Shown piece by piece: positions 1-64,000 of a DNA stretch of 64,000 nt. Source of the DNA: Escherichia phage MET-P1-301; the sequence record PV700625; one strand, written 5' to 3'. The translations under genes were made by a program, and so were the position numbers. A model generated the notes under the pieces. The model was given only the letters and a program-made list of their open reading frames with translations, searched no databases and had not been told where the DNA came from. How positions within the stretch are numbered: position 1 is the first letter of the stretch; every line of letters starts with the position of its first letter.

Positions 1-980
1 GTTCCCTTACCATCCCTTTGCAAAATTTTAAAATATCCTTAACAATCTCTTAACAGTTCTCACATCTTCTTAACAACTCTTCAAAGGTCTTAACAGTTTC
101 TTAACAGAACTGACAAGGATGTAACAGTTTTCTAACAAGATTTGATAGGGCTTTACAGAATCTTAACAGATGACTAACAAGAGCTAACAAGTTAATTTTA
201 AAGAGTTATTTTGTTAAGATAATTAACAAGTTCCTAACAAGTGTTTAATCTTTTTAACAAACTATTAACATGGTCACTATCTCTTTCTTATCGTTCCCTT
301 TCTCTCTTAGTGATTCCTTAAACATACCTCTTAAAAGCTCTCTATAGCCCCTTATAAGCTCTTTTAAGCCTCTTCCTAGTAGTTACACCCCAACTATACA
401 GACACCTCTTTATAGAGCTTTACAGGAGCTTTTAAGGCTATGTCAAAGGTTCTTACAAGGCTTTTACGTGGTCTTAACAGAGATTTAACAAGGGGCTAAC
501 AAGTCTCTAACAAGCATAACTATGTAGGGTTTGTTAAGAAATTGTTAAGAAAATGTTAAGGGGCTAGCATTTACGTAACTTTTAAGCTATCTATCACGTA
601 ACTTTATAGCCTCTTTTATGTAACTTTGAAGTGACTTCATAGCCCCCTTTTAGTAGTTCACAAGAATACTAACGAGATGATAAAGCTTACACCCTTATAA
701 GATTCTTTTAAGGCTCTAGGAAGCTCTATAAAGGGCTTTTTAGAGTGGGTTAATATGATTGCTTAAGTTAGGTTGATAAGGCTGTTATAGAGCTTTATAG
801 AGCGTTTTAATGGTTGCCCTTCCCTTTCGGGTTATGGGCTTATATTTAAGTTGATTTGATAAGAGGTTATAGAGTAGACTATAGAGTTATTGCTTTTTAA
901 GGTACGAGATAGATTCTATCGAATTAGTGGGATAGCTTCTAGAAAGGAAAGGGAAAGGGATTGTATAAGGATTCGATAGA
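1..980. repeat. Non-coding region with phased arrays of short repeats; candidate origin / terminal / regulator-binding region
   Basis: No ORF of 60 aa or more. TTAACA[AG]/CTAACAAG occurs more than 15 times in 40-290 and again in 470-520, mostly at 11-12 bp spacing; inverted TGTTAAG x3 at 530-560; GTAACTTT x3 at 580-630; TATAGAG pairs at 780-890. Confidence 0.5.
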
Positions 981-1034
981 CGTAAAAAGCCCCATTTAAG
1001 GGGCTGTAAGGTATCTGGGGCTATTTAGCCCCGC
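981..1034 (-). terminator. Tandem GC hairpins ending the leftward early transcript
   Basis: GGGGCtatttaGCCCC (1017-1032) and AGCCCCatttaaGGGGCT (988-1005); on the minus strand the second is followed by a TTTT run. Lies just downstream of the last leftward ORF. Confidence 0.5.
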
Positions 1035-1042
1035 TGCGTCGA

Positions 1043-1291
1043 TTAGTTGTACCCTTGTTTGCTGTAGTACAGGGAGACAATCAAATCACCCCAATAATGG
1101 TAATGATGTTCATCGTTTAACGCCTCTTTTACTGCATCTTTCCAGAAGTCATCAGTAGGGTTATAATCTGGGATAACTTGCTTGATAACTGTCTTCACTA
1201 ATGAAAAGCATTCATCAGTTCCACCAATATCAAATTTAACGTCCAGAGTGTAGCAGCCATAAGCATTAACAGTAGCGCGGATAGTAGCCAT
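1043..1291 (-). CDS. hypothetical early protein (82 aa)
   Basis: ORF preceded by family-A leader cassette and GGAGA Shine-Dalgarno. Confidence 0.5.
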   Translation of the reverse strand: MATIRATVNAYGCYTLDVKFDIGGTDECFSLVKTVIKQVIPDYNPTDDFWKDAVKEALNDEHHYHYWGDLIVSLYYSKQGYN

Positions 1292-1365
1292 TTTTGAATC
1301 TCCTAGTTTAAGGTATTTATCTAGTGGGAGGTTATTACCTCCCGTTGATTAGTAATTTACTGCAT
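1292..1365 (-). promoter_or_regulatory. Early-gene leader cassette, family A
   Basis: Conserved ~75 nt directly 5' of the ATG: GGGAGG/CCTCCC-type hairpin, then ACTAAATAAAGTCCTTAAACTAGGAGATTC-AAAATG. Confidence 0.55.
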
Positions 1366-1619
1366 GTTGGCGTATGTTGCAAGCCTTTTTCGTTGTATTT
1401 TGTAAGAATCTCACAAGATAAAACATCATATTTTTTAATCGCGTTACCTTTTTCGAGGTCAAAGAATCCGAACGCTTTACCGTCTTTGAATCCGACAACC
1501 TCGTAAGACTCTTTGATGATTTCACCATTGAACAAATCACTTTCGATACGATGGAATAGTGCTACATCCTCTTTGTCGGTTGCAATTTGTAAAAGTGTGG
1601 TCAGTTCGACGTGTTCCAT
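1335..1619 (-). CDS. hypothetical early protein (94 aa)
   Basis: ORF with family-A leader upstream; its C-terminus reads through the hairpin of the next cassette. Confidence 0.5.
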   Translation of the reverse strand: MEHVELTTLLQIATDKEDVALFHRIESDLFNGEIIKESYEVVGFKDGKAFGFFDLEKGNAIKKYDVLSCEILTKYNEKGLQHTPTCSKLLINGR

Positions 1620-1692
1620 TTTGAATCTCCAGTTTAGGATTTTATTTAGTGGGGAAGGTCATTCCCTCCCCGTTGATTGACAATTTACAGAT
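1620..1692 (-). promoter_or_regulatory. Early-gene leader cassette, family A
   Basis: GGGGAAGGtcattCCCTCCCC hairpin plus conserved SD-ATG context. Confidence 0.55.
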
Positions 1693-2215
1693 TTTTGATT
1701 GTCTCGTCAATATCTTTTTCAATATCTTTTAAAGTTTTTTCTAAGTTCTTGATATTGAAAGTTAAACCTTCACCGAGCGTTTTATAGTGACCATTAGGTC
1801 TATGGTCATAGAGTTCGATTTCTTCCACATCGGATAAGTTTACCATCTCACCATTTGCAGCATAGGCTATTGACACAGTATTTTCAGGTGCGTCGTAAAA
1901 CTTATTCAGTGACTTGATAGCACGTTCATAAGCCATTTTATAACCATTTAAAAGGTTTTTAACGTGATTGTGAACGTTTTTACAATCATCTAAGTAAAGA
2001 CCTAAAAACATCGGGAGAAGTTCCGCGACAGCTTGCATAAAGTGAGAGACTACAACGGTGGAAACATTACGACGATGGACGTAATAAGCCCCGTTTTCTG
2101 ATTTGGTAATGGTTGCAAAGTGTACACCATTGCAACGAAATTCATAGGTATCTTTAACAGGCTTAGACATTACAGCATTTGAACGAATGAAGTTGATAGC
2201 TTGAAATTTGTTCAT
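1685..2215 (-). CDS. hypothetical early protein (176 aa)
   Basis: Long ORF with family-A leader upstream. Confidence 0.55.
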   Translation of the reverse strand: MNKFQAINFIRSNAVMSKPVKDTYEFRCNGVHFATITKSENGAYYVHRRNVSTVVVSHFMQAVAELLPMFLGLYLDDCKNVHNHVKNLLNGYKMAYERAIKSLNKFYDAPENTVSIAYAANGEMVNLSDVEEIELYDHRPNGHYKTLGEGLTFNIKNLEKTLKDIEKDIDETIKNL

Positions 2216-2290
2216 TTTAGAATCTCCAGTTTAGGACTTTATTTAGTGGGAGGTTATTGCCTTCCCGTTGATTAGTAATTTACTTGTTTT
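2216..2290 (-). promoter_or_regulatory. Early-gene leader cassette, family A
   Basis: GGGAGGttattgCCTTCCC hairpin plus conserved SD context. Confidence 0.55.
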
Positions 2291-2433
2291 GATAGCTGAT
2301 TGCAAGCAATTTTTTAAGTTTATCTATAAAGAATCTTTTAAGTTAATCCCTTTTAGATAAACCCCTCGAACAAAGTTACCAATGTCAAGGGGAGTTGTCA
2401 ACACTTTTTTAAAAGTTTTTTGTAAGTTGTTGA

Positions 2434-2779
2434 TTAACTGATGAATATTTTTTCAGGTTTTACATAGCTGATACGCTGGCTTTTTAGCAGGTCATCCCAG
2501 ATTAGCGCGGCAATATGAGAATAGCCGGATTCACGTAAAATCTTCATTGTTTTACTTCTCGTTTCAAAACGGCTTGCGTAGTATTCACTGTTCAAGGTAG
2601 TTTTATTCCCTTCGTTATCTGTATGGATGATTTGCATTACCTGAAAGGGCTTACATCCTCGCCTTTGTTCCACTGCTCAAAGTATTTTAGGCACTGCATA
2701 GGCGACATCTTATCACTGACTTGAGTTGACCAAGATGAATCTTCTTTATTGGTAATTACAGTTACATAAGCCATTTTAG
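2434..2779 (-). CDS. hypothetical early protein, interrupted by an apparent frameshift near 2670
   Basis: ATG at 2779 sits directly behind a leader cassette; that 45-aa frame merges into the 79-aa ORF 2434-2673 after a one-base shift at an AAA run. Confidence 0.4.
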
Positions 2780-2853
2780 AATCTCCTAGTTTAAGGACTT
2801 TATTTAGTGGGGAAGGTCATTCCCTCCCCGTTGATTAGTAATTTACAGACTTT
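2780..2853 (-). promoter_or_regulatory. Early-gene leader cassette, family A
   Basis: GGGGAAGGtcattCCCTCCCC hairpin plus SD context, same as the copy at 1620. Confidence 0.55.
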
Positions 2854-2855
2854 TA

Positions 2856-3098
2856 TCAGGCTTGTCTAGTCTTTTCAATGATAATTTCATATTGACCATC
2901 GACGCTATCAAAATAAATGCCGTCGCTATCTTCTGTCTTAAAGTAACATTGTATATCATCACTGGCGGGATAGTCTTGTCTTGCTATCTGGCAAACTTGA
3001 ATAGCATTTTCTTTACTCCCTGTAAACTCCTCAAGCCCTTTAAAATCGCATGAATGACCGTTACAAATAGAAAGGATGAGATAAATGGTTGTCAACAT
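2856..3098 (-). CDS. hypothetical small Cys-containing protein (80 aa)
   Basis: ORF with hydrophobic N-terminus; no leader cassette, sits 68 nt downstream of the previous gene. Confidence 0.4.
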   Translation of the reverse strand: MLTTIYLILSICNGHSCDFKGLEEFTGSKENAIQVCQIARQDYPASDDIQCYFKTEDSDGIYFDSVDGQYEIIIEKTRQA

Positions 3099-3166
3099 GA
3101 TTTAAGCCTTCTAAATGGCCCTGTACGGGCCTTAAGTTGGAAGTTGGTGTCTTTGTACTGATTAGC

Positions 3167-3724
3167 CTAAAAGTCTTTTAAATTGCGTTCTGTGAGGTTT
3201 GCCGTGATTTTATCCAGTAGGTCACAATACACAGAGCAATCCCCGCTATTCTGCACAATTTTCGCCATACTTAACAAATCTTCGTCAATATCTCCTAAAT
3301 TACGGTTAGTTGTATCAGGTACAAAGAAAGGCGCATATATTGCACTAAATTTCGTCGAGTGAAGGCCAACAATCCAATCCTTATCAAAGTATCCGGTAAA
3401 ACTGGCGATATCACTCATGTTGTCACAAGAATAATCGTCTTCTAGCTCTTCCTCTGGGATATCCATTTCAATGACAATCACGTCCTGCGTTTCCATTTGG
3501 AAAGCTGCCGTAATAAGTCCAGACTCTAAAGCGTTTTGAATGCAGCGTTCACGGATGTAAGAATCTTCCTCATCTTCCAGACATTCCGTTTTGATAACCT
3601 TGTTCATTGGGTAAACGTAGAAACAATCGTCCATGTAGGAGCAGTTCCAGATTCCTTCCGGCTTGTCGCCACCATTCAGCAGGTTTACAAAGTTTTTGAG
3701 GGTAGTCCCGTGATAGCATTTCAT
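3167..3724 (-). CDS. hypothetical early protein (185 aa), acidic
   Basis: ORF preceded by family-B leader cassette. Confidence 0.5.
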   Translation of the reverse strand: MKCYHGTTLKNFVNLLNGGDKPEGIWNCSYMDDCFYVYPMNKVIKTECLEDEEDSYIRERCIQNALESGLITAAFQMETQDVIVIEMDIPEEELEDDYSCDNMSDIASFTGYFDKDWIVGLHSTKFSAIYAPFFVPDTTNRNLGDIDEDLLSMAKIVQNSGDCSVYCDLLDKITANLTERNLKDF

Positions 3725-3810
3725 TTTTGAATCTCCAGTTTAGGATTTAGTGGTAAAGCTCTTTATCTGGGGCTTACTTTATCGAACTATAAGCCCCTTG
3801 TAAAGTACTT
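3725..3810 (-). promoter_or_regulatory. Early-gene leader cassette, family B
   Basis: Perfect hairpin GGGGCTTA-13 nt-TAAGCCCC, then AGATAAAGAGCTTTACCACTAAATCCTAAACTGGAGATTCAAAAATG. Confidence 0.55.
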
Positions 3811-4012
3811 TAACGATTATTTTTGACAACTTTTAAAACTGCAAGATAACCTAAGCAATAAGAATCACCGAAGAGAGTTCTACCCATGAAAGAATCCTCT
3901 TTGATATCCTTTGCAGTGACAGTTTTTTCTACGCCGTGGGAAAGGACTACATCCCCAACTTTGATGTCTTTGATGTGTGTTGTTTCAATGGTTAAGCCGT
4001 TAATATTAGCCA
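3810..4012 (-). CDS. hypothetical early protein (start refined to the ATG at 4012, 67 aa)
   Basis: The conserved leader/SD places the start at 4012; the longer track ORF to 4058 would read through the leader cassette. Confidence 0.45.
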
Positions 4013-4088
4013 TTTTAGAATCTCCTAGTTTAAGGATTTTACTTAGTGGGAAGGTCATTCCCTCCCCGTTGATGAGTAATTTAATCTA
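4013..4088 (-). promoter_or_regulatory. Early-gene leader cassette, family A
   Basis: GGGAAGGtcattCCCTCCCC hairpin plus SD context. Confidence 0.55.
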
Positions 4089-4163
4089 TCTAGAAATCAG
4101 TGTCAACAGTTTTTTAGAGTTCTGCGTAAATTGCGTCACAAATATCACGAAAATCATGATTTG

Positions 4164-4516
4164 TTAAATTACGTTGCAACCATGTTGCAAAAAGTCAGCA
4201 ATTGCAAAATTTGCGTCATACTCGACAGATAGCCACACTTTCACGGCAAAACGAAACATTTTTAAATCAAGCTCTTTATTCATTACCTTTGATTTGCCTA
4301 ACATGTCAGCCATTTCATATTGTGCACCGTCTAGCGTGATACCTGCTGCAACGTCAGCCAATGAGTTTTTACACTTTCAACGTCTAAGATAACACTTTGA
4401 ATCTTCCCGATAATATTGTGCAATGTCTCATCAGGTGCTGATGATGTAATAACATTAATCCGGTTAACGGTTAAACGTGCTTTTAAGATTGATAACTCAC
4501 GGTTATTAATAGTCAT
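4164..4516 (-). CDS. hypothetical early protein, two overlapping ORFs probably joined by a frameshift near 4340
   Basis: Track ORFs 4331-4516 and 4164-4361 overlap in different frames; family-B leader sits upstream of 4516. Confidence 0.35.
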
Positions 4517-4600
4517 TTTAGAATCTCCAATTTAGGATTTAGTGGTAAAGCTCTTTATCTGGGGCTTACTTTATCGAACTATAAGCCCCTTGTAAAGTAC
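4517..4600 (-). promoter_or_regulatory. Early-gene leader cassette, family B
   Basis: GGGGCTTA...TAAGCCCC hairpin plus SD context. Confidence 0.55.
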
Positions 4601-4629
4601 TTTATACTAAATGCAGCTTTTACCTTTTA

Positions 4630-4872
4630 CTATGATGTAACTTGCTGCGCTATTGCCGCATACATCTTGATAAATTCTGCGCAAACGGCCTTCGTAGTGG
4701 ACTTTCCAGCTAGTTGGAATCTTTTTCCCGTATCCGGTAGCAGTTTTTGGAGTCCTGCTACTTGCCAATCTAAGATATGTTGCTCAGCTTGTAAATCTTC
4801 AAAGTGCATCACACCATCAACATAGTGACGTAGAGTGACATTTAAAGTACGACCGTTGTTAGTAGTATACAT
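4630..4872 (-). CDS. hypothetical early protein (80 aa)
   Basis: ORF preceded only by the SD part of the cassette (catttttgaatctcctagtttaagg). Confidence 0.45.
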   Translation of the reverse strand: MYTTNNGRTLNVTLRHYVDGVMHFEDLQAEQHILDWQVAGLQKLLPDTGKRFQLAGKSTTKAVCAEFIKMYAAIAQQVTS

Positions 4873-4895
4873 TTTTGAATCTCCTAGTTTAAGGC

Positions 4896-5054
4896 TTATT
4901 TTGACAGTTCACTAATTAAGACATCAAAGATTATATCATTATCTGCTACAGTTGCAACACCAGTGATATAATCAATTTCTAAGATAACAACAACTTTCGT
5001 ACATAAACCGTCATCTATATCATTCCAGACAACTTTATCACCTGCACAAAACAT
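4896..5054 (-). CDS. hypothetical small protein (52 aa, MFCAGDKVVWNDIDDG...)
   Basis: Hand-translated ORF below the 60-aa track cutoff, directly behind a family-A leader at 5055-5132. Confidence 0.4.
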   Translation of the reverse strand: MFCAGDKVVWNDIDDGLCTKVVVILEIDYITGVATVADNDIIFDVLISELSK

Positions 5055-5132
5055 TTTTTGAGTCTCCTAGTTTAAGGACTTTATTTAGTAGGGAGGTTAT
5101 TGCCTCCCCGTTGATGTGTAATTTAATCTATC
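5055..5132 (-). promoter_or_regulatory. Early-gene leader cassette, family A
   Basis: GGGAGGttattgCCTCCCC hairpin plus SD context. Confidence 0.55.
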
Positions 5133-5144
5133 TAAAAATCAGTG

Positions 5145-5477
5145 TCAACAGTTTTGTTTTCGTTTGCTCAATTCTTGAACAATTACAGCGTAGTAGTCTT
5201 TTAAGTCACTGATATTTAAAGCATTTATCAGAGAATTATAATCATCGACTAACTGGAAATCATCCTTGAAGATGTCACTTATCTGATAGGTTTTCGCTTT
5301 GAATCTGAAGCTCATCTCTAGCCGCTTTATTTGCTCATCACTGAGACGCCCTAGAAAGCTCTCTACAAGGTTATTGCTAACCTGCTGTGTGATTGCCTTA
5401 TTTGCTAGATTATAGGCTTTATATGCCTTATATAGCGCGAAAATGGCAATGATTGCAGTGATACCAGTCATTAACAT
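5145..5477 (-). CDS. hypothetical membrane protein (110 aa)
   Basis: N-terminal hydrophobic helix (GITAIIAIFALY). Confidence 0.45.
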   Translation of the reverse strand: MLMTGITAIIAIFALYKAYKAYNLANKAITQQVSNNLVESFLGRLSDEQIKRLEMSFRFKAKTYQISDIFKDDFQLVDDYNSLINALNISDLKDYYAVIVQELSKRKQNC

Positions 5478-5550
5478 GGTGTTTCCTCTTTACGTGATAC
5501 TTTGCCATTTACAGTTATCTCATAAGATTCTAATAAATCGCTTTTAGACT

Positions 5551-5766
5551 TTACAGGGCTTTTAAAAGTATCATCATAAACATTGACTTGCAATACAGGT
5601 TTTTATACTCCCTGCAACTATTCCATAAGCAAATCACTACACGACGGCCTTTGATTTTTCCGTGTAACCATTCCATAACATCATGACTATTCCTTGATGT
5701 TTCAATAAAATCAATTTTGTTGAGTAACTTGCTTAGATTTTCACGGATTTTATTTGATAATTTCAT
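5551..5766 (-). CDS. hypothetical early protein
   Basis: ORF behind a family-B-like leader; C-terminus may be frameshifted. Confidence 0.35.
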   Translation of the reverse strand: MKLSNKIRENLSKLLNKIDFIETSRNSHDVMEWLHGKIKGRRVVICLWNSCREYKNLYCKSMFMMILLKAL

Positions 5767-5850
5767 TTTTGAATCTCCAGTTTAGGATTTAGTGGTAAAG
5801 CTCTTTATCTGGGGCTATCTTAACAGCTTGATAACCCCATGTAAAGAAAT
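5767..5850 (-). promoter_or_regulatory. Early-gene leader cassette, family B variant
   Basis: GGGGCTATC...GATAACCCCA hairpin variant plus the conserved downstream block. Confidence 0.5.
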
Positions 5851-5854
5851 CTAT

Positions 5855-6367
5855 TTAGTTCTTAAAGATATTCATCACTGAATCTTTTAATGATTCCAAG
5901 CGTTCTAACACTTCAGATTCTGCGTCTGCGTTGTTCACTTCCTCTTTTAACCTATCCTCTAAATCATCGCCGTCACTATAGCACCAGTCGAAAGCATAAC
6001 CAATATAAAAGCTATCTAAAACCGTGTTGCCATTTGCATCTACAACTTTCGCGGCAATGTTATACTCTGAAGCCTCTAAATCTCTTTCTAGTTCTTTTTG
6101 TAAGCTTGTATAAGCCTCTTTTGATGGATTTTCCCGGCCTTGTTTTGCGTAGTCACTTGAAAGCTGTTTAAGGCTGTAATGTAAAGGGATTGCATATTTA
6201 AATTCATTATGCTGGCAGTTAGGATTTTTAACAGTCACACCGCCTTGATGGTCATCTGTAAATTCCCAATTATCAAGATTATGGCTTGCTTCAAAGCAAT
6301 TAACAGCTTCATAGATAATAGTGAATTTTTCTTTTACAACTTCAAAGGTAGCGTCTACAGTTTTCAT
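5855..6367 (-). CDS. hypothetical early protein (170 aa)
   Basis: ORF with family-B leader upstream. Confidence 0.5.
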   Translation of the reverse strand: MKTVDATFEVVKEKFTIIYEAVNCFEASHNLDNWEFTDDHQGGVTVKNPNCQHNEFKYAIPLHYSLKQLSSDYAKQGRENPSKEAYTSLQKELERDLEASEYNIAAKVVDANGNTVLDSFYIGYAFDWCYSDGDDLEDRLKEEVNNADAESEVLERLESLKDSVMNIFKN

Positions 6368-6450
6368 TTTTGAATCTCCAGTTTAGGATTGAGTAGTAAG
6401 TTCTTTATCTGGGGCTTAAGATATCAGCTTTTAAGCCCCTGTAAAGTACT
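6368..6450 (-). promoter_or_regulatory. Early-gene leader cassette, family B
   Basis: GGGGCTTAagatatcagcttTTAAGCCCC hairpin plus conserved block. Confidence 0.55.
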
Positions 6451-6453
6451 TTA

Positions 6454-6744
6454 TCAGTTAATTTTCAGTTTTGCATAGCCTCTCATTGTACGAATGGGGG
6501 ATGTTAAGGCTACGCGTCTAATATATGCCTTTTTCGTGTATACATTTGTCTTCCCGATAGTGTTTACACATGTAAAAAGGTTTATTGGTGAATTTTTTAA
6601 TTTCAACTGTCTATCAGTCTTCACGCCCCATCTTACATCAGATTGTTTTCCGTTGTCAACCACTTTCCCGCCTAACTTTTTCGCCATGATGCGAGCGTCA
6701 TCACGAGTTTTTGCAGGAACTACAACGTTTTTGATAATAGCCAT
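6454..6744 (-). CDS. hypothetical early protein (96 aa), basic
   Basis: ORF with family-B leader upstream. Confidence 0.5.
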   Translation of the reverse strand: MAIIKNVVVPAKTRDDARIMAKKLGGKVVDNGKQSDVRWGVKTDRQLKLKNSPINLFTCVNTIGKTNVYTKKAYIRRVALTSPIRTMRGYAKLKIN

Positions 6745-6830
6745 TTTTGAATCTCCAATTTAGGATTGAGTAGTAAAGCTCTTTATCTGGGGCTTACTTT
6801 ATCGAACTATAAGCCCCTTGTAAAGTACTT
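6745..6830 (-). promoter_or_regulatory. Early-gene leader cassette, family B
   Basis: Near-identical to the copy at 3725-3810. Confidence 0.55.
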
Positions 6831-6832
6831 TA

Positions 6833-7213
6833 TCAGTTAATTTTGAATATTGTCACATAACCATCACTACCAATTATTTGAGACGCTCCAGCTTTCTCCA
6901 CTGAATAGCCCATATTTTCAAGATGGTAAACAGCATCATCATAACCATATGCGCCACCTTGATAACGTCTCTTATTGCAGCTTATCAGGTTTTTACCACG
7001 TCCTGCCAGTGCATTCAGTACGGCTTTTTCACTTGATAACGTACCGTCTATCATTGTTGCCGTGTAATGGTTGATTTTATTCCCGTTGATATCATACTTG
7101 AAATTAAACGAGTGAACAATAATAACGTTACCTTTAAATTTTTCATCAAGTGCCTTCTCCAGTGCGTTGCGGAAGTTGTCTTTGTTGATGAATTTCGGTG
7201 CACGATAAGCCAT
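6833..7213 (-). CDS. hypothetical early protein (126 aa)
   Basis: ORF with family-B leader upstream. Confidence 0.5.
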   Translation of the reverse strand: MAYRAPKFINKDNFRNALEKALDEKFKGNVIIVHSFNFKYDINGNKINHYTATMIDGTLSSEKAVLNALAGRGKNLISCNKRRYQGGAYGYDDAVYHLENMGYSVEKAGASQIIGSDGYVTIFKIN

Positions 7214-7298
7214 TTTTGAATCTCCTAGTTTAAGGTTAATGTAGTAAAGCTCTTTATCTGGGGCTTAAGATATCAGCTTTTAAGCCCCTGTAAAGTAC
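7214..7298 (-). promoter_or_regulatory. Early-gene leader cassette, family B
   Basis: GGGGCTTAagatatcagcttTTAAGCCCC hairpin plus conserved block. Confidence 0.55.
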
Positions 7299-7301
7299 TT
7301 T

Positions 7302-7508
7302 TTATTTATCGTAGTAGTAAATTGCTGTCTGTCTTGTAAACTTCTTAGTGTTTCTTGTAAGGTAGCAATTAGAATTAATAGCCGTTTCTACATAGTTGCA
7401 ATAGTCGGCTTCTGATATTCTGGACCATACGCCACAGATTTTCATGTAAAAACGTTTTGCCTTTGTGTTAACGTTAGTTGTAACCATTAATTCACGATAG
7501 TAAGTCAT
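7302..7508 (-). CDS. hypothetical early protein (68 aa), first gene of the leftward early array
   Basis: ORF behind an SD-only cassette remnant (7509-7560). Confidence 0.45.
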   Translation of the reverse strand: MTYYRELMVTTNVNTKAKRFYMKICGVWSRISEADYCNYVETAINSNCYLTRNTKKFTRQTAIYYYDK

Positions 7509-7744
7509 TTTTGGATTCTCCAGTTTAGGAAGTGGGCTGGCTTGCCCGTCTGATGCAAATATTAGATAACCATACTCAAAGAGTCAATAGGAATTTTAAA
7601 AATATTTTTGCAAAAACTGTAATGAAACGGGCGCACGCGACTACCACAAAACAGAACTACAATCAAGAATTATTTTTCAATCCGCTACAAATTTTTCTGT
7701 TGACTTTTATTTCCAGATGTGGTAGCCTTGTGAGAAATGGCGAC

Positions 7745-7945
7745 ATTCCCACCTGCACCCACCTACCTGCACAATTCTAAAATGATTTTTCTTGCCCGAC
7801 CTGAGCGGGGTCTGCACGTTTTGAAAATGAAAAAGCTCTTTGGAGATTACCTGCACAATTTGAAAATGAATTTTCTCTTTGGAGTTCAAAATTTTCTCTA
7901 CAGATTTCTCTACAGAACTCTACCTGCACAATCCTAAAATAAAAA
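7745..7945. repeat. Three ~25-bp direct repeats (ACCTGCACAAT-NNN-AAAATGA) in a 500-bp non-coding gap; candidate early promoter / operator cluster
   Basis: Copies near 7757, 7848 and 7921; CTCTTTGGAG also duplicated. The gap separates the small-ORF array from the 8015-37323 block. Confidence 0.45.
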
Positions 7946-8014
7946 GCCCTCCTTACCTGAAAAATTTAACAGATAAGAAAGGCTTAGTCTATTGTGAATA
8001 TCCTATAGAGTTTC

Positions 8015-8800
8015 TTAGTTCTTTGCGTCTAAGAAGGTAACTTCCGGTGAAGAGAAAATTTCCTCAACATTCTCATCAGTTCTTGCATAGATATATGTGT
8101 CTGCATCACTGCCAAATGTTACTGCAATTCTGTGATTGCTCTTCGACAGGTGGGTAACTAGAGCGTTACTTAGAGACATCTTTTCAACCGGAGGGTTACT
8201 TTGATGTATCTTGCCTTTTCTTCGTCTGAAGAGGGTAACTGCATCATCAGTGAACGTTACTACACCTGCAAAGTATTCTGGTTCACAGTAGTTCTTCCAA
8301 CCTGAGCGTAACTTGTGGTACATCTCCCCTTCGTAGACATACAGATAGACATCTACATTCTTCATCACCTGATTAATGATAACGGTGACGGCTTGAGGGT
8401 CAAGTCCACCGATGCCTGCACCAATCATAGGTAAACCGACTTTCTTCAACTGATTAACTTCACAGTATCTGTTAAGCTGTTTCAAAGATGATTCTAAAGC
8501 ACTGTATCGGGCATCTTTACCAGTCTTAAGCTGAGTGTAAAGGTTAGCTATACGGCCTTGTTTTAAACGTGCTACAGAGAAATTACCTAGTAAGTTCTCA
8601 CAGGGCTTGTGGCCTATGCCACCTGCATACAGATAAACTTCTGTATCAGTCTCATATGCTTTTGGGTAAAGTTTAGAAATCTTGTCAGCGATACCTGCAC
8701 CCATTAAATTCATACAGTTGCAACCGTGACCAATGACGTCAAACTTACCTTTATCAAATGCGGCAAAGATATCACCATTGATGATTTTTACAATACCCAT
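8015..8800 (-). CDS. Macro-domain protein (TARG1/Poa1p-like ADP-ribose-processing domain) with an unassigned C-terminal extension
   Basis: N-terminal half carries GDIF...DVIGHGCNCMNLMGAGIA...LPMIGAGIGGLDP, matching the TARG1-type macrodomain pattern as I recall it. Confidence 0.6.
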   Translation of the reverse strand: MGIVKIINGDIFAAFDKGKFDVIGHGCNCMNLMGAGIADKISKLYPKAYETDTEVYLYAGGIGHKPCENLLGNFSVARLKQGRIANLYTQLKTGKDARYSALESSLKQLNRYCEVNQLKKVGLPMIGAGIGGLDPQAVTVIINQVMKNVDVYLYVYEGEMYHKLRSGWKNYCEPEYFAGVVTFTDDAVTLFRRRKGKIHQSNPPVEKMSLSNALVTHLSKSNHRIAVTFGSDADTYIYARTDENVEEIFSSPEVTFLDAKN

Positions 8801-9001
8801 TTAACATCTCTCCCAAGATTCTTTATCTTCTGAAGGTTTTACACGTTGTCCTTCATGGTCTACCCAGATACATCCACAACCTTCACAGATTACTGGCATT
8901 GCATAGCCAGCTTTAAAGTCATCTTCAGTGATAAGACCTTTTAAGTCACCTGTATCACGTCCGAACATTTCGATAGCACAGTCTTTGCAGAAGTCAGCCA
9001 T
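8801..9001 (-). CDS. hypothetical Cys-rich small protein (66 aa)
   Basis: CxxC...CEGCGC pattern suggests a zinc-binding fold. Confidence 0.4.
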   Translation of the reverse strand: MADFCKDCAIEMFGRDTGDLKGLITEDDFKAGYAMPVICEGCGCIWVDHEGQRVKPSEDKESWERC

Positions 9002-9227
9002 GAATAATTACCTCTTGAGTGATGATGCCTTTACCACAGCGACTTTTAAAGTCTCCTAATGGTTCAGAGAAGAAGTCACGGAAATGGTTACTGCACTCAC
9101 GTTTCATCACCTTCTTGTAAGTTAACACATCTTCTCCTGTAAACGGGACGACTTCATGTCTCCCTTTGAATACTGCTGAACTTACAATCTTACGTGTCTT
9201 TTTATCTCTGGCTAGTATTACTTTCAT
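8994..9227 (-). CDS. hypothetical protein (77 aa)
   Basis: ORF tightly packed in the operon. Confidence 0.4.
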   Translation of the reverse strand: MKVILARDKKTRKIVSSAVFKGRHEVVPFTGEDVLTYKKVMKRECSNHFRDFFSEPLGDFKSRCGKGIITQEVIIHG

Positions 9228-9242
9228 AGTTTACCTTCTCAG

Positions 9243-9527
9243 TTAGCTCATATAAATCAACATGCTCAATGCTATCAATGTTGATACCAATCTTTTGAAG
9301 CGTTCTATCACTTCGTTGTCAGTCATCCATATCAGACACCAATGATTGTGGATGGATTCTTCAAGGAGGTCAACACAATCTTTAAAAGTTTTTGTATCAC
9401 TTCTTGTTCCTACTACTGCGATTGTGCCATATAGCCACTTACCATTGCCATAAGATATTTGTGCTACACCAACTTCTTTATCTTTCTCGTAGTAAATGGC
9501 TACAAAGTCTCTTCCATTAATCTGCAT
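9243..9527 (-). CDS. hypothetical protein (94 aa)
   Basis: ORF in operon. Confidence 0.4.
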   Translation of the reverse strand: MQINGRDFVAIYYEKDKEVGVAQISYGNGKWLYGTIAVVGTRSDTKTFKDCVDLLEESIHNHWCLIWMTDNEVIERFKRLVSTLIALSMLIYMS

Positions 9528-9529
9528 AG

Positions 9530-9799
9530 TTACTTCCTCGTTTTGAGAACTGCTAAGATTTCTTTAGAGTCTGGTAAGAACCATGTGTAGTGATTCTCTT
9601 TGATTTCTGGATGAGTGTCAACCTTTATTTTGCACTCTTTACCAACGTGCTTAAGCTGTGCTGTGACACCTTGCATAAAGATATGACACATCACATTATC
9701 CATAATGGTTGGTAAGAAGTCAATTCGCATATAAGTTTCTTTTGGTCGTGGTAACAGTAAGTAACCTTCTACGTAAAAAGTATCTTCATTCTCTGTCAT
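9530..9799 (-). CDS. hypothetical protein (89 aa)
   Basis: ORF in operon. Confidence 0.4.
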   Translation of the reverse strand: MTENEDTFYVEGYLLLPRPKETYMRIDFLPTIMDNVMCHIFMQGVTAQLKHVGKECKIKVDTHPEIKENHYTWFLPDSKEILAVLKTRK

Positions 9800-10065
9800 T
9801 GCTGTTTGTTTCCTAATAAAATCATATCAATAAGGTTATTAGCTTTGATTGTGCACTGGTAGAATCCATCACGGTAAAACTCAAGGGCTGCTGCCACATC
9901 ACTACCGGTATTACCTTTGACAGTGAATCTTGACTCCTCTTGAGTGTACTTGTCACTCTCACTTACTTGGGAGTTTTTGAATGTACTGTTCACTTTGTTC
10001 GTTGAACACCCTGACATAATTATCAGTAACACAAACATTATAAAACTCTGGCTTAGTTTTTTCAT
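9796..10065 (-). CDS. o-spanin (Rz1-like outer-membrane lipoprotein), starts inside the i-spanin gene
   Basis: Signal peptide with lipobox (LLIIMSGC); start at 10065 lies within the Rz-like ORF in another frame. Confidence 0.55.
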   Translation of the reverse strand: MKKLSQSFIMFVLLIIMSGCSTNKVNSTFKNSQVSESDKYTQEESRFTVKGNTGSDVAAALEFYRDGFYQCTIKANNLIDMILLGNKQQ

Positions 10066-10306
10066 ATGTTAGTACCTCTTTTGTATGCTTATTCTTAGCA
10101 AGCACATCTTTCAAATCATTTTTGTAATTGGTGCTGAGTGTGGCTAAACCTTCCTGATAAGCATCTTTAGCAACACTTATTAGTTTCTCATTGCTTAACT
10201 CAGCTTCAGCAACTTGGTAGTCTCTGTAAGAGTATCCTCCCCAGACACCTGCCCCAACTAAGAAAACAATTATGAAAGTAGCTTGACAGAACTCTTTAAA
10301 TGTCAT
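9959..10306 (-). CDS. i-spanin (Rz-like)
   Basis: N-terminal transmembrane helix (FIIVFLVGAGVWGG) followed by a charged coiled-coil-like region; overlapped by the lipoprotein ORF. Confidence 0.55.
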   Translation of the reverse strand: MTFKEFCQATFIIVFLVGAGVWGGYSYRDYQVAEAELSNEKLISVAKDAYQEGLATLSTNYKNDLKDVLAKNKHTKEVLTYEKTKPEFYNVCVTDNYVRVFNEQSEQYIQKLPSK

Positions 10307-10320
10307 TTAACAATCTCCTG

Positions 10321-10347
10321 AAATGAAAAAGGCTCCCGAAGGAGCCT
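10321..10347 (-). terminator. Intrinsic terminator (UUCG-tetraloop hairpin plus U-run on the minus strand)
   Basis: AGGCTCCcgaaGGAGCCT; minus-strand reading gives hairpin then TTTTTCATTT. Confidence 0.6.
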
Positions 10348-10358
10348 GTATCTTAACC

Positions 10359-10838
10359 TTAACCGAGGACTTTAGCAAGGATATTTGCAGCCATCGAAGA
10401 AGCTTTTGCAGCAGCAACTACGCCAGCTTTGACAGTGCTATCCTTAATAGCAGATACCGTTGCAGCATCAGTAAAGAGATAAGTGATTGTTTTAGAACCA
10501 CTCGTAAAGGAAAGCATAAGAGTAGTTTCCAGATTGAAAGAGCGATACGGAGCACCTTCTTTAACGATACCTTCAGCACCTAACTCTGAAGCCTTACCCA
10601 TATCATAGATAGTCATCAGGTTTTCTTTGTGTGCAGTCGTTGAACCAGCACCTTTTACGTGCTTCTTAACGTTCAACAATGCACGATATTCACGAATACT
10701 GCCATCAGCTTTTACATTAACAGCACGGAAAATTTTACCTTCAAAGTTACCTTGAATCATTTTACGAACTACTTCAGATTTGTTTGCCGTATCGTCCAGT
10801 GCTACCGTAATGATATTGTTCATAAGTTTTTCTCTCAA
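10359..10838 (-). CDS. hypothetical protein (159 aa)
   Basis: ORF; no motif recognised. Confidence 0.45.
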   Translation of the reverse strand: MREKLMNNIITVALDDTANKSEVVRKMIQGNFEGKIFRAVNVKADGSIREYRALLNVKKHVKGAGSTTAHKENLMTIYDMGKASELGAEGIVKEGAPYRSFNLETTLMLSFTSGSKTITYLFTDAATVSAIKDSTVKAGVVAAAKASSMAANILAKVLG

Positions 10839-11530
10839 TGTTTAACTAACATGGTTTTAATGTGTGGAAGGATTCTGTTAACCTTGTGAACATTCTTCTC
10901 TGTATCTTCTATAAAGCATACTATATTAAAATAAGGAAGAATGCAAGACTGAATCATCCTCACTTTTAAACTTTCTGCACTTATAGAGTTAGTTCCAAAA
11001 CCACGCATAAAAAGCATGTAATCATGTTCTATGTTATGCCTTAAAAACATCTCAGTAGGTATTCTCTGAGATTCACCTCTCGCTGTCAAGAGTCCAATGG
11101 CAGCATGATTAGCAATTGCATCAATAATACTAAAAACATATGTTGGTTTTGCTCTTACAGAGTCAAGAAGATTAGTGTACTGTGAGAATGACCCATCAGT
11201 CAATTCCGTTGAGCAATCTTCGTGATTAAAATTTGTAAGAACACCATCAATATCTGCTAAGATGAGGTTACCTTTTTCTACAAGGTCTTTATTGACTATA
11301 ACTAAACTATCACGCCTTACACCTATAGCTTGTCCAGTCTCTTTGTCCACGACGTTCACAATTGGTTCTGATGTGTGAAACTCTTCAAGTGAACATACAA
11401 CTTCTCTTGCAGTGTCTTCAAAATCCCTGCACTGTTCTGGAGTCCATACACAGGAATCAAGACCTAACTCATGAGGATGCAAGTCATAAGCGTGGCACAG
11501 GACTTCATCAGACTTTCTTAATTTTTTCAT
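10835..11530 (-). CDS. HAD-superfamily phosphatase / nucleotidase-like protein
   Basis: HAD motif I LILADIDGVL in the C-terminal half. Confidence 0.45.
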   Translation of the reverse strand: MKKLRKSDEVLCHAYDLHPHELGLDSCVWTPEQCRDFEDTAREVVCSLEEFHTSEPIVNVVDKETGQAIGVRRDSLVIVNKDLVEKGNLILADIDGVLTNFNHEDCSTELTDGSFSQYTNLLDSVRAKPTYVFSIIDAIANHAAIGLLTARGESQRIPTEMFLRHNIEHDYMLFMRGFGTNSISAESLKVRMIQSCILPYFNIVCFIEDTEKNVHKVNRILPHIKTMLVKH

Positions 11531-12055
11531 GATTTACCTTAGAAATGTTTGTTGCAAATTCACATTGAGCGATAACTTTCATATTGTTATAGACATCTTG
11601 AGAGTATTTCTTAGCTTTAGGAATTTTGTACGAATACCCAGCATTATATGATGCTAAAACTTTTGTAAAGTCTTCTTTGACTTTGGCTGACCATGCACCT
11701 TTGTCCAAAACTCAAGCTCTTTATGTGTCTCTTTTGCTGCATAGTCAAAATCTTTTAAGAGTTTCTTTTTAGCCACATTAGGACTAATTTTGTTACGCTT
11801 TACAACAGTCTTCAAGTGATTCTGGAAAATACCATAGTCGTGGGTCTTTTTATTCTCTACCTTCAGACCTAACTCTGACTCTTGTAAGGCTATAGCTACT
11901 AGAGTAATACCCCAGCCTTTCCCCATATTATTCTCACCATACTGGTAAGCTTTTAACATGTTAACTTTTTGGCTAATTGATAGCTCTGGGCAGTCAACTG
12001 CATAAGATAAGTGTGCTGTAAACATTAAGCACAAGCCTAGAATCAATTTCTTCAT
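11508..12055 (-). CDS. Lytic transglycosylase (SLT domain) with signal peptide, candidate endolysin; apparent frameshift near 11700
   Basis: Signal peptide MKKLILGLCLMFTAHLSYA; SLT motifs ALQESELG, GIFQ and, in the overlapping 66-aa ORF, AYNAG. Confidence 0.55.
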
Positions 12056-12118
12056 TGGTTCTCCTGTTTAGTTCATCGTGACAACAATTATACAGCACTC
12101 TGCACAAAATACAAATAA

Positions 12119-12146
12119 AAAGGCCGCCGAAGCAGCCTTTTAAGAA
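12119..12146 (-). terminator. Possible weak terminator hairpin after rIIB
   Basis: Imperfect GC hairpin AGGCCGCCgaaGCAGCCT flanked by A/T runs. Confidence 0.3.
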
Positions 12147-12154
12147 ATTACTTA

Positions 12155-13264
12155 TTAGATTTCACGTTTACGTTGAGAGATAAGTTCACCAGCAGTGCCA
12201 ACGATGACATGCAAAGCTTCAGTCTTACCATCCCATACTTTCAGCACTTTACGTTGATTATCAACGATTGCTGCAACTTCATAACGAGAGGAACGCATCT
12301 TCATATCGTTGTAATCAGTTGGAACAGATACAACATCTCGTGGATGGACACGAACCTTCAGGATGGTATCACCTGAGAAGCAACGAACATAATCCCAAGC
12401 ACCAACATGAAGACCTTGAGAGCAAGTTACGTTACGGTTGTTATCAACCATCCAACGTGGCATCTCTACAATGTTACCTAAATCATTAGGTACTTTGTAG
12501 GTGTGAGAGTCAACCAGCTTGCCTTCACGAGTAGAGACTTTCTTCCAACCAATGATGTAGCCTTCTTCATCAATTTCAACATCAAGGTGAGATACAAATC
12601 CCCAAAGTTGTTCTACAGAATCTTTAGATGGGTTTTCCATCAGTTTTTCGAAGAACATTACAAGTCGTTCAAAACCTTTATCACCAGTTTTCATCATGTG
12701 AAGAATACGGTCAACCAGAGTAGAACGCATCTCAACAGCACCGTAGAAGAGCTTGTCACCTTTGATTGTGATAGCACCCTGAGTGAAGTTTTCGATAGAC
12801 TTACGAATGTTCATCAGTTCAAATGCTTTCTTGAACTCACCTTTCACAACATGAACTACAATTTCTTGATAGTTCGGATGAGTAGACTCAACAATTTCAG
12901 ATTCTGAACCGTAAGTCATAATTACAGAGTCGCCAGTAATCATGTACTCAATCTTGTCATCTTTCTGCATAGCTTCGTGCAGTTTATTTACTGGAGCTTT
13001 CTGTACAGCGTCTTTAACTACCTTTTCAACTGGTTTGTCAGCTTTCTTCTTAAAGGTCTTAGCAACTTGCTTCAAAGTCTTCGTAGCTGGTGTAGAAGCA
13101 ACCTTTTTCTTACCTTTTAAGGTTGCTTCATGACGCTCTACAGCACGACCAACTGAACGGGTTGAAGTATTAAATTTCTGTGCAATAGCTGTTTTAGTCA
13201 GCTTACCTTCTTTAACCAGTTTGTAAATTTCTGCGTCAATCTGTGCTTTAGTTTTAGTAGTCAT
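12155..13264 (-). CDS. rIIB: rIIB-like protein
   Basis: C-terminal two-thirds matches recalled T4 rIIB blocks (LFYGAVEMRSTLVDRIL, ENPSKDSVEQLWGF, TCSQGLHV, KVRVHPRDVVSVPTDYNDMKMR); sits directly downstream of the rIIA-like gene. Confidence 0.8.
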   Translation of the reverse strand: MTTKTKAQIDAEIYKLVKEGKLTKTAIAQKFNTSTRSVGRAVERHEATLKGKKKVASTPATKTLKQVAKTFKKKADKPVEKVVKDAVQKAPVNKLHEAMQKDDKIEYMITGDSVIMTYGSESEIVESTHPNYQEIVVHVVKGEFKKAFELMNIRKSIENFTQGAITIKGDKLFYGAVEMRSTLVDRILHMMKTGDKGFERLVMFFEKLMENPSKDSVEQLWGFVSHLDVEIDEEGYIIGWKKVSTREGKLVDSHTYKVPNDLGNIVEMPRWMVDNNRNVTCSQGLHVGAWDYVRCFSGDTILKVRVHPRDVVSVPTDYNDMKMRSSRYEVAAIVDNQRKVLKVWDGKTEALHVIVGTAGELISQRKREI

Positions 13265-13343
13265 CTTATTACTCTCTCTTGTTAGTTAATAAATCATTTT
13301 GTAAGGCTATTCTAAGGGGCTTTGAAGCCCCTTGTCAAACACT

Positions 13344-15709
13344 TTAATCGTAAACTGTAGTTCCTTCTGGAACACACTTCACATCAAAGCCTAAGAACTT
13401 ACTCACTTCGATGGGTGACACTTTATTCCAATCTAAATGAGAAAGCAAGAAGTTTTCTTGTTTTCTTTTTGAAAGGTAGTTTGTCACCTTAATAACCATA
13501 CGGTCACCAGCTTTCTTAATTTTCTTGTAAAGCTTTGTATCGTTGTCAAGACAGTCTTTCAAAGTTTTCAATACACTAATAGTATAAGTGTATGCAAATG
13601 GTGCAGCAACGTATTGGATTTTACCGAACATTGCCTCTACAGCCTCTTCATTACCTTCTAGGAAGATAGTTTTGTTTGTATCCCGTGAATAGCAATAACC
13701 ACGAGAAATCTTCCTATTATTGAATGTAAAGTTTCTGGCAATAATCCAGCTACTTGTAAGGTCAAGAACACCATTCATATAGATGCGTGTCATATACCTG
13801 TTATGATTAATCCAATGAACATCAGTTAAGCTGTCGTTCAAGAGCTTCTCATCTACTTCAATCCAGTCTTCTGGTATCTTTTTCCAATTTGCTTTTCGGA
13901 AAACATAGACTGTCTTTCCAATAACATTAGCAACTGACTTAGCTACATCTTCTGGGGATGAGCAAAAACATTCACCATCAACTGTGTCACCAATTGCCTT
14001 AATGTAAAGCTGAGGTTCTTCAATTGTGTCTAAGTCCTCTGACACCTCTTTGTAGGAGGCTACACCTTCTGCTGGAACAGCTTTCCAGAGTTTTACAACA
14101 CCTCTTACAGCTTCTTTACGCTGGTAATGGTGTTCCTTATCAGACATTTTCACAATCTTTAACAAGCTTTTATCAAGTTTGTGCAGATTGATTAAGTCAT
14201 CTAACTCTTTTTCAGTCGAGAATACAAAGACAATACCATTGTATCTGTGAAACAGACTTGACTCACTGGCATAGTCTCGACATGCACCACGCAAGATTTG
14301 GTTGCGTCCTACAGTCTTCTCAGTACCATTTTTATTGCGACGGTCATTTATAACAAACAAAAACTGTTCAATTTGGCTTTTACGCATTGCGCCAAAGATA
14401 TTGAACATACTTGCCTCTTGAGTGTAGGAAAGTGCTGTTGCACGAATCTTACTCTCTAAAGAGTTGAACTTGACATAAGCAACTGGGTCATAAAGATAAT
14501 CTACTTTAGGGATGTTGTTTCCGTTCCTATCAACCTTAATATTACCTTTACCGTCACGTTCATAAATGACTGAGCCGTCTTCTGCGTAGATAATTCCACG
14601 ACGAATGTTTAGTAATTCTTCTTCCAGAGAATCAAGCTTAACGCCTCCCCACTCTAACTTTGGACACACAGCATTAAACATCTCTCGTGAGTTCAAACGT
14701 AACTCAGCATAAGCCTGTGCAGCATCCATGAGTGTAGGTTGACTGTTAACTTTCTTGATAACATCCTTTGTAATTGCTTCAGTTATCTTTTAGTAGCCTC
14801 AATGATAACATTTTTTGTCGTGTCATTCATCTGCAATGCTTCACGAGAAGCTGCAATAGCGACTGAACCAATAGGCATGTAGATGTTTACAAGGTCTACG
14901 CTCCTACGGAAAAATTCTGGCAATACTTTGAAGAAATCATCACCAAGTAATGCTTCCATGTTAACAGGGTAGGCAATGTTACCCATCACCACATTAAACT
15001 CTGTCCTGTTACCACTAGAACGCCAGCTTTGCTTATGAATCATGGCATCATAAACACCCTCTTCACGGGCAATGACGTTCATATCTGCTAATACATCGTC
15101 GTACACAATATTACTTTCTGGTTTTACAGCAAAGTATGAGTATACATTACCAGCTTCTTCAAAGAACTTTGAGATACGGTGGTCAGCAACTGCCACACGT
15201 ACAGCTAAACCATTAGGTTCTTTTGTTGGGTTAGTGGTCAGCTTAGTTACTTGAGGAATACCATTCTCAAGATAAACAGAGTACTTATTAACAACACCAT
15301 CAACATAGCTAGATACTGTGAATGACTGAGCAATTGCAAATGGTGACTTTGAGCCGATACCCATTGCACCAATGTAATCATTGGAGTCATTCTTCGTAGA
15401 AGCTCCGTAGTTCAGATACAAACTCATTACTTTGTCATGGGTTAAACCAGTTCCAAAGTCACGGACTTCAAAGTAAGGCTCAAAACGAGTAGGTAAATGC
15501 ACATGGAACGGGATGTTCTCTTTTCCAGCTTCTTTCTGAGCATCTACTGCGTTACATGACAGTTCACGAATCACTGCCCTTTCTTTAAAGGTATATACAC
15601 CAGAACTCAAAAGGCTGAACATCTCAGGTGTCATTGTAATCTGTGCTTGAGACGTCTCTAAAGAAGTTGAACTCTTAATCACTTCTGCGTGGTCATTTAC
15701 CATGCGCAT
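13344..15709 (-). CDS. rIIA: rIIA-like protein (N-terminal GHKL ATPase fold), two ORFs probably joined by a frameshift near 14730-14785
   Basis: 14783-15709 has GHKL-type motifs (RELSCNAVDA, RDFGTGL, YIGAMGIGSKSPF, AIAASREAL) recalled from T4 rIIA; 13344-14729 continues; combined ~780 aa; rIIA-rIIB synteny. Confidence 0.7.
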
Positions 15710-15737
15710 AATACTTTCCTCTTAGTTTACTGTTAAA

Positions 15738-15914
15738 TTACTTATTAAACATTTTACCAGAACCACCACACATAGGGCAACAACCTGCTCTTGTATACCC
15801 TTCTCCGTTACAGTAGTCACACTTCTTGTGTTCTGCAAAGTACTTACAAAGAAGGTAAACAAGGACTGCTACACTACCAAGTGACAGTAAAATTTCTACC
15901 CAATATGCTTGCAT
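15738..15914 (-). CDS. small membrane protein with C-terminal zinc-finger-like repeat (58 aa)
   Basis: Hand-translated: MQAYWVEILLSLGSVAVLVYLLCKYF...CDYCNGEG...CPMCGGSG. Confidence 0.4.
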   Translation of the reverse strand: MQAYWVEILLSLGSVAVLVYLLCKYFAEHKKCDYCNGEGYTRAGCCPMCGGSGKMFNK

Positions 15915-15924
15915 GACTCACCTC

Positions 15925-16230
15925 TCATGTTTTTGTAAAGGATAAAGCTTCTGTCATGGACGATACTTGTAGATACTGCAAAGTTACTTTCAAGCATCTG
16001 TTTGTTTGGATTGTAGAAGCTTTCTTTAAACTCGTCAAGTGCAAATTGGTGATTGTCTGGAAGACCTTTACACACACCTTTATTGTGATTGCTGCTGCAA
16101 TCTTCCCAGTCAGTTCTTCTTTAGCTGCTACTAAGATTTTGTTGAGGAACTTATGACCATTTTCAGGCTTCTTGATGTTCTCCCAACGCTCTTCTAAGAC
16201 AATGTTGATGTTCATCTCTTTGATTTTCAT
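15925..16230 (-). CDS. hypothetical protein, possibly frameshifted
   Basis: ORF between nadV and the zinc-finger ORF. Confidence 0.35.
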   Translation of the reverse strand: MKIKEMNINIVLEERWENIKKPENGHKFLNKILVAAKEELTGKIAAAITIKVCVKVFQTITNLHLTSLKKASTIQTNRCLKVTLQYLQVSSMTEALSFTKT

Positions 16231-16244
16231 AATTTTCTCCAGAA

Positions 16245-16269
16245 ATTAAAAAGGCTCCCGTAGGAGCCT
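16245..16269 (-). terminator. Intrinsic terminator downstream of nadV
   Basis: AGGCTCCcgtaGGAGCCT followed on the minus strand by TTTTTAATTT. Confidence 0.6.
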
Positions 16270-16283
16270 ATTATCATATACTT

Positions 16284-18064
16284 TTAAAGCTGCTTGTCAA
16301 TATTATTTCGAATATCGCCAAGAGTTGTGTAGCCGAACTGCTCAGAGTCGCTAAAGACTAAACGTAAAGCACAAGCTGGATGCTCAAGTGCATCTGCAAA
16401 ACTCTGGAATCCATAGCCATCTACAGCTTTCAGATTCTCACCATCCCACATAGGGGCTACACCACCAAAAGCGGACTTCTTAATACCACTATCTGTTTTA
16501 GGGTCTTTTGCAAGCATAATCTCTTTACCACCAATGCTTGCAAGAGTTGCTTTGACAGCAAATGCAAAGGTGTCACGAGTCATGTACTGGTAAGTGTAAG
16601 AACCTACACCAAACACTACGTTAGAGCTTGCAAAACCCATTTCATACAAACGCTTCAGGATTTCGTTTGCACGTTCCAACGTGATAGAGTCACCATAGAT
16701 AAGGCCAATGTGCTCATCCAGTACCTTAAACCCTTTAGAGTTGATAGTTCCTCCAAAGATGTTATACAGGGTCTTAATGGCCCCATCAATCTCTGCTACA
16801 GGACGTGTTACAACGTTTGCAGAACCAACCATATAAGCATTTTTCAACATCACTGTATCAGCAACTTCAAAGTCTTCTCTGTCAACAACCATTTCGTAGC
16901 CTTCTGACAGTAGCCATCCAGCAATACCATAGTTGATGTTTTCAAGCTTCATGTTCAGAACAGCATTCAACATTGTGTCACTGGCTTCCAGCTTGCTTAG
17001 GTGCTCGTAATAAGCCTTCTTAGCACATTCTAAGTGGATTGCTTTATAACCTGTGACAATATGTACAGGGTCTCCAGAGTCAGGACGAATTACCAGTTTG
17101 CCATCACGTTCCATAATTTCTTTACGAAGTGCTGGTAAAATTTCTGACACAGTTCTCCAGAAGTTATAAGTGTCTGAAACAACACTTGCAATGCCAGTTG
17201 GGTAAGTTTCTGTTAAGAAACGACGGAAGGTTTGTAACTCACCTTTAAAGCGTCTTTCTTCTTCAATCAACTCATTACCACCTTCCCAAGCAATGTTTGC
17301 ACACATTACAGAGTGCTCAGTGGCTGGTACAGAACTACCAATATCAGAAATTGGGTAAGACTGTCCATAGATTCGTTTAGCCGTATACACAGCAGGAAAG
17401 CTATCAGTTCCTTTAAAGCTTGTTAAGTGACCTACAGCATTAAATGCGTCATCGGTAAAGCCGGACATACCACGCATAGCAAAGTCATGGCACTGATAAG
17501 GTAAATGTAATTCATTGTCGCAAGTAAGGTCAGCCCACTTCTTACAGATACGTTTGTAGTGCAATGCAATAGTCGCAATAGTGCAAGCCTTCCAAATCTC
17601 AGCAGAGAAAGCATCTTCCAGATAACCTGCTACCCAATGGAATCCTGAAACAGTGTTCTGGAAGACAATCATTGGGACACGCATCGGAACAACTGTGCCT
17701 TCTTCTACAGCGTATACTTCGACTGGCAGATAACCTAAGTCGTGAAGTGCTTCCCAATGCTCTCGACCAATAGCATCTTTGCCCAGAACACCGTTCATGA
17801 CTTCTAAGATTTCGTCAATTGCTTCTTTTTATCACGTTCAAAGAAAGTGGCATTCCAGTGGTCTATCAAGTAATCTTTAACAAAACGTTGAATACCAAAA
17901 GCTACTACACCGTCAATTGCTAAGGGGCTGTTAAACCATTTATCACTACGTGGTGTCAGGTTGAACATCAAGTACTCTGTTGCGCTAGGATACTGGTAAA
18001 CATGACCAGATTTGTAAGCATCTGCATTTAAACCTGCTGGTACTGCATAAAGTGATTTAGTCAT
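16284..18064 (-). CDS. nadV: Nicotinamide phosphoribosyltransferase (NadV/NAMPT), interrupted by an apparent frameshift at 17798-17830
   Basis: ORFs 17804-18064 and 16284-17798 together read as a full-length NAMPT-like protein (~590 aa); the junction sits in an A5 run (gataaaaagaag). Confidence 0.8.
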
Positions 18065-18109
18065 CTTTTAATCTCTCTCAAAATGGGGCTTGGAAGCCCC
18101 TATAAAGTT

Positions 18110-19005
18110 TTAATCAAGGTTTGCTACAGTAACTTGGCTATAATGTGTTAAGCCACGGTCTTTAGCTTCTCCTAAAGAGTTTGTAGTGTAGATATGGTCG
18201 ATACCATTGTCAAGAAGGTTTTCAACATCTTTAGAGAAGATACCATGTGTTACATAGAGTTCCACACGTTTTGCACCCACTTCACGAAGATGTTTAGCTG
18301 CTTCTATGAAGGTTCGACCACCATCACAGATATCATCCAGAATCATGACGGTTTTATCTGTCAAATCAACATCATCAAGGATTCGCATACCAGTAATTTC
18401 ACCAGTCTTAAGGTTGCGTACTTTAGACATTGTGATGTATGGTTTATCCACCTCTTTAGCGGTCTCTGCAACCTTCTTAGCAGCACCTGCATCTGGGGCT
18501 ACTAAGTAATCAACCAGTGGGTCATTTGCATAGTGGACTGCAATCTCCTTTGAGGAATACTCTGGAAGCAGTTAAACAGGTTATCTGGAACGTAACTGTG
18601 AGGGTCAACTGCACAGACTGCACCAAATCCCATTGCATTTACCTGTTTAGCAAAAACCTTTAAAGCTGCTGCGTCGCCTTTAAACATGTGACGGTCATAT
18701 CGTGCATTTGGTAAGTAGTAAAAGATGACAGTCTTTAAAGCATAATCATGAGGAATTAAATCATCAATTGCTTCTTTAGCAAGTGCCACAGCAAACAAAG
18801 TGTCCTTATCATAACCTTTTACAATCATAATCACATTGTTGATGGATGATGCTGCATAAGCGGTGAAATCAACAAACTCTGGTGAAAAGTGTCCACCAAT
18901 CTCACCAGAAGGGAATTGGATGATGTTAAACTCTTCTTCATGAGTCCCTTTAGTTGGTGAATGAACTGTAACACGGATAGATGTCTTCATAGTTTTCTCT
19001 CTCAA
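18110..19005 (-). CDS. prs: Ribose-phosphate pyrophosphokinase (PRPP synthetase), interrupted by an apparent frameshift near 18450-18560
   Basis: N-terminal piece has FPSGE and YLPNARYDRH; C-terminal piece has the PRPP-binding loop VMILDDICDGGRT. Confidence 0.75.
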
Positions 19006-19280
19006 TCAAAAGTTACGTTTGTTACTGCCATTGCAGTTTTGCATTTTGCAGGGTCTACAACGTGATAAAGTACACTACAGTTACCTGTGCTGTCTGGTAC
19101 AGGTTTAACCCATTGTTGCTTGACAGTTGGTTCGCCTAAGTCTTTGTAAGAACCATCTGTAAAGTTGTTTACCATCTCAAGTGCAATTGGCTCTGGAACA
19201 TGACCACGTATCATGTACATTTCACAACCATTACCTCCTTCACTGACTAATGGTAAAATCTCCCACTTTTCTTTAGCCAT
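19002..19280 (-). CDS. hypothetical protein (92 aa)
   Basis: ORF overlapping prs start. Confidence 0.4.
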   Translation of the reverse strand: MAKEKWEILPLVSEGGNGCEMYMIRGHVPEPIALEMVNNFTDGSYKDLGEPTVKQQWVKPVPDSTGNCSVLYHVVDPAKCKTAMAVTNVTFD

Positions 19281-19788
19281 TATAAGTTGCCCTATAAACT
19301 GTCTCGAACTTCAACAGGAGAGATATTGCCAAATCTGTATAGTTGTTGTCAAGCACATCTGGCATATTATTTTTGATATATCTCTCTTGCTCTTCATAGG
19401 TCATCTTAGGGGCACTTAAAAGGCTATCTCCTTGCTTCTGGTTATCAGCTTTAGTCTGAATAAACCAGTTTGCACAGTGATGTTCACCACCTTTTGTAAC
19501 AGGTTTGTGGTGGCCTAATGTGAAGGATTGACTGCCTGTGTATCTGCAAAGTTTATTGAGTACTGTAATGGTGTTCTTCACAACAAAACATTCATACAGG
19601 TTGTCTATGGTGTAGTGTGGATAATATCGAAATAATGCTCTTTCACGAGTACTCTCACGATTCCAGAGAATCATGTGATTGGAGTTGGAAGGGTCGTATT
19701 GGTGGGAGTCAATGAACTCTTGACGTTCCTCAAAACTGAGTCTTAACACTGACATTGCAGCAGAACGTTTCAGATTTGACAGATACAT
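19273..19788 (-). CDS. HNH-family homing endonuclease (free-standing)
   Basis: HNH-like core GHHKPVTKGGEHHCANWFIQTKADN. Confidence 0.5.
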   Translation of the reverse strand: MYLSNLKRSAAMSVLRLSFEERQEFIDSHQYDPSNSNHMILWNRESTRERALFRYYPHYTIDNLYECFVVKNTITVLNKLCRYTGSQSFTLGHHKPVTKGGEHHCANWFIQTKADNQKQGDSLLSAPKMTYEEQERYIKNNMPDVLDNNYTDLAISLLLKFETVYRATYNG

Positions 19789-19796
19789 ATTATCTC

Positions 19797-19826
19797 CAAA
19801 ATAAAAGGGAACCTTTACAGTTCCCT
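19797..19826 (-). terminator. Intrinsic terminator
   Basis: GGGAACtgtaaagGTTCCC followed by TTTTATTTT on the minus strand. Confidence 0.6.
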
Positions 19827-19838
19827 TATAGTATCTGC

Positions 19839-20159
19839 TTACTGAGCTACTTTCAAGATTCTTGTGAATGGAATTTCACTTTCTTCCATTAACTCTCTAG
19901 TTTCTTTGGTAACTTTCACAAAGTTATCTAGGCAGATAATCTTCTTATCTTTCTTACTATAGGTTAATTTAACCTTTTCAATATCTTTCTCAGAGCTTTT
20001 CTCTTCATTGAAGAGTTTTACAGCCTCTTTGAATGGGAGATATGAGCCATCATTATCACTAATGAATCCTGTACCACAATAGTAGGAGTTATGCTCTCTA
20101 GCCATAAACTGGCACAGTAAGAAAATCTGTAATTTACGAGTGTTATAAACTTTGCTCAT
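19839..20159 (-). CDS. hypothetical protein (106 aa)
   Basis: ORF. Confidence 0.4.
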   Translation of the reverse strand: MSKVYNTRKLQIFLLCQFMAREHNSYYCGTGFISDNDGSYLPFKEAVKLFNEEKSSEKDIEKVKLTYSKKDKKIICLDNFVKVTKETRELMEESEIPFTRILKVAQ

Positions 20160-20161
20160 GA

Positions 20162-20428
20162 TTATTTAGCCTTCTTATTACGTTTACGGTTACGAGCTTT
20201 CTTAGCTGCTCGTTTAATAGCTGCTGCACCAGACGGACGGTGGGCTTGTTTCTTACCACCTTTGCCACGGCCTACATAGATGTAAGGCTGCTGTTCAATT
20301 TGGCTTGTAAGAACTTGTGCAACTGCTGAAGCATCTACACCAACCTGCTTTCCAGTCATAGAAATGATTGCTGCTGCTTTTGCCAGTGCCTTCAAGAATC
20401 CAGCTTTCATATTACCTAAAATTCCCAT
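20162..20428 (-). CDS. hypothetical highly basic protein (88 aa, Lys/Arg/Ala-rich C-terminus)
   Basis: Compositional bias suggests nucleic-acid binding. Confidence 0.4.
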   Translation of the reverse strand: MGILGNMKAGFLKALAKAAAIISMTGKQVGVDASAVAQVLTSQIEQQPYIYVGRGKGGKKQAHRPSGAAAIKRAAKKARNRKRNKKAK

Positions 20429-20443
20429 TTTTAGTCTCTCTCA

Positions 20444-20764
20444 TTAAAGTTTAATACAGAACTTATGAAGTTCTTCTTCAGTAACTGTGACAACTTTATC
20501 ATCAACACGTAAGTTTGTCGCGTAAAAATTTGAGAAATGCGCTTTGTGTTTTACTTTAAATACTCCAGCAGCCTCAATACATTTCAATGCTTCCATACCA
20601 GTGGAGTCAAACAGACTTTTAGTATAGACTTTCCACTCTTCAATGGTTTCTGGATTTACTTTGTAACTACCAAATAGTGACATGTTACAGTACGACATAA
20701 CAAACTCACCGCGTTTGAATCCACCGCTACTCTGCTCTCCATTGACAGTCACCTTGCCAGCCAT
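20444..20764 (-). CDS. hypothetical protein (start set at internal Met to avoid nrdG overlap)
   Basis: Track ORF 20444-20845 overlaps the nrdG 3' end by 119 nt. Confidence 0.35.
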   Translation of the reverse strand: MAGKVTVNGEQSSGGFKRGEFVMSYCNMSLFGSYKVNPETIEEWKVYTKSLFDSTGMEALKCIEAAGVFKVKHKAHFSNFYATNLRVDDKVVTVTEEELHKFCIKL

Positions 20765-21212
20765 ATTCTTTTCTCCACAAGTTTTGGTTGTCTGAACCAC
20801 GATATGGTTTATTCGTTGGTTTAGAAGCATCATACTTACCATCAATCACCACGTCAACATATTTCATCACATCTAAGTGGATTTTTTCGTGCAGTTGAAA
20901 ACCTGTCCAAAGCCATATAGACTTTTCTGGATAAACAGTTTTAATACGCTTGCATATGTTGGTAACCTCTTGAATATTTCTATCATCCAGAGGCTCTCCA
21001 CCGAGTATTGACAACCCACTGATGGCCTCATCATCCATTAACTTAATGATACCGTAGAGGTTTGCATAAGTAAACTCTTTACCAGCATTAAACTTCCAAG
21101 ACTCCCTGTTAAAGCAGCCTTCACAGTGATGCTTACAACCAGCTACGAAGAGGCTTACACGAACCCCTTCACCATTAGCTGTGTCAAATGGCCTAATCTC
21201 CATGTAATTCAT
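20727..21212 (-). CDS. nrdG: Anaerobic ribonucleotide reductase activating protein (radical SAM)
   Basis: CKHHCEGC cluster near the N-terminus; size ~160 aa; adjacent to nrdD. Confidence 0.8.
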   Translation of the reverse strand: MNYMEIRPFDTANGEGVRVSLFVAGCKHHCEGCFNRESWKFNAGKEFTYANLYGIIKLMDDEAISGLSILGGEPLDDRNIQEVTNICKRIKTVYPEKSIWLWTGFQLHEKIHLDVMKYVDVVIDGKYDASKPTNKPYRGSDNQNLWRKEYGWQGDCQWRAE

Positions 21213-21221
21213 CTAGTTACC

Positions 21222-21521
21222 TCACCAATACATATAAGTGTTCTTAGCAGCTTTCTTTGGAGACTTACTATCAATGTCAAAGTCTTCATCTAAGAAGGAT
21301 GTCTTAGAAAGCTGTCTTATTTGTGTTCTTGTAAGACGTTTAGTAGCCTTCTTAATCTCTCTACAAGGCTGGCTTGTAAAGTCATAAGAGCCACCTTTTC
21401 TGGACATCATATCAGAATGGAAGTAGACATCTGAAGCATTTTCTCTGTTACGTACCTCATTTCTCCACTCATAGAGTCCATGAACGTTCTTTAAACCTTT
21501 TCTTCGAATTGTTTTACTCAT
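21222..21521 (-). CDS. hypothetical protein (99 aa)
   Basis: ORF. Confidence 0.4.
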   Translation of the reverse strand: MSKTIRRKGLKNVHGLYEWRNEVRNRENASDVYFHSDMMSRKGGSYDFTSQPCREIKKATKRLTRTQIRQLSKTSFLDEDFDIDSKSPKKAAKNTYMYW

Positions 21522-21913
21522 TCAAACACCACCTGACAAGGAACCTGTTTAGTAATAAACTCTTCACAGTGCTCTTTAATAAAGTTTTGTAATGGCACAC
21601 AATCTTGTGCGCAAGTCATTAGCATAATGTACTCTGGATTCATGATGTTTTCAAGACTGTAGAAGACAACATCATCAGATAGTTCGTGACCATCTTCTTC
21701 AGACCAAGTTCCAGTGACTACAGCTAATTTGTCAAGCAATTCATTAGGTAATGCTACACCATCTTCTACAGAATCACTTAGAACATTGTCGCCGATATAC
21801 AATGTGAAGACCGTGTGGAATGTTGAGTATCTTACGTGATTCTTTTCACAAGAGCCACACTCTGAGGCATAATCTTTAATCCACTCTAACTGTTTTTGGC
21901 TCAACTTAATCAT
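21518..21913 (-). CDS. hypothetical protein (131 aa)
   Basis: ORF. Confidence 0.4.
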   Translation of the reverse strand: MIKLSQKQLEWIKDYASECGSCEKNHVRYSTFHTVFTLYIGDNVLSDSVEDGVALPNELLDKLAVVTGTWSEEDGHELSDDVVFYSLENIMNPEYIMLMTCAQDCVPLQNFIKEHCEEFITKQVPCQVVFE

Positions 21914-22110
21914 AATTTCACCTTAGTTGGTAATGCACTGAATGCTATGACTAACCCTAAAAATGGTTTGAAGCATGACCATAAATCCATCTGACCATGA
22001 TATGAGAAACTCCATTGTGGGTCTGAAAAACCCCATACCATAACACTAACCCCAAAGAAGAAGACTAGAATATGGAGTATGTATATCAACGCCTTTGATA
22101 TCTTAAACAT
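21910..22110 (-). CDS. hypothetical small membrane protein (66 aa)
   Basis: Two hydrophobic segments. Confidence 0.4.
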   Translation of the reverse strand: MFKISKALIYILHILVFFFGVSVMVWGFSDPQWSFSYHGQMDLWSCFKPFLGLVIAFSALPTKVKL

Positions 22111-22262
22111 TTTAACTTGCCTCTCAACTCACAATAAGAGAGTCCTAAAAGAACCCTAGTAAGACAGAACCTATGAACAACCCAATAATACTCTCTGCCA
22201 TATCTAACATCCAATAAAAAGGTGATGTAAGCCTATCAAGACCCGCATCACCTTGTCAAGTT

Positions 22263-24406
22263 TTACATAGAGACTCTATCACGAATCTCAGCGATTTTTG
22301 CATCGTTCATTCGGGATTCACCTTTAATCTTAGTCCATCCAAGATACCCACACACCCTGTTAATCACAGAGATATCATGTGAATGGCAAACCTCACATTC
22401 TTCAACATCAGCCTTTGGTCTGTTACCACAATGCTCACAGATTGCTAAGTCGAAGTTAAGCCCCTGATAGAAACCTTTCAACATCCCTCTTGTGATACAA
22501 CTTTTAAGTGCTGTTAAGTTTTCTGGGTTAGCTACCCTGACATACTGGATTCTCCCACCTCTACAGATATGGAAGAATGGCTCTTCTAAGTCCTGCTTCT
22601 CAAATGGTGAGATGTCTGCTGCAACATTCATATGGAAACTGTTTGTAAAGTATTCCTTATCAGAAACACCTTTGATAACGCCAAACATATCTCTGAACTG
22701 TTTTAGCTGAGTTCCGCAAAGTGATTCTGCTGGAGTACCATAGACGGCATATAAGAAGCCATCTTCATTTTTAAACTCTTCAGTTTTCATGTTGATGTAT
22801 GCCAGAACATCGTATGCAAAACTACAGCTTCCAACTTCATGAAGTCGTTTACCTTCAGCAAGAACAGATAGCTCATCAAGCGCAGTAACCCCAAAAGAAG
22901 CTGTGAAGGACTTCACAATATCCCAACCAACCTTGTCAGTAGGTTTCTTAGTTCCTTTGTACAGACCACCTTGTGTGAATGCAAGAGGGTTAGAACTTGC
23001 TGGCATATTAGCAATCATTTCGTAGCGTTTCTTGTGGAAGCTGCGAATCATCTCTAGGTACTTATCAAGCTCTTTCCAGAAATCTAAACCACTCTCTTTA
23101 GAATACTGGTAAATCATCGGTAAGTTCAAAGATACAGCACCAATGTTAGCACGACCAACATAGAACTCTTCCCCATCCTCATTAAGATATGGAGATAAGA
23201 AGGCTCTGCAACCCATCGGTGAAATTACCTTGCCAGAACGCTCAAAAGCCTCTGCTACAGCACCATGACCAGATACACTTAAGAAGTCTGGATACATTGC
23301 TTTAGAGCAACACTCAATGGCTTTACTGTACAGGTGTCCTTGACAGATATTTTCATCATGTCTCTTCTGGTCATAAATATAAACCAGTTTAGGAAATACA
23401 ACAGGCTTCTTGCTCTTACCTTGTCCATTCATACGAACATCTAGGAGAGTACTTGCAATCATGTATTGTAATCGGTTGTCTTCATTAGACATGTCTGAGT
23501 CAAGTAACCCAAATGTTAAAGTTGTGAATGCAAAATCCCCACGACTACAAGGTACAGTGTTTAGTTTCATTTCAAGTGACTGGAAACCTTGAGTTAATTC
23601 AATCTGTAACTGCTCCATGACATAATTATGGTAATGTTCTTTAGGAATACCATAAGATGTTGCTTTCTCAGCATGATAGCGTAGAGACTTCTTAGCATAC
23701 GGTACAAGTACCTTGTCAATCTCTGCTAAAGTAAAGCCACCAAATTGCTGTGCAGTTGCTGAAAGAACTACGTCACCAATAACTTGTAAGGCCGACAGCA
23801 CAGACTTCGGTTCACAATATTCGATGCCAGACATTTCAAAGCCACCTTTCAGTACTTTACCAATGTCAAACAGACAACAGTTAATACCACCAAAAATTAG
23901 GTCTCTTAAGTCATGGATGTAGATAAACCCTTTTTCAATGGCTTCAAGTTCCTCTGGTGTTAAATGGTACTGTTTAAAGATTTCTTTAGTCAGATAACCA
24001 CGAATAATTGAACCTTTTGTAGAAATTAAACTGCTGTCAAAGTTAGCATTCTCTCTGTCACCTAAGAAGAGTGTATCTTTGGTCTTCTGGTAAAGTTCAT
24101 CCCAATTTTGAGCAACTTCTTTACGGTAATTTCTATATGTTGAGTAAGACTCATAAATCTCGTGATTGACTTCTGCCAAAGCACCCTCAACAATACTGTG
24201 AATATCATTTACTGAGATTAGCAAATTATTCTGTTTAGTAGATTTTACCAGAATCCTCATAAATGCTGACTCAAGAGCTTGGGTAACATCTGGTGGGAGT
24301 TCTTTATACCCAACCCTATTAGCTGACTTTGTGACTGCTGCTAAAACTTTTTGATATCAGGTTCTTCGAGTGAGCCATTCTTTTTAATAATCTGTACTTT
24401 GTTCAT
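22263..24406 (-). CDS. nrdD: Anaerobic ribonucleoside-triphosphate reductase (class III), N-terminal ATP-cone reached by a frameshift near 24340
   Basis: C-terminal glycyl-radical motif RVCGYLG and Cys-rich zinc site; upstream ATG at 24406 encodes MNKVQIIKKNGSLEEPDIKK, joined through a shift at an AAAAAG/TTTT run. Confidence 0.85.
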
Positions 24407-24425
24407 TATTGCCCCTTTACATGCT

Positions 24426-24458
24426 AAAAGGTCTCCGAAGAGACCCTTTCATTTTAAA
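24426..24458 (-). terminator. Hairpin with UUCG loop upstream of nrdD
   Basis: GGTCTCcgaagaGACC flanked by T runs on both strands. Confidence 0.4.
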
Positions 24459-24660
24459 TCTTTTTAGAAAACTTCGAAACGAGTTTTCTTAGTTTTTCAG
24501 TGATGCCTAGCTGTATCTCTAATATTTCAAAGATAACCCATAATAGCATGGCTCCAAACAATGAACCTTGTTCAAAATCAGTAAATAGGTTAACAACAAG
24601 CATACCAATCACAATGGCTGGTGCATCAACAACCAAACCTTCCCAAATGCGTTTAAGCAT
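24454..24660 (-). CDS. hypothetical small membrane protein (68 aa)
   Basis: Hydrophobic helices. Confidence 0.4.
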   Translation of the reverse strand: MLKRIWEGLVVDAPAIVIGMLVVNLFTDFEQGSLFGAMLLWVIFEILEIQLGITEKLRKLVSKFSKKI

Positions 24661-24895
24661 TATTCACCTCTGCCATAAAATTCTGTAGCGTACCAACAGG
24701 TTTTAGGTTTTGTCCATCAGTTTTCATGATGAACGGCATCTGACGAACTGGCATCTGTGCAATATCCATCAGGTCTGATAGCTCATAGTCCTGCCCTAAC
24801 ATTCTCACAACATGGTCAATACCGCGAGCTTTTGCAAAATTCTTTGCAGTCTCACACTGAGGGCATCCAGTTTTGGAGTAAATTACATAAGTCAT
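24653..24895 (-). CDS. Glutaredoxin/NrdH-like redoxin
   Basis: 80 aa with CPQC active site near the N-terminus; adjacent to nrdB. Confidence 0.75.
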   Translation of the reverse strand: MTYVIYSKTGCPQCETAKNFAKARGIDHVVRMLGQDYELSDLMDIAQMPVRQMPFIMKTDGQNLKPVGTLQNFMAEVNNA

Positions 24896-25966
24896 TAAGG
24901 AACCTCTAAAAATCCACTATTCAAATCATCTACAACAGTATTCAACAGGTACGCACCATTCTGTTGCTCCTGATTAGCATTCTGCTCTTTATCAATTTCC
25001 ATCTTCTTAATCATGTACTTCAAAGGTGGTTCTTTAGGAGCTACAAAATCTCTGGGAATGCCAAACATATCATACAGTGGGGCAGCATTATAGTAAACCC
25101 ACTCATGAAGAAGCTTTGTATTTAAACCAACTACAGCACGTCCTTCGGAGAAGATATAATACGACCATTTTTCTTCACTTTCAACTACTTCATCTAAGAT
25201 TACTTTAATCTCTGGAAGAATTTGTTGGAAAGCTTTTGCCACTCATCATCTCTTAAAGTTTCTTTTAAAACTTCAATATCAATTTTAGTGTGAAGGATTT
25301 CGTCAAGCATAATTTTCTGGACAGCTTGAGCAATACCCTGAAATTTATCTTGAGCATCAAGTGCAAAAGTACATGCAAAGGATGCCATAAAAGATATACC
25401 TTCAAGTGCAGTCACTGCAAACAACCCTTTCAGAATCACTTTATGGAAGTGTAAAGGGTCTTTGTCCAGAAGTGAGTCACGCACATAACTCAGACGGTAG
25501 TTTATACCTTCATCCAGCAATTCTTCAAGAACACGATTCACAGTTTTTAATCGGTCTTGTACAGCAATGTTCTGGTTAATCTCATCTAAGATTGTTTCAG
25601 GGTTTTTAATACATTGCCTTACAATCTCTGAGTAAGTCAGAGCATGTAAGTTTTCAATCTCAGACTGCTTCATAATTGCAGTTGCATAAATGTCATCAGA
25701 GATGAATGGTGCAAAAGCAAACGCTAAACTCTTAGCAACTTGGGTATCTGCTTCCCACTGCCACTTAAGAATCTCAAGCATTACACCTGACATTGATGCT
25801 GGCACACTCTCAAAATCAAGACGTGATTGTTCAAAAGGGAACTCATCTTCTGACCAGTCTTGCGCTTTTTGTTGTTTATATAGCTCAAAGATTTTTGGGT
25901 AGTGCTTGTTAAGTGAGTCAAATGTCTTTCTCTCACCACCTAAAAGATTGGGTGTTGGTTAATCAT
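24895..25966 (-). CDS. nrdB: Ribonucleotide reductase class Ia beta subunit, interrupted by apparent frameshifts near 25220 and 25945
   Basis: Middle and C-terminal pieces carry R2-like helices; the C-terminal piece lies in a different frame with a ~40-nt overlap; N-terminal ATG at 25966 needs a further shift. Confidence 0.75.
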
Positions 25967-26304
25967 AATGTGATTTCTCCTTTCTTTATCATCTCTAAGG
26001 CTTGTTTTCTGTCTAAAACTTCCCAATTTTCTTTATTAAACATGTCATAAGGTCTTGCATAGATTTTACCATCTGCTGTAGAGATGTAAGAGACGCCATC
26101 GACCCATGAGTCATCATTTTGTTTTATCATCATGTCTGTGCTACTCACATAGTACAGCGTTTTTCGAGGTTTGTGGAGCAAGTATATAGGCCATTCATGG
26201 TTTGCTATTAAATCTTTCATAGTCTCTCCAAAGTTAATTTTAGAGGGTCTTTTACGACCCTCATAGTTATTAAAACTAAACACCACAACCCTCGCAATAG
26301 GCAT
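25963..26304 (-). CDS. hypothetical protein between nrdA and nrdB (113 aa)
   Basis: ORF overlapping the nrdA 3' end. Confidence 0.4.
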   Translation of the reverse strand: MPIARVVVFSFNNYEGRKRPSKINFGETMKDLIANHEWPIYLLHKPRKTLYYVSSTDMMIKQNDDSWVDGVSYISTADGKIYARPYDMFNKENWEVLDRKQALEMIKKGEITL

Positions 26305-28510
26305 CTTGCAGTGCAGACTTACCTACACCGATGCGACTGTTAAGGTAGTACATGGTTTTCATACCTACCGAGTTAGCGTAAATCATGTATTTTAAAGCTT
26401 GAGCCAATGATACCTTCTTAGCTTTTGCGTAGTCAACATAGAAATCTGAAGAGATAGCTTGACCAGTGAACTTTTGGACAATTGCATAACAATCAATCAG
26501 GTCAAAGGTGTCAATATCCCAAGCAATTTCATAGACATACTTCAACTCTTCATAATCTGGAACAATAAACAGTACGTTACCAGTTGCAGACTTTTTAGTT
26601 AAAATAAAGTCACGAATTGGGTACAAGCCATTTGTCGTATTAGTTGCTAGTGAAGAACTCTCATTAGGCATATAAGCCTCAAGTACAGAGTTTCGGATGC
26701 CACCATTTTCTTTGATACGTTGTGCTAAGTCATCCCAATCATATCTTAGTTTTGCATCATGCTTCTCATCAATCTTCTTGTTAGCTGTCTTCGGAGGAAC
26801 CCATCCTTCAGGGTACTTAGTGAACTTCATGTATTCAGGTACACCACGCTCTTTAGCAAGTCTTAGAGAAGCTTCATGCAGATAGTAAGAGTGCATCTCT
26901 GCAAGTTCGTGAAGCTTTGTCTTACCAGCCCTTGAAGAGTAGTTCACGTAGTTCTTCGCAAGGTAATGAGCCACATTTGTAAGGCCAATGCCAACAGAGC
27001 GACGCTTCTGAACATGGTTACGCATCGACGGATACGGATAATCCATAAGGTCAATAACGGAGTCAACCATTGCAAGAGCATAATAAGCAACGTCAGCGTA
27101 TTCATCTTCTGAAATTCTCCCTGCAACCAAACTAGCTAGGAAGCAAAGAGCTACCTCACCATCCTCCTTCACAGCATCGTCTCTGTAAAGGTCTGTCTCT
27201 TTCTCAAAGCCGTACACTGGCAACACAATTTCCATGCAAAGATTTGACATCTTCAAAGGCTCTTTAAATGGTGTATGTGTGTTTGCATTGTTTGTGAAGA
27301 ATGGGTACACACGACCTGTTGCATAACGCTGCTGGATAAACAGTTTAGCAATTTCACGAGCCTTTACTCGTCTGTGCTTAACACCTGCATGTACTGCGTG
27401 ACCAACTGCCATAGCAAACTCATCAGCAGATGCGGTGTAGAACATATCATAAAGTTTTGGTGCATCTTTGTAAGAGAATAGCAACCAATCTGTATCATAC
27501 TGAACACACTGCCAGAAATAATCATTTGTACCAAATGAGTAGTCCATCTCGTTAATACGTTTAGAAGGAACCGTTGTAGGGTGCTTCAAACGTAGTAAAT
27601 CTTCAATCTGCGGGTCTAGAGCGGTGTAGAAGTTGTTAGCTGAACCACCACGACTCTTCTGTTTATTTGCCTCTACAGATGAACGTACAAGCTTGTAATA
27701 AGGTAGTTTACCCATGTGTTCGATAGTGTTTTGACGGATACCATCACCAATAGTACGGGTCTCCATCAGCATACCAATACCAGCTTGCTTCGTAGTCATA
27801 TCATAAGCAACCTTTGCAGCAATACCAAGTGACTCAGCAGTATCATTTGCCTTAATCAAACAGCATGACGCATAACCTGACTTAGTAGCACGTAAACCAT
27901 TCAGATAAGGTGTAGGAGCATTAATCTTCAGGTCAGATAGGTAAGTGTACAGCTTAATAACATCTTGCAGTCTACGGTGCTTTGGTTGCTTCTCAAAGGC
28001 TTTCATAGCCATACCCATAAACATAAATTGTGGTGACTCAAAAAGTCTTCCCGTTTTAATATCACGGATACCATATTTATCTCTGAACTGTTTCAACACT
28101 GCATAGCCGTAAGAGATATCTTTTGAGTGCACGATGTAGCCTTGCAGGTATTCAAGTTCTTCCTGTGAATAATCCATCTTCTCCCAAAGTCCTGCTCTCT
28201 CCATATTTTTAACGAAGGTAACCAGCGTAGGAACCTTAGTAAAGCCTCCAAAGGCTTCTTTGTAGATAATACCCAGAAGTAGCCGTCCAGCCATGTCTGA
28301 GTACTCTTGAGTTTGTTTATCAACACAAACATCAATCATAGCTTGGTGCATCTCTTTTGTAGTGCAACCTTCATAGACACGCTTCATAGCTTCCATAGTG
28401 ACTTCTGACCAGATAATTCCACGCTTATCTGCCCATGATGCCCACTTATTCAGTCTTTCTGGGTCAAAGCTTACTACTGTACCGTTTGATTTTTTAATTG
28501 TCTTAATCAT
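26276..28510 (-). CDS. nrdA: Ribonucleotide reductase class Ia alpha subunit
   Basis: 744 aa with N-terminal ATP-cone-like region and active-site block NLCMEIVLP. Confidence 0.9.
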   Translation of the reverse strand: MIKTIKKSNGTVVSFDPERLNKWASWADKRGIIWSEVTMEAMKRVYEGCTTKEMHQAMIDVCVDKQTQEYSDMAGRLLLGIIYKEAFGGFTKVPTLVTFVKNMERAGLWEKMDYSQEELEYLQGYIVHSKDISYGYAVLKQFRDKYGIRDIKTGRLFESPQFMFMGMAMKAFEKQPKHRRLQDVIKLYTYLSDLKINAPTPYLNGLRATKSGYASCCLIKANDTAESLGIAAKVAYDMTTKQAGIGMLMETRTIGDGIRQNTIEHMGKLPYYKLVRSSVEANKQKSRGGSANNFYTALDPQIEDLLRLKHPTTVPSKRINEMDYSFGTNDYFWQCVQYDTDWLLFSYKDAPKLYDMFYTASADEFAMAVGHAVHAGVKHRRVKAREIAKLFIQQRYATGRVYPFFTNNANTHTPFKEPLKMSNLCMEIVLPVYGFEKETDLYRDDAVKEDGEVALCFLASLVAGRISEDEYADVAYYALAMVDSVIDLMDYPYPSMRNHVQKRRSVGIGLTNVAHYLAKNYVNYSSRAGKTKLHELAEMHSYYLHEASLRLAKERGVPEYMKFTKYPEGWVPPKTANKKIDEKHDAKLRYDWDDLAQRIKENGGIRNSVLEAYMPNESSSLATNTTNGLYPIRDFILTKKSATGNVLFIVPDYEELKYVYEIAWDIDTFDLIDCYAIVQKFTGQAISSDFYVDYAKAKKVSLAQALKYMIYANSVGMKTMYYLNSRIGVGKSALQDAYCEGCGV

Positions 28511-28556
28511 TTTTGAATCCTACAGATGAGAAGAGCCTCCGAAGAGGCTCCCTAGT

Positions 28557-28889
28557 TTAAATCTTGAAAATTTGCTCATTCTGCCACATATCGTAAAACT
28601 TATCACTTACCTTTGTGACTGACGAAGTGTGCATACAATTGACGAACCATGATATATTACTATTCATAATTATTTCAAGCTGTTTTGTGACATCCACATT
28701 CATGTCTTCAACAACGTAATTACCTCGCATCTTGCAAACAACTCTTCCAAACAAGATTGCACTTCTGCCTCTTCGGTCGTCACAGTACATAACTGTGTCT
28801 CCGTGCTTAACATCTTGTCCGATACTATCAACACCTAATTTAGCACCTGAGATAATGTCATCATAAGATAACTTTTTTGCTTTAGACAC
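28557..28889 (-). CDS. hypothetical protein (110 aa)
   Basis: ORF. Confidence 0.4.
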   Translation of the reverse strand: MSKAKKLSYDDIISGAKLGVDSIGQDVKHGDTVMYCDDRRGRSAILFGRVVCKMRGNYVVEDMNVDVTKQLEIIMNSNISWFVNCMHTSSVTKVSDKFYDMWQNEQIFKI

Positions 28890-29214
28890 GGTATTTCTCC
28901 AAGTTTCTTTTTAGATATAACCAACCATAGTCAGTTCTTTCTACACCCATGAAGAGTGGAGCCATTACAACTTTACCAAAAGTATTCCTGTGTTGACAGA
29001 TTTCAAAAGAATACTCTTTCTCAATATCAATCCCGTATTTGTACAGGACTGCTTTTAAAACTTGTTCATTATCCAGAAGTGTATCTGGAGTCTCACCATA
29101 CTTCTCAAGTAACGGGTCATTCATAAACACCGTCATAGAAATATTGTAGTTTGAGAAGTGGCTCTTCTGAGCCACACCTTCTTTATTAATGTTCTGTGAA
29201 TCCATTATAACCAA
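28882..29214 (-). CDS. hypothetical protein (110 aa)
   Basis: ORF. Confidence 0.4.
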   Translation of the reverse strand: MVIMDSQNINKEGVAQKSHFSNYNISMTVFMNDPLLEKYGETPDTLLDNEQVLKAVLYKYGIDIEKEYSFEICQHRNTFGKVVMAPLFMGVERTDYGWLYLKRNLEKYRV

Positions 29215-29851
29215 CCCCTTTTAACCAGCACTTCAGGTTATTAGCATCATAATTCAGTTTCGGGTATGAGGTTACATGGAACTGCTCACCATCATAGTAG
29301 ACAATATCTGCAATCCATAGTCCATTCTCTTTACAGAAATCTTTATCTGCTTTAGAGGTAATTGGATTAACTTCTACAAAACCATCTACACCCAAATCCT
29401 TTAAGCTACATACAATACCTTTGCAGATAACGCATGTCTCAGATACTACCACAAAAAGTTCTTGGCTTTCAAGCTCTACAATGTATTCACCAAGCTGTAC
29501 TTTAGGGAGATTTGATTGCTTCATAATCTTCCCATCGGCTGCACGAACAATCGCATACCACTCTTTACCATCAACTACTGACATTCTGATGATACACTCT
29601 TGACCAGTACGCTTCTCAATATCTGCAAGACGCTTTAAAGCTTCTTCATAGTCGTCTGTATACTTCAGGTCATTATTATGGCAAACAGCTTCCATAGCAC
29701 CATTATGGTCATGTTGTGACAGGTAAATCAAACCGTCAAGGACATATTGCAAATCTGCCTGAGCATCAAGTGTCTCAATGGGGTCTTTCTCTTCAATTGC
29801 TTTTACAAGCTCTTTTGCTTCTTCAAGCATACATAGAGATTGAGATTTCAA
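29186..29851 (-). CDS. hypothetical protein (221 aa)
   Basis: ORF. Confidence 0.45.
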   Translation of the reverse strand: MKSQSLCMLEEAKELVKAIEEKDPIETLDAQADLQYVLDGLIYLSQHDHNGAMEAVCHNNDLKYTDDYEEALKRLADIEKRTGQECIIRMSVVDGKEWYAIVRAADGKIMKQSNLPKVQLGEYIVELESQELFVVVSETCVICKGIVCSLKDLGVDGFVEVNPITSKADKDFCKENGLWIADIVYYDGEQFHVTSYPKLNYDANNLKCWLKGVGYNGFTEH

Positions 29852-29915
29852 AGATTCCCAATACTCATTACTGTAAGGTTGCTTTTGAGTGTTCCCACAA
29901 CGAAGATTCCAGTTT

Positions 29916-30179
29916 TTACTGATTCTCTTGAGTTAAACATTTGGACTCCTTAAAATATCTGTTAACCTTTAGCTCTCGTGTTTCAATATATTCCAGATGC
30001 TCACGTAGCTCTTGACGTTTAAGCATTAGGTGCTGCATTTGAGATTCAACAGCTTCAACTTCTCTAATTATTGACTCTCTGGCATTTGCAAGAATGCGCC
30101 CAAGTTCTTCAATCTTGCTGTCAACTTTTGCTACATGACTCACAGCTTTACTTTTGTTAAACATTTTATTCTCTCTCAA
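29916..30179 (-). CDS. hypothetical coiled-coil protein (87 aa)
   Basis: Charged helical sequence. Confidence 0.4.
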   Translation of the reverse strand: MRENKMFNKSKAVSHVAKVDSKIEELGRILANARESIIREVEAVESQMQHLMLKRQELREHLEYIETRELKVNRYFKESKCLTQENQ

Positions 30180-30398
30180 TAGTTATCAAGCACAATTTGC
30201 TTTCATTACCTTATGGATTCTTTTTTCAGCATCTTCATAAGTTTCTTTAGTAATAAACTTAATTGCTGCAATATTGGCATTGTAGAAGAGTCTGAGCTTA
30301 GAGTCAATCCTTTTGTCATTACATCGAATTTATGTTGAAGGTTTGCTTCACCATAAACTAGCCCACCTTTTGTGCAGTAGGTCTGGATAATGTAAAAG

Positions 30399-30680
30399 TC
30401 AAAAATTCTTTTCCAAAGCTCTCAATATCTTTTTAATATACTCAGAAGAAGTCTCATAAGTCATCCAATCGCTTTCCTTAGTGACTACCTTCTTCCGAGT
30501 CTTCCCAGCAACTTTTCTTTTGGTCACACTATTAAGCTGTTTCTTTCCGATATAATATTGCCCAGTCTTCTTACAGTGTACTAAATAGACAAAGCCAAAA
30601 TGTTTAGTGGGGTCAACTTTCCCACATAAAGATACCCAATGACCGTAGGTAGGGCAATTGCCAAATCCTTTAATCTTCAT
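30399..30680 (-). CDS. GIY-YIG homing endonuclease (catalytic domain), likely continuing to ~30200 after a frameshift at a TTTTT run
   Basis: GIY-YIG core FGFVYLVHCKKTGQYYIGKK; the next frame continues 30200-30398 as DFYIIQTYCTKGGLVYGEANLQHKF... Confidence 0.6.
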   Translation of the reverse strand: MKIKGFGNCPTYGHWVSLCGKVDPTKHFGFVYLVHCKKTGQYYIGKKQLNSVTKRKVAGKTRKKVVTKESDWMTYETSSEYIKKILRALEKNF

Positions 30681-30773
30681 TCATACACGGCTCCCAATTA
30701 TATTTCTTGAAAGAGAAATTATCTTTTGGATTTCTCTCTTGATAAGCTATCCAGAAATGCTGTTCCATTAGCT

Positions 30774-31709
30774 CTAACGGTGTCTTTGTAACAGTCTGTC
30801 CATCCCATGATACATAGGTGTAAGAGTCTTTTTAGCATAGAGTTCATAGATAGCATCAAGACACTCTTTGTAGGTCTCTTTACCATCTAAAGCATTCATC
30901 ACAGCTACTTTACCAGCACCTTTAAGTCCGAAGTAGTTGTCTGCATTATCTCCAGCAACAGCCTGATAGCACAAGAACTTAAAACCTACACCAACTGTTT
31001 TTGCAGCTTTTGGTTTTGATTTGATAGGACAATCCCAGATATCACCAACATTATTATCAGCAATAAAGATTAGTGGTGATTTTTCATAAGTCATATCAAT
31101 ACAATAAGTTCCTTCAGCTTGTCGAAGGTCTTTGTCAATACTCATAAGAGCAGCCTTCTTACCCATCTTTTCAGCTTTAGCAATTACGATTGAATCGGCT
31201 TCGAATCCTCCCTTTAAGAGTTTGAACTCTGGTCTTGACAGAAGGTATTCACGACAAGCGACTAAGTGTGTTGGTGTGACAGCATCTTTACGGTTACCTT
31301 GATATTGGTGCTCAAGACCTTTAATGTCTTTATGTTTATGCACACCTTTCTCTGTTAAATAACCTACCCAAGTTCTCTCTTTACCAACCACCTTAAGCCA
31401 TTCCTGAAGAACCTGTTGAGTAGCCATGATAGCTTCTTTCTCACTCTTAGCTTCTTTCCAAGTCTGTCTTTCCCATTCATCTTCATCAAATGTCAGTCCA
31501 AGTTCTTCCACAAGGATTCTCTGGTCTGCTAACCATCTTGCAGCATCTTTCGCATTATCAAATGGCTCAGATTCTTCTGCTGTGAGTTTATTGACATATT
31601 TATATTTTGCTTTCTCAACTACACAAGCACCTTTATAGGCAATACTGTCAGAGTCAATAAAGACATGTGTAACTGAATCGGGAAGCTTTGTTAATGTGTA
31701 CTTCTCCAT
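30774..31709 (-). CDS. 5'-3' exonuclease (T7 gp6-like)
   Basis: Acidic metal-site blocks (VFIDSDSIAY; IFIADNNVGD...AGDNADNYFGLKGAG) and placement in the replication module. Confidence 0.5.
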   Translation of the reverse strand: MEKYTLTKLPDSVTHVFIDSDSIAYKGACVVEKAKYKYVNKLTAEESEPFDNAKDAARWLADQRILVEELGLTFDEDEWERQTWKEAKSEKEAIMATQQVLQEWLKVVGKERTWVGYLTEKGVHKHKDIKGLEHQYQGNRKDAVTPTHLVACREYLLSRPEFKLLKGGFEADSIVIAKAEKMGKKAALMSIDKDLRQAEGTYCIDMTYEKSPLIFIADNNVGDIWDCPIKSKPKAAKTVGVGFKFLCYQAVAGDNADNYFGLKGAGKVAVMNALDGKETYKECLDAIYELYAKKTLTPMYHGMDRLLQRHR

Positions 31710-31770
31710 TATGGCTCTCCATATGAAAAAGCCCCATACTAAGTACAGGGCTTTAAAGTAACTTTAGAGA

Positions 31771-32628
31771 TTAGTCTTCTGTATCGAAGTCTTCATCTTC
31801 TTCGTCATCTGGGTCTGGCAAATCTTCATCATCACCATCATCAGAATCATTCGAAGATTTATGGTCTGTTGCGTCTTCTTCAGTGATTTCACCGTTATCT
31901 TCGACACCATCAAGACCAAGCATAGCCAGTTCGTCTTCATCCAGTTCAGGTTCACCGTTAGCACCGTTACCACCAGTGTAAGGTACAAGAGTATCAATGA
32001 TAAACTGTTCCTGAATAGGTTTTGTCAGAACATTGTTCTCAAAAGTGTAGAAGTGAGTAGAAAGAATCACACTACCAAAAGAACCATTACCAACTGCAAT
32101 ATCTGGATGAATTACATCATAGTTCTTATCATCTTCATGTTTATCAGATGCTTGAGCTTTGATTTTCTTCATCGGCTGCTTAACAGCTACACGCTTACCA
32201 TTTACTTCTTCAATAAGCATAACAGGGAATGACTGTTTAGCTGTCCACACAGCACCATCTTTATAAGCTGCTGCACGACTCACTTTCAAGATGTAGTAAG
32301 TGTCTGCTTCAAATGGTGGTTTGCAACCAAACTTCTCTTCGAAGTCGTCTGCATCAACTGCTTCAGTAGTAACTTTATCCCAACCTTCTGGGTTTTTCTT
32401 AGACTTAGTAAACTCTTTAAACAGTTTGTTACCGTCTTCTGCAAGAATTGATACACTGTAGTTACAGTCTTTTCCTGGGAATTTCTTATCAATAGACTTA
32501 CCTTTTCCCGGACGTGGTGAAGTGTTCAGGTAATAAAACCAGACATCTTTCAGCAGGTAACGCAGAGTTTGGCGTTCAGTACCATTGTACTTCTCTACCG
32601 GAGCTTTCATTTTAACAACTTTAGACAT
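31771..32628 (-). CDS. Single-stranded DNA-binding protein (T7 gp2.5-like) with acidic C-terminal tail
   Basis: 285 aa ending in a long Asp/Glu-rich tail; sits next to the primase-helicase. Confidence 0.5.
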   Translation of the reverse strand: MSKVVKMKAPVEKYNGTERQTLRYLLKDVWFYYLNTSPRPGKGKSIDKKFPGKDCNYSVSILAEDGNKLFKEFTKSKKNPEGWDKVTTEAVDADDFEEKFGCKPPFEADTYYILKVSRAAAYKDGAVWTAKQSFPVMLIEEVNGKRVAVKQPMKKIKAQASDKHEDDKNYDVIHPDIAVGNGSFGSVILSTHFYTFENNVLTKPIQEQFIIDTLVPYTGGNGANGEPELDEDELAMLGLDGVEDNGEITEEDATDHKSSNDSDDGDDEDLPDPDDEEDEDFDTED

Positions 32629-32845
32629 TATTTAAACCTCTATCTCAATTTATGAAGAGTACCAATTCTAATTTGTTGATACTCTATTGTCAAACATTAA
32701 TTACTGGAAGTTGTGCTTATCTTTAGAAGCTGCTTTACGTGCAGTTTTTCCAGTTCTTACACGCTTCTCTTCATAGTATTTTGCTGGTTTTCCAGCAGTG
32801 GCTTTAAGGAATCCCCAAAAACTTTTTCAAATGCTTTAGAGTGTT

Positions 32846-33055
32846 TCATGATATTCTCCGATATACTTGATATTCAAACACATTTTCTTTAATTATAAAT
32901 AACCAACCAATATTATGCTCAGGTAGAGTAACGGTGACTGTAATTATGCTTTGATGGAACTGCTCTTCTATTTCAACTTCTCCATCGCATTTCATGTAGA
33001 GCATTATATAGAACCTATCAATCTTTGTCAAACACTCTGCTTGAAATTGATTCAA
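32846..33055 (-). CDS. hypothetical protein (69 aa)
   Basis: ORF. Confidence 0.35.
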   Translation of the reverse strand: MNQFQAECLTKIDRFYIMLYMKCDGEVEIEEQFHQSIITVTVTLPEHNIGWLFIIKENVFEYQVYRRIS

Positions 33056-33099
33056 ACTTTTTCTTCAAAGAAGGGTGTGAACCCCTCTCTTTGTAACTA

Positions 33100-35091
33100 T
33101 CACTCAGTTTCGAATGGGCAGTCATCTGCATCCTCACTTAATACAGGTGGAATCGTTGAGCTTTGACGCTGCTCTTCAGTATAGACTTCACCAGTCTCAC
33201 GGTCAAACACTTCATCCTCATAATGTGGCAAAGAGTCATCGTAATGGTCTTCAGCTTCGCCAATACCAAACTGTTGGCGAATATTTTCTGCTGCACCATC
33301 AATGTCAACCCCACAACCAGATGCTTTGATGAGGCGTCCTGTATCTGGATTGTACCAAGTATGACCAGCAATACCAGTTGACTTACCATGACGACGACAT
33401 TTAGTTAACTTGATTTTTGTCAAGTTTTTCTTAACAGGGTCTGGGTCAACCTTGTTACGCATTAACAGAATGTTGTTCATAGAAATCTGGAAATACGCAC
33501 CAGAGCCTTTAATATCCTCTTCAGAGATATCTCCACCTTCAGAGTTGGCTTTCTGACCACCTGCGCTCTTACGAACGTGACAGACGTTCACCTGTGCATA
33601 CTGGTAGCGTTTGCAACGGCGCAATAGCTCAGACAAAACTTCCTCTTCATCCGTATCTGAACGTGACAGAGCCAACGTAATAGGGTCAAGAATAATAATC
33701 TTACAGTCTAAACTGTTAACAAGATAATCAACAAATTCCAGCAGGTTATCTTGGTCAATTGCCCCTTGATGGTCTACGATGTGGATACGACGACCTTTAG
33801 ACAGTTCTGCATGTGCTTCCTTCAATTCATCCCAATCACGTTCGTCATAAGGAATCTCAGAAATCTGCTTGCTGAGGTGGATTGCACAGAGCATCTCCAT
33901 CAACTCTTCATAGGTATCTTCGACCGGAATTACACCAATATTGTAATCGGTATCTTTCCAAGCAGTATAAATCATTTCACGAGTGTATGCTGATTTACCC
34001 ACTGAAGATGGTGCTGCCAGAGTTGTAATCTCACCTAAACCATAACCACCGTAAGTCAGTCTGTTTAAATCCCCGAAAGATTCTGGGAAAGGAATCAATG
34101 GAATCTGACCACGATTCTTCATTGCCTCAAAACCATCTGCGAAGTTCTTGATACCAGCAGGGCAGTAACGGGGCGCATTGTAGATACGCTGCTTAAACCC
34201 TTCAAGAACTGTGTCTTTCTCTTTATAGAACTTTGTCCACCATTCGTTAAGGTCTTTTACACCTTCTGGATACTGGAATAAACGAACCTTCTCAATAGGT
34301 AGGATACCAGCAGCCTCTTTGGTAGCTTTAGCACCTGCTTCATCATTATCAAAGCACAAGTAAATCTCATCAAATGATGTGATGTACTGATAGTTGTCTT
34401 TGATAGACTTAATGTTTGCACCTGACGGAACAGATACGTGACAGTAATTCTTACGACGAGACTTATCTTTAATCGCCAAAGAAGTCATGTAGATTGCTGT
34501 CGCACATTCCATCTCACCTTCCCAGATGAATAGACGGTTACCACCTTCTGGAGCAATCCATGAGCCGAACATTGCCAGTTCACCTTTAATGTCTCCAACA
34601 CCACCAGAAAAGTCTTTTAGTTTACCACGTAGGTGCTCTTTTGGATGGTCTTCTGGGTAACGGTGACGAACACGGTAGCCAACATGTTCTAGCTTACCAT
34701 CTTCATTACGTTTGTAAGTTGGATAGAAGTGCGCATCAATTTCACCGTCACTGTCAATGTCAACCTTGATACCTAAGCGTTCAAGGACTTTTGCAGGAAT
34801 CTTCCTATCTTTCAAGTCCATTGCTTCTAGGTTTTCTTTTACATCGTCTAAATCCATTCCACGGAAAGTACGGTTTTTATTGTCTGAACCAGTAGAATAA
34901 GTGCTCACGATTTGCCCTTTATCAAAATCCCACTCTGGGAAACCCTTGTTACAACTAAAGCAAGTCATTGAATAAGAATCATCGTCATGATGATAGATTG
35001 AACCAGCATCTGATGAACCACAACGTGGACATGCGCAATGACCAACAAACTGACCAGCCTCTTTCAATTTACGACCTTTAGACATTAGCAC
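33100..35091 (-). CDS. Bifunctional DNA primase-helicase (T7 gp4-like)
   Basis: N-terminal Cys4 zinc ribbon (CPRCGSSD...CFSCNKG), TOPRIM (LCFDNDEAGAKA), Walker A (LAAPSSVGKSA) and Walker B (IIILDPITLA). Confidence 0.85.
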   Translation of the reverse strand: MLMSKGRKLKEAGQFVGHCACPRCGSSDAGSIYHHDDDSYSMTCFSCNKGFPEWDFDKGQIVSTYSTGSDNKNRTFRGMDLDDVKENLEAMDLKDRKIPAKVLERLGIKVDIDSDGEIDAHFYPTYKRNEDGKLEHVGYRVRHRYPEDHPKEHLRGKLKDFSGGVGDIKGELAMFGSWIAPEGGNRLFIWEGEMECATAIYMTSLAIKDKSRRKNYCHVSVPSGANIKSIKDNYQYITSFDEIYLCFDNDEAGAKATKEAAGILPIEKVRLFQYPEGVKDLNEWWTKFYKEKDTVLEGFKQRIYNAPRYCPAGIKNFADGFEAMKNRGQIPLIPFPESFGDLNRLTYGGYGLGEITTLAAPSSVGKSAYTREMIYTAWKDTDYNIGVIPVEDTYEELMEMLCAIHLSKQISEIPYDERDWDELKEAHAELSKGRRIHIVDHQGAIDQDNLLEFVDYLVNSLDCKIIILDPITLALSRSDTDEEEVLSELLRRCKRYQYAQVNVCHVRKSAGGQKANSEGGDISEEDIKGSGAYFQISMNNILLMRNKVDPDPVKKNLTKIKLTKCRRHGKSTGIAGHTWYNPDTGRLIKASGCGVDIDGAAENIRQQFGIGEAEDHYDDSLPHYEDEVFDRETGEVYTEEQRQSSTIPPVLSEDADDCPFETE

Positions 35092-35278
35092 CTCTTCGTT
35101 GTAGTTCTGCCTTCAATCCATTTTCAATCTTGTCCAGTTCATGAATTTCATCTGCAATCTCTTTCCTTCGTGATTCAACTCTCTTAAGACGTTCAATCAT
35201 TACCTCATTGGAAAGAGATGAGAGTTCCACTAAACGGTGGTCAATAACTTTAAAATTGTCTTTTACTCTCATCTTCAT
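35078..35278 (-). CDS. hypothetical coiled-coil protein (66 aa)
   Basis: ORF overlapping the primase-helicase start. Confidence 0.35.
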   Translation of the reverse strand: MKMRVKDNFKVIDHRLVELSSLSNEVMIERLKRVESRRKEIADEIHELDKIENGLKAELQRRGANV

Positions 35279-35306
35279 TCTCTCTTTTAAACTTTAATGA
35301 TGGCTC

Positions 35307-36027
35307 TTAGCTTGTTCTCAAGGTCTGCAAGAGTACCATTATTATGAATAATGTCACGCTCATATTTTGTAGAAATCCCATTTTCTGACACATGTGATGA
35401 AACTTTGTCCACATTGTCTCTTTTACTTCAATAGTTTGGTGTGCAAATCTGCTCAGCCACTCAGCTTCAGAGTCAAATCTTAAATCACTGATTAAGACAA
35501 AACCATATTGATTTCTAAGTGAGCACATTTCATGGAATCTAACCATTCTTTTTCAAGGTCTTTAGACCAGAACTTGTCGCCCATTACTTTACGGACAACT
35601 TCAGTACCCCAAATCTGTTGAATTTGTCTTGATGAGAATTTATACTTTTGCTAAACCCCAGACGTGTCAATAGAGTCGGTTTAGCAACCTTCTTAAGCTC
35701 CATGATTAATCGTCCGGTTAACTCTGACATAAGCTTGAAGTCCATATGGTAACGTTCATCTCTGAAGGTGAACTCCATAGCTTCCGTAACTTTAAACATC
35801 AGTTCAGGATATGATAAGTCAAATACCTGCGGAGCCTCTTTAGTTTCACCGTACAGGTCATTCCAAGTCAAGTCAAATATCTTTGATGCAGATAGTTTAA
35901 GGTTGTCTGCAAAGGCCATTACTGCAACATTGTAGCCGTGCTCATCCTCTAAGATGTTCTTCACAATAGAACATGAGGTGTCTTTTCCAGAACGTGCCTT
36001 TCCAGTAAATGCTATAATATTACTCAT
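35307..36027 (-). CDS. Deoxynucleoside monophosphate kinase (T4 gp1-like), interrupted by apparent frameshifts
   Basis: N-terminus IIAFTGKARSGKDT recalls the T4 Dnk P-loop; downstream ORF 35307-35546 (FVLISDLRFDSEAEW) is the likely continuation. Confidence 0.6.
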
Positions 36028-36087
36028 TTTATCTCCATTAATTACTAAAAGCCCCCAACTAAGGAGGCTTGTAAGATTTATAAAGAC

Positions 36088-36899
36088 TTAGTGCAGTTGC
36101 TCAGTATTAATCTGTGAGTGTTCTTTTTCAGCCATAGCTGAGATTTGCTTCACAAAATCATCACCAAAGTTAATGCGAAGCTTCTCTTCAATGATTGAAG
36201 CACCAATGTTTACCAAAACATCATTGATTGCTTGCATACTCACACCGCCAGTCATTTCCTCAACGAACTCAATGGTTACTCCCAACATCTGAGAAAGTTG
36301 GATTAGTGCAACGATATTCATCATTGTAGAAATAGCTGGAATCATCAGAGCAACCTTCACCTGTAGTGGTTCTACATCAGCTACAGAATCATCTTTCACA
36401 GCTTCTTCTAAAGAATCTTTAGTTTGCTGGATAATCTCTTTGATTCGTGGGTTTAACTCTTCTACACCCCAATCAAGTTTTTCATACCGTGACAGCTTCT
36501 CTTCCATTCGCTTCTCAAGAGCAGCCATAACAGCACTCGTTGACGAAATTAACAGGTCAACTAGCTCATTATTATCTAAGAGCAGTAGCGAGTCTTTTTC
36601 TTCAGAGGTCATGGCAATATAGTCATTTTTCTGCATCTCATAAAAATGAACTCTGCAAGAGCATCAACACCTACAACAATAGATGCTAAAGCAAGTGTTT
36701 TGTCGCACAGCATCATATTAACCTGTTCTGCAAAAGCAACGTTATCAGACTTGTCTTTAGGCAGGTTATAGCTTGCAGGCATAAACTGTTCTGTGTAGTT
36801 GTTTCCACGAAGAATCATAGCCATGCTTTCTACGGCATTGATTAAGAAAGCTTCGTCAATACCTTTTTCTTCAAGCATCTGGTCTACAGTAGTATTCAT
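36088..36899 (-). CDS. hypothetical protein, two ORFs probably joined by a frameshift near 36620
   Basis: ORFs 36609-36899 and 36088-36636 overlap in different frames at an A5 run. Confidence 0.4.
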
Positions 36900-36900
36900 A

Positions 36901-37323
36901 TTATTTCTCTCTCAGTTGGTTAAGTTTCTTTCTAGAACATTTTAAGTTTTCTGATGAAGAAAAGTCAAGTGTCTTTTCAGAACGTGGATAATAGTGCCTA
37001 TCCCAAGAAGTTTCAACATCGTTAATCAGTGACGCTAGATTACACAGGTCTGTACCACTTTGCAACCTCTTTTTAAGAGAATCTAGTAAAGCAACTGTGT
37101 CTTTAGCTTTACGTCTAGCTGTAGCAACATCTTTCATATGCTCAAATACAGAGCATTTTAAGTCATCTTCATAGTTTTCAGACAACTCTATTTCATGTTG
37201 TATATCAACCATTCTCCTGTGATGGTGAGCATATTCCCGTTGAGCAGCAATGTCAAGTTCTTCCAACTTCTGCAAAGCTCTAACAAAGTCAGCTATGTCT
37301 GGGTGAACAAACATTTTCTGCAT
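36901..37323 (-). CDS. hypothetical protein (140 aa), first gene of the leftward block
   Basis: ORF adjacent to the divergent intergenic region. Confidence 0.45.
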   Translation of the reverse strand: MQKMFVHPDIADFVRALQKLEELDIAAQREYAHHHRRMVDIQHEIELSENYEDDLKCSVFEHMKDVATARRKAKDTVALLDSLKKRLQSGTDLCNLASLINDVETSWDRHYYPRSEKTLDFSSSENLKCSRKKLNQLREK

Positions 37324-37548
37324 GTAAGCCTCTTTTAAGTAACTATTAAGTTTTAATCTTTTATCTTAACGTATTCTATACGTTATACTTTAAAGCTTTT
37401 TAAAAGCTATTAAATAATCTTTTAAGAGTTTTAAAGTATCTGTATAGTTAAACTGTTAAGTAACCTTTTAAGTAAAAACCCACTTCGCAAAGATTAACAC
37501 CTTGTCAAGTGTATTGTCAACTTGCTTTTATAATTTTTGCAGTAATGT
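37324..37548. promoter_or_regulatory. AT-rich divergent intergenic region, candidate bidirectional promoter
   Basis: 225-bp gap between divergent genes; contains TTGTCA/TTGACA-like hexamers and an exact TATAAT, plus GAGGGAG SD before the polymerase ATG. Confidence 0.45.
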
Positions 37549-40275
37549 ATGGGGTTAATGATTTTAGAGGGAGTAAAAATGGAAAACGTAGATTTTAAAA
37601 ACTTACATTTGGTTGGTGATACAGAAACTGATGGTTTACTCCTTGAGTTCACTAAAGTTCACGTAATGGCCTTTGCAGACTATAAATCTGACGATGAAGA
37701 GCCACCTGTATGGGTCTTTACAGATGAGCCTATCCTCGGTCACAAGTACACTAAGTACATTAAGGGTGGTTTACGTGAAGGTGTTGAGTTTGCGTTAAAG
37801 GCAAAACGACTTTGTATCCATAACGGCCTCGGTTATGACTGGTGGGTCTTCAATCACATTGCACCGGATTTATGGAACTTTGATAATCCAAAATGTAAGC
37901 CGTGGAGTAATTTCTTTCAGGATTCTCTTATTCAGTCTCGTGTTCAGTGGATGGATAGACCAACTCCAAAGGGTTATAAAGGTGCTCATGGTTTGGCTGC
38001 ATGGGGTGCTCGCGTTGGTGTTCGTAAGCCAGAGATTGAGCATTGGGGTGTGTGGAATGCAGAAATCTTCACTCGTGTTGTAGAAGATATTCGTATTAAC
38101 GCCAAAACTAAACGTGCACTTGATAATGAGTATCTCAAGCTTAAGAAGTGTGGCATAGACACTTATGAGACTTACATGCGAGCTAAAGAAACATCTTTCT
38201 GGATGAGTCAACAGGCTATTAATGGCTGGAAAGCTGATAAAGAGCTTATGGAGTTCCATGTGAAGGAACTTGACAAATTGACTAATGAGCTTGCTTCAGA
38301 GGTTGAACCACATCTACCTCCAACTATTAAGACCAAAGGTAAAGTCACTGGAGAAGAGTTTGCAAAAGCTTGGAATGAGTATGTTGAAGCATTCGGTCAT
38401 GCAGATGGACTGAAGAGAATTACCAAGTACCCTAAGACAAAGTACCGTCAGCAGGTACGTAACGGTGAGATGCAGACATACGAAATCAAGCCATTTGGTA
38501 AGCCAACTACAAAGATTTTTAACATTGAAAAGAGGAATTGCTATACACCAACCAACTCTGTAACTGGTGAAGAGTACAAGGAAGGTTTTGTAGCAATGAA
38601 GGATGCTCGTGCAATTTGCAATGAGTTGAACGCAAAGATTGGTAAGAAATGCAAAGACTGGAAGCCAGTAAAAACAGTCAAAACTGTGAAGTACTATAAC
38701 AGTCATGTTGTTAACCACTTTGAGCTTGAGTCAAGTCGCTACACAGGATTGATTGATGCACCATATACACCAATTGAGTTTGAAGTTTCTCGTATGACTC
38801 AGGTAGCAGTTGTTAAAGACTACTTGAAGTCAGTTGGTTGGATTCAGATGACTGGAACTACAAGAAAGATTCAGACGGTCGTCCTGTCAAAGTTTGTCGT
38901 TTCAAAGACAACAAAAGATGATTACAAAGCATCCTAAGTGGCAGGAGATGGTTGAACGGTGTGGCTTGAGTTATGTTGAACATGAAGGTGTCCAGTACAT
39001 TGAGCATAACTGGTCTGTGAAGAAATACACAGATTTGCTTGAGCCTTGCTTAATCCGTACTTCACCAAAACTTACTGAATCTTCTTATGATACGATTGAA
39101 GGTGAGCTTGGACAGAAGATTGCTAAATACTATACTTTGATGCACCGACGCAGAACTATTGAGAACTCAAAGGATGATGAAAAAGGTTGGTTGAATCAGA
39201 TTCGTCCTGATGGTCGCCTTAGTGCTGGTGCAATGGTATTTGGTACTTCAACTGGACGTATGACACAATATGGTATTGTAAACGTACCGTCTGGTGCTGC
39301 TGTCTATGGGGAACCAATGAGGGCAGTGTGGATTTGTGAAGAAGGTACTAACGTTGTCTCTGTAGACATGAACTCAGCCCAGCTAGTTCTCCTTTGTAAC
39401 TTTATGGGTGACAAAGACTTCACCAAAGCAGTAACGCAAGGTAAAGAAGAGATTGAGTTCATTCGTCAAGAAGATGGACGCTATTACTGCAAACATTTTG
39501 ATGAGTACCTCAACCCAGAGATTGATAAGTACCTTCGTTATGACTCTGAGAATGACCTGTACGTTGTCTATTCAGGGACTGATGCACATACACTGAACAG
39601 TATTTACTTTAGCTTGAATGATGAGCAGGATATCTTGACTTGTCGAGCTACTCAGGATGAGAACCTTCTCCATGAGATTAGTAAGGGTCGTAAGAAAGCT
39701 AAGAATGGTATCTATGCACTGCTGTTCGGTGCAGGTGATGAGAAGTTTGCTAAGACGATTAAAGCTGCAACTACTCAGGAAGGCGCACTGACTAAACAGA
39801 CTTACTTTATTCGTTTACCTAAAATTAAGAAGCTGTTAGATGACTTGGAAGCTGACTACAAAGCAACTAAAAAGGCACTTGAAGAGGTGTTTGGTAAGAC
39901 TGCTGCAATCTCTAAAGGGGTTTTGTAAAGGTTGCTGGAGCTTGGTTGTGGTGTAAATCTCCACATAAGCTATTGAATTATTTGCTTATGGGTTCGGAGG
40001 CTCAGATTCAAAACGAGGCAATTAACCTTGCTTGTCGTCGTATGATTGACGAAGGTTTGATGAAGTTGAATGGTCGTCAACCAGCTATTGGTGCTCGTTT
40101 GCTCTGCGCATATCACGATGAAACAAGCTGGGAATGTCCAGAAAGTATGACGGCAGAAGTGAAAGCAGTTACTGACTGGTATTATGGACAAGCTTCTAAG
40201 AACTTAGGTCTTAAGAAAGAAACACTTGTTACAGGTACTGGTAAGGTTGGTAAAAGCTGGCTTGAGGTTCACTAA
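37549..40275 (+). CDS. Family-A DNA polymerase (T7-like) with 3'-5' exonuclease domain, encoded as three consecutive ORFs separated by apparent frameshifts
   Basis: Exo I motif VGDTETDGL; fingers/palm blocks STGRMTQYG, LLFGAGDEKFAKTI, LLCAYHDETSW (motif C); junctions at 38894-38937 and 39926-39946 (GGGGTTTT run). Confidence 0.85.
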
Positions 40276-40336
40276 TTAGTATTGACAAGGTGCTCATGGA
40301 AGAGTACCTTATACAATATCTTATATAGGAGCGATT

Positions 40337-40546
40337 ATGAGCCACCGTGGAAGAACCCATGCAGCAATGATGAAAGGTGCTTCAAAGGAAACTATCAAGA
40401 ATCGTAAGCAGAAGTTGTTTGAGAGAATAAACAGGTTGATTGACAATTCATCTCTTTCAGGTTCTGAGAAGGTTTTCTTGAAAGGTAATCTGAAAAGCAT
40501 TGCACAAGAGCTTGTAGATATTGAATATTGGAGACATCAAAAATGA
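40337..40546 (+). CDS. hypothetical protein (69 aa)
   Basis: ORF. Confidence 0.4.
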   Translation: MSHRGRTHAAMMKGASKETIKNRKQKLFERINRLIDNSSLSGSEKVFLKGNLKSIAQELVDIEYWRHQK

Positions 40547-40761
40547 CACTTGCAGACGTTATTCAGCAACTTCATGATAACTGCTACACTCCAGAGTTAA
40601 TTCAGGAGATGTCCATTGTAGTCATGCCTAGCAAGTTCGTAAAAACCTTTAACAACGACGCTTTAAGGTCTACACACATCCTTATCGTTGACGGTAAGAT
40701 TGCAAAAGACCGTACAGGTGTTCTTAAGGGTGAACGTATTGATATTCTGGAGTTGCTATGA
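40528..40761 (+). CDS. hypothetical protein (77 aa)
   Basis: ORF. Confidence 0.4.
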   Translation: METSKMTLADVIQQLHDNCYTPELIQEMSIVVMPSKFVKTFNNDALRSTHILIVDGKIAKDRTGVLKGERIDILELL

Positions 40762-40893
40762 AGAAGATGTACAGTCTCTGGGGAAGGGTTGGTAAAGGTT
40801 TTGACTGGACACTTCTTCGTTCAAACGTTAAACGTAGTGAATTACCAGAACTCATCACTCACTATTTAAAAACATACAGAGAGGTAGACTATC

Positions 40894-41151
40894 GTGAACA
40901 ATAAGGTTAAGAGTTGTGTGAAAGCAATGGTTGCACTTGGAGTAATTTTTCTGGCTGGCTGCAACCCATCTTATGAAAACAAAGATGCTTCTTACAGCCT
41001 CCCTCCAGAGATGCAAGACTGCAAAATCTACAAACTCAATGGTGATGCTATAAGCAGAGATATTGTTGTTGTCAGATGCCCAAACTCTCAAACAACAACA
41101 TCTTATAGCTATGGCAAAAATGGTCAATCACATACCACGGTTATTGAGTGA
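40894..41151 (+). CDS. small lipoprotein (85 aa)
   Basis: Signal peptide with lipobox (VIFLAGC). Confidence 0.45.
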   Translation: MNNKVKSCVKAMVALGVIFLAGCNPSYENKDASYSLPPEMQDCKIYKLNGDAISRDIVVVRCPNSQTTTSYSYGKNGQSHTTVIE

Positions 41152-41161
41152 GGTTTTTACG

Positions 41162-41368
41162 ATGGAAGTATTAGTAAACTATATCTATCGTTATGATGTT
41201 GTTCACTCCACTACAACTGTAGCTCAACGAAATCCAATAGTTCCACGAGAAGGTGAGCTTGTTCGCATTGATGGTTGGACTTACACTGTGGAAAGCATCA
41301 TTCATAAGTTTGATGTTGCTGGTGATGTTCAAGTTATCGACGTGGAAATTGGTGGTAAGAGAAAATGA
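41162..41368 (+). CDS. hypothetical protein (start taken at the ATG at 41162)
   Basis: Track ORF 41063-41368 overlaps the lipoprotein; the internal ATG is non-overlapping. Confidence 0.35.
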   Translation: MEVLVNYIYRYDVVHSTTTVAQRNPIVPREGELVRIDGWTYTVESIIHKFDVAGDVQVIDVEIGGKRK

Positions 41369-41523
41369 AATCTAAGCAAACAATGACAGATGCAATCTTC
41401 ACAGTACACAGTTTCGAAAGGTTGCACATTAAAGATGTAAAAATACACCAAAATGCGTTGTACATTTCATTAAAAGACGTAGTGAGAGGTCTTATATAAA
41501 ATCTGACACAGGCGAGAGTACAA

Positions 41524-41742
41524 ATGGGTAAAGATAATAAATTTCAGAACGCAGTTCTTACAGAAGATGGTGAGCTTGAAACATTCATTCTTCGTGTTGA
41601 TGGTAAGTTATTCCGGTGTCGTTGTGGGTCAAACTGTTTCCATAAACCAGATAAAAACGACTTAGAGCTTTACGCATGTAATGCTTGCAACACTTGGTAT
41701 CACTCAGAGGTTAAAAATGACAATTCTGTACAAACAAAATAA
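41524..41742 (+). CDS. hypothetical Cys-rich zinc-ribbon protein (72 aa)
   Basis: CRCGSNC...CNACNTW. Confidence 0.4.
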   Translation: MGKDNKFQNAVLTEDGELETFILRVDGKLFRCRCGSNCFHKPDKNDLELYACNACNTWYHSEVKNDNSVQTK

Positions 41743-42817
41743 AGATGGTTCCTTCAACGTCTGGTCATGTGTTGCTGTAGGCGACAAAGTTATTACAACC
41801 TATGGTAAAGAAAATGGCAAGATGATGTTTGAAGAGTACACAGCAGAACCTAAAAACATCGGTAAAAAGAATGAGCGTAATGCTGAACAGCAAGCTCTCT
41901 TTGAAGTTGCTGCTAAGTATAAAAAGCAAGTTAACCGTAAAGGTTATGCTTACACAAAAGAGTCTGCACAGAATACTGAGAAGGTAGGTGTACAACTTGC
42001 TCATGATGCTGCAAAGGTTAGTCATGCAAAGTATCTGAAGTTCCCTGCTGATGCCCAACCAAAACTTGATGGTGTCCGTTGTAGAATTTCAAGAGATGCT
42101 GATTCAGTTAGTTTCACGGCTTATTCTCGTGAGAATACTGTTTACAACGTTCCAACAGAACTAATCCCAGATTTGCTTTTGTTGCTTAAATTACATCCAC
42201 AAGTTGAAGACTTTGATGGTGAGATTTATGCTCATGGTTGGGACTTAGAAGATATTGTATCTATGATTAAGAATGCTGACAATCCAGACCGTCACCTTCT
42301 TAAATTCTACTGGTATGATATCTGTGACAATTCAAAATCTTGGCCTGAGCGTCGTGAAGTTATTGATAACTCACCTATTGTTGAGCTTGGGGATACCTGT
42401 AGAGTTGTTCCTGTGCAGACTATCCGTGTAAATTCTTGGGAAGAGTTTGATGAAGCTCATGATAAGTGGGTTGAAGCTAAGTTTGAAGGTGCAATGTACC
42501 GCTCAATCTCTGAAGAATCTTTCTACGAGTGTGGTCACCGTTCATACTTCTTGATTAAGCACAAGAAGATGCACACTGAAGAGTTTAAAGTGACTGGTGT
42601 AAAGACCGATAAACGTGGTCATGGCAAGTTCGTTGTAGAGACTCTTCCTAACGTCTTTGTAGATGTCTCATGGAAGACCACTCATGAGAAGAAACAGTAT
42701 CTTGCTGAACACCCTGAAGAGTTTATCGGGAAGCCTTTAACGGTTCAGTTCCAGAAGATGACTCGTAAGGGGTCTTTGCAGTTCCCTGTCGGGCTAGTTA
42801 TTAGGGATTATGAATAG
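41681..42817 (+). CDS. ATP-dependent DNA ligase
   Basis: Adenylation motif I PKLDGVRC; ~370 aa. Alternative start at 41717. Confidence 0.8.
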   Translation: MLATLGITQRLKMTILYKQNKDGSFNVWSCVAVGDKVITTYGKENGKMMFEEYTAEPKNIGKKNERNAEQQALFEVAAKYKKQVNRKGYAYTKESAQNTEKVGVQLAHDAAKVSHAKYLKFPADAQPKLDGVRCRISRDADSVSFTAYSRENTVYNVPTELIPDLLLLLKLHPQVEDFDGEIYAHGWDLEDIVSMIKNADNPDRHLLKFYWYDICDNSKSWPERREVIDNSPIVELGDTCRVVPVQTIRVNSWEEFDEAHDKWVEAKFEGAMYRSISEESFYECGHRSYFLIKHKKMHTEEFKVTGVKTDKRGHGKFVVETLPNVFVDVSWKTTHEKKQYLAEHPEEFIGKPLTVQFQKMTRKGSLQFPVGLVIRDYE

Positions 42818-43004
42818 TGAAAGAGAGATTATCAAGTTTACCAATCCGGGTAGCTGTTGTCCGGTTCATGATAAGTATCCTAGTAATACTTACAAGAATA
42901 GGCGCTCTATCAAGAAGAGGTCACTCTTTATTAAGAAAGAGCACAGGCATGTGAGGCGGGTTGTTAAGCAAAATCTTCATAAAACTTTATTAGAAAGTTG
43001 TTGA

Positions 43005-43994
<990 letters not shown>

Positions 43995-43996
43995 TT

Positions 43997-44437
43997 ATGA
44001 ATACAAAAGCATTAGCAGCAAAGTTTAGTTACGGTGACACTGTATCACACTCTGAGATGGATACCTTCTTAGGTATTGTGAAGCCAACTTATCAAGGTGA
44101 CATTGTTAAGTACGAAGATGAAATGAAGGCTTATGCACTTACACGTCTAAACCGACTTGAGAAGTTTATTGAGAAGCTTCTTAAAGAAGAGAAGATTTAT
44201 CTGGTTGCTTCAATGGGTGTTGGTTATCGTGTGGTTGAACCTAAGCATCAAGCAACTATTGCAAAACGTAAAATGTCTGGTAAGATTGGTCGTGCTTTAA
44301 AGCAAGCCACCCAAGCAATTGAGAATGTGAATACTATGGCACTTAGTCATCAAGAACGTTCACGACTGATTGAACAGCAAAACCATTTAGCTGCTATGAA
44401 AGCTAACATTAACAAGCAACGCAGAAAACCTTTCTAA
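43997..44437 (+). CDS. hypothetical protein (146 aa) inside repeat-bracketed cassette
   Basis: ORF; basic C-terminus. Confidence 0.45.
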   Translation: MNTKALAAKFSYGDTVSHSEMDTFLGIVKPTYQGDIVKYEDEMKAYALTRLNRLEKFIEKLLKEEKIYLVASMGVGYRVVEPKHQATIAKRKMSGKIGRALKQATQAIENVNTMALSHQERSRLIEQQNHLAAMKANINKQRRKPF

Positions 44438-44446
44438 GTTGACTAG

Positions 44447-44472
44447 GTAGCCTCTTCGGAGGCTCCTTTTTA
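44447..44472 (+). terminator. Intrinsic terminator
   Basis: AGCCTCttcgGAGGCT (UUCG tetraloop) followed by CCTTTTT. Confidence 0.7.
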
Positions 44473-44475
44473 AAA

Positions 44476-44800
44476 GGTCTTTAAGAGGGTCTTTTAATAA
44501 GGTGGGGTGGGGTGTGGTGAGGTTTGGTTTGGTGTAGTCAGGTAAGGTATGGGTAGTTAGTCTCAGCTACATTAAAATGAGACTTACCTTTTAAAAGGTC
44601 TTTAAGAGGGTCTTTTAATAAGGTGCTGTATGGTGGGGTAAGGTAGGGTTAGGCGAGGTCAGGTGAGGTTTGGTATGGAAGGATGGCAGTAGCCTTATAA
44701 AAATCTGCCAAATAAGCTATAAAATCTGTTGACAAGTCAGGTGTTATAGCTTATTTTTATACCCAATGTAATACAAAATTTAATATAACTTTGAGGTCAT
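44476..44800. repeat. Second copy of the G/T-rich tracts plus ~80-bp conserved unit (44550-44630), followed by a promoter-like TTGACA
   Basis: Same unit as 43146-43226 with a partial third copy at 44468-44505; TTGACA-N17-TATTTT precedes the next gene. Confidence 0.6.
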
Positions 44801-44801
44801 T

Positions 44802-45185
44802 ATGAAAAAGATTTTATTAGCTGCTGCAATGGTTATGGCAATGAATTCACCAGTCAATGCAACAGAACTCCCAAATGTGGACTTATCAGGTGTTTCAGAA
44901 GACACTTGCCAGATTGTAAAAGGCGTTGCCCTAGCTAATGGTGAGTTACTTAAACCCATCTCTGAAGAGTCTTTGACAGAGATGACTGATAAGGTGACTG
45001 ACTACCAGTATCGTGTTCTTGCAGAGTATTTCCTGCAATCTGCAAACATTAAAGAGAAACACCATGACGATATTGATGTACAGGCTATGCTCAACCACCG
45101 TATCCAGTTTAAAGAAGATTTGATGCAAAAAGCTATGTATGGTGTTGAGTATTTCTTAGAAAACAGAAGCTGCACAGGTATTTGA
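44802..45185 (+). CDS. hypothetical secreted protein (127 aa)
   Basis: N-terminal signal peptide MKKILLAAAMVMAMNSPVNA. Confidence 0.45.
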   Translation: MKKILLAAAMVMAMNSPVNATELPNVDLSGVSEDTCQIVKGVALANGELLKPISEESLTEMTDKVTDYQYRVLAEYFLQSANIKEKHHDDIDVQAMLNHRIQFKEDLMQKAMYGVEYFLENRSCTGI

Positions 45186-45186
45186 T

Positions 45187-45399
45187 ATGGCTCTTAAAAA
45201 GTTACATCCCAGAAGCGGTTATGGTAAGATAATTGACGATACAGACGGCTTTACAGTCTTTACAGTCATCTGTCAAGATGATTCACAGATTGAAAAGGCT
45301 CTTGATGATTATCTTAACGATGAACGTGAAAAGGTTAGGGCTACAAACATTGATTCATTGATTGACACTTCACGCAAACGGAAGAAGAAAGATGAATGA
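45187..45399 (+). CDS. hypothetical protein (70 aa)
   Basis: ORF. Confidence 0.4.
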   Translation: MALKKLHPRSGYGKIIDDTDGFTVFTVICQDDSQIEKALDDYLNDEREKVRATNIDSLIDTSRKRKKKDE

Positions 45400-45691
45400 A
45401 GCTTTTGACCCTTATGCCCCACAAGATGATTGGGAGGCTGATAGAGAGGCTGAAATGGAGAGTTATATTTGTCCAATGGATGTAGACGAAATGAGAGATT
45501 TCGTTGCACATCGTTTTAAGAGAGAGATTAAATCCAGAGGTCTTTCTCAAGAGCAAGTTGCTAAAATTTGTGGTATCTCTCAAGCTCGTGTATCCAACAT
45601 AATCCACCTCACTGGGAATGTTTCCCTTGAGTATATGTTGGAAGTATGTGAAAAATTTGGTGTTAATTTTAATTTAAGGTTGGCAGATTAA
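45362..45691 (+). CDS. HTH (XRE/Cro-like) DNA-binding protein
   Basis: Helix-turn-helix LSQEQVAKICGISQARVSNI. Alternative start at 45392. Confidence 0.55.
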   Translation: MTLHANGRRKMNEAFDPYAPQDDWEADREAEMESYICPMDVDEMRDFVAHRFKREIKSRGLSQEQVAKICGISQARVSNIIHLTGNVSLEYMLEVCEKFGVNFNLRLAD

Positions 45692-45692
45692 T

Positions 45693-46052
45693 ATGAAACG
45701 TGAAAACATTATCCACTCTGAAAACTTCGCATTAGGCTTTTACGGTGTTCCTACTCACCTTGAAAAGTATTATGGTGTGAAGATTCTCTCCAATCTCATT
45801 ATGGCTTACAAAGATGGTAAGATTAAGCATACTGAGAAGAAACGTGTCATGGGCTATATGGCTGTAGGTTCAGCAATCTCGAACATTAAGCTGGAAACAA
45901 CTAGCAGTCAGATTGTGAAAGACCACTTCATTAAAGAGCTTTACCAGAATCTTGATGGTGTAGATGTTCAGGCTGTTTGGTTGGATGTTGATGGTCACAA
46001 CTACACGAGTTTTGTTTTCAAAAACGATGACATTAAGTGTCTATTCCCATAA
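45693..46052 (+). CDS. hypothetical protein (119 aa)
   Basis: ORF. Confidence 0.4.
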   Translation: MKRENIIHSENFALGFYGVPTHLEKYYGVKILSNLIMAYKDGKIKHTEKKRVMGYMAVGSAISNIKLETTSSQIVKDHFIKELYQNLDGVDVQAVWLDVDGHNYTSFVFKNDDIKCLFP

Positions 46053-46127
46053 TAGGTGATTAACTATGATTGATGTCTACTTACAAGATGCTCATGCAGA
46101 TTTCCTTAAAGAGATGCTTAAAAGTTT

Positions 46128-46580
46128 ATGGCTTCACAGTATGAGAATGAAGCATCTTTTAAAATAGTTACATGTGGCGACGAAGCTGGTTTTGTTGAGA
46201 TTGAACATGAAGGTACTGGAAAGACTGTTTGTAAGCTCCCTGATAGTATGTTCTCTAGTGCATTCTTAACAAAGACTAGTATAAATGTTAAGCTTGTACC
46301 GCAGATTGAAACATATTCTGGTACAGATTATCCTAAAGGTTTTAAGTCATTGATGAAGTACTTCTTAGATGACTTTGTAGGTAATCTTCTGAGGGAGGTA
46401 AAAGAAAGTCGTACAGTGTTAACTGTAGAGAACATGGGAGGAACTATAAAGGTTACTTCTGACTGTTTTGTGATGAGCCTCTTCGACTTCGTTCCTAAGA
46501 ACTTTGAGGGTATTCTGGATGAAGAAGATGACTGTGTAGACTTTATATTGGTTCTTGAACCAGTTTTTGAGGTTAAATAA
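46128..46580 (+). CDS. hypothetical protein (150 aa)
   Basis: ORF. Confidence 0.4.
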   Translation: MASQYENEASFKIVTCGDEAGFVEIEHEGTGKTVCKLPDSMFSSAFLTKTSINVKLVPQIETYSGTDYPKGFKSLMKYFLDDFVGNLLREVKESRTVLTVENMGGTIKVTSDCFVMSLFDFVPKNFEGILDEEDDCVDFILVLEPVFEVK

Positions 46581-46841
46581 ATGAAAATTGAACACTGCTA
46601 TGAGTCTGATGGAACACCTATCCGATGTCCACATTGTGGATGTACAGACTTGCAAGGTGAGGTAAGTGAGATAGTCAACGGTCATATCGCTGAAGAGAGT
46701 ACAAGGTGTACAGGGTGTAATGAAATCATTGCTTTCTGGGCTTATGGTTCATACCAACCTGCACCACACTTAATCTACCATAGCAATAAAGCTGTGAAGA
46801 ATGTTATCAACTGGTTCATTAAGAAAGGATTTACAAAATGA
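46581..46841 (+). CDS. hypothetical zinc-ribbon protein (86 aa)
   Basis: CPHCGC...CTGCN. Confidence 0.4.
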   Translation: MKIEHCYESDGTPIRCPHCGCTDLQGEVSEIVNGHIAEESTRCTGCNEIIAFWAYGSYQPAPHLIYHSNKAVKNVINWFIKKGFTK

Positions 46842-47383
46842 TTAAATTAATCTTTGCAAGTGGTGAAAATGGGGAGTTTGGTACTCCAACTGGTATGCCG
46901 TGGCCTCGACATAAACAGGATATGCAAGAGTTTAAGAGACTCACTAAAAACAACTTAGTAGTAATGGGGAATGAGACTTTCAAGACTCTGGGTAGTAAAC
47001 CTTTACCAGAACGTGCAAACCTCATCTTAACAAATTCTGTACCATACTTAGGCATAGACTTTGGCAAAGATGAGGTAATGTATGCTAAGGCTAGTAAAGA
47101 GTCCTTTGGAGCATTTTTGAAGTATCTTGATAGCTCTATTGATGAAGATGTCTTTGTAATTGGTGGTGCAGGTGTTCTTGTCGATGCTTTGCCGTATGCT
47201 GGTGTAGTTTTCCATACAGTTTTCCATAAAGTTACTGAAGAGGCCACTGTGTATTTACCTTTTGAAAACTTCTTTGAGAAGCTGTATGATAACCGTGTAT
47301 TTACAAAGGTACAGTCAAAACCATCAGAGGATGGTAAAGCCACCTTTGAAATTTATGTTCCACAAGTAAAAGGGCACTTTTGA
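46838..47383 (+). CDS. folA: Dihydrofolate reductase
   Basis: N-terminus IFASGENGEFGTPTGMPW and LVVMGNETFK resemble DHFR; sits directly upstream of thyA. Confidence 0.75.
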   Translation: MIKLIFASGENGEFGTPTGMPWPRHKQDMQEFKRLTKNNLVVMGNETFKTLGSKPLPERANLILTNSVPYLGIDFGKDEVMYAKASKESFGAFLKYLDSSIDEDVFVIGGAGVLVDALPYAGVVFHTVFHKVTEEATVYLPFENFFEKLYDNRVFTKVQSKPSEDGKATFEIYVPQVKGHF

Positions 47384-47384
47384 T

Positions 47385-48283
47385 ATGTCACAAGCAGATA
47401 CAAGTTACAAAAATATCCTGAACCATGTTTTATCAGTCGGTGAACTGCGTACTACACGAACTGGAGATGTTATCTCTGCATTTGCTCCACCTAAGTTTCG
47501 TTTTGATATGCGAACTGGTTTCCCGCTCTTAACATCTAAACAGGTGTTTACACGGCAAGTTATTGGGGAAGCTTTATGGTTCCTGAACGGTGAGAATAAG
47601 CTTGGTGAACTCCGTTACCGTACTTGGGGTGAAAATGATGGGGAACGCTGGACTATCTGGTCAGATGATTTTAAACGCTGGTTAAGTTCTAATTATTCTT
47701 CTGAACAAGATTGGTTAGAAGATGCAGGTGGGAGAATCTATGGGGTTCAGTGGAGAAACTTTGAAGGTCATAATGGTTGTGTTGTAGACCAGCTAGATAC
47801 CTTAGTAACGAAGATGAAGGGTGATATCACAGACCGTTACATGCTTGTTAATGCTTGGAATGCAGCAGATATTGCAGCAAACTCAATGGCTTTAGCACCT
47901 TGTCATGTTCTGTTTCAGATTTATATCACTAATGAGGGTGAAGTTGACTTACAGTGGTATCAACGTTCAGTAGACACCTTTTAGGACTTCCGTTTAATAT
48001 TGCGTCTTATGGTTTCATCTTAGAAGTTCTTTGTAAGATGACTGGATACACTCCACGGTACTTGATAGGTGTCTTTGGGGATACCCAGATTTATCAGAAC
48101 CATATGAAGCAGGTTTATGAACTGATGAACAATGAAGAGTTCCATGCACCTACTTTTGAGATTGGTGTACCACTTAACACACTAAGTGACCTAAAACACC
48201 TTACTGCAAGTGATTTTATTGGTGGCATTTACAACTACCAACATGCAGGAAAGATTGAAGCACCTCTGTCAGTAGGTAAGTAA
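47385..48283 (+). CDS. thyA: Thymidylate synthase, interrupted by a single-base frameshift in a T4 run at ~47975-47984
   Basis: ThyA blocks LAPCHVLFQ and, in the next frame, LGLPFNIASYG; restoring one T gives ...QRSVDTFLGLPFNIASY... Confidence 0.85.
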
Positions 48284-48325
48284 AAACAAAAAGGCTCCTT
48301 TTACGGGAGCCTTAAAATTTTATTT
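48280..48325. terminator. Bidirectional intrinsic terminator at a convergent gene junction
   Basis: AAGGCTCC-loop-GGAGCCTT hairpin with T runs on both strands, between thyA and the leftward late operon. Confidence 0.65.
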
Positions 48326-48691
48326 TTCAGTATTCTTTGTGTTCTTTTCAGTAATAGCTTGCAAGGCTGATACTGATTGGGCCAGATTGTTCACACTGTC
48401 AGAGAATTTATCAAGAGTTTTGGTAAGTTTCGCATTCTCACCCTTAACATTCTCTAACTGGACTTTCTGGTTCTCCATCCCTAGCTGAATCAGTCTCATG
48501 TCAGACTGTAAATCACGAATAGCTGAATAGTTACTTTTGGAATAATTATCTAGCTGCTGTAACTTTGTTGTGACAGACACTTCTTGCTTACCACTTGAAA
48601 CTTGCATAGTGGTATACATCCCGATAACACTAAAAATACCAACTACAATTGCACCAATATTATTTTTAAAAGCTTCCTCTAGCCACTTCAT
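48320..48691 (-). CDS. membrane-anchored coiled-coil protein (123 aa)
   Basis: N-terminal transmembrane helix then coiled-coil-like region; last gene of the tail-fibre operon. Function open. Confidence 0.4.
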   Translation of the reverse strand: MKWLEEAFKNNIGAIVVGIFSVIGMYTTMQVSSGKQEVSVTTKLQQLDNYSKSNYSAIRDLQSDMRLIQLGMENQKVQLENVKGENAKLTKTLDKFSDSVNNLAQSVSALQAITEKNTKNTEK

Positions 48692-48964
48692 TTATTTCTC
48701 CCCCTTAAAAGCTTTTTCTAAGTTATCTACGAACTCATCATCAATAGGTGTGTCTGTTTTACTCGCAAGGTATCTTGCAAGCTTAAAGAACACTTTCTCA
48801 ATCATGTATTCACTCAGAAGGGATAAAATGAGTTTCCAGAAGAAGCTACCTAGATTTTTAGAAGAATTGCTAGGATTGTAGGCATTTAATCACCTCATCA
48901 GCCAAGATGGTGAGAATACCAATAAAGAATATTAACACCATCTTAACAATCAGTCAACAAGGGA

Positions 48965-51325
48965 TTAAGCAGTTCTTACCCAAGCCATTAACTTATAGAA
49001 CTGGTTAGTAACACTAAATGCTGAACCAGAACCAGTACCACCTGTGTTACCACTAACTGTGTGGCTGTGAGCACCAATACCAACAGTGTGGCTGTGGTTA
49101 CCTGTTGTATTCGTTACACCAGACCAGTTTCTTGATGCGTTGAAGTTGACAGGGATACCATTAGTAAAGTTGTTACCAGTATACCCTTTAGAACCTGCCT
49201 GACTACCGAGGTAGAATGCACCACTTGCTGTGTAGAAGCTACTAGCGTCACTTCTGAAGTAACCAAATGAACCAGTAATCTCCATAGTACCTCTGTTGTG
49301 GTTGTGGTTACCAGTTGTGCTAGAGGTCTTAGTACCATAGTCAAATGATGAAGTGGTAGCAGAGAAACTGTGTGTATGTGAAGGTAAGTTACCAACAGAT
49401 AACGTTACAGAGTCTGAACCACCAGTTGTAGCAACATCTGAACCGTTTGCTGCTGCAATTCTAATAGTTCTACCAACACCATTGTTCAGGTACGTCCAAG
49501 TTAGACCAGGAAGTGCTGTATTAGGGTTAACATTACTGTTAAACCACGTTACAATACCTACTGGATAGATTTTATTCAGGTCTGTAGAGTCACTTACTGC
49601 CTGTGCAATCCTCTGGTCAGTTTCAGCTTTAGTGTATGCACCGATATCTGAAGGTGTTGGTTTATCTTTGTCTGTATAGATTTTAGACCAAGCACTCTCA
49701 AAACCATAACCGTCTCTTGCTGACCTATACCAAAAACCACCATTGTTGTAGTTAAATTTTAGCTGAGCCGCTGGTGTAGAACTGCTACCCTGATACATAT
49801 GGTAGACCAGTTGTGTTGAACCACCAGATTTCCCTGTAACATTATACAGACCAGTTTTAGCATTCCAAGCAATGCCATCACTATCACCTACCTCTGTACC
49901 AGTGCCAGAAGAATAAGCAAGCATATACCTAGAGTTTGCGGTAGATTGCGTGTAATATCTAGCATCTAGGTTAGAGAAATCTGAAGGTTGAACTTGACCA
50001 GTGATTGCTAAAGTTGCATTCATTTCGAATGATGAACCAATGTTAAGCCCTTTACCTGTCTTGTAGTTATACAGGTTTAAGATGTCGCTGGCATCACCAT
50101 TCCCAACATACCACTTGCTAGTTCCATCAGCAGATTTACCTCTAATAAACAATGACGTTACAGTTTTTGCTTGTAACGCAAGGGCTTCGCCATCAGAGTT
50201 AATAATCTGCTGCGCAGAGAATGTGTTAACAGCATTAGTTCTTGCAATCGTACTTAATGTTGCTGCCGGAATATATCTAGAGTCAATGTTAGCCCAATCT
50301 GAAGGTTGGACTTGTCCAGTGATTTGCACAGTTTTATTGATACCAATAGTAGTACCTAGCGAAACCTGTGAACCTGCAAGGTAGTTATAAATATTTAGAC
50401 GTGTCTCGTCAGAATCTGTACCAACATACCATTTATTTGTTCCATCAGACTTCTTACCGAGAATGTAAAGTGCTGTACTTGCATCAGTATTCTGCAAAGT
50501 AATAGCATTAGCATTCTTCTTAGCAACAAGGTTAGTGAAAGTGTTAGCACCTGTAAAAGTGTTATTACCAGCTAACTGTGCAAATCTCTGATTAGCAACT
50601 GTCTGAGTAAAGTATCTAGCATCTAAGTTAGAGAAATCTGAAGGTTGAACTTGTCCAGTGATTGCTAAAGATTTATTAACAGAGATGTTGCTTGCAATAG
50701 TCAAGGCTGAATTGTATTTGTTATTATACAACTTCACTTCATCAGAGCCATTACTACCAATACCAACCCACCATCTAGCCGAACCATCTAGGTTTACACC
50801 TTCGATATATTGTGCATTATTTGCATTTTGGTTTCTAAGGCGAAGTAAGTTAGCATCACCTTGAATATTTTGAGTTCCAGAGAATGTGTTTGTGATAGCA
50901 ATTCTTGCGTATCTTGCATCATTCTCTTCATTAGTTCTCATACCAAGCTCATTAGGACTTGGCTTATTCAGAGTATGATAAACAGTTGCTGACCTTGAAG
51001 CATCTGCAATAGTTAGTTTAAGACCATTTGCGTTAATTTTAAAAGTCTTTAAAATATCCCCAATAGTAATCTCAGAAGAGCCTGTAGGGTCAAATACAGC
51101 CTTACCACCATAAAGTAACTTGACAATACCTAAATCCCCAGTCATAGTGCTTCCAGCAATCTGAACAAACCTTTCTAGTTTGAAGGAAGCTAAGAAGTCT
51201 TGATAGGTCATTCTACGGTCTTCATCACCCAACATTTCAGGTCTTTTCTTAACTCTGATGTGCAATAGGTCTTCTGAACGAATTGTGTCGATTGAGTTTA
51301 ACTGACTCAATTTGTAATCTGCCAT
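48965..51325 (-). CDS. Tail fibre protein (786 aa) with C-terminal His-x-His repeats
   Basis: Repetitive beta-rich sequence with NLDARY repeats; C-terminal HTHSFSATT, GNHNHNRG, GNHSHTVGIGAHSHTVSG recall T4 gp37-type tips. Confidence 0.7.
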   Translation of the reverse strand: MADYKLSQLNSIDTIRSEDLLHIRVKKRPEMLGDEDRRMTYQDFLASFKLERFVQIAGSTMTGDLGIVKLLYGGKAVFDPTGSSEITIGDILKTFKINANGLKLTIADASRSATVYHTLNKPSPNELGMRTNEENDARYARIAITNTFSGTQNIQGDANLLRLRNQNANNAQYIEGVNLDGSARWWVGIGSNGSDEVKLYNNKYNSALTIASNISVNKSLAITGQVQPSDFSNLDARYFTQTVANQRFAQLAGNNTFTGANTFTNLVAKKNANAITLQNTDASTALYILGKKSDGTNKWYVGTDSDETRLNIYNYLAGSQVSLGTTIGINKTVQITGQVQPSDWANIDSRYIPAATLSTIARTNAVNTFSAQQIINSDGEALALQAKTVTSLFIRGKSADGTSKWYVGNGDASDILNLYNYKTGKGLNIGSSFEMNATLAITGQVQPSDFSNLDARYYTQSTANSRYMLAYSSGTGTEVGDSDGIAWNAKTGLYNVTGKSGGSTQLVYHMYQGSSSTPAAQLKFNYNNGGFWYRSARDGYGFESAWSKIYTDKDKPTPSDIGAYTKAETDQRIAQAVSDSTDLNKIYPVGIVTWFNSNVNPNTALPGLTWTYLNNGVGRTIRIAAANGSDVATTGGSDSVTLSVGNLPSHTHSFSATTSSFDYGTKTSSTTGNHNHNRGTMEITGSFGYFRSDASSFYTASGAFYLGSQAGSKGYTGNNFTNGIPVNFNASRNWSGVTNTTGNHSHTVGIGAHSHTVSGNTGGTGSGSAFSVTNQFYKLMAWVRTA

Positions 51326-51371
51326 TATGAATTTTCCTCTTAAAAGGGGCTATAAAGCCCCTGTAAAGAAA

Positions 51372-52547
51372 TTAAGCTGTTCTCTGCCACACATACACTA
51401 CAAAAGATGGCTGCTCAACACTGAAAGCTTGACCACCACCAACAGAACCAGATGTCCCTGAGTGTGTATGCTCAGAGCTAGAAACAGTAACAGTGCCTGT
51501 ATGACTGTGCGAACCAATATTAACAGTGTGGCTGTGAGCACCAATTGCGACAGTATGGCTATGAGCACCAGATGATGCAGTTGTACCTGAGAAGCTATGG
51601 GTGTGAGCACCAGCTAAATCAGTATACATAGCATTACCAACACCAGCATCAGCAGATGCAGTAATAGCGTTTGTGCCACCCCTATCATTACCCCTCATAG
51701 GGACTCTATGGTTGTGGTTACCAGCATTACTTGTTGTGCCACTAAACGTGTGAGTGTGAGCACCAGCACTATTAGTCGTTTTTGTACCGTAATCAAAAGT
51801 TGATGTACTTTTTGAACCATAATCAAAACTAGAGATAGATACACTTGCAGAGTGTGTATGACCACCACCTGTTAGATAGATAGAGTGAGTATGTGCTGGT
51901 AAATTATTATTTGTTAATGCTACAGTCTGAGAACCAAACGTTGAACCAACAGGTCTGGAATCTGTATCATAACCAACTAGTGCTCTACCTTTAGAAACTA
52001 ACTCCCAAGTACCTCCACAAAGCAAGTAAGTGGATGGGTTAGCAGAGTTAACAGACAGATGAATAGTCCCCACTGGATATGATGCTTGGATAGCTTTGTA
52101 TAAATTATTAACTGCTTTCGCGGTAGCATATTTATCAGCATCTTCATTGTACAGATTGGATGTTGTCCAGTTCTGAACATTACTTAAACCGACCTGTGCT
52201 TTCGTTGTGTTATGTGGGTTACTTTTGTCGTCAATATGTTGCTGAATTAAGTTATTCACTTCCTCTGACGACATAATTTGTAGATTTGCTCTTGCCTCAG
52301 CAACATTTACAATGTCTGACAAGTTATTAGCTGCAACTAATTGAAGAGAGTTAATAACATTATCAAGACCTACTTGCGATTTCGTTACACCATGAGGGTT
52401 ATTCCTCAAAGATGCGTGAGGTGCTAACAACTGTTCAAGCGTACATCTTTTATCCTCAACACCTTGCTTAAGATGGAAGATATCACTCAAATCAATTGGT
52501 AAGGCCGCTTGTGGCAAGGCACTAATTTGAATTTCACCTACTGCCAT
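51372..52547 (-). CDS. Tail fibre protein (391 aa) with His-x-His repeats
   Basis: AHTHSIYLTGGGHTHS, GAHTHTFSGTT, GNHNHR, GAHSHTVAIGAHSHTVNIGSHSHTG. Confidence 0.65.
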   Translation of the reverse strand: MAVGEIQISALPQAALPIDLSDIFHLKQGVEDKRCTLEQLLAPHASLRNNPHGVTKSQVGLDNVINSLQLVAANNLSDIVNVAEARANLQIMSSEEVNNLIQQHIDDKSNPHNTTKAQVGLSNVQNWTTSNLYNEDADKYATAKAVNNLYKAIQASYPVGTIHLSVNSANPSTYLLCGGTWELVSKGRALVGYDTDSRPVGSTFGSQTVALTNNNLPAHTHSIYLTGGGHTHSASVSISSFDYGSKSTSTFDYGTKTTNSAGAHTHTFSGTTSNAGNHNHRVPMRGNDRGGTNAITASADAGVGNAMYTDLAGAHTHSFSGTTASSGAHSHTVAIGAHSHTVNIGSHSHTGTVTVSSSEHTHSGTSGSVGGGQAFSVEQPSFVVYVWQRTA

Positions 52548-52549
52548 TA

Positions 52550-52852
52550 TTAAGCTCCTACATATTCATATGTGTAAAGGTTTCTTGTACTTGTTGATGC
52601 AGTCCCTGTCTCAGACTTAATGAGATTCCAACCATTAGCCACTAAATCTGGTTGCTCAGTTGCATATGAACGAACTTCACCAACAGTGCCATTTACTTTA
52701 TTCAGCAGGTAGTTGATAATATAGTTGAACCACTGTCTACCCATAGGTTCACCCTTTAAAAGACCTGTCTCTTGAACTTCCGGTGGTGGTAAAACTTTTA
52801 ACTGATTACCATCAGTATCTACTTCGTTTGTAGACCAATTTAGAACTGCCAT
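52550..52852 (-). CDS. hypothetical tail/baseplate-associated protein (100 aa)
   Basis: Position between baseplate and fibre genes. Confidence 0.4.
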
Positions 52853-53706
52853 TAAGAATTTCCTTCTTGTTGTGATTTATCTTTTCTGCCTTTGACAATT
52901 TGCGCAACCTCAGCCATGATTCCGTATGCACCACCTGCAATAGCTTCTTTACCAACGATGAAATAACCACTATTATTAGACCTATCTACAGTCATATAAT
53001 CATCGCTCTGCGAGTTTGCTGTTCTGTCAACCTTAAAGTAACCATCAATAACACCAGCATCTGCAAGGCTACCTACTAAGTTGGACTCCAGAGAGCCACC
53101 AGTATTATTTGTGACAAGACCTCTGTTAGCATCAGTTACAAACCAGTTCTCTTTATCATCAACAATAGCAAGTGATGAATCAGCAACCTCTACAGGTGTC
53201 CAAGCAGTCCCATTTAAAGTAACATCTCTTAAGATAACAGCGGAGCCAGTAGTTGTTGCAGAAATCTTTGACAGCGTATATGCAGCATCTAGAACGCTTT
53301 TTCTAGTGTTGATACGGATAACGATACCACCAGTCTTAGGAGTAATATGCTCAAAAATCTGAGAGAAAGTTGCACCATATAGTGTCATAATTGCTTTTTG
53401 CAAGAATGTTGGGGTGGTGTCAGAGCGTCTTAGGAAGATTTGGATATAAAGCATAGCTCTATATGTTTCATCATCTGCACCTAAAGGTCTAGGAACTTTA
53501 ATCAGTGAGCCAATATTATCAAGTTGTTGGCCTACTGACGTCCTGATATTTCTCTCTGTGTGCATCTGCCAGCAAACATCCTCTAATGTTTGTAGCTCAT
53601 CAGTGATTGCTTTCAAGATACTTGTATAGATAAATTTATCTTTAAACTGTGTTACAGTCCTTTCATCAAGTGTTTTATAATAAACACTATCAATCTTTTC
53701 AAACAT
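52852..53706 (-). CDS. Baseplate protein (P2 gpI-like position)
   Basis: Synteny downstream of the gpJ-like gene. Confidence 0.45.
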
Positions 53707-53708
53707 TA

Positions 53709-55177
53709 TTACTCCTTAGTGATGGTATACTGGCTACTTTCCCAAACAGTATATTGGTCACCGTCAACAGTAATTCTTGCTGTAGTATATTGTCCGTCAC
53801 TAGGTGGAACTGATTGGCTGTTTGATAATGCTACTTTCACCTCATTAATCTCAATACCTTTAATTACATCATAGATATATCCGTAGATTCTGTTAGGGAT
53901 AACGTCATTACCAACCTTAAGAGTTCTTCCGTAGGCATTAATACCTTGTACAATACTGTCTCTGATATCCTCTTCAGGGATTGTCAAGCTTTCTTCGTCA
54001 TATAATGAGTAAGATACTTTAACAAATGCGTATTTTGGTGTTGGTCTGCTAAAGTAAATATTATGTGCTAAACCACCTAAATCATGGGCTGTACCAAAAA
54101 TTGAGCCGTAAGCTCTAATACCAGCAGGTTTTGTATCCCAGATTGCTTGAGCAACATTATCATTTTGACCACCGACTACGACAATCTTAAAAGATTTTGG
54201 TGGAAGACCTTCTGAGTTCGTCTCTTCAGTATCATTTTCAACACCTGAAGCATCTGAGACACCTTGAACCCTTTTAACAGCAGCTACAATTGCATCCAAA
54301 GTCCCTACACCAGTAACTGCTAAGGATTCTAAATACCTCTGTCTAAGTTCTGTGTCAGTTTCTTCGTTTCTACCAGTTGTTAAGTCATACCTGTTATAGA
54401 TGCTGTCAAGGCCATCAACAGTGGTTTCAATCTCAATAAGAGTCCCAGCTAAAGCAGGAATAGCACCAACCTCTTCAGCTACTACATCTGAGATAGTTGT
54501 AATCTTTGTAAATGTCAGAAACGTTGTCGCAGTAACAACCATAGGGTTTGTTCTTGCAATAATATCACCCTCATCTTTATAGACTCTTAATGAGGCTCCA
54601 TCATTGATAACTTCTGCTTTTGCTACAATACCACCATTAATAGCCTCTGCTAATTTAGTTAGTAGTGTGGTAATTGTGTCTGATGAGGTTGGTTTATATG
54701 AGAAAATAACGTTATCAATAATAATAACATAATCTGCATCAGTTCGTAAAGAGTTAACTTCAAGAACAGCTTCAACACAATATGATGGGGTAAGGGTAAT
54801 ATTGTTAACTGGATAAAAGATATTTCCAGCAGTACTTCTCAATCTTGTTGTTGAAGAGATGGTAGCACCAGTTGTTCCAGTGAACTCAACCTGACCCCTT
54901 GTTGCCTGAGCAACATATCTGTATACAGCATTCAAAGCTGTGATATCATCAAGGTTAAATCCTTCAGCCTTGTCAATTGTCCCACCGTCATAGATTTCTG
55001 ATAGAATCTCATGTGTATCTGCTAAAGACCTTGCAATTGAAGCTAGGAAGAGACCTAATTGGCTATCTTCAGAAACGTCAAGGTTTGGTGAAATATCTCT
55101 AAGAAGTCTTGATTTGATATTATCAAAAATTTCCTGATATCTTAGAGTTTGTAATCCTGTTGTAGTTAATCCTGCCA

Positions 55178-55178
<1 letters not shown>
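53709..55178 (-). CDS. Baseplate J-like protein (T4 gp6 / P2 gpJ family)
   Basis: Size (489 aa) and position between gpW-like and gpI-like genes. Confidence 0.5.
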
Positions 55179-58653
<3,475 letters not shown>

Positions 58654-60557
58654 TGGTCTTTTGGGTTTGTAATATTTGCAACAGCATTTTCAAATGGTTT
58701 TGGAAGTGTAACTTCACTGTAGTTTTTAGCAGCATTTGGGTCTGTAGAACCTCTTAGCATCAATGCAGAGCCAACAGTACCAAGTGCCATTCTCGTTGCT
58801 GTAACTCCACCTGCCGCTGCGGCTGCTTCTCCTGCTGCTGCTGTACCTGCTGCACTAACACCAAGTCTTTGTAAGATTTTACCAAAGATGCCACCACCGA
58901 CCAAACCACTTAGGAGCTTGACTGATTTTGATACTACAGCAACTGCACCACCAATTGTCACGACTGTTCCCAGAAATTCACCAGCACTTTTGATTAGCTT
59001 TTGCTGACTGTTGTCAAGGTCTTTATACCAAGCTCTTGCATAGTAATACAATGCAGATGTTCTGTACATGAAGTCTGTAACGAAGTCAAGCAGATTACTA
59101 GCACCTTTTAACAGGTTTCCAATCACAACACCCAAAGCTTGTGTACTACCCAAAGAACCTTGTAAGAACATTGCAACAGAGTTAGATAACTGTGAAATAC
59201 CATCACTAGAGTTGTTGAACAGTGCTACAAGCGTGTTGTCCCACATTGCCTTAGCTTGACCCATTGACGTAGCAGTCTGCTTAGATACGGCGTTCATACC
59301 ACCTGCTTGTTTGACAAGCTCAGCCATTCTTTCAGACACTTTAGGCAGAACGTCTTGAGCAAGAAGTTTCCCGTCTTGCATCATCTTATCAAGTTCTTGT
59401 GGAGTCTTCCCAATAGCATCAGCGAATAGCTGCACAGCACCTGCTAAACGGTCACCTAACTGTCCACGAAGTTCTTCTGCCTGAACTTTACCTTTTGATG
59501 CCATCTGCTGGAATGCAACCATGATACCTTTCAAGTCTTCATCAGTAGCACCCCTGATACGGGCAAACATTGCAGCATTCTTATAGAACTCTTGAGTACC
59601 CTGAAAACCAAGTGTTGGTTGAGCACCAGCAGCAAAGTTTGAGTACTGCTTCATGGTATCTGTGTAGTTCTGACCAATCTGGTGTGCGAATGATGCAGCG
59701 AACATTCTGGCTTGCTGTGTATCTGCTCCAAAGATAGCTGTAGAGGCTAACTGTGCAGATTGTCTTTTACACCAGCCTCAATAGTCTTTTGTGATAGTTC
59801 CAGTAAAGCGTAAGCTGAAACAAAACCACCAACTAATTGACGTAATGATGCGTTAGCTCTATCCTGTAGCCAAGCTGATTCTTTAACTGATTTTAGTCTA
59901 GCATTTTCTGCAATAACCCAACGTTTGGTTACGTCGATGAGCTTTTTAACTTCCATCTCATACTCACCAACCTTACCAGTACCTTTATATCTGTTGTAGA
60001 TATTTTGCAAGCTCCCTCTGAAAGAGGCTGCCATTTGGTTACCTTGACCACCGATTGTTTCCAGTCTACGGGTTAACCCTGAATAGAAGTTATTATTAAA
60101 CATTCTTTCCATTTGTCTCTGAGCAACATCTACTCTCGGACCTCTGGGTGCTCCACCACCAACAGGAGGAATGTTCTGTCCACCTCTTCCTCTACCTGTC
60201 TTGATAGTAACTTTACCGTCAACCTTCATAGCATCTTTTAAAGACTTGTTAATACCCTTTGCAGTCTTTTTTGCTTGAGTTTCAAGTCTCTTAAGAGATT
60301 TAACACCTTGTGAATCAAGGTTCAAGGAACTGTTGAGTGCTTTATTGATTCTGCCCGAAGCAGACTGAGCATTTTTACAATTCTATTAAGTGCTTCCTGA
60401 GAACTTTTATTAGGCTTCACATCAAAGGCTTTATTAATATTTCTCTCAATACGTTGAGCAGCTTGCATAGACATCTTCTCAACTCTTTGCAAGCCCTTAA
60501 TAACCTTTTCACTGAAACCAAGTTCCACAATGAAGCTATCAACTGTATATTGTGCCA

Positions 60558-61196
60558 TTACATTTTTCCTGCTCTTCTAAGTTCGTTGTAAGCAATTTCC
60601 TCTTTATACGACCTCTGAATCTCAAGAAATTGTCTCAATGATAATAAATCAGAGAATGTCATAGCAAAGAGTTGGTCAAGTGTTTCTTTACACCCTTCCA
60701 TACCATAAATAGCAAGCACAAATTTCATCTCGTCTGCTTCTTCATAGGTTGCCTCTACAGCAGCATCAGTCAGTGGTGTCTGTAGAGTATTGCCTATGTT
60801 TACTGAGAAGTTAGGCTTTTGAAAATGCTTGCTTCGAAAACTTCCGAAGTTTGCCTCCAGCGCAAATGCTAAGTAATCAATAAACTCGCCGTAGTTTGCT
60901 TGGAAGTACGTATCAATATTAAGTGGGAAGTCATCAACAGTTGCCCCTTGAAATAGTAATGTAGCCATTTCTTCAAGGTTAATTTCTTCAATTCTGTCAA
61001 AACAAGCTTCAACAAGTTCTTTAAATGGAACCATTGGAGCTTCTTTCTTGTCTTTATCAGTCAGACTTGACAGCATCTGTGCAAAGGTTGGGACAACAAT
61101 TTTACCCAACTTCATAGACATCTTAATACCATCTCTTGCCCCAAGCAGAACAATATTTACTTTCTTACCATTAATTACTCTAGATTCTGTTTTCAT
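60558..61196 (-). CDS. Tail assembly chaperone-like protein
   Basis: 212 aa between tube and tape measure (P2 gpE position). Confidence 0.4.
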   Translation of the reverse strand: MKTESRVINGKKVNIVLLGARDGIKMSMKLGKIVVPTFAQMLSSLTDKDKKEAPMVPFKELVEACFDRIEEINLEEMATLLFQGATVDDFPLNIDTYFQANYGEFIDYLAFALEANFGSFRSKHFQKPNFSVNIGNTLQTPLTDAAVEATYEEADEMKFVLAIYGMEGCKETLDQLFAMTFSDLLSLRQFLEIQRSYKEEIAYNELRRAGKM

Positions 61197-61267
61197 TGTG
61201 ATTCCTTAATACTTTTAAAAGAAACAAAAAAGGGAAGACCTTTTAAAGTCTCCCCTTATAGGATTTA

Positions 61268-61678
61268 TTAAACACTTGACGCTGGAATTGTAGAAGTGTA
61301 GTCTAGCTTCTCACAACCAAAAATCCAAGTTTTAGAGTTCTGGTCACGACCAAGTTCAATCTGCAGTAATTCCTGCAACCAAGCATTAATACCAGTTGCC
61401 AGAACAGAGCCTGATGGGTCGTAGATTACGAAGTTAGAAGAGATATCTTCTTCAAGTTCCATATTGTCTTGTTTAGCTTGAATTGCAGAAAGCATCTGGT
61501 TAGAGAGAGAAGTCTGCATTAGCTCAATCTCAATAGTACCTGTCTTGTCTGCATTTCTTGTCAGAGCAACTTGACCACCCGCACCTACAACTGGTGTCAC
61601 AAGTGGTGATGTTCTCTGTAGACGTAAGAATGAGTCTGGGGCAAAGCCTTCAATGGCAATACCATTCCAGCTACACAC
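61268..61678 (-). CDS. Tail tube protein
   Basis: 136 aa directly downstream of the sheath gene (P2 FII position). Confidence 0.5.
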   Translation of the reverse strand: MCSWNGIAIEGFAPDSFLRLQRTSPLVTPVVGAGGQVALTRNADKTGTIEIELMQTSLSNQMLSAIQAKQDNMELEEDISSNFVIYDPSGSVLATGINAWLQELLQIELGRDQNSKTWIFGCEKLDYTSTIPASSV

Positions 61679-61728
61679 AACGTCTTTAGGGAATATTGCT
61701 GATACATAGCCATTCCAATTTACCTCTA

Positions 61729-63081
61729 TTATTCGTAAGCCACTGTACCTTTCAAGTCAACATCCAAGATAGCCCCTGCTAAGATACCTGAGAAGGTAAC
61801 GTCTTTCAGGATACGAGCTTTCTTGTCTGCTAAAGCAACTTGAGAGGCTTTAGGAACATTAACTGTGTAAGATGACAGGAAGTTTCTGTTGACTGCTCTT
61901 TGCAGAGAGGTTTCAATGACTTGACGAATACGGGTAATACCAGTATCATCATAAGTAATCTTACCACCCTTCTGATTAATTAGCAAGTCTCTCAGAGAAG
62001 TTTTCAGGTCTGATTCTAACCAGTCAACACCACGGATGATATCAATCCATTCCCCACCAGAAGTAATACCTCTGCGAACCACTGGAACACCACCATCAAG
62101 GTCAATAAAGTTACAGTGACGTGCATCTAAAGCTGACTTCTGAATACTTGTCAGAGGTCTCTGATTAGATGGCTGTAGAGAAGCAGCTACGCCAGTTAAC
62201 TGTGCATTACCCCAAGCAATTGAACCTGCATCATACGGAGCACCATAAGCGATGTATGCCATTTCTGGATAGTCTTCTGCTGCTGTGTGATGCCACAAGC
62301 AAACGGTACGAGTGTACTGACTCTTAGCAAGCTGTGCTGGAACATCGTTTGCACTAGCTAATTCTGTGCCTTGTAGGGCTGTTACATCGGAGTTAGCTGT
62401 AAAGAAAATCTTCTTACGAGCTTGAATCTCAGAAGCCATTGCTAAGACAAACTGTTGAGTTCTGTCTTCTGCTGCAATGAAATACCAGTCAGTTGAATAA
62501 GCTTCAATAGCTGCCAGAGCAGTCGATGCTGTGTCAGCAGTTGTGCTTGCAATTGACACTGTTTGTGCTGTAGTAGTAACCTTCACGAAGTCATTGTCGC
62601 CAGCTTTGGTGATTACCATTGTTGCTGAACCGCCAGCACCAGTTACATTGACAGTAACAAGGTCTTTTACAGAAGGTTCCGCTTCAATCTGAGTTTTAAG
62701 CTGCTGTAGCACCTTCTCAGCAGTATCTTCTGACTGTGAAGTGTACTGGAATGGCTGAGAGATTCCACCGCTCACAGCTACAGTCAAAGAATAATCGGTG
62801 CTCTCAGTAACTTCATCAGGAATTGATACAGTGTACTGCATAGCACGTCTACCAATATAAAGCTGAGTTACTTTAGGAGTCTGACTCCAAAGTTGTTTAG
62901 CAGCCTTATATGCAGCAGAGTTTTCATCGAAATCTTCAGCAACTTCAGTTAAGGAAGTGTAACCACGGACTCTTTCTTCAAAGTTATCTGTTGAAGCTAA
63001 AAATAGTGGCAGCCCAAAACCTTCTCTTGTAGTTCCTGCGGTGTTCAATGTAATATCTACATTAACAATTGGATTCCACAT
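61729..63081 (-). CDS. Contractile tail sheath protein
   Basis: 450 aa, Thr/Ala-rich, upstream of the tube gene (P2 FI position). Confidence 0.6.
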   Translation of the reverse strand: MWNPIVNVDITLNTAGTTREGFGLPLFLASTDNFEERVRGYTSLTEVAEDFDENSAAYKAAKQLWSQTPKVTQLYIGRRAMQYTVSIPDEVTESTDYSLTVAVSGGISQPFQYTSQSEDTAEKVLQQLKTQIEAEPSVKDLVTVNVTGAGGSATMVITKAGDNDFVKVTTTAQTVSIASTTADTASTALAAIEAYSTDWYFIAAEDRTQQFVLAMASEIQARKKIFFTANSDVTALQGTELASANDVPAQLAKSQYTRTVCLWHHTAAEDYPEMAYIAYGAPYDAGSIAWGNAQLTGVAASLQPSNQRPLTSIQKSALDARHCNFIDLDGGVPVVRRGITSGGEWIDIIRGVDWLESDLKTSLRDLLINQKGGKITYDDTGITRIRQVIETSLQRAVNRNFLSSYTVNVPKASQVALADKKARILKDVTFSGILAGAILDVDLKGTVAYE

Positions 63082-63681
63082 TTATTTTACCCCTTTGGAG
63101 TCTACATCTAGATGGATAGTATATTCTGGTGGCTCTTGTCCTTCTTCGTAAACTAATTCACCATCAACAATGACACGCTCAATAATACTTCCACGTTCAT
63201 CTTTCAGGACTGAATTTTTTACAAGAGTTACAACAAGAGGTGCAGAATTTTCGAAATCTGTATTAAGATAAGTGTAGTCATTTGGGATAGCTCCAGTGTC
63301 TAGAACTGTAGCTCCTGTCTCTTCAAGAATTAAATCCCTGACTGAACTCATCTCTAATCGTTGTTTAAGCTCAAGCATAATACTGTGAGCACCTTTACCA
63401 TTCACCGTAATTAGTACAGGAATCTGAAAAGCAATTCTGTAGCAAACTACATCATCCTCAACAAACTTATCAAGAACCCAACCATAAGGTGTTGCAGCAT
63501 CTTGACAATATACGGTAATAAATGGCTGGTCAGGTTTTAAACCTTTGTCATTTGAGTTATCAGAAGGGTAAGCTCTAATTACATTTGGTCTATTATTTTT
63601 ATCACGAGCTAGTCTGTGACCAATAACATCCACTAAGGTTCTAACTAGACCTTTTTCAAGTTCTGCTGTTTCTAACTGCAT
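63082..63681 (-). CDS. hypothetical virion/tail protein (199 aa)
   Basis: ORF coupled to the sheath gene. Confidence 0.4.
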   Translation of the reverse strand: MQLETAELEKGLVRTLVDVIGHRLARDKNNRPNVIRAYPSDNSNDKGLKPDQPFITVYCQDAATPYGWVLDKFVEDDVVCYRIAFQIPVLITVNGKGAHSIMLELKQRLEMSSVRDLILEETGATVLDTGAIPNDYTYLNTDFENSAPLVVTLVKNSVLKDERGSIIERVIVDGELVYEEGQEPPEYTIHLDVDSKGVK

Positions 63682-64000
63682 TCATTTTATCCCTTCTAAT
63701 AATGATATATTCATAATGGGACGTATGGGCTAATTGCTGTGACCAATCCATAGTCATAAATACTTCATACTCATGACCATCAATCATAACAATGTCAGAC
63801 TCATTCCACTCTACATCATCTGAAGTTCTAAGTTTATATGTAGTATACAGGATTCTTGTATCGGTAAGCCTGATACCTTCCGGTAAAGCAATCTGTGTAC
63901 CATTCTTTACAGAACCTTTGATATATGGCTGGATATTACCTTTGCAGTTAACCTCTACAATATCTTGTGAAGCTACCCAATCACCATCATCATTGTAGTA
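63682..64000 (-). CDS. hypothetical structural protein, 3' portion only (truncated by window edge)
   Basis: Open minus-strand frame runs to the window end with no start inside. Confidence 0.3.

Follow-up and report, generated by a model that had tools for sequence, protein, structure and literature searches.

What is encoded directly upstream of rIIA in this phage, and what might a product of only 58 residues do there? The stretch of DNA that we analyzed, 64,000 nucleotides from Escherichia phage MET-P1-301 (hereafter, the window), belongs to a Felixounavirus genome (Ounavirinae), and the 3.2 kb around the locus are ~96% identical to many genomes of that genus, including those of ECML-1, XTG1, KhF2 and typing phage 1. 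An earlier note on this DNA had singled out a 58-aa ORF in which a transmembrane (TM) helix is followed by two CxxCxGxG units, a description that the ORF list, a hydropathy calculation and a motif scan confirmed. The ORF, here called ORF58, is on the minus strand (the earlier note named no strand) and its 58 codons from the ATG translate to MQAYWVEILLSLGSVAVLVYLLCKYFAEHKKCDYCNGEGYTRAGCCPMCGGSGKMFNK. The coordinates of ORF58 and of the features discussed below are collected in Table 1. Its placement between rIIA and nadV was correct in position, but a further ORF of 111 aa in relatives (ORF111, phrog_4262) separates it from nadV.

Table 1. Positions in the window of ORF58, its parts and the elements that surround it.
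Feature	Position	Strand	Basis
ORF58 CDS (58 aa, ATG start; = Bas63 gp83, TP1 gp080, XTG1 ANZ52159; phrog_3931)	15738..15914	minus	ORF list, profile match, annotated orthologues, pN/pS
Shine-Dalgarno sequence GAGGTGA, 3 nt 5' of the ORF58 ATG, inside the 3' end of the upstream ORF	15918..15924	minus	read off the sequence
ORF58/ORF111 overlap, 19 nt, dual-coding	15896..15914	minus	identical overlap annotated in relatives
Predicted single hydrophobic TM helix, ORF58 codons 5-23, WVEILLSLGSVAVLVYLLC; L10, S11 and G13 invariant among Ounavirinae	15846..15902	minus	hydropathy, AlphaFold2, invariant columns
CxxCxGxG-x6-CPxCxGxGK, ORF58 codons 32-54, predicted single Zn(Cys)4 site C32/C35/C46/C49	15753..15821	minus	motif scan, invariance, profile, Foldseek
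CDYCNGEG motif of ORF58	15798-15821	minus	motif scan
CPMCGGSG motif of ORF58	15756-15779	minus	motif scan
ORF111 (phrog_4262, 111 aa in relatives), upstream of ORF58; broken here by a 1-nt homopolymer deletion at 16066-16069	15896..16230	minus	
rIIA, ATG 28 nt 3' of the ORF58 stop; split here by a homopolymer deletion at 14787-14791	13344..15709	minus	
rIIB	12155..13264	minus	
Terminator-like hairpin after rIIB	12141..12118		consensus scan
Sigma-70-like promoter candidate TTGACA-16-TATGAT (11/12), nadV/ORF111 spacer	16273..16300	minus	consensus scan only
Terminator-like hairpin, nadV/ORF111 spacer	16269..16252		consensus scan

The ORF had been described as unannotated, which holds for the track of the earlier reader only and was an artefact of the length cut-off applied to it; many GenBank records of related phages carry an annotation for the gene, which is already catalogued as phrog_3931. 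ORF58 is matched from end to end by the profile of that family (114 bits, E=4e-33), its residues 1-58 falling on positions 1-59 of the 59 in the profile. The labels given to orthologues include "putative membrane protein, similar to Felix 01 Felix01p243" for XTG1 ANZ52159, "hypothetical protein" for TP1 gp080 and "putative membrane protein" for bas63_0083 (gp83) of Bas63, which is identical to ORF58 at 55 of the 58 positions, and within Felixounavirus the identity is 89-100%. A zinc-knuckle motif is not mentioned in the record annotations of the orthologues that we inspected. In the literature we found neither a characterization of the protein nor an RNA-seq or Ribo-seq study of a Felixounavirus.

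Searches by tblastn were performed with both ORF58 and rIIA. ORF58 was identified in 257 phage records, 256 of them with a coverage of at least 80%, and all 257 fell within the clade of Felixounavirus, Mooglevirus and Suspvirus. Some 214 records at identities of at least 80% represented Felixounavirus, and ~44 had identities of 46-60%, those inspected being Mooglevirus (e.g., Silverhawkium and Moogle) and Suspvirus (e.g., PC79-13 and EP1). With rIIA, exactly 257 records were obtained at 60% identity or more, equal to the number for ORF58. Judged by these counts, ORF58 belongs to the core genes of the clade. Metagenomic relatives reach down to 43% identity (P0012) and retain the neighbors prs, nadV, the 111-aa ORF, ORF58, rIIA and rIIB. 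When 1.84 billion representatives were searched exhaustively with phmmer, the full-length relatives were of Ounavirinae type only, apart from a TM and knuckle protein of 53 aa (P0024), whose contig, at 1.3 kb, does not allow interpretation. Beyond these, the phmmer matches were multi-repeat CxxCxGxG proteins and genuine DnaJ proteins (E ~9e-4 to 1e-3), and in the phmmer and the profile word-index searches alike the matches past the full-length relatives dissolved into generic CxxCxGxG proteins.

Two proteins that occupy the equivalent place in more distant phages were considered as homologues and rejected. T4 rIIA.1, in an analogous position, is an unrelated Cys-free soluble protein of 67 aa, and the ORF upstream of rIIA in LPML1 (a "Listeria phage" and distant member of the Ounavirinae, with an rIIA 34% identical) encodes an unrelated soluble protein of 52 aa. 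The presence of an unrelated ORF at this position in LPML1 indicates that the ORF58 family is limited to the clade.

ORF58 is a real gene. It was intact in 32 of 32 related loci, which comprised 29 distinct nucleotide sequences and 20 distinct proteins, and the pN/pS ratios (Nei-Gojobori) were 0.10 in Felixounavirus and 0.15 in each of Mooglevirus and Suspvirus; outside the overlap region the ratio was 0.106. In comparisons between genera, synonymous sites are saturated. The codons for the invariant Cys and Gly residues vary synonymously (TGT/TGC; GGA/GGT/GGG), from which we conclude that selection acts on the protein. Purine tracts resembling a Shine-Dalgarno sequence (GAGAGGTGAG, TGGAGA and TAGGAGA) precede the ATG at equal distance in all three genera. 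The earlier note would have counted weak conservation among relatives against its proposal, and the intact loci, the 257 phage records and the purifying selection show the opposite. Short ORFs are plentiful, with 68 of at least 30 aa within 8 kb, and ORF58 might on that ground be dismissed as a product of chance, or as a non-coding element left open by accident. We consider this explanation excluded for practical purposes, based on the pN/pS of ~0.1 together with synonymous substitutions in the codons of invariant Cys and Gly residues, a reading frame intact at all loci down to 43% identity, the retained Shine-Dalgarno sequence and the behavior of shuffled DNA: a six-frame scan of the window gave CxxCxGxG only at the two units of ORF58, whereas 200 shuffles of the window gave a mean of 0.17 single motifs and no paired motif at all.

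One part of the gene requires a more careful reading. In codons 1-7 synonymous variation is suppressed (pS of 0.013 versus 0.26 elsewhere), and in each lineage these codons share exactly 19 nt with the 3' end of the ORF upstream. As such, the conservation of the N-terminus (MQxYWxE) may be partly a consequence of dual coding with ORF111 and not of function. The overlap probably also results in translational coupling of ORF58 to ORF111.

Within the clade, down to 43% identity, ORF58 is always directly upstream of rIIA, and both the gene order upstream of rIIA and the 19-nt overlap with ORF111 are kept in XTG1, TP1, Silverhawkium, PC79-13, Bas63 and a Logan contig (L038). The layout of the candidate promoter and the terminator-like hairpins that bracket ORF111, ORF58, rIIA and rIIB suggests that these four genes form one early transcription unit, read from the candidate promoter. 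The upstream neighbors were also considered as a clue to function and were set aside, there being no Pfam match for phrog_4262 or phrog_20372. Compared with each relative examined, the window lacks a single base in homopolymer runs of rIIA (14787-14791), ORF111 (16066-16069), nadV (17825-17831) and prs (18548-18551), and each of these genes is split as a result. We do not interpret these deletions as pseudogenization or programmed frameshifting because the pattern is typical of homopolymer under-calling in assembly. ORF58 is unaffected by such deletions.

Within the protein, a single TM helix at approximately residues 5-23 was predicted by hydropathy and AlphaFold2, as the earlier note had anticipated. 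The Kyte-Doolittle profile (15-residue window) peaks at 2.56 over residues 8-22, and the AlphaFold2 model has a helix at residues 4-28. There is no Lys or Arg before the helix; the N-terminus is short and acidic (MQxYWxE) with an invariant E7, K24 directly follows the helix in all members except P0014 and P0024, and lysines abound in the C-terminal part of the family members, whose tails include KMFNK, KKFKK and KKHN. Based on this charge bias and the positive-inside rule, an orientation with the N-terminus outside and the C-terminus in the cytoplasm (Nout-Cin) is favored. The positive-inside signal is weak in the Mooglevirus and Suspvirus proteins, in which K24 is the only such residue near the helix, and in P0014 the helix has no flanking Lys or Arg. 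A Zn(Cys)4 site would be expected in the reducing cytoplasm, the side on which the favored orientation would place the cysteines.

The remainder of ORF58 is dominated by the paired motif. Among nine divergent proteins of Ounavirinae type, the invariant residues in and around the helix are M1, Q2, Y4, W5, E7, L10, S11, G13, L22 and K24, and those of the knuckle are C32, C35, G37, G39, C46, P47, C49, G51 and G53. When the divergent P0014 and the most distant relative, P0024, were added, E7, S11 and the whole Cys/Gly/Pro signature of the knuckle stayed invariant. A further cysteine, C45, lies beside C46 and is replaced by Pro in P0011, and therefore the likely metal ligands are C32, C35, C46 and C49; zinc binding by these four residues is predicted from the sequence pattern. 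In the AlphaFold2 model (mean pLDDT of 71) the helix is confident and the knuckle moderately so (pLDDT 61-70).

The motif had been called "DnaJ-like", a term that stands for the motif and the mini-fold and fails for the family, since all family scores were below the curated cut-offs. The best Pfam match was DUF5351/YuiA (PF17302; 18.6 versus a cut-off of 27 bits, E=0.0023, residues 32-54), followed by DnaJ_CXXCXGXG (PF00684; 17.1 versus 32.7 bits, E=0.0065) and, lower, Anti-TRAP (PF15777; 9.3 versus 32 bits). Scores were likewise below the cut-offs for DnaJ_bact (TIGR02349; 17.3 versus 377 bits) and RtpA (NF058604; 11 versus 65 bits), and the PADLOC defence models gave no family at E <=1. Assignment of ORF58 to a curated family was consequently rejected, the Pfam and NCBIfam matches being sub-threshold and PADLOC giving none. 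The domain is best described, from sequence and model, as a predicted single-zinc knuckle of the DnaJ/Anti-TRAP type that is outside the curated DnaJ, Anti-TRAP and YuiA families.

Comparison with proteins of known structure supported this description. Against the PDB, a profile of four family members identified the E. coli DnaJ Cys-rich domain (1EXK, E=1.2e-4), and the knuckle aligns without gaps and with identical spacing to DnaJ motifs 3 and 4. The relatedness to the DnaJ Cys-rich domain (PF00684, 1EXK) is at the level of the shared CxxCxGxG motif only: DnaJ has four motifs and two zinc sites, whereas ORF58 has two motifs and, by prediction, one site, and it is without the J domain, the G/F region and the C-terminal substrate-binding domain of DnaJ. 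Searches of Pfam and NCBIfam gave no match in ORF58 to a J domain (HPD motif). A Foldseek search of the AlphaFold2 model against the PDB placed Anti-TRAP first (rmsd of 1.7 A over 28 columns, 36% identity, probability 0.91, E=0.26) and DnaJ Cys-rich domains next; with a best value of 0.26 the E-values are not significant, owing to the tiny size of the domain. Anti-TRAP (RtpA of Bacillus; PDB 2BX9/3LCZ/3LD0) is like ORF58 a miniprotein of ~55 aa with one CxxC-x10-CxxC knuckle made from two DnaJ-type motifs. ORF58 residues 31-53 align without gaps to residues 11-33 of 2BX9, which sets C32, C35, C46 and C49 on Anti-TRAP Cys12, 15, 26 and 29, which we take to be its four zinc ligands. The two proteins differ in that Anti-TRAP is soluble and has a C-terminal helix for trimer/dodecamer assembly, whereas the N-terminal TM helix is the sole helix of ORF58 and only four residues follow its knuckle. 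TRAP, the target of Anti-TRAP, is not known from enterobacteria.

Similar motifs occur in other settings. The YuiA-type protein P0035 has a comparable layout (KCDYCxGKG...CPCCGGTGKK), but YuiA-type proteins have no TM helix. DNA polymerases of HMO-2011-type phages carry a partial DnaJ central domain with two CXXCXGXG motifs, amounting to one half of the DnaJ domain (PMC9038755). These motifs form an insertion in the polymerase, whereas those of ORF58 are in a free membrane miniprotein. A matching architecture is seen in the Arabidopsis plastid protein FIP, in which a membrane anchor precedes a C4 zinc finger made of two CXXCXGXG repeats, a J domain is missing, and the membrane protease FtsH5 is bound (PMC5915565). 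The match of ORF58 to FIP and related proteins such as CYO1 is one of architecture; these plastid proteins are eukaryotic, larger and have a transit peptide. The likeness between FIP and ORF58 may be convergent.

The earlier note suggested that ORF58 could act as a host-chaperone or membrane-targeting effector. The only functional data that bear on its role come from PhageMaP, a genome-wide gene disruption study in the Felixounavirus Bas63 (bioRxiv 10.1101/2024.10.10.617714), in which a fitness score <0 denotes an essential gene. The scores of g83, the ORF58 orthologue, were read for five of the conditions, with three replicates each: S17-1 (0.25, 0.11, 0.48), MG1655 (1.27, -0.07, -0.17), TerY-P (0.10, 0.51, 1.16), AVAST type 4 (0.39, 0.66, 0.88) and QatABCD (0.77, 0.66, 0.81). 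In view of the fact that these scores are approximately zero or positive in all five conditions, the orthologue is dispensable in the laboratory to the extent covered by those five. On QatABCD, rIIA (g84; -1.26, -1.30, -1.61) and rIIB (g85; -1.05, -2.46, -2.45) were both needed, which the authors confirmed by a 10^4-10^5-fold fall in plating efficiency (10.1101/2024.10.10.617714). Since g83 was neutral there, rIIA/B do not require it as a partner for the single rII-dependent phenotype tested in those data. The main text of the PhageMaP paper never names g83 as a counter or trigger. Pooled screens may hide defects via trans-complementation, as its authors noted for T7 (10.1101/2024.10.10.617714).

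Taken together, we think it somewhat probable that ORF58 is an early accessory protein, bitopic in the inner membrane, with a cytoplasmic Zn(Cys)4 knuckle that binds another protein. It would be expressed early, co-transcribed and translationally coupled with ORF111 and rIIA/rIIB, and inserted with its N-terminus in the periplasm, residues 5-23 across the inner membrane and the Lys-rich C-terminal 35 residues in the cytoplasm. C32, C35, C46 and C49 would fold round one zinc ion to give a knuckle of the DnaJ/Anti-TRAP type. Through this knuckle, and possibly also through the face of the helix that carries the conserved S11-x-G13, the membrane-tethered protein would bind a partner of host or phage origin on the cytoplasmic side of the inner membrane and inhibit, hold or relocalize it. 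Such a role would be accessory and condition-dependent and not part of core replication. By analogy, the mode of action may resemble that of soluble Anti-TRAP, in which the same knuckle blocks TRAP, and FIP, through its binding of FtsH5, offers a second analogy for membrane-tethered binding.

Other roles were weighed against this proposal and rank, in falling likelihood, as a subunit of the rII system, a chaperone or redox protein, a lysis or exclusion peptide and, last, the chance ORF dealt with above. The proximity to rIIA makes it conceivable that ORF58 is a small third subunit or assembly factor that anchors or organizes the rIIA/rIIB counter-defence module at the inner membrane. Supporting this idea is that ORF58 invariably precedes rIIA, both in the three genera and in the 43%-identical metagenomic relative, is in the same putative transcription unit as rIIA/rIIB, and is one-to-one with the rIIA of the clade type at the level of counts (257 versus 257 records). 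However, in the QatABCD data rIIA and rIIB were needed and g83 was not (10.1101/2024.10.10.617714), and the proteins at the analogous position in T4 (rIIA.1) and LPML1 (52 aa) are soluble and unrelated. As neither of those phages has an ORF58 homologue at rIIA, rIIA/rIIB evidently work elsewhere without such a partner, and we consider a subunit role unlikely, if the least unlikely of the four.

A holdase or thiol-redox role has been proposed for the zinc centers of DnaJ and for J-domain-less plastid proteins that combine a TM segment with CxxCxGxG motifs (FIP and CYO1), and ORF58 could by extension be a membrane-bound chaperone (holdase) or a thiol-disulfide oxidoreductase for membrane proteins. 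The match in architecture to FIP, an FtsH5 binder (PMC5915565), the sequence relatedness to the DnaJ Cys-rich domain and the additional conserved C45 beside the ligand C46 are consistent with this. Weighing against it, a single knuckle of 23 residues offers little surface for generic substrates, the likeness to FIP is architectural only, and disruption of g83 gave no phenotype in the five PhageMaP conditions; such an activity thus appears rather improbable. We give even less credence to a lysis-timing, holin-like or superinfection-exclusion peptide, in which the Cys domain would be periplasmic and disulfide-bonded and the topology the opposite of that favored here. It is true that ORF58 is a small single-pass membrane protein that adjoins the classical "rapid lysis" genes, and that some distant miniproteins of the form CxxCxGxGK...CPxCGGTGKK (P0036, P0038 and P0052) have lipoprotein-type signals and are probably exported. 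ORF58, however, has no positive N-region, signal-peptidase site or lipobox, and its charge bias favors Nout-Cin. Furthermore, the Bas63 genes that PhageMaP labels as endolysin, holin and spanin (g18/g123, g29/g153 and g89/g90) do not adjoin g83, and in the data of that study disruption of g83 leaves fitness unchanged (10.1101/2024.10.10.617714).

A bolder reading can be formulated, to which we assign a small probability. ORF58 may represent a new type of effector, a membrane-tethered knuckle like that of Anti-TRAP, acting either as a third rII operon component that is hidden and specific to certain conditions or as an early catcher of a host factor in or near the inner membrane, such as an FtsH-type protease or a chaperone. 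If true, this would account for the retention, by every member of the three genera, of a gene that the phage can do without in the laboratory.

Taken by itself, the result carries little weight: the gene had already been catalogued (phrog_3931, "putative membrane protein"), laboratory screens show that the phage can dispense with it, and the zinc-knuckle motif is a familiar one. What seems to be new is the recognition of phrog_3931 as a membrane-anchored knuckle of the Anti-TRAP/DnaJ type that is fixed upstream of rIIA. Phage early proteins that are small protein-binding modules tethered to the membrane have received little study as a class, and phages of the genus Felixounavirus serve in the biocontrol and diagnostics of Salmonella and E. 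coli. If a specific host partner exists, ORF58 would be one more phage miniprotein inhibitor, and recognition of the knuckle provides a testable handle on a gene fixed beside the still enigmatic rII locus.

The 111-aa ORF (phrog_4262) that lies between nadV and the gene of the 58-aa miniprotein overlaps the latter by exactly 19 nt in every lineage, across the six loci L001 (XTG1), L002 (TP1), L003, L004, L037 and L038 (a Logan metagenomic contig). Within the miniprotein gene, codon 6 is NTA without exception and the next base is G, so that together they form the TAG stop of the upstream 111-aa ORF, and synonymous variation is close to zero throughout codons 1-7.

Relative to all four relatives aligned, the window has lost single bases in A/T homopolymer runs. 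Four genes are broken by such deletions: rIIA, which is split into ORFs of 308 and 461 aa, nadV (86 and 504 aa), prs (167 and 113 aa) and the 111-aa phrog_4262 ORF. These losses look like under-calling during assembly rather than biology. Separately, four database proteins of 63 aa each (P0003, P0005, P0006 and P0013) consist of the miniprotein N-terminus fused to the adjoining reading frame, with a C-terminal end of ...VVALCVVVLVKCLISNLTVN, and they therefore reflect indel errors within the miniprotein gene in other public assemblies.

Coordinates of features in the window and in related loci
Feature	Locus	Position	Strand	Remark
Overlap of 111-aa ORF with miniprotein gene	window	15896-15914	-	
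Fusion region of the 63-aa proteins	window	15722..15862	-	
Deletion sites	window	12116-12121, 14787-14791, 16066-16069, 17825-17831, 18548-18551, 19802		homopolymer runs
Promoter candidate and terminator-like hairpin	window	16252-16300	-	
114-aa phrog_20372 ORF	L002	4539-4883		TP1 gp078
Annotated "attP", 11 bp	L001	8091-8101		downstream of prs

nadV and the 111-aa ORF are separated by a spacer of 53 nt, which holds both a GC-rich terminator-like hairpin and, directly adjoining it, a sigma-70 promoter candidate of near-consensus sequence (TTGACA-16-TATGAT). In some Felixounavirus genomes a further ORF of 114 aa (phrog_20372) lies between these same two genes, whereas the window and XTG1 lack it; its presence or absence is an insertion/deletion polymorphism of ~350 bp that cuts the megablast match in two. 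The GenBank record of XTG1, a virulent phage, also includes an "attP" misc_recomb feature.

Among the public records, OK283618.1 is named "Listeria phage LPML1" yet is classified in the Ounavirinae; its rIIA is full-length and 34% identical to that of Felixounavirus, and the Listeria host label looks doubtful. Felixounavirus sequence was also present in "Campylobacter phage A132" records and in one "Staphylococcus" record.

In an exhaustive search with the miniprotein, the top matches outside its family were uncharacterised proteins of 350-540 aa (P0015, P0016 and similar), in which an N-terminal HNH-like region is followed by 5-7 tandem CPLCxGxG...CPxCGGxG units separated by acidic linkers of ~30 residues. 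Small metagenomic proteins (P0036, P0038 and P0052) were also identified that have a lipoprotein-type signal (e.g., LIGC or ASGC) and, C-terminal to it, a CxNCxGTGK...CPxCGGTGKK knuckle. This pairing of signal and knuckle implies that some DnaJ-type knuckles may be exported.

Follow-up and report, generated by a model that had tools for sequence, protein, structure and literature searches.

A Felixounavirus gene pair that very probably represents the NAD+ reconstitution pathway NARP1, with a homopolymer frame break in each gene

Gene layout of the adps-namat locus

The 64,000-nucleotide stretch of DNA analysed here (the window) comes from a Felix O1-like phage (Felixounavirus). On its minus strand, a Prs-family gene and a Nampt-family gene lie next to each other in the same orientation, as the initial annotation of this DNA had reported. 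The Prs-family gene, which we call adps, is upstream of the Nampt-family gene, namat, and 45 nucleotides separate them. The main features of the locus are as follows.

18110..18990, minus strand: adps, putative ADP-ribose pyrophosphate synthetase of the Prs family, 293 amino acids after restoring one base
16284..18064, minus strand: namat, putative nicotinamide ADP-ribose transferase of the Nampt family, 593 amino acids after restoring one base
18085..18100, minus strand: spacer hairpin GGGGCU-UCCA-AGCCCC, then AUUUUG (dG -11.5 kcal/mol, z -2.2)
16243..16269, minus strand: intrinsic-terminator-like hairpin and T tract, 15 nucleotides past the namat stop codon
16111..20728, minus strand: variable block of 4.6 kb, with nrdG on one side and the small genes upstream of rIIA on the other

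The coordinates first given for the two genes hold, apart from the Prs start at 19005. This TTG is a mechanical start, and the gene begins in relatives at the ATG at 18990. Neither gene is a single ORF in the sequence as given; a -1 break that splits each of them had been overlooked. A terminator had been placed after the second gene (then named nadV), and the hairpin found there at 16252-16269 (AGGCUCC-UACG-GGAGCCU, then UUUUU; dG -13.8 kcal/mol, z -3.3) bears this out. The spacer hairpin is absent from the list of the terminator scan, and we regard its T tract as too weak for a terminator call. When the spacer hairpin is aligned to that of phage HY02, the loop is the sole difference.

The variable block contains adps, namat and four small genes (88, 106, 171 and 92 amino acids), which come and go together with the pair; the 92-amino-acid gene ends 12 nucleotides before adps. 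A Felixounavirus contig that is otherwise 96% identical (L009) has 141 nucleotides in place of the block, and a further contig (L011) has the same gene order as L009.

Frame breaks at homopolymer runs

As written, the sequence encodes neither enzyme at full length. The adps gene is divided between two frames into parts of 167 and 113 amino acids (18990..18502 and 18451..18110), and namat, likewise in two frames, into parts of 86 and 504 amino acids (18064..17804 and 17798..16284). Each break maps to the loss of one base from a run of A.

18549..18551, minus strand: adps break, A3 where relatives have A4, a 1-nucleotide deletion with a -1 shift (HY02 alignment columns 541-560)
17826..17830, minus strand: namat break, A5 where relatives have A6, a 1-nucleotide deletion with a -1 shift (HY02 alignment columns 1261-1280)

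From HY02 to the window, the adps site changes from CTCAAAAGGA to CTCAAAGGA and the namat site from GACAAAAAAG to GATAAAAAG, with one A lost in each. The adps deletion occurs in none of 102 matching phage records, and the namat deletion in none of 122. A census of homopolymer runs over the whole window against phage fjerdesal found 34 runs shortened and 1 lengthened on the window's side. Shortening affected 0% of the runs of length 3, 1.4% of those of length 4, 14% of those of length 5 and 65% of those of length 6. About 20 genes are broken in the window, among them those for DNA polymerase (3 breaks, at about 38846, 38917 and 39921), dNMP kinase (3), NrdD, NrdB, ThyA and rIIA, and all of the genes broken in the window are intact in contigs with an identical NrdA protein. 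Because runs are shortened 34 times for each time that one is lengthened, because shortening depends on run length and strikes essential genes, and because relatives have neither deletion, the frame breaks in adps and namat are most likely sequencing errors in the form of homopolymer under-calls. The phage itself probably carries both genes intact.

If the breaks were real, the pathway to which we assign these genes (NAD+ reconstitution pathway 1, or NARP1) would be inactivated and both genes would be pseudogenes, for example after growth on a host without an NAD+-depleting defence. Both genes are indeed broken in the sequence as given, and NARP1 is dispensable, the whole block being absent from otherwise near-identical Felixounavirus contigs. 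We nevertheless consider real inactivation improbable. Similar 1-nucleotide deletions break the genes for DNA polymerase (three times), NrdD, NrdB and ThyA, which is incompatible with a viable phage, and the frequency of deletions is set by run length alone, in a strongly one-sided direction. The two breaks observed in adps and namat also fit the 1.27 expected from the window-wide rate, and outside the two missing bases the frames are fully conserved, with Namat 98% identical to its counterpart in phage Bas63.

Programmed breaks are scarcely conceivable. On this reading, full-length enzymes would be made at a regulated level by -1 ribosomal frameshifting or by slippage of transcription on the A runs, and the namat site, U AAA AAG, presumably resembles the A-AAG slippery class. 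Against this, the A3 run in adps does not form a slippery heptamer, and RNA polymerase does not slip efficiently on runs as short as 3 to 5. All relatives compared, more than 100 per site, have the in-frame version, and deletions of the same kind also affect many other, unrelated genes as well as DNA between genes. We rejected both programmed frameshifting and real pseudogenes on the fjerdesal census and on the count of zero relatives with either deletion, and we retain homopolymer under-calling as the preferred explanation. Since the homopolymer deletions in the window are systematic, any 'pseudogene' or 'frameshift' reported from it should be met with distrust.

Relation to the Bas63 operon and to other known systems

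A profile search of the two proteins, which the initial annotation had proposed, agrees with its choice of families. In Pfam, Adps matches PF00156 and PF14572 (Prs family) and Namat matches PF04095 and PF18127 (Nampt family); no match of Adps to the Prs N-terminal domain is listed at E up to 0.01. Adps clears only the broad Prs subfamily model TIGR01251 (123 bits, cut-off 113) and is below the cut-off in all eight Prs equivalog models (NF002095, for example, at 105 versus 296). In an alignment to one Prs only, 4TWB, the K and R of its S-K-V-R stretch (residues 189-192) fall opposite those of 'ekerd'. The catalytic lysine of Adps is K162 in the homologue from the Bacillus phage SpbetaL1, equivalent to K197 of B. 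subtilis Prs. The repaired protein is 99.7% identical to that of phage KEP1. By plain pairwise score, the validated Adps of Bacillus phage FADO (53 bits) is no nearer to it than an archaeal Prs (70 bits); the protein is therefore assigned to the Adps clade on the grounds of Bas63 and the published tree.

Bas63 (Escherichia phage JohannRWettstein) belongs to the same genus and has the pair at the same genomic position, with the same gene order, 45-nucleotide spacer and pair of Pfam families. The neighbourhood common to both phages consists of nrdG, small genes, the 92-amino-acid gene, gene 79, gene 80, small genes and rIIA. Repaired Adps is 78% identical to Bas63 gp79 (293/293 amino acids, no gaps), and repaired Namat is 98% identical to gp80 (593/593 amino acids, no gaps). 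The repaired proteins are thus orthologous over their whole length to the products of genes 79 and 80 of Bas63. The N-terminal 180 residues of Adps are 68% identical to Bas63 and the C-terminal part 94%, and the N-terminal part belongs to a different allele class. Unlike Bas63, the present sequence has a 1-nucleotide homopolymer deletion in each gene, which is probably an artefact.

NARP1 was studied by Osterman et al., whose journal version reportedly appeared in Nature in 2024. Bas63 genes 79-80 are its founding example, Bas63 without these genes is sensitised to the defence system SIR2-HerA, and ADPR-pyrophosphate (ADPR-PP) builds up in Bas63-infected cells (Osterman et al., bioRxiv 10.1101/2024.02.11.579819). 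The purified-enzyme work behind the pathway used SpbetaL1 homologues, and the substrate preferences of Adps (ADPR over ribose-5-phosphate) and Namat (ADPR-PP over PRPP) have been shown for SpbetaL1 and other homologues.

Two selectivity-clamp elements of Namat enzymes are both present here.

17933..17950, minus strand: RSDKWF codons (residues 39-44), selectivity-clamp loop, the same as in Bas63
16572..16604, minus strand: GSYTYQYMTRD codons (residues 488-498), signature of the selectivity-clamp helix, in agreement with the NARP1 motif

The loop of Namat enzymes has either an Arg at the third position or a Lys or Tyr followed by a stacking residue (PMC12774641), and in the window it reads S-D-K-W (residues 40-43), with Lys42 followed by Trp43. 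This K-W arrangement has been described for Bas63 Namat, where stacking by it has been seen only in an AlphaFold3 model (PMC12774641). The helix signature, GS-X-phi-X-phi-X-phi-TRD with aromatic X, is reported to be absent from Nampt (PMC12774641).

The best solved structure for Namat is that of SpbetaL1 Namat (9W5W/9W5X; PMC12774641), which aligns over its full length at 431 bits. True Nampts score lower (Xanthomonas Nampt 181 bits, human NAMPT 141 bits). Aligned with 9W5W, the stretches HDFAMRG, GTDSF, ATEHS and IRPDSGD conserve the residues of the Nampt-like core, defined as the nicotinamide-pocket Phe and Arg, an Asp, the catalytic His and an Arg equivalent to SpbetaL1 R306. The helix motif reads GSFTYQYNTRD in SpbetaL1 and GSYTYQYMTRD here, and the catalytic core stretches are conserved in both. 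The Felixounavirus protein is about 100 amino acids longer, with insertions of about 77 (351-427) and about 15 amino acids (about 258-272), and its clamp loop has K-W where SpbetaL1 has Arg40.

The initial annotation had read the pair as a true PRPP synthetase and a nicotinamide phosphoribosyltransferase that make NMN out of ribose-5-phosphate, ATP and nicotinamide, with the last adenylylation performed by the host or by an enzyme encoded elsewhere in the phage. Names of Prs or Nampt type are given to these proteins by Pfam, NCBIfam and PHROGs as well as by almost every GenBank annotation, and in vitro, if no ADPR-PP is supplied, SpbetaL1 Namat does convert PRPP to NMN. Offered PRPP and ADPR-PP together, however, Namat yields only NAD+, and in a Prs-type assay no product could be measured for the purified gene 79 homologue from SpbetaL1, which did pyrophosphorylate ADPR. 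A route from PRPP to NMN was also the first hypothesis of the Bas63 operon's authors, who refuted it (Osterman et al.). In a host without pncC and nadR, Bas63 still overcomes SIR2-HerA (Osterman et al.), and this result, obtained with an operon whose proteins are 78% and 98% identical to those in the window, speaks against the NMN route and against a host-supplied last step alike. Together with the clamp motif in the Nampt-family protein and the failure of the Prs-like protein to reach any Prs equivalog cut-off, these observations make the PRPP/NMN reading very improbable. Because of the orthology to Bas63 and the results on that operon, we identify the enzymes as Adps and Namat, not as Prs and NadV.

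The absence of an NMN adenylyltransferase from the window, noted at the outset, is confirmed by a search for the NMNAT signature GxFxPxHxGH, which found none in six frames of the 64 kb (about 23 kb of the phage lies outside the window), and the complete Bas63 genome has no Nmnat annotation either; both results count against the NMN route. By analogy with Bas63, this enzyme would not be "missing", as NARP1 does not include one. In these respects the locus can be set beside NARP2, the NadV-NatV system of phage KVP40 (a Nampt and a bifunctional Nmnat), which likewise uses a Nampt-family enzyme and restores NAD+ during infection, as would the pair described here. NARP2 works via PRPP and NMN and requires Nmnat, whereas no signature of that enzyme was found in the window, where the Nampt-family protein shows the Namat motif and has an Adps as its partner.

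Possible accessory genes and the proposed pathway

In Vibrio phage Gary, a variant called NARP1-AP has the order Adps, Macro-domain phosphatase Adpp and Namat (bioRxiv 10.64898/2026.01.28.702374), and the locus in the window has the same two core enzymes. No gene with a Macro or RyR domain (RyDEP) was found among the neighbours within two genes of adps and namat. A Macro-domain gene occurs elsewhere in the window.

8018-8800: Macro-domain gene, 7.5 kb downstream of adps and namat, the only Macro gene in the window

Felixounaviruses might possess a dispersed form of NARP1-AP, in which this Macro 'phosphatase' would turn ADPR-1''-phosphate, the product of aRES defence proteins, into ADPR for Adps. 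Such an arrangement would escape the published survey, because that survey covered only two genes on either side of NARP1. The Macro protein is 29% identical to the in-operon Macro protein of the related Vibrio phage Athena, but its identity to T4 Tk.4, now regarded as the anti-DarTG2 factor AdfM, is higher (35%). Among solved structures, its best matches are OARD1/TARG1 and coronavirus Mac1, and Poa1p is matched only at E = 0.027. We judge a role as a dispersed Adpp unlikely.

A weaker variant of this idea is that a small gene of the 4.6-kb block, such as the 92-amino-acid gene, encodes an unrecognised accessory factor. Homologues of that gene number 230 records, and the matches sampled come from phages of the Felix O1 type, with Escherichia, Salmonella and Shigella as hosts and genomes of about 84-91 kb. 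We rejected this gene as a conserved partner of NARP1, since the sampled homologues come only from close relatives and give no independent sign of linkage. The aRES inhibitor aRad1 was also set aside as a lead, having been discovered by co-folding and not by adjacency to NARP1.

The two genes are very probably a Felixounavirus copy of NARP1, with frame breaks that are most likely homopolymer under-calls. Judging from the literature on its orthologues, the pair would act after a defence system (SIR2-HerA, Thoeris type I, DSR1/2 or SEFIR) splits NAD+ into ADP-ribose and nicotinamide. Adps would pyrophosphorylate ADP-ribose with ATP to form ADPR-PP, and Namat, with its adenine-binding selectivity clamp, would then exchange the pyrophosphate of ADPR-PP for nicotinamide to give NAD+. 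NAD+ would thus be rebuilt in two steps, with neither an NMN intermediate nor an adenylyltransferase. The early suggestion of an NAD+-restoring counter-defence module, directed at systems such as Thoeris, DSR and SIR2, therefore seems to have been right in idea, given the orthology to Bas63.

The adps-namat pathway is already known and was published on the same gene pair in a sister phage. The database names Prs, NadV and 'nicotinate phosphoribosyltransferase' still mislead, pointing to a PRPP/NMN scheme and a hunt for a missing adenylyltransferase. Through NARP1, phages remake a metabolite destroyed by host immunity, via two previously undescribed reactions.

Organization and identity of the gene pair

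The initial annotation read the interval 16284-19005, on the reverse strand, as a PRPP synthetase gene followed by a nicotinamide phosphoribosyltransferase gene. A mechanical ORF list resolves two neighbouring genes here, neither of which is a single ORF. The gene order, co-orientation, and terminator after the second gene stand as annotated, but both frame breaks had been overlooked.

Features of the adps-namat pair
19005..18502 (167 aa) and 18451..18110 (113 aa), reverse strand: pieces of the Prs-family gene, adps, in different frames
18064..17804 (86 aa) and 17798..16284 (504 aa), reverse strand: pieces of the Nampt-family gene, namat, in different frames
18085-18100, reverse strand: small hairpin in the 45-nt adps-namat spacer (dG -11.5)
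16243-16269, reverse strand: terminator-like hairpin with a T tract, 3' of namat (dG -13.8, z -3.3)

With the halves joined, the repaired proteins are 293 aa (Pfam PF00156 and PF14572, Prs family) and 593 aa (PF04095 and PF18127, Nampt family) in length. Relatives start adps at the ATG at 18990 instead of the TTG at 19005. A promoter-like site, strong at 11/12 matches (TTGACA, 16 nt, TATGAT), lies at 16273-16300 on the reverse strand, overlapping the final namat codons directly ahead of the terminator hairpin, and could drive the small genes downstream.

NAD+ reconstitution pathway 1 (NARP1) was first described from this Pfam pair in a Felixounavirus, namely genes 79-80 of phage JohannRWettstein (Bas63) (Osterman et al., bioRxiv 10.1101/2024.02.11.579819). 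On comparison with the Bas63 genome (MZ501086), both repaired proteins align without gaps over their full lengths, the Nampt-like protein with gp80 (98% identity, 593/593 residues) and the Prs-like protein with gp79 (78%, 293/293). The neighbourhood is also the same, running through nrdG, small genes, a 92-aa gene, the pair, small genes, and rIIA. The system is therefore the already published NARP1, in the genus of its discovery, and is not new.

The chemistry first proposed for our pair, in which Prs makes PRPP, Nampt makes NMN, and the host completes the pathway, was also the starting hypothesis of Osterman et al., and was refuted by them for the Bas63 operon. Bas63 overcomes SIR2-HerA even in a host without pncC and nadR, and infected cells contain ADPR-pyrophosphate (ADPR-PP) only if the phage carries genes 79-80. 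In purified form, the gene 79 homologue of SpbetaL1 pyrophosphorylates ADP-ribose and gave no measurable product in a Prs-type assay; the second enzyme converts ADPR-PP and nicotinamide to NAD+, which remains the only product when PRPP is also offered. These enzymes were named Adps and Namat (Osterman et al.). All six frames of the window lack an NMNAT signature, and the Bas63 genome has no annotated NMNAT; the adenylyltransferase reported as missing is one that NARP1 does not need. The suggestion of counter-defence by restoring NAD+ is borne out, the pair being orthologous to Bas63 genes 79-80; the proposed PRPP/NMN chemistry is not.

Frame breaks and homopolymer deletions

Within Felixounavirus, the genus of this phage, 256 phage records match the region, and phage HY02 is the best match at 96.9%. 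Its alignment (2903 nt, versus 2901 in the window) has exactly two 1-nt gaps, each representing one A missing from a homopolymer. "Campylobacter phage A132/A126" records (MG065664.1, MG065668.1) match the Felixounavirus region at 98%, and one Staphylococcus record also matches it; these are probably mislabelled or contaminated entries.

Frame breaks caused by 1-nt homopolymer deletions
18549-18551, reverse strand: adps, A4 to A3 relative to HY02
17826-17830, reverse strand: namat, A6 to A5 relative to HY02
38846, 38917, 39921: DNA polymerase
35425, 35554, 35651: dNMP kinase
24353: nrdD
25237: nrdB
47979: thyA
14788: rIIA

Three explanations were weighed, namely errors in the sequencing, true pseudogenes, and programmed frameshifting. 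When 70 annotated proteins of phage fjerdesal were compared with the window, ~20 were found split between frames, some of them essential, including DNA polymerase and dNMP kinase (three breaks each), NrdD, NrdB, thymidylate synthase, 5'-3' exonuclease, and rIIA. In a nucleotide comparison, the window shows 34 homopolymer runs shortened relative to fjerdesal and only 1 lengthened, and the shortened fraction climbs steeply with run length, from 0/1324 for runs of 3 through 5/358 (4) and 16/113 (5) to 13/20 (6), or 65% of runs of 6. The deletions fall systematically in A/T homopolymers, in coding and non-coding DNA alike. These rates predict 1.27 shortened runs within adps and namat, where 2 are observed.

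Neither deletion is present in phage records matching the site-centred 61-mers (0/102 for adps, 0/122 for namat), the best of which differ solely by the gap, and all affected genes are intact in metagenomic contigs encoding an identical NrdA protein. Because a phage with three polymerase frameshifts would be non-viable, the pattern is a property of the sequence and not of the phage. We therefore consider it very likely that both breaks are homopolymer under-calls, and that adps and namat are intact in the real phage. Frameshift or pseudogene calls drawn from anywhere in the window are accordingly suspect.

Features of Namat and Adps

Among solved structures, the Nampt-like protein scores highest against 9W5W/9W5X (431 bits), which are SpbetaL1 Namat (PMC12774641), compared with 181 bits for Xanthomonas Nampt and 141-144 for human or rodent NAMPT. 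Namat enzymes carry a specific "selectivity clamp" with two parts (NAR 2026, PMC12774641): a helix motif, GS-X-phi-X-phi-X-phi-TRD, in which X is aromatic and stacks against the ADPR-PP adenine, and a variable loop contributing a further stacking residue, which follows a Lys in Bas63. Both clamp elements are identical to those of Bas63, and alignment to 9W5W shows that stretches with the nicotinamide- and ribose-phosphate-binding core residues are conserved.

Clamp elements in Namat
16572-16604, reverse strand: helix motif GSYTYQYMTRD, residues 488-498
17933-17950, reverse strand: loop R-S-D-K-W-F, residues 39-44

Unlike the crystallised SpbetaL1 Namat, the Felixounavirus protein has a ~77-aa insertion (residues 351-427, 16784-17014), also present in Bas63, and a smaller one of ~15 aa near residues 258-272.

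The Prs-like protein passes a broad Prs subfamily model (123 versus 113 bits) and none of the Prs equivalog models tried. Its closest solved relative is an archaeal Prs (70 bits), and both the PRPP-loop motif and the Lys/Arg of the flexible loop are retained. No diagnostic motif underlies its assignment as a putative Adps, which instead draws on the published tree and on Bas63 gp79 being its orthologue. Relative to Bas63, adps is mosaic, with 68% identity over residues 1-180 and 94% over residues 181-293, next to namat at 98%. Identities across phage records are bimodal, with 154 records at >=90%, 94 at 60-80%, and 4 between, a distribution that suggests two allele classes of the N-terminal half (18451-18990) swapped by recombination.

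Neighbouring genes and the accessory cassette

Known NARP1 accessory genes encode the Macro-domain ADPR-1''-phosphate phosphatase Adpp, which forms NARP1-AP (bioRxiv 10.64898/2026.01.28.702374), and the RyR-domain glycosidase RyDEP. Neither an Adpp-like Macro gene nor a RyDEP-like RyR gene is among the immediate neighbours of adps and namat. A Macro gene does lie 7.5 kb from the pair.

Other genes discussed
8018-8800, reverse strand: 261-aa "putative phosphatase", N-terminal Macro domain PF01661 (32 bits)
19002-19280, reverse strand: 92-aa gene, phrog_4726, ending 12 nt upstream of the adps start codon

The published accessory survey covered genes within two of NARP1, so a dispersed arrangement would go unnoticed, and Vibrio phage Athena has a Macro gene between adps and namat in a NARP1-AP-type operon. 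The Athena protein is 29% identical to the 8018-8800 product, whereas T4 Tk.4, identified in a 2025 preprint as the anti-DarTG2 macrodomain AdfM, is nearer at 35%. The C-terminal half of the 8018-8800 product is ~100 aa long, and the family spans ~2850 phage records, T4 itself included. It is improbable that this gene works with NARP1 as a dispersed NARP1-AP; it is probably a second ADP-ribose-related counter-defence gene. Elsewhere, among replication genes, a MazG-like protein (29189-29917, reverse strand; PF01503, phosphoribosyl-ATP pyrophosphohydrolase family) is encoded that may likewise act on nucleotide metabolites.

Homologues of the 92-aa gene (230 records) were found only in close relatives, and the hits sampled are Felix O1-like phages that infect Escherichia, Salmonella, and Shigella; its membership of NARP1 thus gains no independent support. 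The gene is gained and lost together with a 4.6-kb block (16111-20728) comprising four small genes along with adps and namat. Felixounavirus contigs that are otherwise 96% identical have 141 nt in place of the block (17787-17927 in L009, with the same gene order in L011), and in contig L010 an HNH_3 homing-endonuclease gene (20222-20713) is inserted between adps and namat. Its absence from near relatives and its interruption in L010 indicate that NARP1 is an accessory cassette in Felixounavirus.

Follow-up and report, generated by a model that had tools for sequence, protein, structure and literature searches.

The stretch of DNA analysed here, called the window, comprises 64,000 nucleotides of Escherichia phage MET-P1-301 (PV700625). 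The feature under study, ORF171, occupies positions 19273..19788 on the minus strand, where a program-made list of open reading frames gives a single frame; it starts with ATG, preceded by a GGAG Shine-Dalgarno sequence 6-9 nt upstream, and encodes a protein of 171 aa (~20 kDa), the ortholog of Felix01p229, phrog_3500 and VOG1451. A preliminary description, made from the letters alone, had seen in it a candidate HNH homing endonuclease, on the basis of a peptide resembling the HNH core, and had suggested that the adjacent prs/nadV genes could be mobilised as an accessory module by endonuclease-driven gene conversion. Both the frame and the peptide, GHHKPVTKGGEHHCANWFIQTKADN, are present on the minus strand, the latter as residues 92-116 of the translation (nt 19441-19515).

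ORF171 is located in the early nucleotide-metabolism region of the genome, together with three further genes of the minus strand. Downstream lies p233 (Felix01p233, phrog_4726; 92 aa, 19002..19280), which overlaps the ORF171 stop by 8 nt and ends 11 nt before a prs-like gene (18110..18990), followed in turn by a nadV-like gene (16284..18064). The neighbours named in the preliminary description are thus confirmed, although each is split by a 1-nt deletion in an A-run, near 18551 and near 17831, respectively, and is frameshifted in MET-P1-301. In Bas63 (JohannRWettstein), the prs/nadV pair constitutes the NARP1 counter-defence operon, Adps/Namat (10.1101/2024.02.11.579819), and this phage matches the ORF171 region at 92% identity. 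By homology, the two neighbours are the NARP1 pair, adps and namat, rather than genes of classical NAD salvage.

Signals of transcription can also be proposed on the minus strand around these genes. A terminator-like hairpin with a 9-bp stem and a TTATTTT tail (19805..19827) stands immediately before the ribosome-binding site of ORF171 and is abutted by a weak sigma-70-like promoter (TTGAAA-17-TACTAT, 19828..19856) that matches 9/12 consensus positions and is a consensus match only, while a second terminator-like hairpin, just past nadV (16252..16269), would close the putative unit ORF171-p233-adps-namat. The upstream hairpin and its T-run keep their position, with differing sequence, in Mooglevirus, Kolesnikvirus and Wc4-1, and so across four Ounavirinae genera, and terminators are marked at this position in the annotation of Mordin and at the post-nadV position in that of Barry. 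A consensus scan for promoters and terminators gave no enrichment over shuffled sequences, and the weight lies only in the cross-genus conservation of the hairpin. Given the upstream hairpin, the short overlap and gap and the next terminator standing after namat, we infer that a four-gene transcription unit is plausible. The 'HNH endonuclease' labels found nearby in annotations belong to an upstream 106-aa DUF7390 gene, a gene other than ORF171.

A 6.5-kb region around ORF171 matches 258 phage records, nearly all of them Felixounavirus (FelixO1-like, Ounavirinae), with at least 80% coverage in 183 and mostly at 90-99% identity; by this comparison MET-P1-301 is a Felixounavirus phage. ORF171 matches phrog_3500 from end to end (E 9.7e-92), tblastn finds it in 428 phage records, with one copy in each, and its pairwise dN/dS, computed against each of four orthologs (DE17, Barry, BPS17W1 and Mordin), lies at 0.05-0.16. 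For these reasons, ORF171 is a genuine gene and no chance reading frame; it is under strong purifying selection, and this across subfamilies. In annotated relatives the homolog of Felix01p229 measures 516 nt, and all the GenBank records inspected call it a 'hypothetical protein'. The family is small and restricted to phages, and has already been catalogued as of 'unknown function'.

The HNH character of the protein can first be judged by its residues. In an alignment of 28 family members, reaching down to 22% identity, four residues (H93, G100, G101, N107) never vary and three more (G92, H103, N116) are conserved in at least 90% of the sequences, with the catalytic candidates H93, N107 and N116 spaced by 14 and 9 residues and an acidic residue (D/E) at position 115, beside N116, in most members. 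On this alignment, the HNH-like residues are a property of the whole family and no coincidence of one sequence.

Taken at face value, the curated profiles do not recognise the protein. The window protein has no HNH match in Pfam at E<=1 and matches nothing in NCBIfam, and none of the 28 family members reaches a curated Pfam or NCBIfam HNH threshold: four of them match PF01844 (best E 0.0085) and one matches HNH_5, in all cases below the gathering score. An exhaustive search of 1.8 billion representative proteins with the HMM of the family returned 18 clusters only; by this route the family HMM matches cluster P0055 at E 9.4e-5, and P0055 independently scores 8e-13 with Pfam HNH_5 and 9e-12 with HNH. 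The secondary PHROG matches of family members are to HNH or endonuclease VII families, the two exceptions being an unnamed family (two members) and PAPS reductase (one member); HNH families of PHROG are matched by up to 10/28 members, phrog_9645 by 10/28 (best E 4.9e-6) and phrog_1035, 'endonuclease VII', weakly by 6/28 (best E 4.1e-5). A broader profile, used in a third round of homolog searching, found no additional annotated relatives, and the comparison by hhalign of the family alignment with three single-sequence templates (P0055, the MobE-like protein of Barry and the HNH_3 protein of VpaE1_ev78) gave probabilities of 0.2-12%, values that carry no information, the templates being single sequences. 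The isoelectric point, which ranges from 5.2 to 9.7 across the family, is uninformative on DNA binding. The sole profile matches among PDB sequences, to the repeats of Staphylococcus protein A, were discarded as due to chance, each domain having E>1 and the total being inflated by five near-identical repeats.

The predicted structure agrees with the motif. The AlphaFold2 model built from the family alignment (pLDDT 90.7, pTM 0.87) is all-helical apart from one hairpin-plus-helix, consisting of beta strands at 89-93 and 108-112 and a helix at 113-119. In the model, H93 ends the first strand, G100, G101 and H103 lie in a GG loop, N107 precedes the second strand and D115-N116 are situated within the helix, a residue layout which, as modelled, is that of a beta-beta-alpha-metal fold. 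The predicted core, delimited by the model and the invariant columns, thus spans residues 89-119 (19432..19524, minus strand). It is preceded by an all-helical N-terminal region (residues 1-88, 19525..19788, minus strand) with conserved R22, Y31, R48, Y55, D62, E66 and N78 and no match to a known domain, and followed by a helical C-terminal region (residues 120-171, 19276..19431, minus strand) with conserved K128, Q134, Y137 and Y165; the ~140 residues of helices flanking the core matched nothing. In a Foldseek search against the PDB, 10 of the 11 top matches were HNH domains, but none of the scores was significant (E>=0.32 throughout, with a probability of <=0.25 and TMq <=0.27), in the order of Cas9 HNH domains and the Geobacter Gme HNH nickase (27% identity), with McrA lower. 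The BFVD search returned the ORF171 family itself, followed at TM 0.52-0.56 by T4-like phage proteins named 'HNH endonuclease'. Taken together, the motif, the predicted fold, the link through P0055 and the PHROG matches support the placing of ORF171, as a divergent protein, in the HNH superfamily, at superfamily level only; it is at this level that the resemblance proposed for the peptide stands, every curated HNH threshold being missed.

Whether this fold is active is a separate matter. Gly92, conserved as it is in at least 90% of the members, stands where an Asp or His usually precedes the catalytic His, and the 'DH' pair is kept solely in P0052, the most divergent member of the family; activity is not assured, because a Gly replaces the metal-binding Asp/His. 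Together with the failure to reach the curated HNH profiles and with the absence of zinc-binding cysteines, and hence of a zinc site, from the ORF171 sequence, this would suit a catalytically dead HNH fold retained for the binding of DNA or of a protein, for instance in regulation or to inhibit a host function. We consider this rather unlikely. Even very divergent members keep H93, presumed to be the general base, N107 and N116, with few or no exceptions, which would be unexpected for a dead site, and most members have the acidic residue 115 beside N116. Moreover, not every member of the HNH superfamily has an Asp or His at that position, and a single Asn suffices as metal ligand in the His-Me finger nucleases Serratia nuclease and I-PpoI.

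The history of the gene bears on the homing proposal. The order p227-ORF171-(p233)-prs-nadV is found in Felixounavirus, Mooglevirus, Suspvirus, Kolesnikvirus, Wc4-1 and a metagenomic relative at 35% identity, so that the synteny comparison places ORF171 at one fixed locus throughout the Ounavirinae, and its divergence follows that of the flanks: its identity is 76% in Mordin (flanking genes 52-88%), 44% in Roscha1 (36-50%) and 41% in Wc4-1 (35-63%). Among the ~257 records holding the neighbourhood, ~246 have ORF171 at 60% identity or more, and sporadic presence and absence among close relatives was not seen in this set; nor was any uncoupling of its history from the flanks seen in the identities of Mordin, Roscha1 and Wc4-1 or in the synteny at 35% identity. 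From synteny and pairwise identities, inheritance is vertical.

The rare absences are unrelated events with differing end points, and they define no single clean insertion site. NBSal004 has lost both ORF171 and p233, BPS17W1 has cleanly lost p233 alone, ESCO45 lacks everything from nadV through ORF171, and in S19cd an N6-adenine methylase replaces the ORF171 segment, as it probably also does in SP4, judging from the annotation; NARP1 is retained in NBSal004 and S19cd. The idea of ORF171 as a toxin restrained by the overlapping acidic p233 as its inhibitor was rejected, since BPS17W1 keeps ORF171 intact after the loss of p233.

A free-standing HNH homing endonuclease, cutting the ORF-less allele in mixed infections with co-conversion of prs/nadV, would be in keeping with the HNH-type core, with the dispensability of the gene (see below) and with the existence of empty alleles in a few isolates. 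Mobile HNH genes also occur in the same region of relatives, where real homing endonucleases of the group lie in the prs-nadV gap (VpaE1_ev78, SUSP1) and after nrdD (Barry, SUSP1); in HY02 they sit beside the polymerase. These, however, are sporadic, and combine Pfam HNH_3 (up to 1e-19) with AP2 or a colicin-DNase-like domain with NUMOD3; none of them is found within the MET-P1-301 window. ORF171, by contrast, is present in nearly all records with the neighbourhood, keeps its locus down to 35-44% identity with a divergence in step with that of its flanks, shows the low dN/dS given above, has empty alleles that end in four different ways and matches no NUMOD, AP2, IENR1 or HTH DNA-binding module in Pfam. 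The HNH-type core of the candidate is upheld; homing is not, given the fixed locus, the purifying selection and the missing DNA-binding module; we regard homing as highly improbable.

Further evidence comes from outside the Ounavirinae. The family also occurs in Stephanstirmvirinae, either ~70 kb from prs/nadV or in genomes in which nadV is not detected. In Phapecoctavirus the homolog lies directly upstream of a gene for a UvrD-type helicase; in Justusliebigvirus, which also encodes prs and nadV, one gene separates it from such a helicase gene, near the ribonucleotide-reductase genes, and in alia a distance of 70 kb lies between the homolog and the prs+nadV pair, which is on the opposite strand. 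No Phapecoctavirus record is found among 125 strong matches to the Namat of alia, and Escherichia-named records number 222 with ORF171 versus 190 with Namat; from these counts and matches, Phapecoctavirus appears to carry ORF171 without Namat. Over all phage records, Namat is found in 2022 and ORF171 in 428. Linkage to adps/namat is thus inconsistent, being tight in the Ounavirinae, broken by 70 kb in alia and apparently missing, with Namat itself, from Phapecoctavirus. Of the two findings named beforehand as refuting the proposal, the lack of any HNH-family match did not occur, and there the proposal survives; presence conserved regardless of nadV and prs was observed, and refutes, on that point, the mobilisation of these genes, which the vertical inheritance likewise leaves unsupported, and on sequence grounds the evidence is against ORF171 as a homing endonuclease moving NAD genes. 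Among T4-like phages, a homolog lies ~2 kb from a Nampt gene both in Ci1 and on the L024 contig, and the family may have a loose association with NAD genes.

Such an association could take the form of a functional one. ORF171, with or without p233, might be an accessory enzyme of NARP1, co-expressed with Adps and Namat and either acting on a nucleotide or nucleic-acid component of immunity or feeding the pathway. It is the first gene after the position-conserved hairpin in all Ounavirinae examined and is tightly packed with p233, adps and namat, after which the next terminator stands; the Nampt gene near the homolog in Ci1 and the L024 contig and the prs+nadV of Justusliebigvirus point the same way. 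Moreover, other NARP1 loci recruit helpers, namely RyDEP and macro-domain phosphatases (10.64898/2026.05.28.727677; 10.64898/2026.01.28.702374), which provides a precedent. Nevertheless, NARP1 has been shown to be functional as a two-gene operon (10.1101/2024.02.11.579819); in Justusliebigvirus, 70 kb and a change of strand separate ORF171 from NARP1, and the gene lies near that of the helicase; Phapecoctavirus apparently has no Namat at all; Namat is far more widespread in phage records; NBSal004 and S19cd keep NARP1 without ORF171; and HNH enzymes are known as nucleases of nucleic acids. An accessory role in NARP1 is thus unlikely in our estimation, and quite unlikely is its more specific form, argued by analogy, in which ORF171, perhaps with p233, would be an unrecognised HNH-fold helper of NAD+ reconstitution by NARP1 in enterobacterial myoviruses, expressed jointly with adps and namat from its own promoter beyond the conserved terminator and directed against a nucleic-acid or nucleotide component of NAD+-depleting defence.

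The neighbourhood of the more distant homologs suggests yet another role, that of a structure-specific nuclease of recombination or repair (an endonuclease VII-like resolvase, or a flap or branch nuclease), possibly working with a helicase. It would find some backing in the weak matches of 6/28 members to phrog_1035, in the UvrD-type helicase genes of Phapecoctavirus and Justusliebigvirus and in the annotated genome of Felixounavirus HY02, where no resolvase is listed. Against it, a T4-like contig carries an ORF171 homolog 3 kb from a bona fide Endonuclease_7 gene and nrdD, endonuclease VII structures are not among the PDB fold matches, natural deletion phages are viable and knock-down entails no fitness cost. 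In T4, loss of the resolvase blocks packaging, with which the dispensability of ORF171 contrasts. We hold this role to be very unlikely. Its strongest version, an essential Holliday-junction resolvase, was rejected outright, ORF171 being dispensable and a T4-like genome having both the homolog and a true Endonuclease_7; since the two genes coexist there, ORF171 is excluded as the equivalent of endonuclease VII.

As regards dispensability, the SUSP1 ortholog, agp073, was scored 'Not Fit' (-0.29) in a transcriptome-wide CRISPRi-ART screen, as were p233, adps and namat of the same phage (PMC11879866, supplement 16). Natural deletions and this screen concur in that ORF171 is dispensable in the laboratory. 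To be dispensable and yet under strong purifying selection across subfamilies is characteristic of an accessory gene that is useful under certain conditions.

The reading that we prefer, giving it somewhat better than an even chance, is that ORF171 encodes a vertically inherited, dispensable accessory nuclease or nickase of divergent HNH type, putatively metal-dependent and acting on DNA, and not a homing enzyme; its carriers are FelixO1-like phages and some other large myoviruses of enterobacteria. Its catalysis, its DNA substrate and its biological role are all inferred. In the mechanism proposed, H93, at the end of the first strand, would serve as the general base, N107 would brace the hairpin, and N116, probably aided by the adjacent D/E115, would keep a hydrated divalent cation in place on the helix. 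A phosphodiester bond of DNA would in this way be cut or nicked, with the family-specific helical N- and C-terminal regions supplying substrate binding. Its role would most likely be that of a conditionally useful nuclease or nickase directed against host or competing DNA, or engaged in the processing of phage DNA.

The analysis provides a fold-level assignment for phrog_3500/VOG1451/Felix01p229, a 'hypothetical protein' in all the records inspected; compared with that public annotation, the assignment to HNH is new. The 428 genomes bearing ORF171 include therapy-relevant phages of Felixounavirus and Stephanstirmvirinae. The analysis also does away with an attractive but mistaken idea, that of ORF171 mobilising the anti-defence genes of NARP1; the homing endonucleases that truly invade NARP1 in relatives sit between adps and namat. 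If a role in host-DNA breakdown or counter-defence proved true, the phages Bas63 and SUSP1, already in use as models, would offer in ORF171 a small accessory factor that is dispensable and easy to test.

Several known systems can be compared with the protein. With the free-standing HNH homing endonucleases of FelixO1-like and T4-like phages it shares the superfamily, the small size and, in relatives, the genome region, but those enzymes (HNH_3+AP2, or MobE-like colicin-DNase+NUMOD3) are sporadic, whereas ORF171 is near-universal and syntenic, has no similarity to them beyond the motif and carries no AP2 or NUMOD3 module. T4 endonuclease VII (gp49, Pfam Endonuclease_7) is likewise a His-Me finger enzyme of similar size encoded near nrdD; in contrast to it, ORF171 has neither zinc site nor dimerisation domain and is dispensable.

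T4 endonuclease II (DenA), encoded beside the ribonucleotide-reductase genes in T4, is a functional analogue only: it too is a small, non-essential phage nuclease, but its fold is GIY-YIG and unrelated to that of ORF171. DenA starts the breakdown of host DNA, and the phage tolerates being without it under laboratory conditions (10.1101/2025.11.05.686725). By analogy, degradation of host DNA by ORF171 is a conjecture.

The nearest curated models are Pfam HNH_5 (PF14279) and HNH (PF01844), with which ORF171 has in common the beta-beta-alpha core, the His ending the first strand, the GG loop, the bracing Asn and the helix Asn. It differs from them in remaining below threshold, in having a Gly before the catalytic His, in lacking Cys4 or Cys3His zinc sites and in embedding the core in ~140 residues of family-specific helices. 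The best structural matches are the HNH domains of Cas9 and the Geobacter Gme HNH nickase (5vgb, 7mpz, 4h9d), with E 0.3-1 and TM <0.3 on the query, the core being superposed and the flanking helices not; they share the H..N..N spacing of ORF171, and the identity to the Gme domain is 27% over 75 columns. ORF171 can be described as a putative H-N-N variant of the HNH / His-Me finger superfamily, in which the spacing of the three residues, 14 + 9, equals that of H840, N854 and N863 in the HNH domain of SpCas9.

Homing endonucleases of established type have been found in relatives of the phage. A canonical one of 163 aa lies between the genes adps and namat, inside the NARP1 operon, in VpaE1_ev78 (locus L003, 2246-2737) and SUSP1 (locus L023, 4188-4679); HNH_3 is present in both inserts, and a weak AP2 match in the VpaE1_ev78 copy. 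Moreover, a MobE-like NUMOD3 endonuclease is located after nrdD in Barry and SUSP1. The window carries neither the HNH_3 insert between adps and namat nor the MobE-like gene. The preliminary description had suggested that ORF171 (19273-19788, minus strand; 171 aa, divergent HNH-type core) might mobilise the adjacent prs and nadV by gene conversion, but if endonucleases drive conversion of NARP1, the candidate genes are the HNH_3 and MobE-like ones and not ORF171. The two HNH_3 homing endonucleases of HY02, gp104 and gp093, are also missing from the window, as compared at 30689-30729 and 40279-41713, the latter being a stretch of about 1.4 kb without alignment to HY02.

The gene 5' of ORF171, Felix01p227 (106 aa, 19839-20159, minus strand), matches Pfam DUF7390 (E 2e-15), with no Pfam HNH match. 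Among the GenBank records checked (BPS17W1, ESCO45, radambza, fjerdesal and Silverhawkium), it is this gene that carries the name "HNH endonuclease", "putative HNH homing endonuclease" or "endonuclease". In HY02, p227 itself is deleted. Further towards nrdG, and overlapping its 3' end, an ORF of unknown function matches phrog_5082 (20444-20845, minus strand, E 6.8e-43); the annotations of NBSal004, BPS17W1, Mordin and SUSP1 include it, but DE17 and Barry lack it.

Four Ounavirinae genera have a hairpin followed by a T-run immediately upstream of the ribosome-binding site of ORF171 (window 19805-19827, with equivalents in loci L001, L002, L005, L009, L012 and L014). The stems are unrelated in sequence (AAGGGAAC/GTTCCCTT, GAGGACTC/GAGTCCTT and GGCTGCCC/GGGTGGCC) while occupying equivalent sites, and the hairpin is therefore conserved in position, not in sequence.

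ORF171 itself can be replaced. In the Salmonella phage S19cd (locus L004, 4001-5091), a 723-nt gene for an N6_N4 DNA adenine methylase (E 8.5e-32 in Pfam) takes the place of ORF171 codons 39-171 and of the first two thirds of p233, the 92-aa gene 3' of ORF171, which constitutes a nuclease-for-methylase swap. Phage SP4 SHa-2019 (H158), judged by its annotation, probably has the same swap. Furthermore, ORF171 and p233 are annotated as one 786-nt gene in the VpaE1_ev78 record (L003, 3639-4424), and p227 is fused to ORF171 in the metagenomic protein P0002; both are probably artefacts of 1-nt indels and not real fusions. The N-terminal helices of ORF171 (residues 16-66, window 19590-19743, LSFEERQEFIDSHQYDPSNSNHMIL) resemble the B-domain motif of Staphylococcus protein A, with E 5.8e-9 in a PDB profile search but E>1 for each repeat, a likeness probably due to chance helix-loop-helix similarity.

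As a separate observation, a Nampt-type gene near ORF171 recurs in an unrelated phage family. A T4-like metagenomic contig of 167 kb (L024, 4661-14263) carries, in this order, Nampt, two Y00F genes, three small ORFs, an ORF171 homolog, SprT-like, Endonuclease_7 (gp49) and NrdD, and the arrangement from Nampt to ORF171 is similar in Citrobacter phage Ci1 (L008).

Finally, both NARP1 genes of the window, on the minus strand, are split into two ORFs by 1-nt deletions in A-runs: nadV (Namat, 16284-18064) near 17831 (GACAAAAAAG vs GA-TAAAAAG, reference DE17) and prs (Adps, 18110-19005) near 18551 (CTCAAAAGG vs CTC-AAAGG, same reference). These frameshifts could be homopolymer sequencing errors or true inactivation of the counter-defence operon. 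The earlier label of "NAD salvage" does not hold for this pair (16284-18990). Instead of PRPP synthetase and Nampt, it corresponds to Adps/Namat, the NARP1 counter-defence operon that has been characterised in phage Bas63, a close relative (10.1101/2024.02.11.579819).

Follow-up and report, generated by a model that had tools for sequence, protein, structure and literature searches.

The three-piece DNA polymerase gene of Escherichia phage MET-P1-301 is very probably a single continuous gene broken by homopolymer under-calls

Three open reading frames (ORFs) coding for parts of a DNA polymerase are found on the + strand of the window, the whole stretch of 64,000 nucleotides from Escherichia phage MET-P1-301 (PV700625) analysed here. 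The ORF translations place them at 37549-38937 (462 aa), 38894-39928 (344 aa) and 39946-40275 (109 aa). As a first-pass annotation of the sequence had described, the junctions between the pieces are short, the first two ORFs overlapping by 44 nt and the last two being separated by a gap of 17 nt, and the second junction is located at GGGGTTTT (39917-39924). The same annotation placed the pieces in three frames; the three listed ORFs, however, use two frames only (1, 2 and 1). Its assignment of the product to the family-A DNA polymerases is correct, on the basis of both Pfam DNA_pol_A and similarity to T7 gp5, as is its placement of the exonuclease and catalytic parts. Inspection of the ORF translations by eye locates an ExoI-like DTETDG in ORF1, both motif A (VDMNSAQL) and motif B (RKKAKNGIYALLFGAG) in ORF2, and motif C (YHDE) in ORF3. 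No separate Pfam match for the exonuclease domain was found in the profile search of the polymerase.

Three-frame translation of the first junction reveals a frame order of 1 to 3 to 2 to 1, and thus four coding segments. This junction conceals two 1-bp deletions 68 nt apart, one after 38844 and the other in the A-run at 38913-38916. The features of the locus, with the putative error sites as defined by comparison with related phages, are as follows:

37526-37529 and 37534-37538, + strand: upstream intergenic region with shortened T-runs, T5 to T4 and T6 to T5, respectively (alignment to three relatives)
37549-38844, + strand: polymerase segment 1, frame 1, N-terminal and 3'-5' exonuclease-like, ending in ...KSVGWI
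38844-38845, + strand: putative error site 1, CC to C, frame 1 to 3 (relatives ATTCCAGAT, window ATTCAGAT)
38845-38912, + strand: polymerase segment 2, frame 3, 68 nt, encoding the conserved peptide (P)DDWNYKKDSDGRPVKVCRFKDNK
38913-38916, + strand: putative error site 2, A5 to A4, frame 3 to 2 (alignment to relatives)
38917-39916, + strand: polymerase segment 3, frame 2, thumb/fingers with motifs A and B
39917-39920, + strand: putative error site 3, G5 to G4, frame 2 to 1, at the GGGGTTTT of the first-pass annotation (alignment to relatives)
39921-40275, + strand: polymerase segment 4, frame 1, palm with motif C (YHDE), stop codon TAA at 40273-40275

The frame-3 stretch between the frame-1 and frame-2 pieces reads DSDDWNYKKDSDGRPVKVCRFKDNKR followed by a stop and resembles polymerase sequence, while the segment at 38845-38912 is bounded by stops on both sides in the window and is without a start codon. 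The real start of the polymerase is probably the ATG at 37579 (MENVDFKN...) and not that at 37549, a Shine-Dalgarno-like GAGGGAG being present 7 nt upstream of the former (region 37565-37581). The annotated relatives vary in their choice of polymerase start (906 or 909 aa).

Sequence comparison identifies the window as part of a Felixounavirus (Felix O1-like) genome. A megablast search of 50,697 phage records matched 261 records, nearly all of them Felix O1-like phages of Escherichia, Salmonella and Shigella, with the top matches sharing 96-97% nucleotide identity across the whole 3 kb (~97% for Escherichia phage fjerdesal). The annotations of phages fjerdesal, Ro111lw and UAB_Phi87 show one DNA polymerase CDS of 906-909 aa here, with identical neighbours. 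Base-level alignment to three relatives indicates that within the gene the window is short by exactly one base at three sites. When C, A and G are re-inserted at these sites, an uninterrupted ORF of 909 aa results, the product of which aligns gap-free to the polymerase of fjerdesal at 99.8% identity over 906 aa. The earlier suggestion of sequence errors is strongly supported, although the number of frame breaks is three rather than the two that had been counted.

Repair of the frame also raises the DNA_pol_A score, from 46.2 bits for ORF2 to 55.6 bits for the repaired protein (cutoff 34.3), and lengthens the match from profile positions 181-277 to 181-360, reaching ORF3. Among solved structures, the nearest in sequence is that of T7 gp5, to which the repaired protein aligns without a break through both junction regions, including the stretch from motif B to motif C. 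Across the first junction GWIPDDWNYK of the repaired window, which includes the hidden frame-3 segment, pairs with GWVPTKYTDK of T7 gp5, while across the second ...AISKGGFVK...SPHKLLNYLL pairs with ...SPHAALNTLL.

The polymerase was compared across 32 related loci (29 from IMG/VR and three from GenBank). It is one unbroken ORF of 900-915 aa in 26 of these, and the remaining six are broken only by an unrelated insertion of ~800 bp, being in frame up to the insertion. Wherever the site patterns could be matched in the 32 loci, the CC, A5 and G5 runs are intact, and none of the loci (0/32) requires a frameshift at any of the three sites. Codon differences, counted over pairwise comparisons with 16 related genomes that do not represent independent events, amount to 66 synonymous and 0 non-synonymous in the frame-3 segment and to 754 synonymous and 54 non-synonymous in segment 1. 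The 66:0 synonymous excess in a segment that is closed off on both sides in the window indicates that the gene has been under purifying selection as a single continuous frame. Of six fragment variants looked up by exact protein match, only the 95-aa C-terminal one was found, as a predicted gene in two short, unrelated metagenome contigs (L035 and L036); the former has G5 together with a different break at a coverage of 1.4x, and in the latter the fragment starts at the contig end.

The first-pass annotation had offered, as an alternative to sequence errors, a naturally split polymerase needing frameshifting, and this finds no support in conservation, in an in-frame heptamer or in unusual downstream structure. 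According to this alternative, either three programmed -1 frameshifts would give a full-length protein, or the separate fragments would assemble into a working enzyme. The G/T-rich GGGGTTTT at the last junction could be read in its favour, as could the fact that the shifts total -3, leaving the first and last segments in the same frame; the latter also counts against an artefact, but is taken to be a coincidence. No heptamer of the form X XXY YYZ is, however, present in the incoming frame at junctions 1a, 1b or 2: at junction 2 AAAGGGG lies in frame 3 and GGGTTTT in frame 1, while the incoming frame is frame 2. Folding of the 80 nt that follow each site is not better than that of shuffled sequences (z = 0.17, 1.97 and -0.75). 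Further arguments against a split gene are that no related locus needs the shifts, that the stop-flanked frame-3 segment has no start codon of its own, that the breaks fall within structural elements that are contiguous in the T7 gp5 fold, that three low-efficiency events in series would yield a negligible amount of an essential enzyme and that intergenic DNA shows the same defects. An essential replicase dependent on three frameshifts would be remarkable if true, but the evidence opposes it, and a natural split is considered extremely improbable.

The defects extend beyond the polymerase gene. The T-run shortenings at 37526-37538 demonstrate that the same defect is also present in non-coding DNA. 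Indels across the window were counted against the genome of fjerdesal, which covers it at ~93% identity, and only isolated single-base indels with well-aligned flanks ("clean" indels) were included, so that the deletion tally is a conservative figure. On this basis the window has 60 clean 1-bp deletions and 10 insertions, equivalent to roughly one under-call per kilobase, and 52 of the 60 deletions affect runs with a reference length of 4-6 bases. The frequency with which a reference run has lost one base in the window increases from 0/1217 for 3-base runs to 7/363 (1.9%) for 4-base runs, 21/113 (18.6%) for 5-base runs and 17/26 (65%) for 6-base runs, and the window contains 20 6-base runs compared to 45 in the reference. 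From these run-length rates, ~1.9 shortened runs of at least 4 bases would be expected in the polymerase gene, where two are observed in addition to the CC site.

Frameshifting indels occur in 27 of the 56 fjerdesal CDSs projected onto the window, an upper estimate in that some of those in the genes for the ligase, the minor tail protein, baseplate112 and hyp76 are insertion/deletion pairs created by the alignment where the sequences diverge. The broken CDSs include those for rIIA (deletion at 14787), NAMPT (17825), NrdD (24347), the RNR beta subunit (25236 and 25941), PRPP synthase, dNMP kinase (35420, 35548 and 35645), thymidylate synthase (ThyA; 47978), the tape measure protein (58658, 59764 and 60371) and baseplate proteins. 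Repair of the indels alone leaves a single premature stop, located in a patch of 78% identity with unreliable alignment, and the amino-acid identities of the 56 projected CDSs after repair are typically 97-100%, exceeding the nucleotide identity.

A second alternative is that the deletions are real mutations in a defective or decaying Felixounavirus genome, in which the polymerase and about half of the other genes would be pseudogenes. The frame breaks are indeed present in the sequence as given, and many further genes are broken, as a decaying genome could show. The Felix O1-like phages are, however, virulent, and broken polymerase, RNR, rIIA, tape measure and baseplate genes would bar propagation. 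Moreover, the damage consists almost wholly of 1-bp deletions at a frequency that scales with homopolymer length, with essentially zero nonsense substitutions. The repaired amino-acid identity of 98-100%, well above the nucleotide identity, means that purifying selection has continued until now, as it could not have done in a decaying genome, and this alternative is accordingly regarded as very unlikely. A third, transcriptional slippage at the homopolymer runs that would restore the frame in the RNA, might be suggested by the location of each of the three breaks at a homopolymer. Productive transcriptional slippage requires long A or T runs of ~8-9 bases or more, and the window has only C1, A4 and G4 at these sites, while the relatives carry longer, in-frame alleles. 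The probability of slippage is thus practically negligible.

Junction queries of 44 nt, with which megablast seeding was possible only on the short alleles, were searched against the 50,697 phage records. The A4 and G4 queries gave no match, and the G4 short allele is absent from all of the records searched; the C query gave one match, in Salmonella phage GE_vB_BS. The sequence of this phage, ~91% identical to the window, is flagged UNVERIFIED and is without annotation. Its polymerase is in at least six pieces, and in comparison to fjerdesal it has 236 clean 1-bp deletions and 48 insertions. The polymerase genes of GE_vB_B1 and GE_vB_B3, which are ~92.5% identical to the window in this gene and carry the intron-like insertion, are likewise fragmented; this divergence and the insertion show that neither phage is the source of the window. 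All three records (MG969405-07), each flagged UNVERIFIED, are assemblies derived from MinION R9.4 data only, at 30-60x coverage (PMC5923466). The CC to C change is common to the window and GE_vB_BS only, while A5 to A4 also occurs in GE_vB_BS and GE_vB_B3. The records differ considerably in size: GE_vB_B3 (L041, MG969406.1) is 109,375 bp and GE_vB_B1 (L040, MG969405.1) 59,703 bp, where a typical Felixounavirus genome is 86-90 kb, which suggests assembly over-extension in one of the two and truncation in the other.

The CC to C site is the one that least resembles a pure homopolymer error, the run being only two bases long, and its recurrence in a different phage could, taken alone, be read as a shared real variant. 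If C, A4 and G4 were truly present in the phage DNA and the recurrence of CC to C and A5 to A4 were a shared real trait, a functional polymerase would have to be obtained through three non-canonical recodings or fragment assembly, which is scarcely credible. GE_vB_BS was rejected as proof of allele conservation, as it is an error-laden, nanopore-only record. The recurrence of the CC to C change there fits a context-specific systematic basecalling error, and short alleles that recur only in nanopore-only records and never in good genomes are what a context-dependent systematic error predicts.

The break in the polymerase is thus best read as a sequencing or consensus artefact, comprising homopolymer under-calls in an ordinary continuous gene (probability approximately 0.95, as judged from the deposited sequence). 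Each break is a 1-bp change in a run that is intact in independent genomes, and the changes are genome-wide, biased in direction, more frequent with increasing run length and present in both intergenic DNA and essential genes. The window very probably encodes one ordinary Felixounavirus family-A (T7 gp5-like) DNA polymerase of ~900-909 aa, the frame of which is broken in the deposited sequence where three short homopolymer runs (CC, A5 and G5) have each been called one base too short. These are likely to have arisen during sequencing or consensus calling, with a signature that fits nanopore-type or flow-type homopolymer error. We infer that the physical phage DNA has CC, A5 and G5, and the sequencing platform is deduced in the same manner; the gene carried by the phage itself is almost certainly uninterrupted, and its translation normal and free of recoding.

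The first-pass annotation was right that the window leaves no room for an intron or intein, the alignment to relatives being colinear except for the 1-bp gaps. An intron, intein or homing-endonuclease split was ruled out for the window, where no intervening sequence exists between the coding pieces. Some of the relatives do carry such an interruption, an insertion of ~800 bp within motif B of the polymerase genes of L022-L026, L034, SeKF_63 and GE_vB_B1, B3 and BS, at a site equivalent to ~39717-39723 of the window:

2385-3270 in L022 (also in L023-L026, L034 and L040/L041/L037): insertion in relatives, between ...KNGIYA and LLFGAGDEKF

The insertion contains an ORF of 160 aa, HNH/EndoVII-like, and its match to an Rfam group I intron is below threshold (24.8 bits, where the gathering score is 50; E=7e-4). 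A mobile group I intron is the probable identity of this element. Group I introns with an HNH endonuclease are known from the family-A polymerase genes of phages such as cyanophage Pf-WMP3 (PMC3428280).

Further features of the window were observed in the comparison with the fjerdesal genome. The HNH endonuclease gene fjerdesal_81 (fjerdesal 55946-56462) and two small hypothetical genes (fjerdesal 34201-34495 and 41217-41561) are absent from the window, the corresponding window positions according to the HSP boundaries being ~30685-30710, ~9523-9527 and ~16235-16241. These presence/absence differences probably involve small mobile genes. Cross-matching HSPs also identify an intergenic repeat of ~75-105 nt at window positions 1289-7301, with the core GAATCTCC(T)AGTTT(A)AGGA... 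and at least 10 copies between the small early-region genes, which could represent a promoter or terminator cassette present in many copies.

The chief use of these results is as a quality flag: homopolymers of 4 bases or more in the window are frequently one base short, and approximately half of its larger genes are affected. Split-gene, frameshift or pseudogene calls made from the window should be assumed to be artefacts until they have been compared with relatives, and the remainder of the source genome probably needs the same presumption. The tape-measure chaperone gene (window ~60800-61200; fjerdesal 86594-86992) has a 2-bp deletion relative to fjerdesal. A genuine programmed frameshift is the norm for this gene pair in tailed phages, and an error here could either mimic or hide a real frameshift signal.

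Programmed -1 ribosomal frameshifting is exemplified by dnaX of E. coli and the G/GT tail-chaperone genes of phages. The window resembles such systems in that neighbouring ORFs overlap or abut in different frames, but differs from them in that a slippery heptamer in the incoming frame and a stimulatory structure are both absent and the frameshift is not conserved in relatives. The interruption of the Pf-WMP3 type is probably matched by some Felixounavirus relatives at motif B, while the window is without the insertion and its breaks lie elsewhere. Similarity is also seen with GE_vB_BS, GE_vB_B1 and GE_vB_B3, where deletion-biased 1-bp indels are likewise concentrated in homopolymers and the polymerase is likewise in pieces, although the density of clean deletions is higher in GE_vB_BS (~2.8 per kb) than in the window (~1 per kb). 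A close counterpart is the Felixounavirus polymerase itself (for example fjerdesal QHR70296.1 and UAB_Phi87 AFQ96139.1), which has the same DNA_pol_A and T7 gp5 homology as the window protein. It also lies in the same neighbourhood, with the dNMP kinase, a minor tail protein and a hypothetical gene upstream and small ORFs and the ligase downstream. From this polymerase the window, as deposited, differs only by the three missing bases and hence in its broken frames.

Follow-up and report, generated by a model that had tools for sequence, protein, structure and literature searches.

The closest described counterparts of the locus analyzed here are the td genes of the phages wV8 (ACJ71900.1) and Barry (CAD5160380.1), whose loci share 97% DNA identity and the arrangement frd-td-terminator-convergent gene with the window, i.e., the entire 64-kb stretch of DNA under study. 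In both phages td carries a run of five T residues (T5) and is a single ORF, whereas the window has four (T4) at 47979-47982 and its td is divided into 199 plus 100 codons. The td gene of phage T4, which contains a group I intron, also has a discontinuous coding sequence; there, however, an intron is inserted, while the td of the window has no inserted sequence and lacks a single base. A similar group I intron was accordingly rejected for the window, where td holds no extra DNA relative to its intact relatives and no intron family matched at an E value of ≤1. A third point of comparison is provided by long-read-only phage assemblies, in which homopolymer errors, frameshifts in coding regions, and a DNA polymerase appearing as three annotations have been described (PMC10438801). 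The window resembles those assemblies in having a DNA polymerase split in three, apparently by homopolymer errors, and differs from them in that its errors would be almost exclusively deletions.

The window belongs to a Felixounavirus (FelixO1-like myovirus) and is 95 to 98% identical to wV8 and H12, the td region being 95 to 97% identical to >200 Felixounavirus genomes. Over its 64 kb it is collinear with wV8 segments 39810-88487 and 1-14926, joined in that order and reverse complemented, and its gene order and content are complete compared to wV8 and H12. In wV8, Barry, and H12 the order is frd, td (299 aa), terminator, convergent small gene, and long tail fiber, and so it is in the window. 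The ends of the wV8 record (88487 and 1, which meet upstream of rIIA) are crossed without a break at window position 15634/15635; either the wV8 linearization point would not be a physical end here, or the genome may be circularly permuted or assembled from a different start. At 30686-30729 the window lacks the HNH endonuclease gene g113 (about 525 bp), which in wV8 separates the exonuclease gene from g114; here the flanks are only ~44 nt apart. The gene is missing from H12 too, and its presence or absence is evidently a typical mobile homing-endonuclease polymorphism.

The interrupted td gene

The features of the locus, with their supporting evidence, are as follows.

46838..47383, plus strand: frd (dihydrofolate reductase), intact, 181 aa, directly upstream of td (PF00186; synteny with wV8, Barry, and H12)
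47385..47984, plus strand: td/thyA N-terminal piece, 199 codons plus a premature TAG (ORF list; PF00303; alignment to solved thymidylate synthases)
47979..47982, plus strand: T4 homopolymer, site of an apparent one-base deletion; T5 in every relative examined
47981..48283, plus strand: td/thyA C-terminal piece, 100 codons plus stop, in the frame one base back (PF00303)
48284..48320, unstranded: hairpin terminator (so annotated in wV8 and Barry) separating td from a convergent 123-aa gene

As given, td/thyA is not a single uninterrupted ORF. The ORF at 47385..47984 (199 aa) ends in ...WYQRSVDTF followed by TAG at 47982-47984, the window reading ...TGG TAT CAA CGT TCA GTA GAC ACC TTT TAG at 47955-47984. 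The frame that starts at 47981 continues with TTA GGA CTT CCG TTT AAT ATT GCG TCT TAT (LGLPFNIASY), reads LGLPFNIASYGFILEV..., and is open to a stop at 48281-48283. Profile matches to PF00303 cover positions 2 to 173 on the N-terminal piece (E = 5e-46) and 174 to 266 on the C-terminal piece (E = 5e-19). The two matches meet at 173/174, indicating that nothing has been lost between them, a junction not expected by chance.

A preliminary description had attributed the break to one T missing from a T run. This is borne out by wV8 and Barry, both of which have CC-TTTTT-AGG within a stretch that is otherwise identical to the window at 161/161 bases. The run itself had been correctly picked out; its coordinates, put at ~47978-47981, were one base too far to the left, since CTTTTA occupies 47978-47983 and the TTTT run hence corresponds to 47979-47982. 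Adding one T to this run yields, as also proposed, a continuous ThyA, encoded by a 900-nt ORF of 299 aa.

The restored protein scores 199 bits against TIGR03284 (cutoff, 108.35), differs from the wV8 td product by four residues, and aligns over its full length with solved thymidylate synthases (E of about 1e-48 to 1e-42). It shares with these structures (6auj, E. coli 1aob/2tsc, and phage T4 1tis) the APCH, YQRS-D-FLG-PFNIASY, and GD-xIY-NH blocks, and Cys173 (catalytic, in APCH), Arg194 (YQRS), Asp197, and Asn205 (PFNIASY) match their conserved columns. It differs from them by a phage-specific insertion of ~30 residues (about 80 to 110), which other Felixounavirus td proteins have as well and which is thus not particular to the window. 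Cys173 and Arg194 are carried by the N-terminal piece, while LGLPFNIASY with Asn205 and the DTQIYQNH block are on the C-terminal piece. Asn205 therefore lies only after the stop and is reached only if the frame is restored. To judge by its sequence, this is an ordinary Felixounavirus td gene, and in the actual phage it almost certainly has T5 at the site and encodes a normal 299-aa ThyA-type thymidylate synthase.

Homopolymer shortening across the window

Alignment of the whole window to wV8 revealed repeated gaps of the types T6 to T5, T5 to T4, A6 to A5, A5 to A4, and G4 to G3, with example deletions at window positions 38917, 39921, 56426, 59769, 60377, 24353, 25946, 30834, and 17831. Clean one-base homopolymer indels were counted in the window against wV8 and against H12, with the comparison of the finished H12 and wV8 genomes as the control.

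Window versus wV8: 58 deletions, 4 insertions
Window versus H12: 53 deletions, 7 insertions
Control, H12 versus wV8: 13 deletions, 7 insertions

The per-run rate, calculated as the proportion of wV8 runs that are one base shorter in the window, was then as follows for each run length.

Length 2: window versus wV8, 3/5487 (0.05%)
Length 3: window versus wV8, 2/1294 (0.15%)
Length 4: window versus wV8, 9/374 (2.4%); control, 0/485
Length 5: window versus wV8, 19/104 (18%); control, 0/141
Length 6: window versus wV8, 16/27 (59%); control, 1/45

The indels in homopolymers are thus strongly biased toward deletions, which become more frequent as runs lengthen. A/T runs of 6 number 20 in the window and runs of 7 are absent, compared to 73 and 3, respectively, in wV8 (88 kb). 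Deletion rates were alike for T and A (T5, 11/63 versus A5, 5/37; T6, 10/20 versus A6, 6/7), so an A-versus-T strand asymmetry was discarded and the errors point to no particular platform.

In coding regions, the shortened runs amount to a pattern of which td, as first suggested in the preliminary description, is one case: there are 48 frameshifting indels in 33 annotated wV8 coding sequences (CDSs), and H12 agrees with wV8 at nearly all 48 sites. The DNA polymerase, tape measure, deoxynucleoside monophosphate (dNMP) kinase, and g114 genes have three each and nrdB has two; rIIA, baseplate hub, nrdA, nrdD, exonuclease, prs, and nadV are among those with one. Two of the genes with three indels illustrate the effect.

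37549..40275, plus strand: DNA polymerase, 906 aa in wV8, here ORFs of 462, 344, and 109 aa
58333..60560 (approximate bounds), minus strand: tail tape-measure gene, 742 aa in wV8, here several ORFs

The polymerase deletions are at about 38846, 38917 (A5 to A4), and 39921 (G5 to G4), and those in the tape-measure gene are at about 58669, 59769 (T5 to T4), and 60377 (T6 to T5). In the control pair, by comparison, indels within CDSs were either locally compensated +1/−1 pairs or located in the last codons of the gene. It is established for tailed phages that loss of the polymerase, the tape measure, and the baseplate hub together prevents a virulent myovirus from propagating.

We also examined selective constraint by projecting the window on 66 wV8 genes (15,727 codons) with the indels neutralized. 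Codon differences between the window and wV8 were 1423 synonymous versus 278 nonsynonymous, and there were no true nonsense substitutions in the 15,727 codons. Two stops flagged in rIIA and g105 were rejected as projection artifacts at locally compensated indels, both regions being open in one frame. Essential genes are broken without other signs of decay.

Taken together, the near absence of insertions, the confinement to homopolymers, the dependence on run length, the involvement of essential genes, and the constraint otherwise seen in the genome argue for under-calling rather than evolution. The td frameshift is thus very probably a base-calling or consensus error in which a homopolymer was under-called by one base, a technical cause that we infer from the sequence. 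The consensus of this FelixO1-like genome would systematically read homopolymers one base short, as is usual in assemblies built from long reads only or otherwise left unpolished. The T5 run of td would have been read as T4, creating an apparent frameshift in a gene that would really be continuous and lie beside frd, as it does in every relative. Since only ~18% of 5-base runs are under-called, an error at any one such site is not guaranteed.

These observations matter only as a quality flag for the window, with ~50 one-base under-calls affecting about a fifth of the 5-base runs and over half of the 6-base runs. Any gene call, pseudogene, or frameshift claim made from it must first allow for such under-calls, and other frameshift or pseudogene findings from the window should be read as instances of the same artifact.

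Alternative accounts of the td frameshift

A true one-base deletion, arising by replication slippage from T5 to T4 and inactivating td in one isolate while host ThyA supplies dTMP, appears improbable, although it survives best among the alternatives. The product would be an inactive protein of 199 aa without Asn205 and the C-terminal third. Such a deletion would take the T4 run at face value, and homopolymers are natural hot spots for slippage. The td gene is dispensable in thyA+ hosts, as exemplified by phage T4 td, so that its loss would be tolerable, unlike that of the polymerase or the tape measure. If the frameshift were real, the loss would be trivial, concerning a dispensable gene of phage nucleotide metabolism, and would touch no open biological question.

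Against a true deletion, no matching Felixounavirus or related record contains T4 at this site. A search with the 80-nt T4 context in 50,697 phage records gave 458 matches, none of them at 100%; the best 11 of the 458 differ solely by the extra T. A natural T4 allele was found in 0 of the 219 phage records matching the locus, nearly all of which are Felixounavirus. H12 has T5 at the site and an intact td. The same is true of a Logan contig (L007) with an identical dihydrofolate reductase followed by an intact 299-aa td, although at only 96.9% identity to the window this contig comes from a further relative rather than from the phage itself. Three IMG/VR contigs have T5, and the exact 43-nt T4 pattern had no match in IMG/VR. 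When JGI/ENA metagenome contigs were searched with a T4-or-T5 pattern, one contig matched, the ENA contig ERZ781270 (44-nt match), which has T5; no T4 copy was found. The same pattern had no match in 185,579 bacterial and archaeal species genomes (GTDB), and an exact-protein look-up of the 199-aa td fragment returned no match.

The site moreover fits the technical pattern seen throughout the window. Weighing the ~18% under-call rate at T5 runs against a natural T4 frequency of <1/219 favors an artifact by roughly 35:1. Nor does the 3′ part of td show any relaxation of constraint: over the 100 codons past the shift, the ratio of synonymous to nonsynonymous differences is 9:2 versus wV8 and 16:2 versus H12, the same proportions as in the 199 codons ahead of the shift.

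That the whole genome is a decaying, nonfunctional phage remnant, with td among a set of true pseudogenes, is highly implausible. Many genes are indeed interrupted, but the lesions are almost all one-base homopolymer deletions, gene order and content are as complete as in wV8 and H12, and the exact td context is absent from the bacterial and archaeal species genomes searched. Genome-wide pseudogenization is contradicted by the substitution pattern, in which nonsense changes are lacking and the strong synonymous excess denotes strong purifying selection. Felixounaviruses are virulent and are not known in an integrated form.

Equally hard to credit is that the T4 run is real and a full-length enzyme is produced by recoding, either through −1 slippage of tRNA-Phe on C-UUU-UAG or through transcriptional slippage with insertion of an extra U. 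The exact wild-type peptide DTF-LGLPF would result from a −1 shift at UUU|UAG, and A-site stop codons are able to favor such shifts. Efficient transcriptional slippage, on the other hand, requires a run much longer than four T residues. In the zero frame, GAC ACC TTT TAG, there is no slippery heptamer of the form X XXY YYZ, the folding energy of the downstream region that might hold a stimulatory structure (47985-48064) is −13.1 kcal/mol versus a shuffle mean of −13.07 (z = −0.01), and no Rfam element matched in the td frameshift region. A two-frame arrangement is not kept in the relatives, all of which have one continuous frame with T5; the same flanks surround the in-frame T5 in all of them, indicating that nothing here has evolved for recoding. 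The same kind of break also occurs in 32 other genes. Programmed −1 frameshifting is thus rejected, given the absence of heptamer, structure, and conservation. There is likewise hardly any chance that a physically real T4 run allows low-level ThyA synthesis by tRNA-Phe −1 slippage at C-UUU-UAG, remaking DTF-LGLPF; were this true, a metabolic gene would have been rescued by spontaneous recoding.

Terminator, tail fiber, and repeats

The td terminator (GGCTCC-TTTTAC-GGGAGCC) has three homopolymer-length changes compared to wV8, A6 to A5, T5 to T4, and A3 to A4, with indels at 48293, 48299, and 48317; the A3-to-A4 change at 48317 is a +1 change, of which the window has very few. The terminator also gave a weak, subthreshold Rfam hit to the Histone3 stem-loop (18 bits, with the gathering score at 34), which reflects the chance similarity of a hairpin.

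The long tail-fiber gene (48965-51325, minus strand) is intact and encodes 786 aa. Its central segment at 49664-50231 (~570 nt) was not matched by blastn in either wV8 or H12, and an identical 786-aa protein was not found in the public protein collection. This segment is probably a host-range-determining mosaic segment. Another region, 20283-20727, beside nrdG, is unmatched in wV8 and only partly matched in H12. Minus-strand ORFs of 133 aa and 88 aa overlap this region, the 88-aa one being very basic with a Lys/Ala-rich C terminus.

A family of direct repeats is present in many copies at ~1600-7300, ahead of small early genes, and corresponds to the elements annotated as DR_1 to DR_9 in wV8. 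Examples are located at 1616-1690, 2219-2260, 2770-2846, 3722-3826, 4510-4620, 5056-5148, 6745-6844, and 7211-7301, and the repeat core reads ...TTTT(A/G)GAATCTCC(T)AGTTT(A)AGGA...TTAGTGGG(G)AAGGT.... These elements look like promoters or regulatory sites, and several of the indels between copies are probably true repeat variation and not errors. Finally, G/T-rich imperfect repeat tracts of short GGT/ATGG-type units lie at 43100-43300 and 44500-44700, each beside the palindrome TACCTTTTAAAAGGT; they correspond to wV8 DR_4, flank g94-g95, and are very indel-rich between phages.
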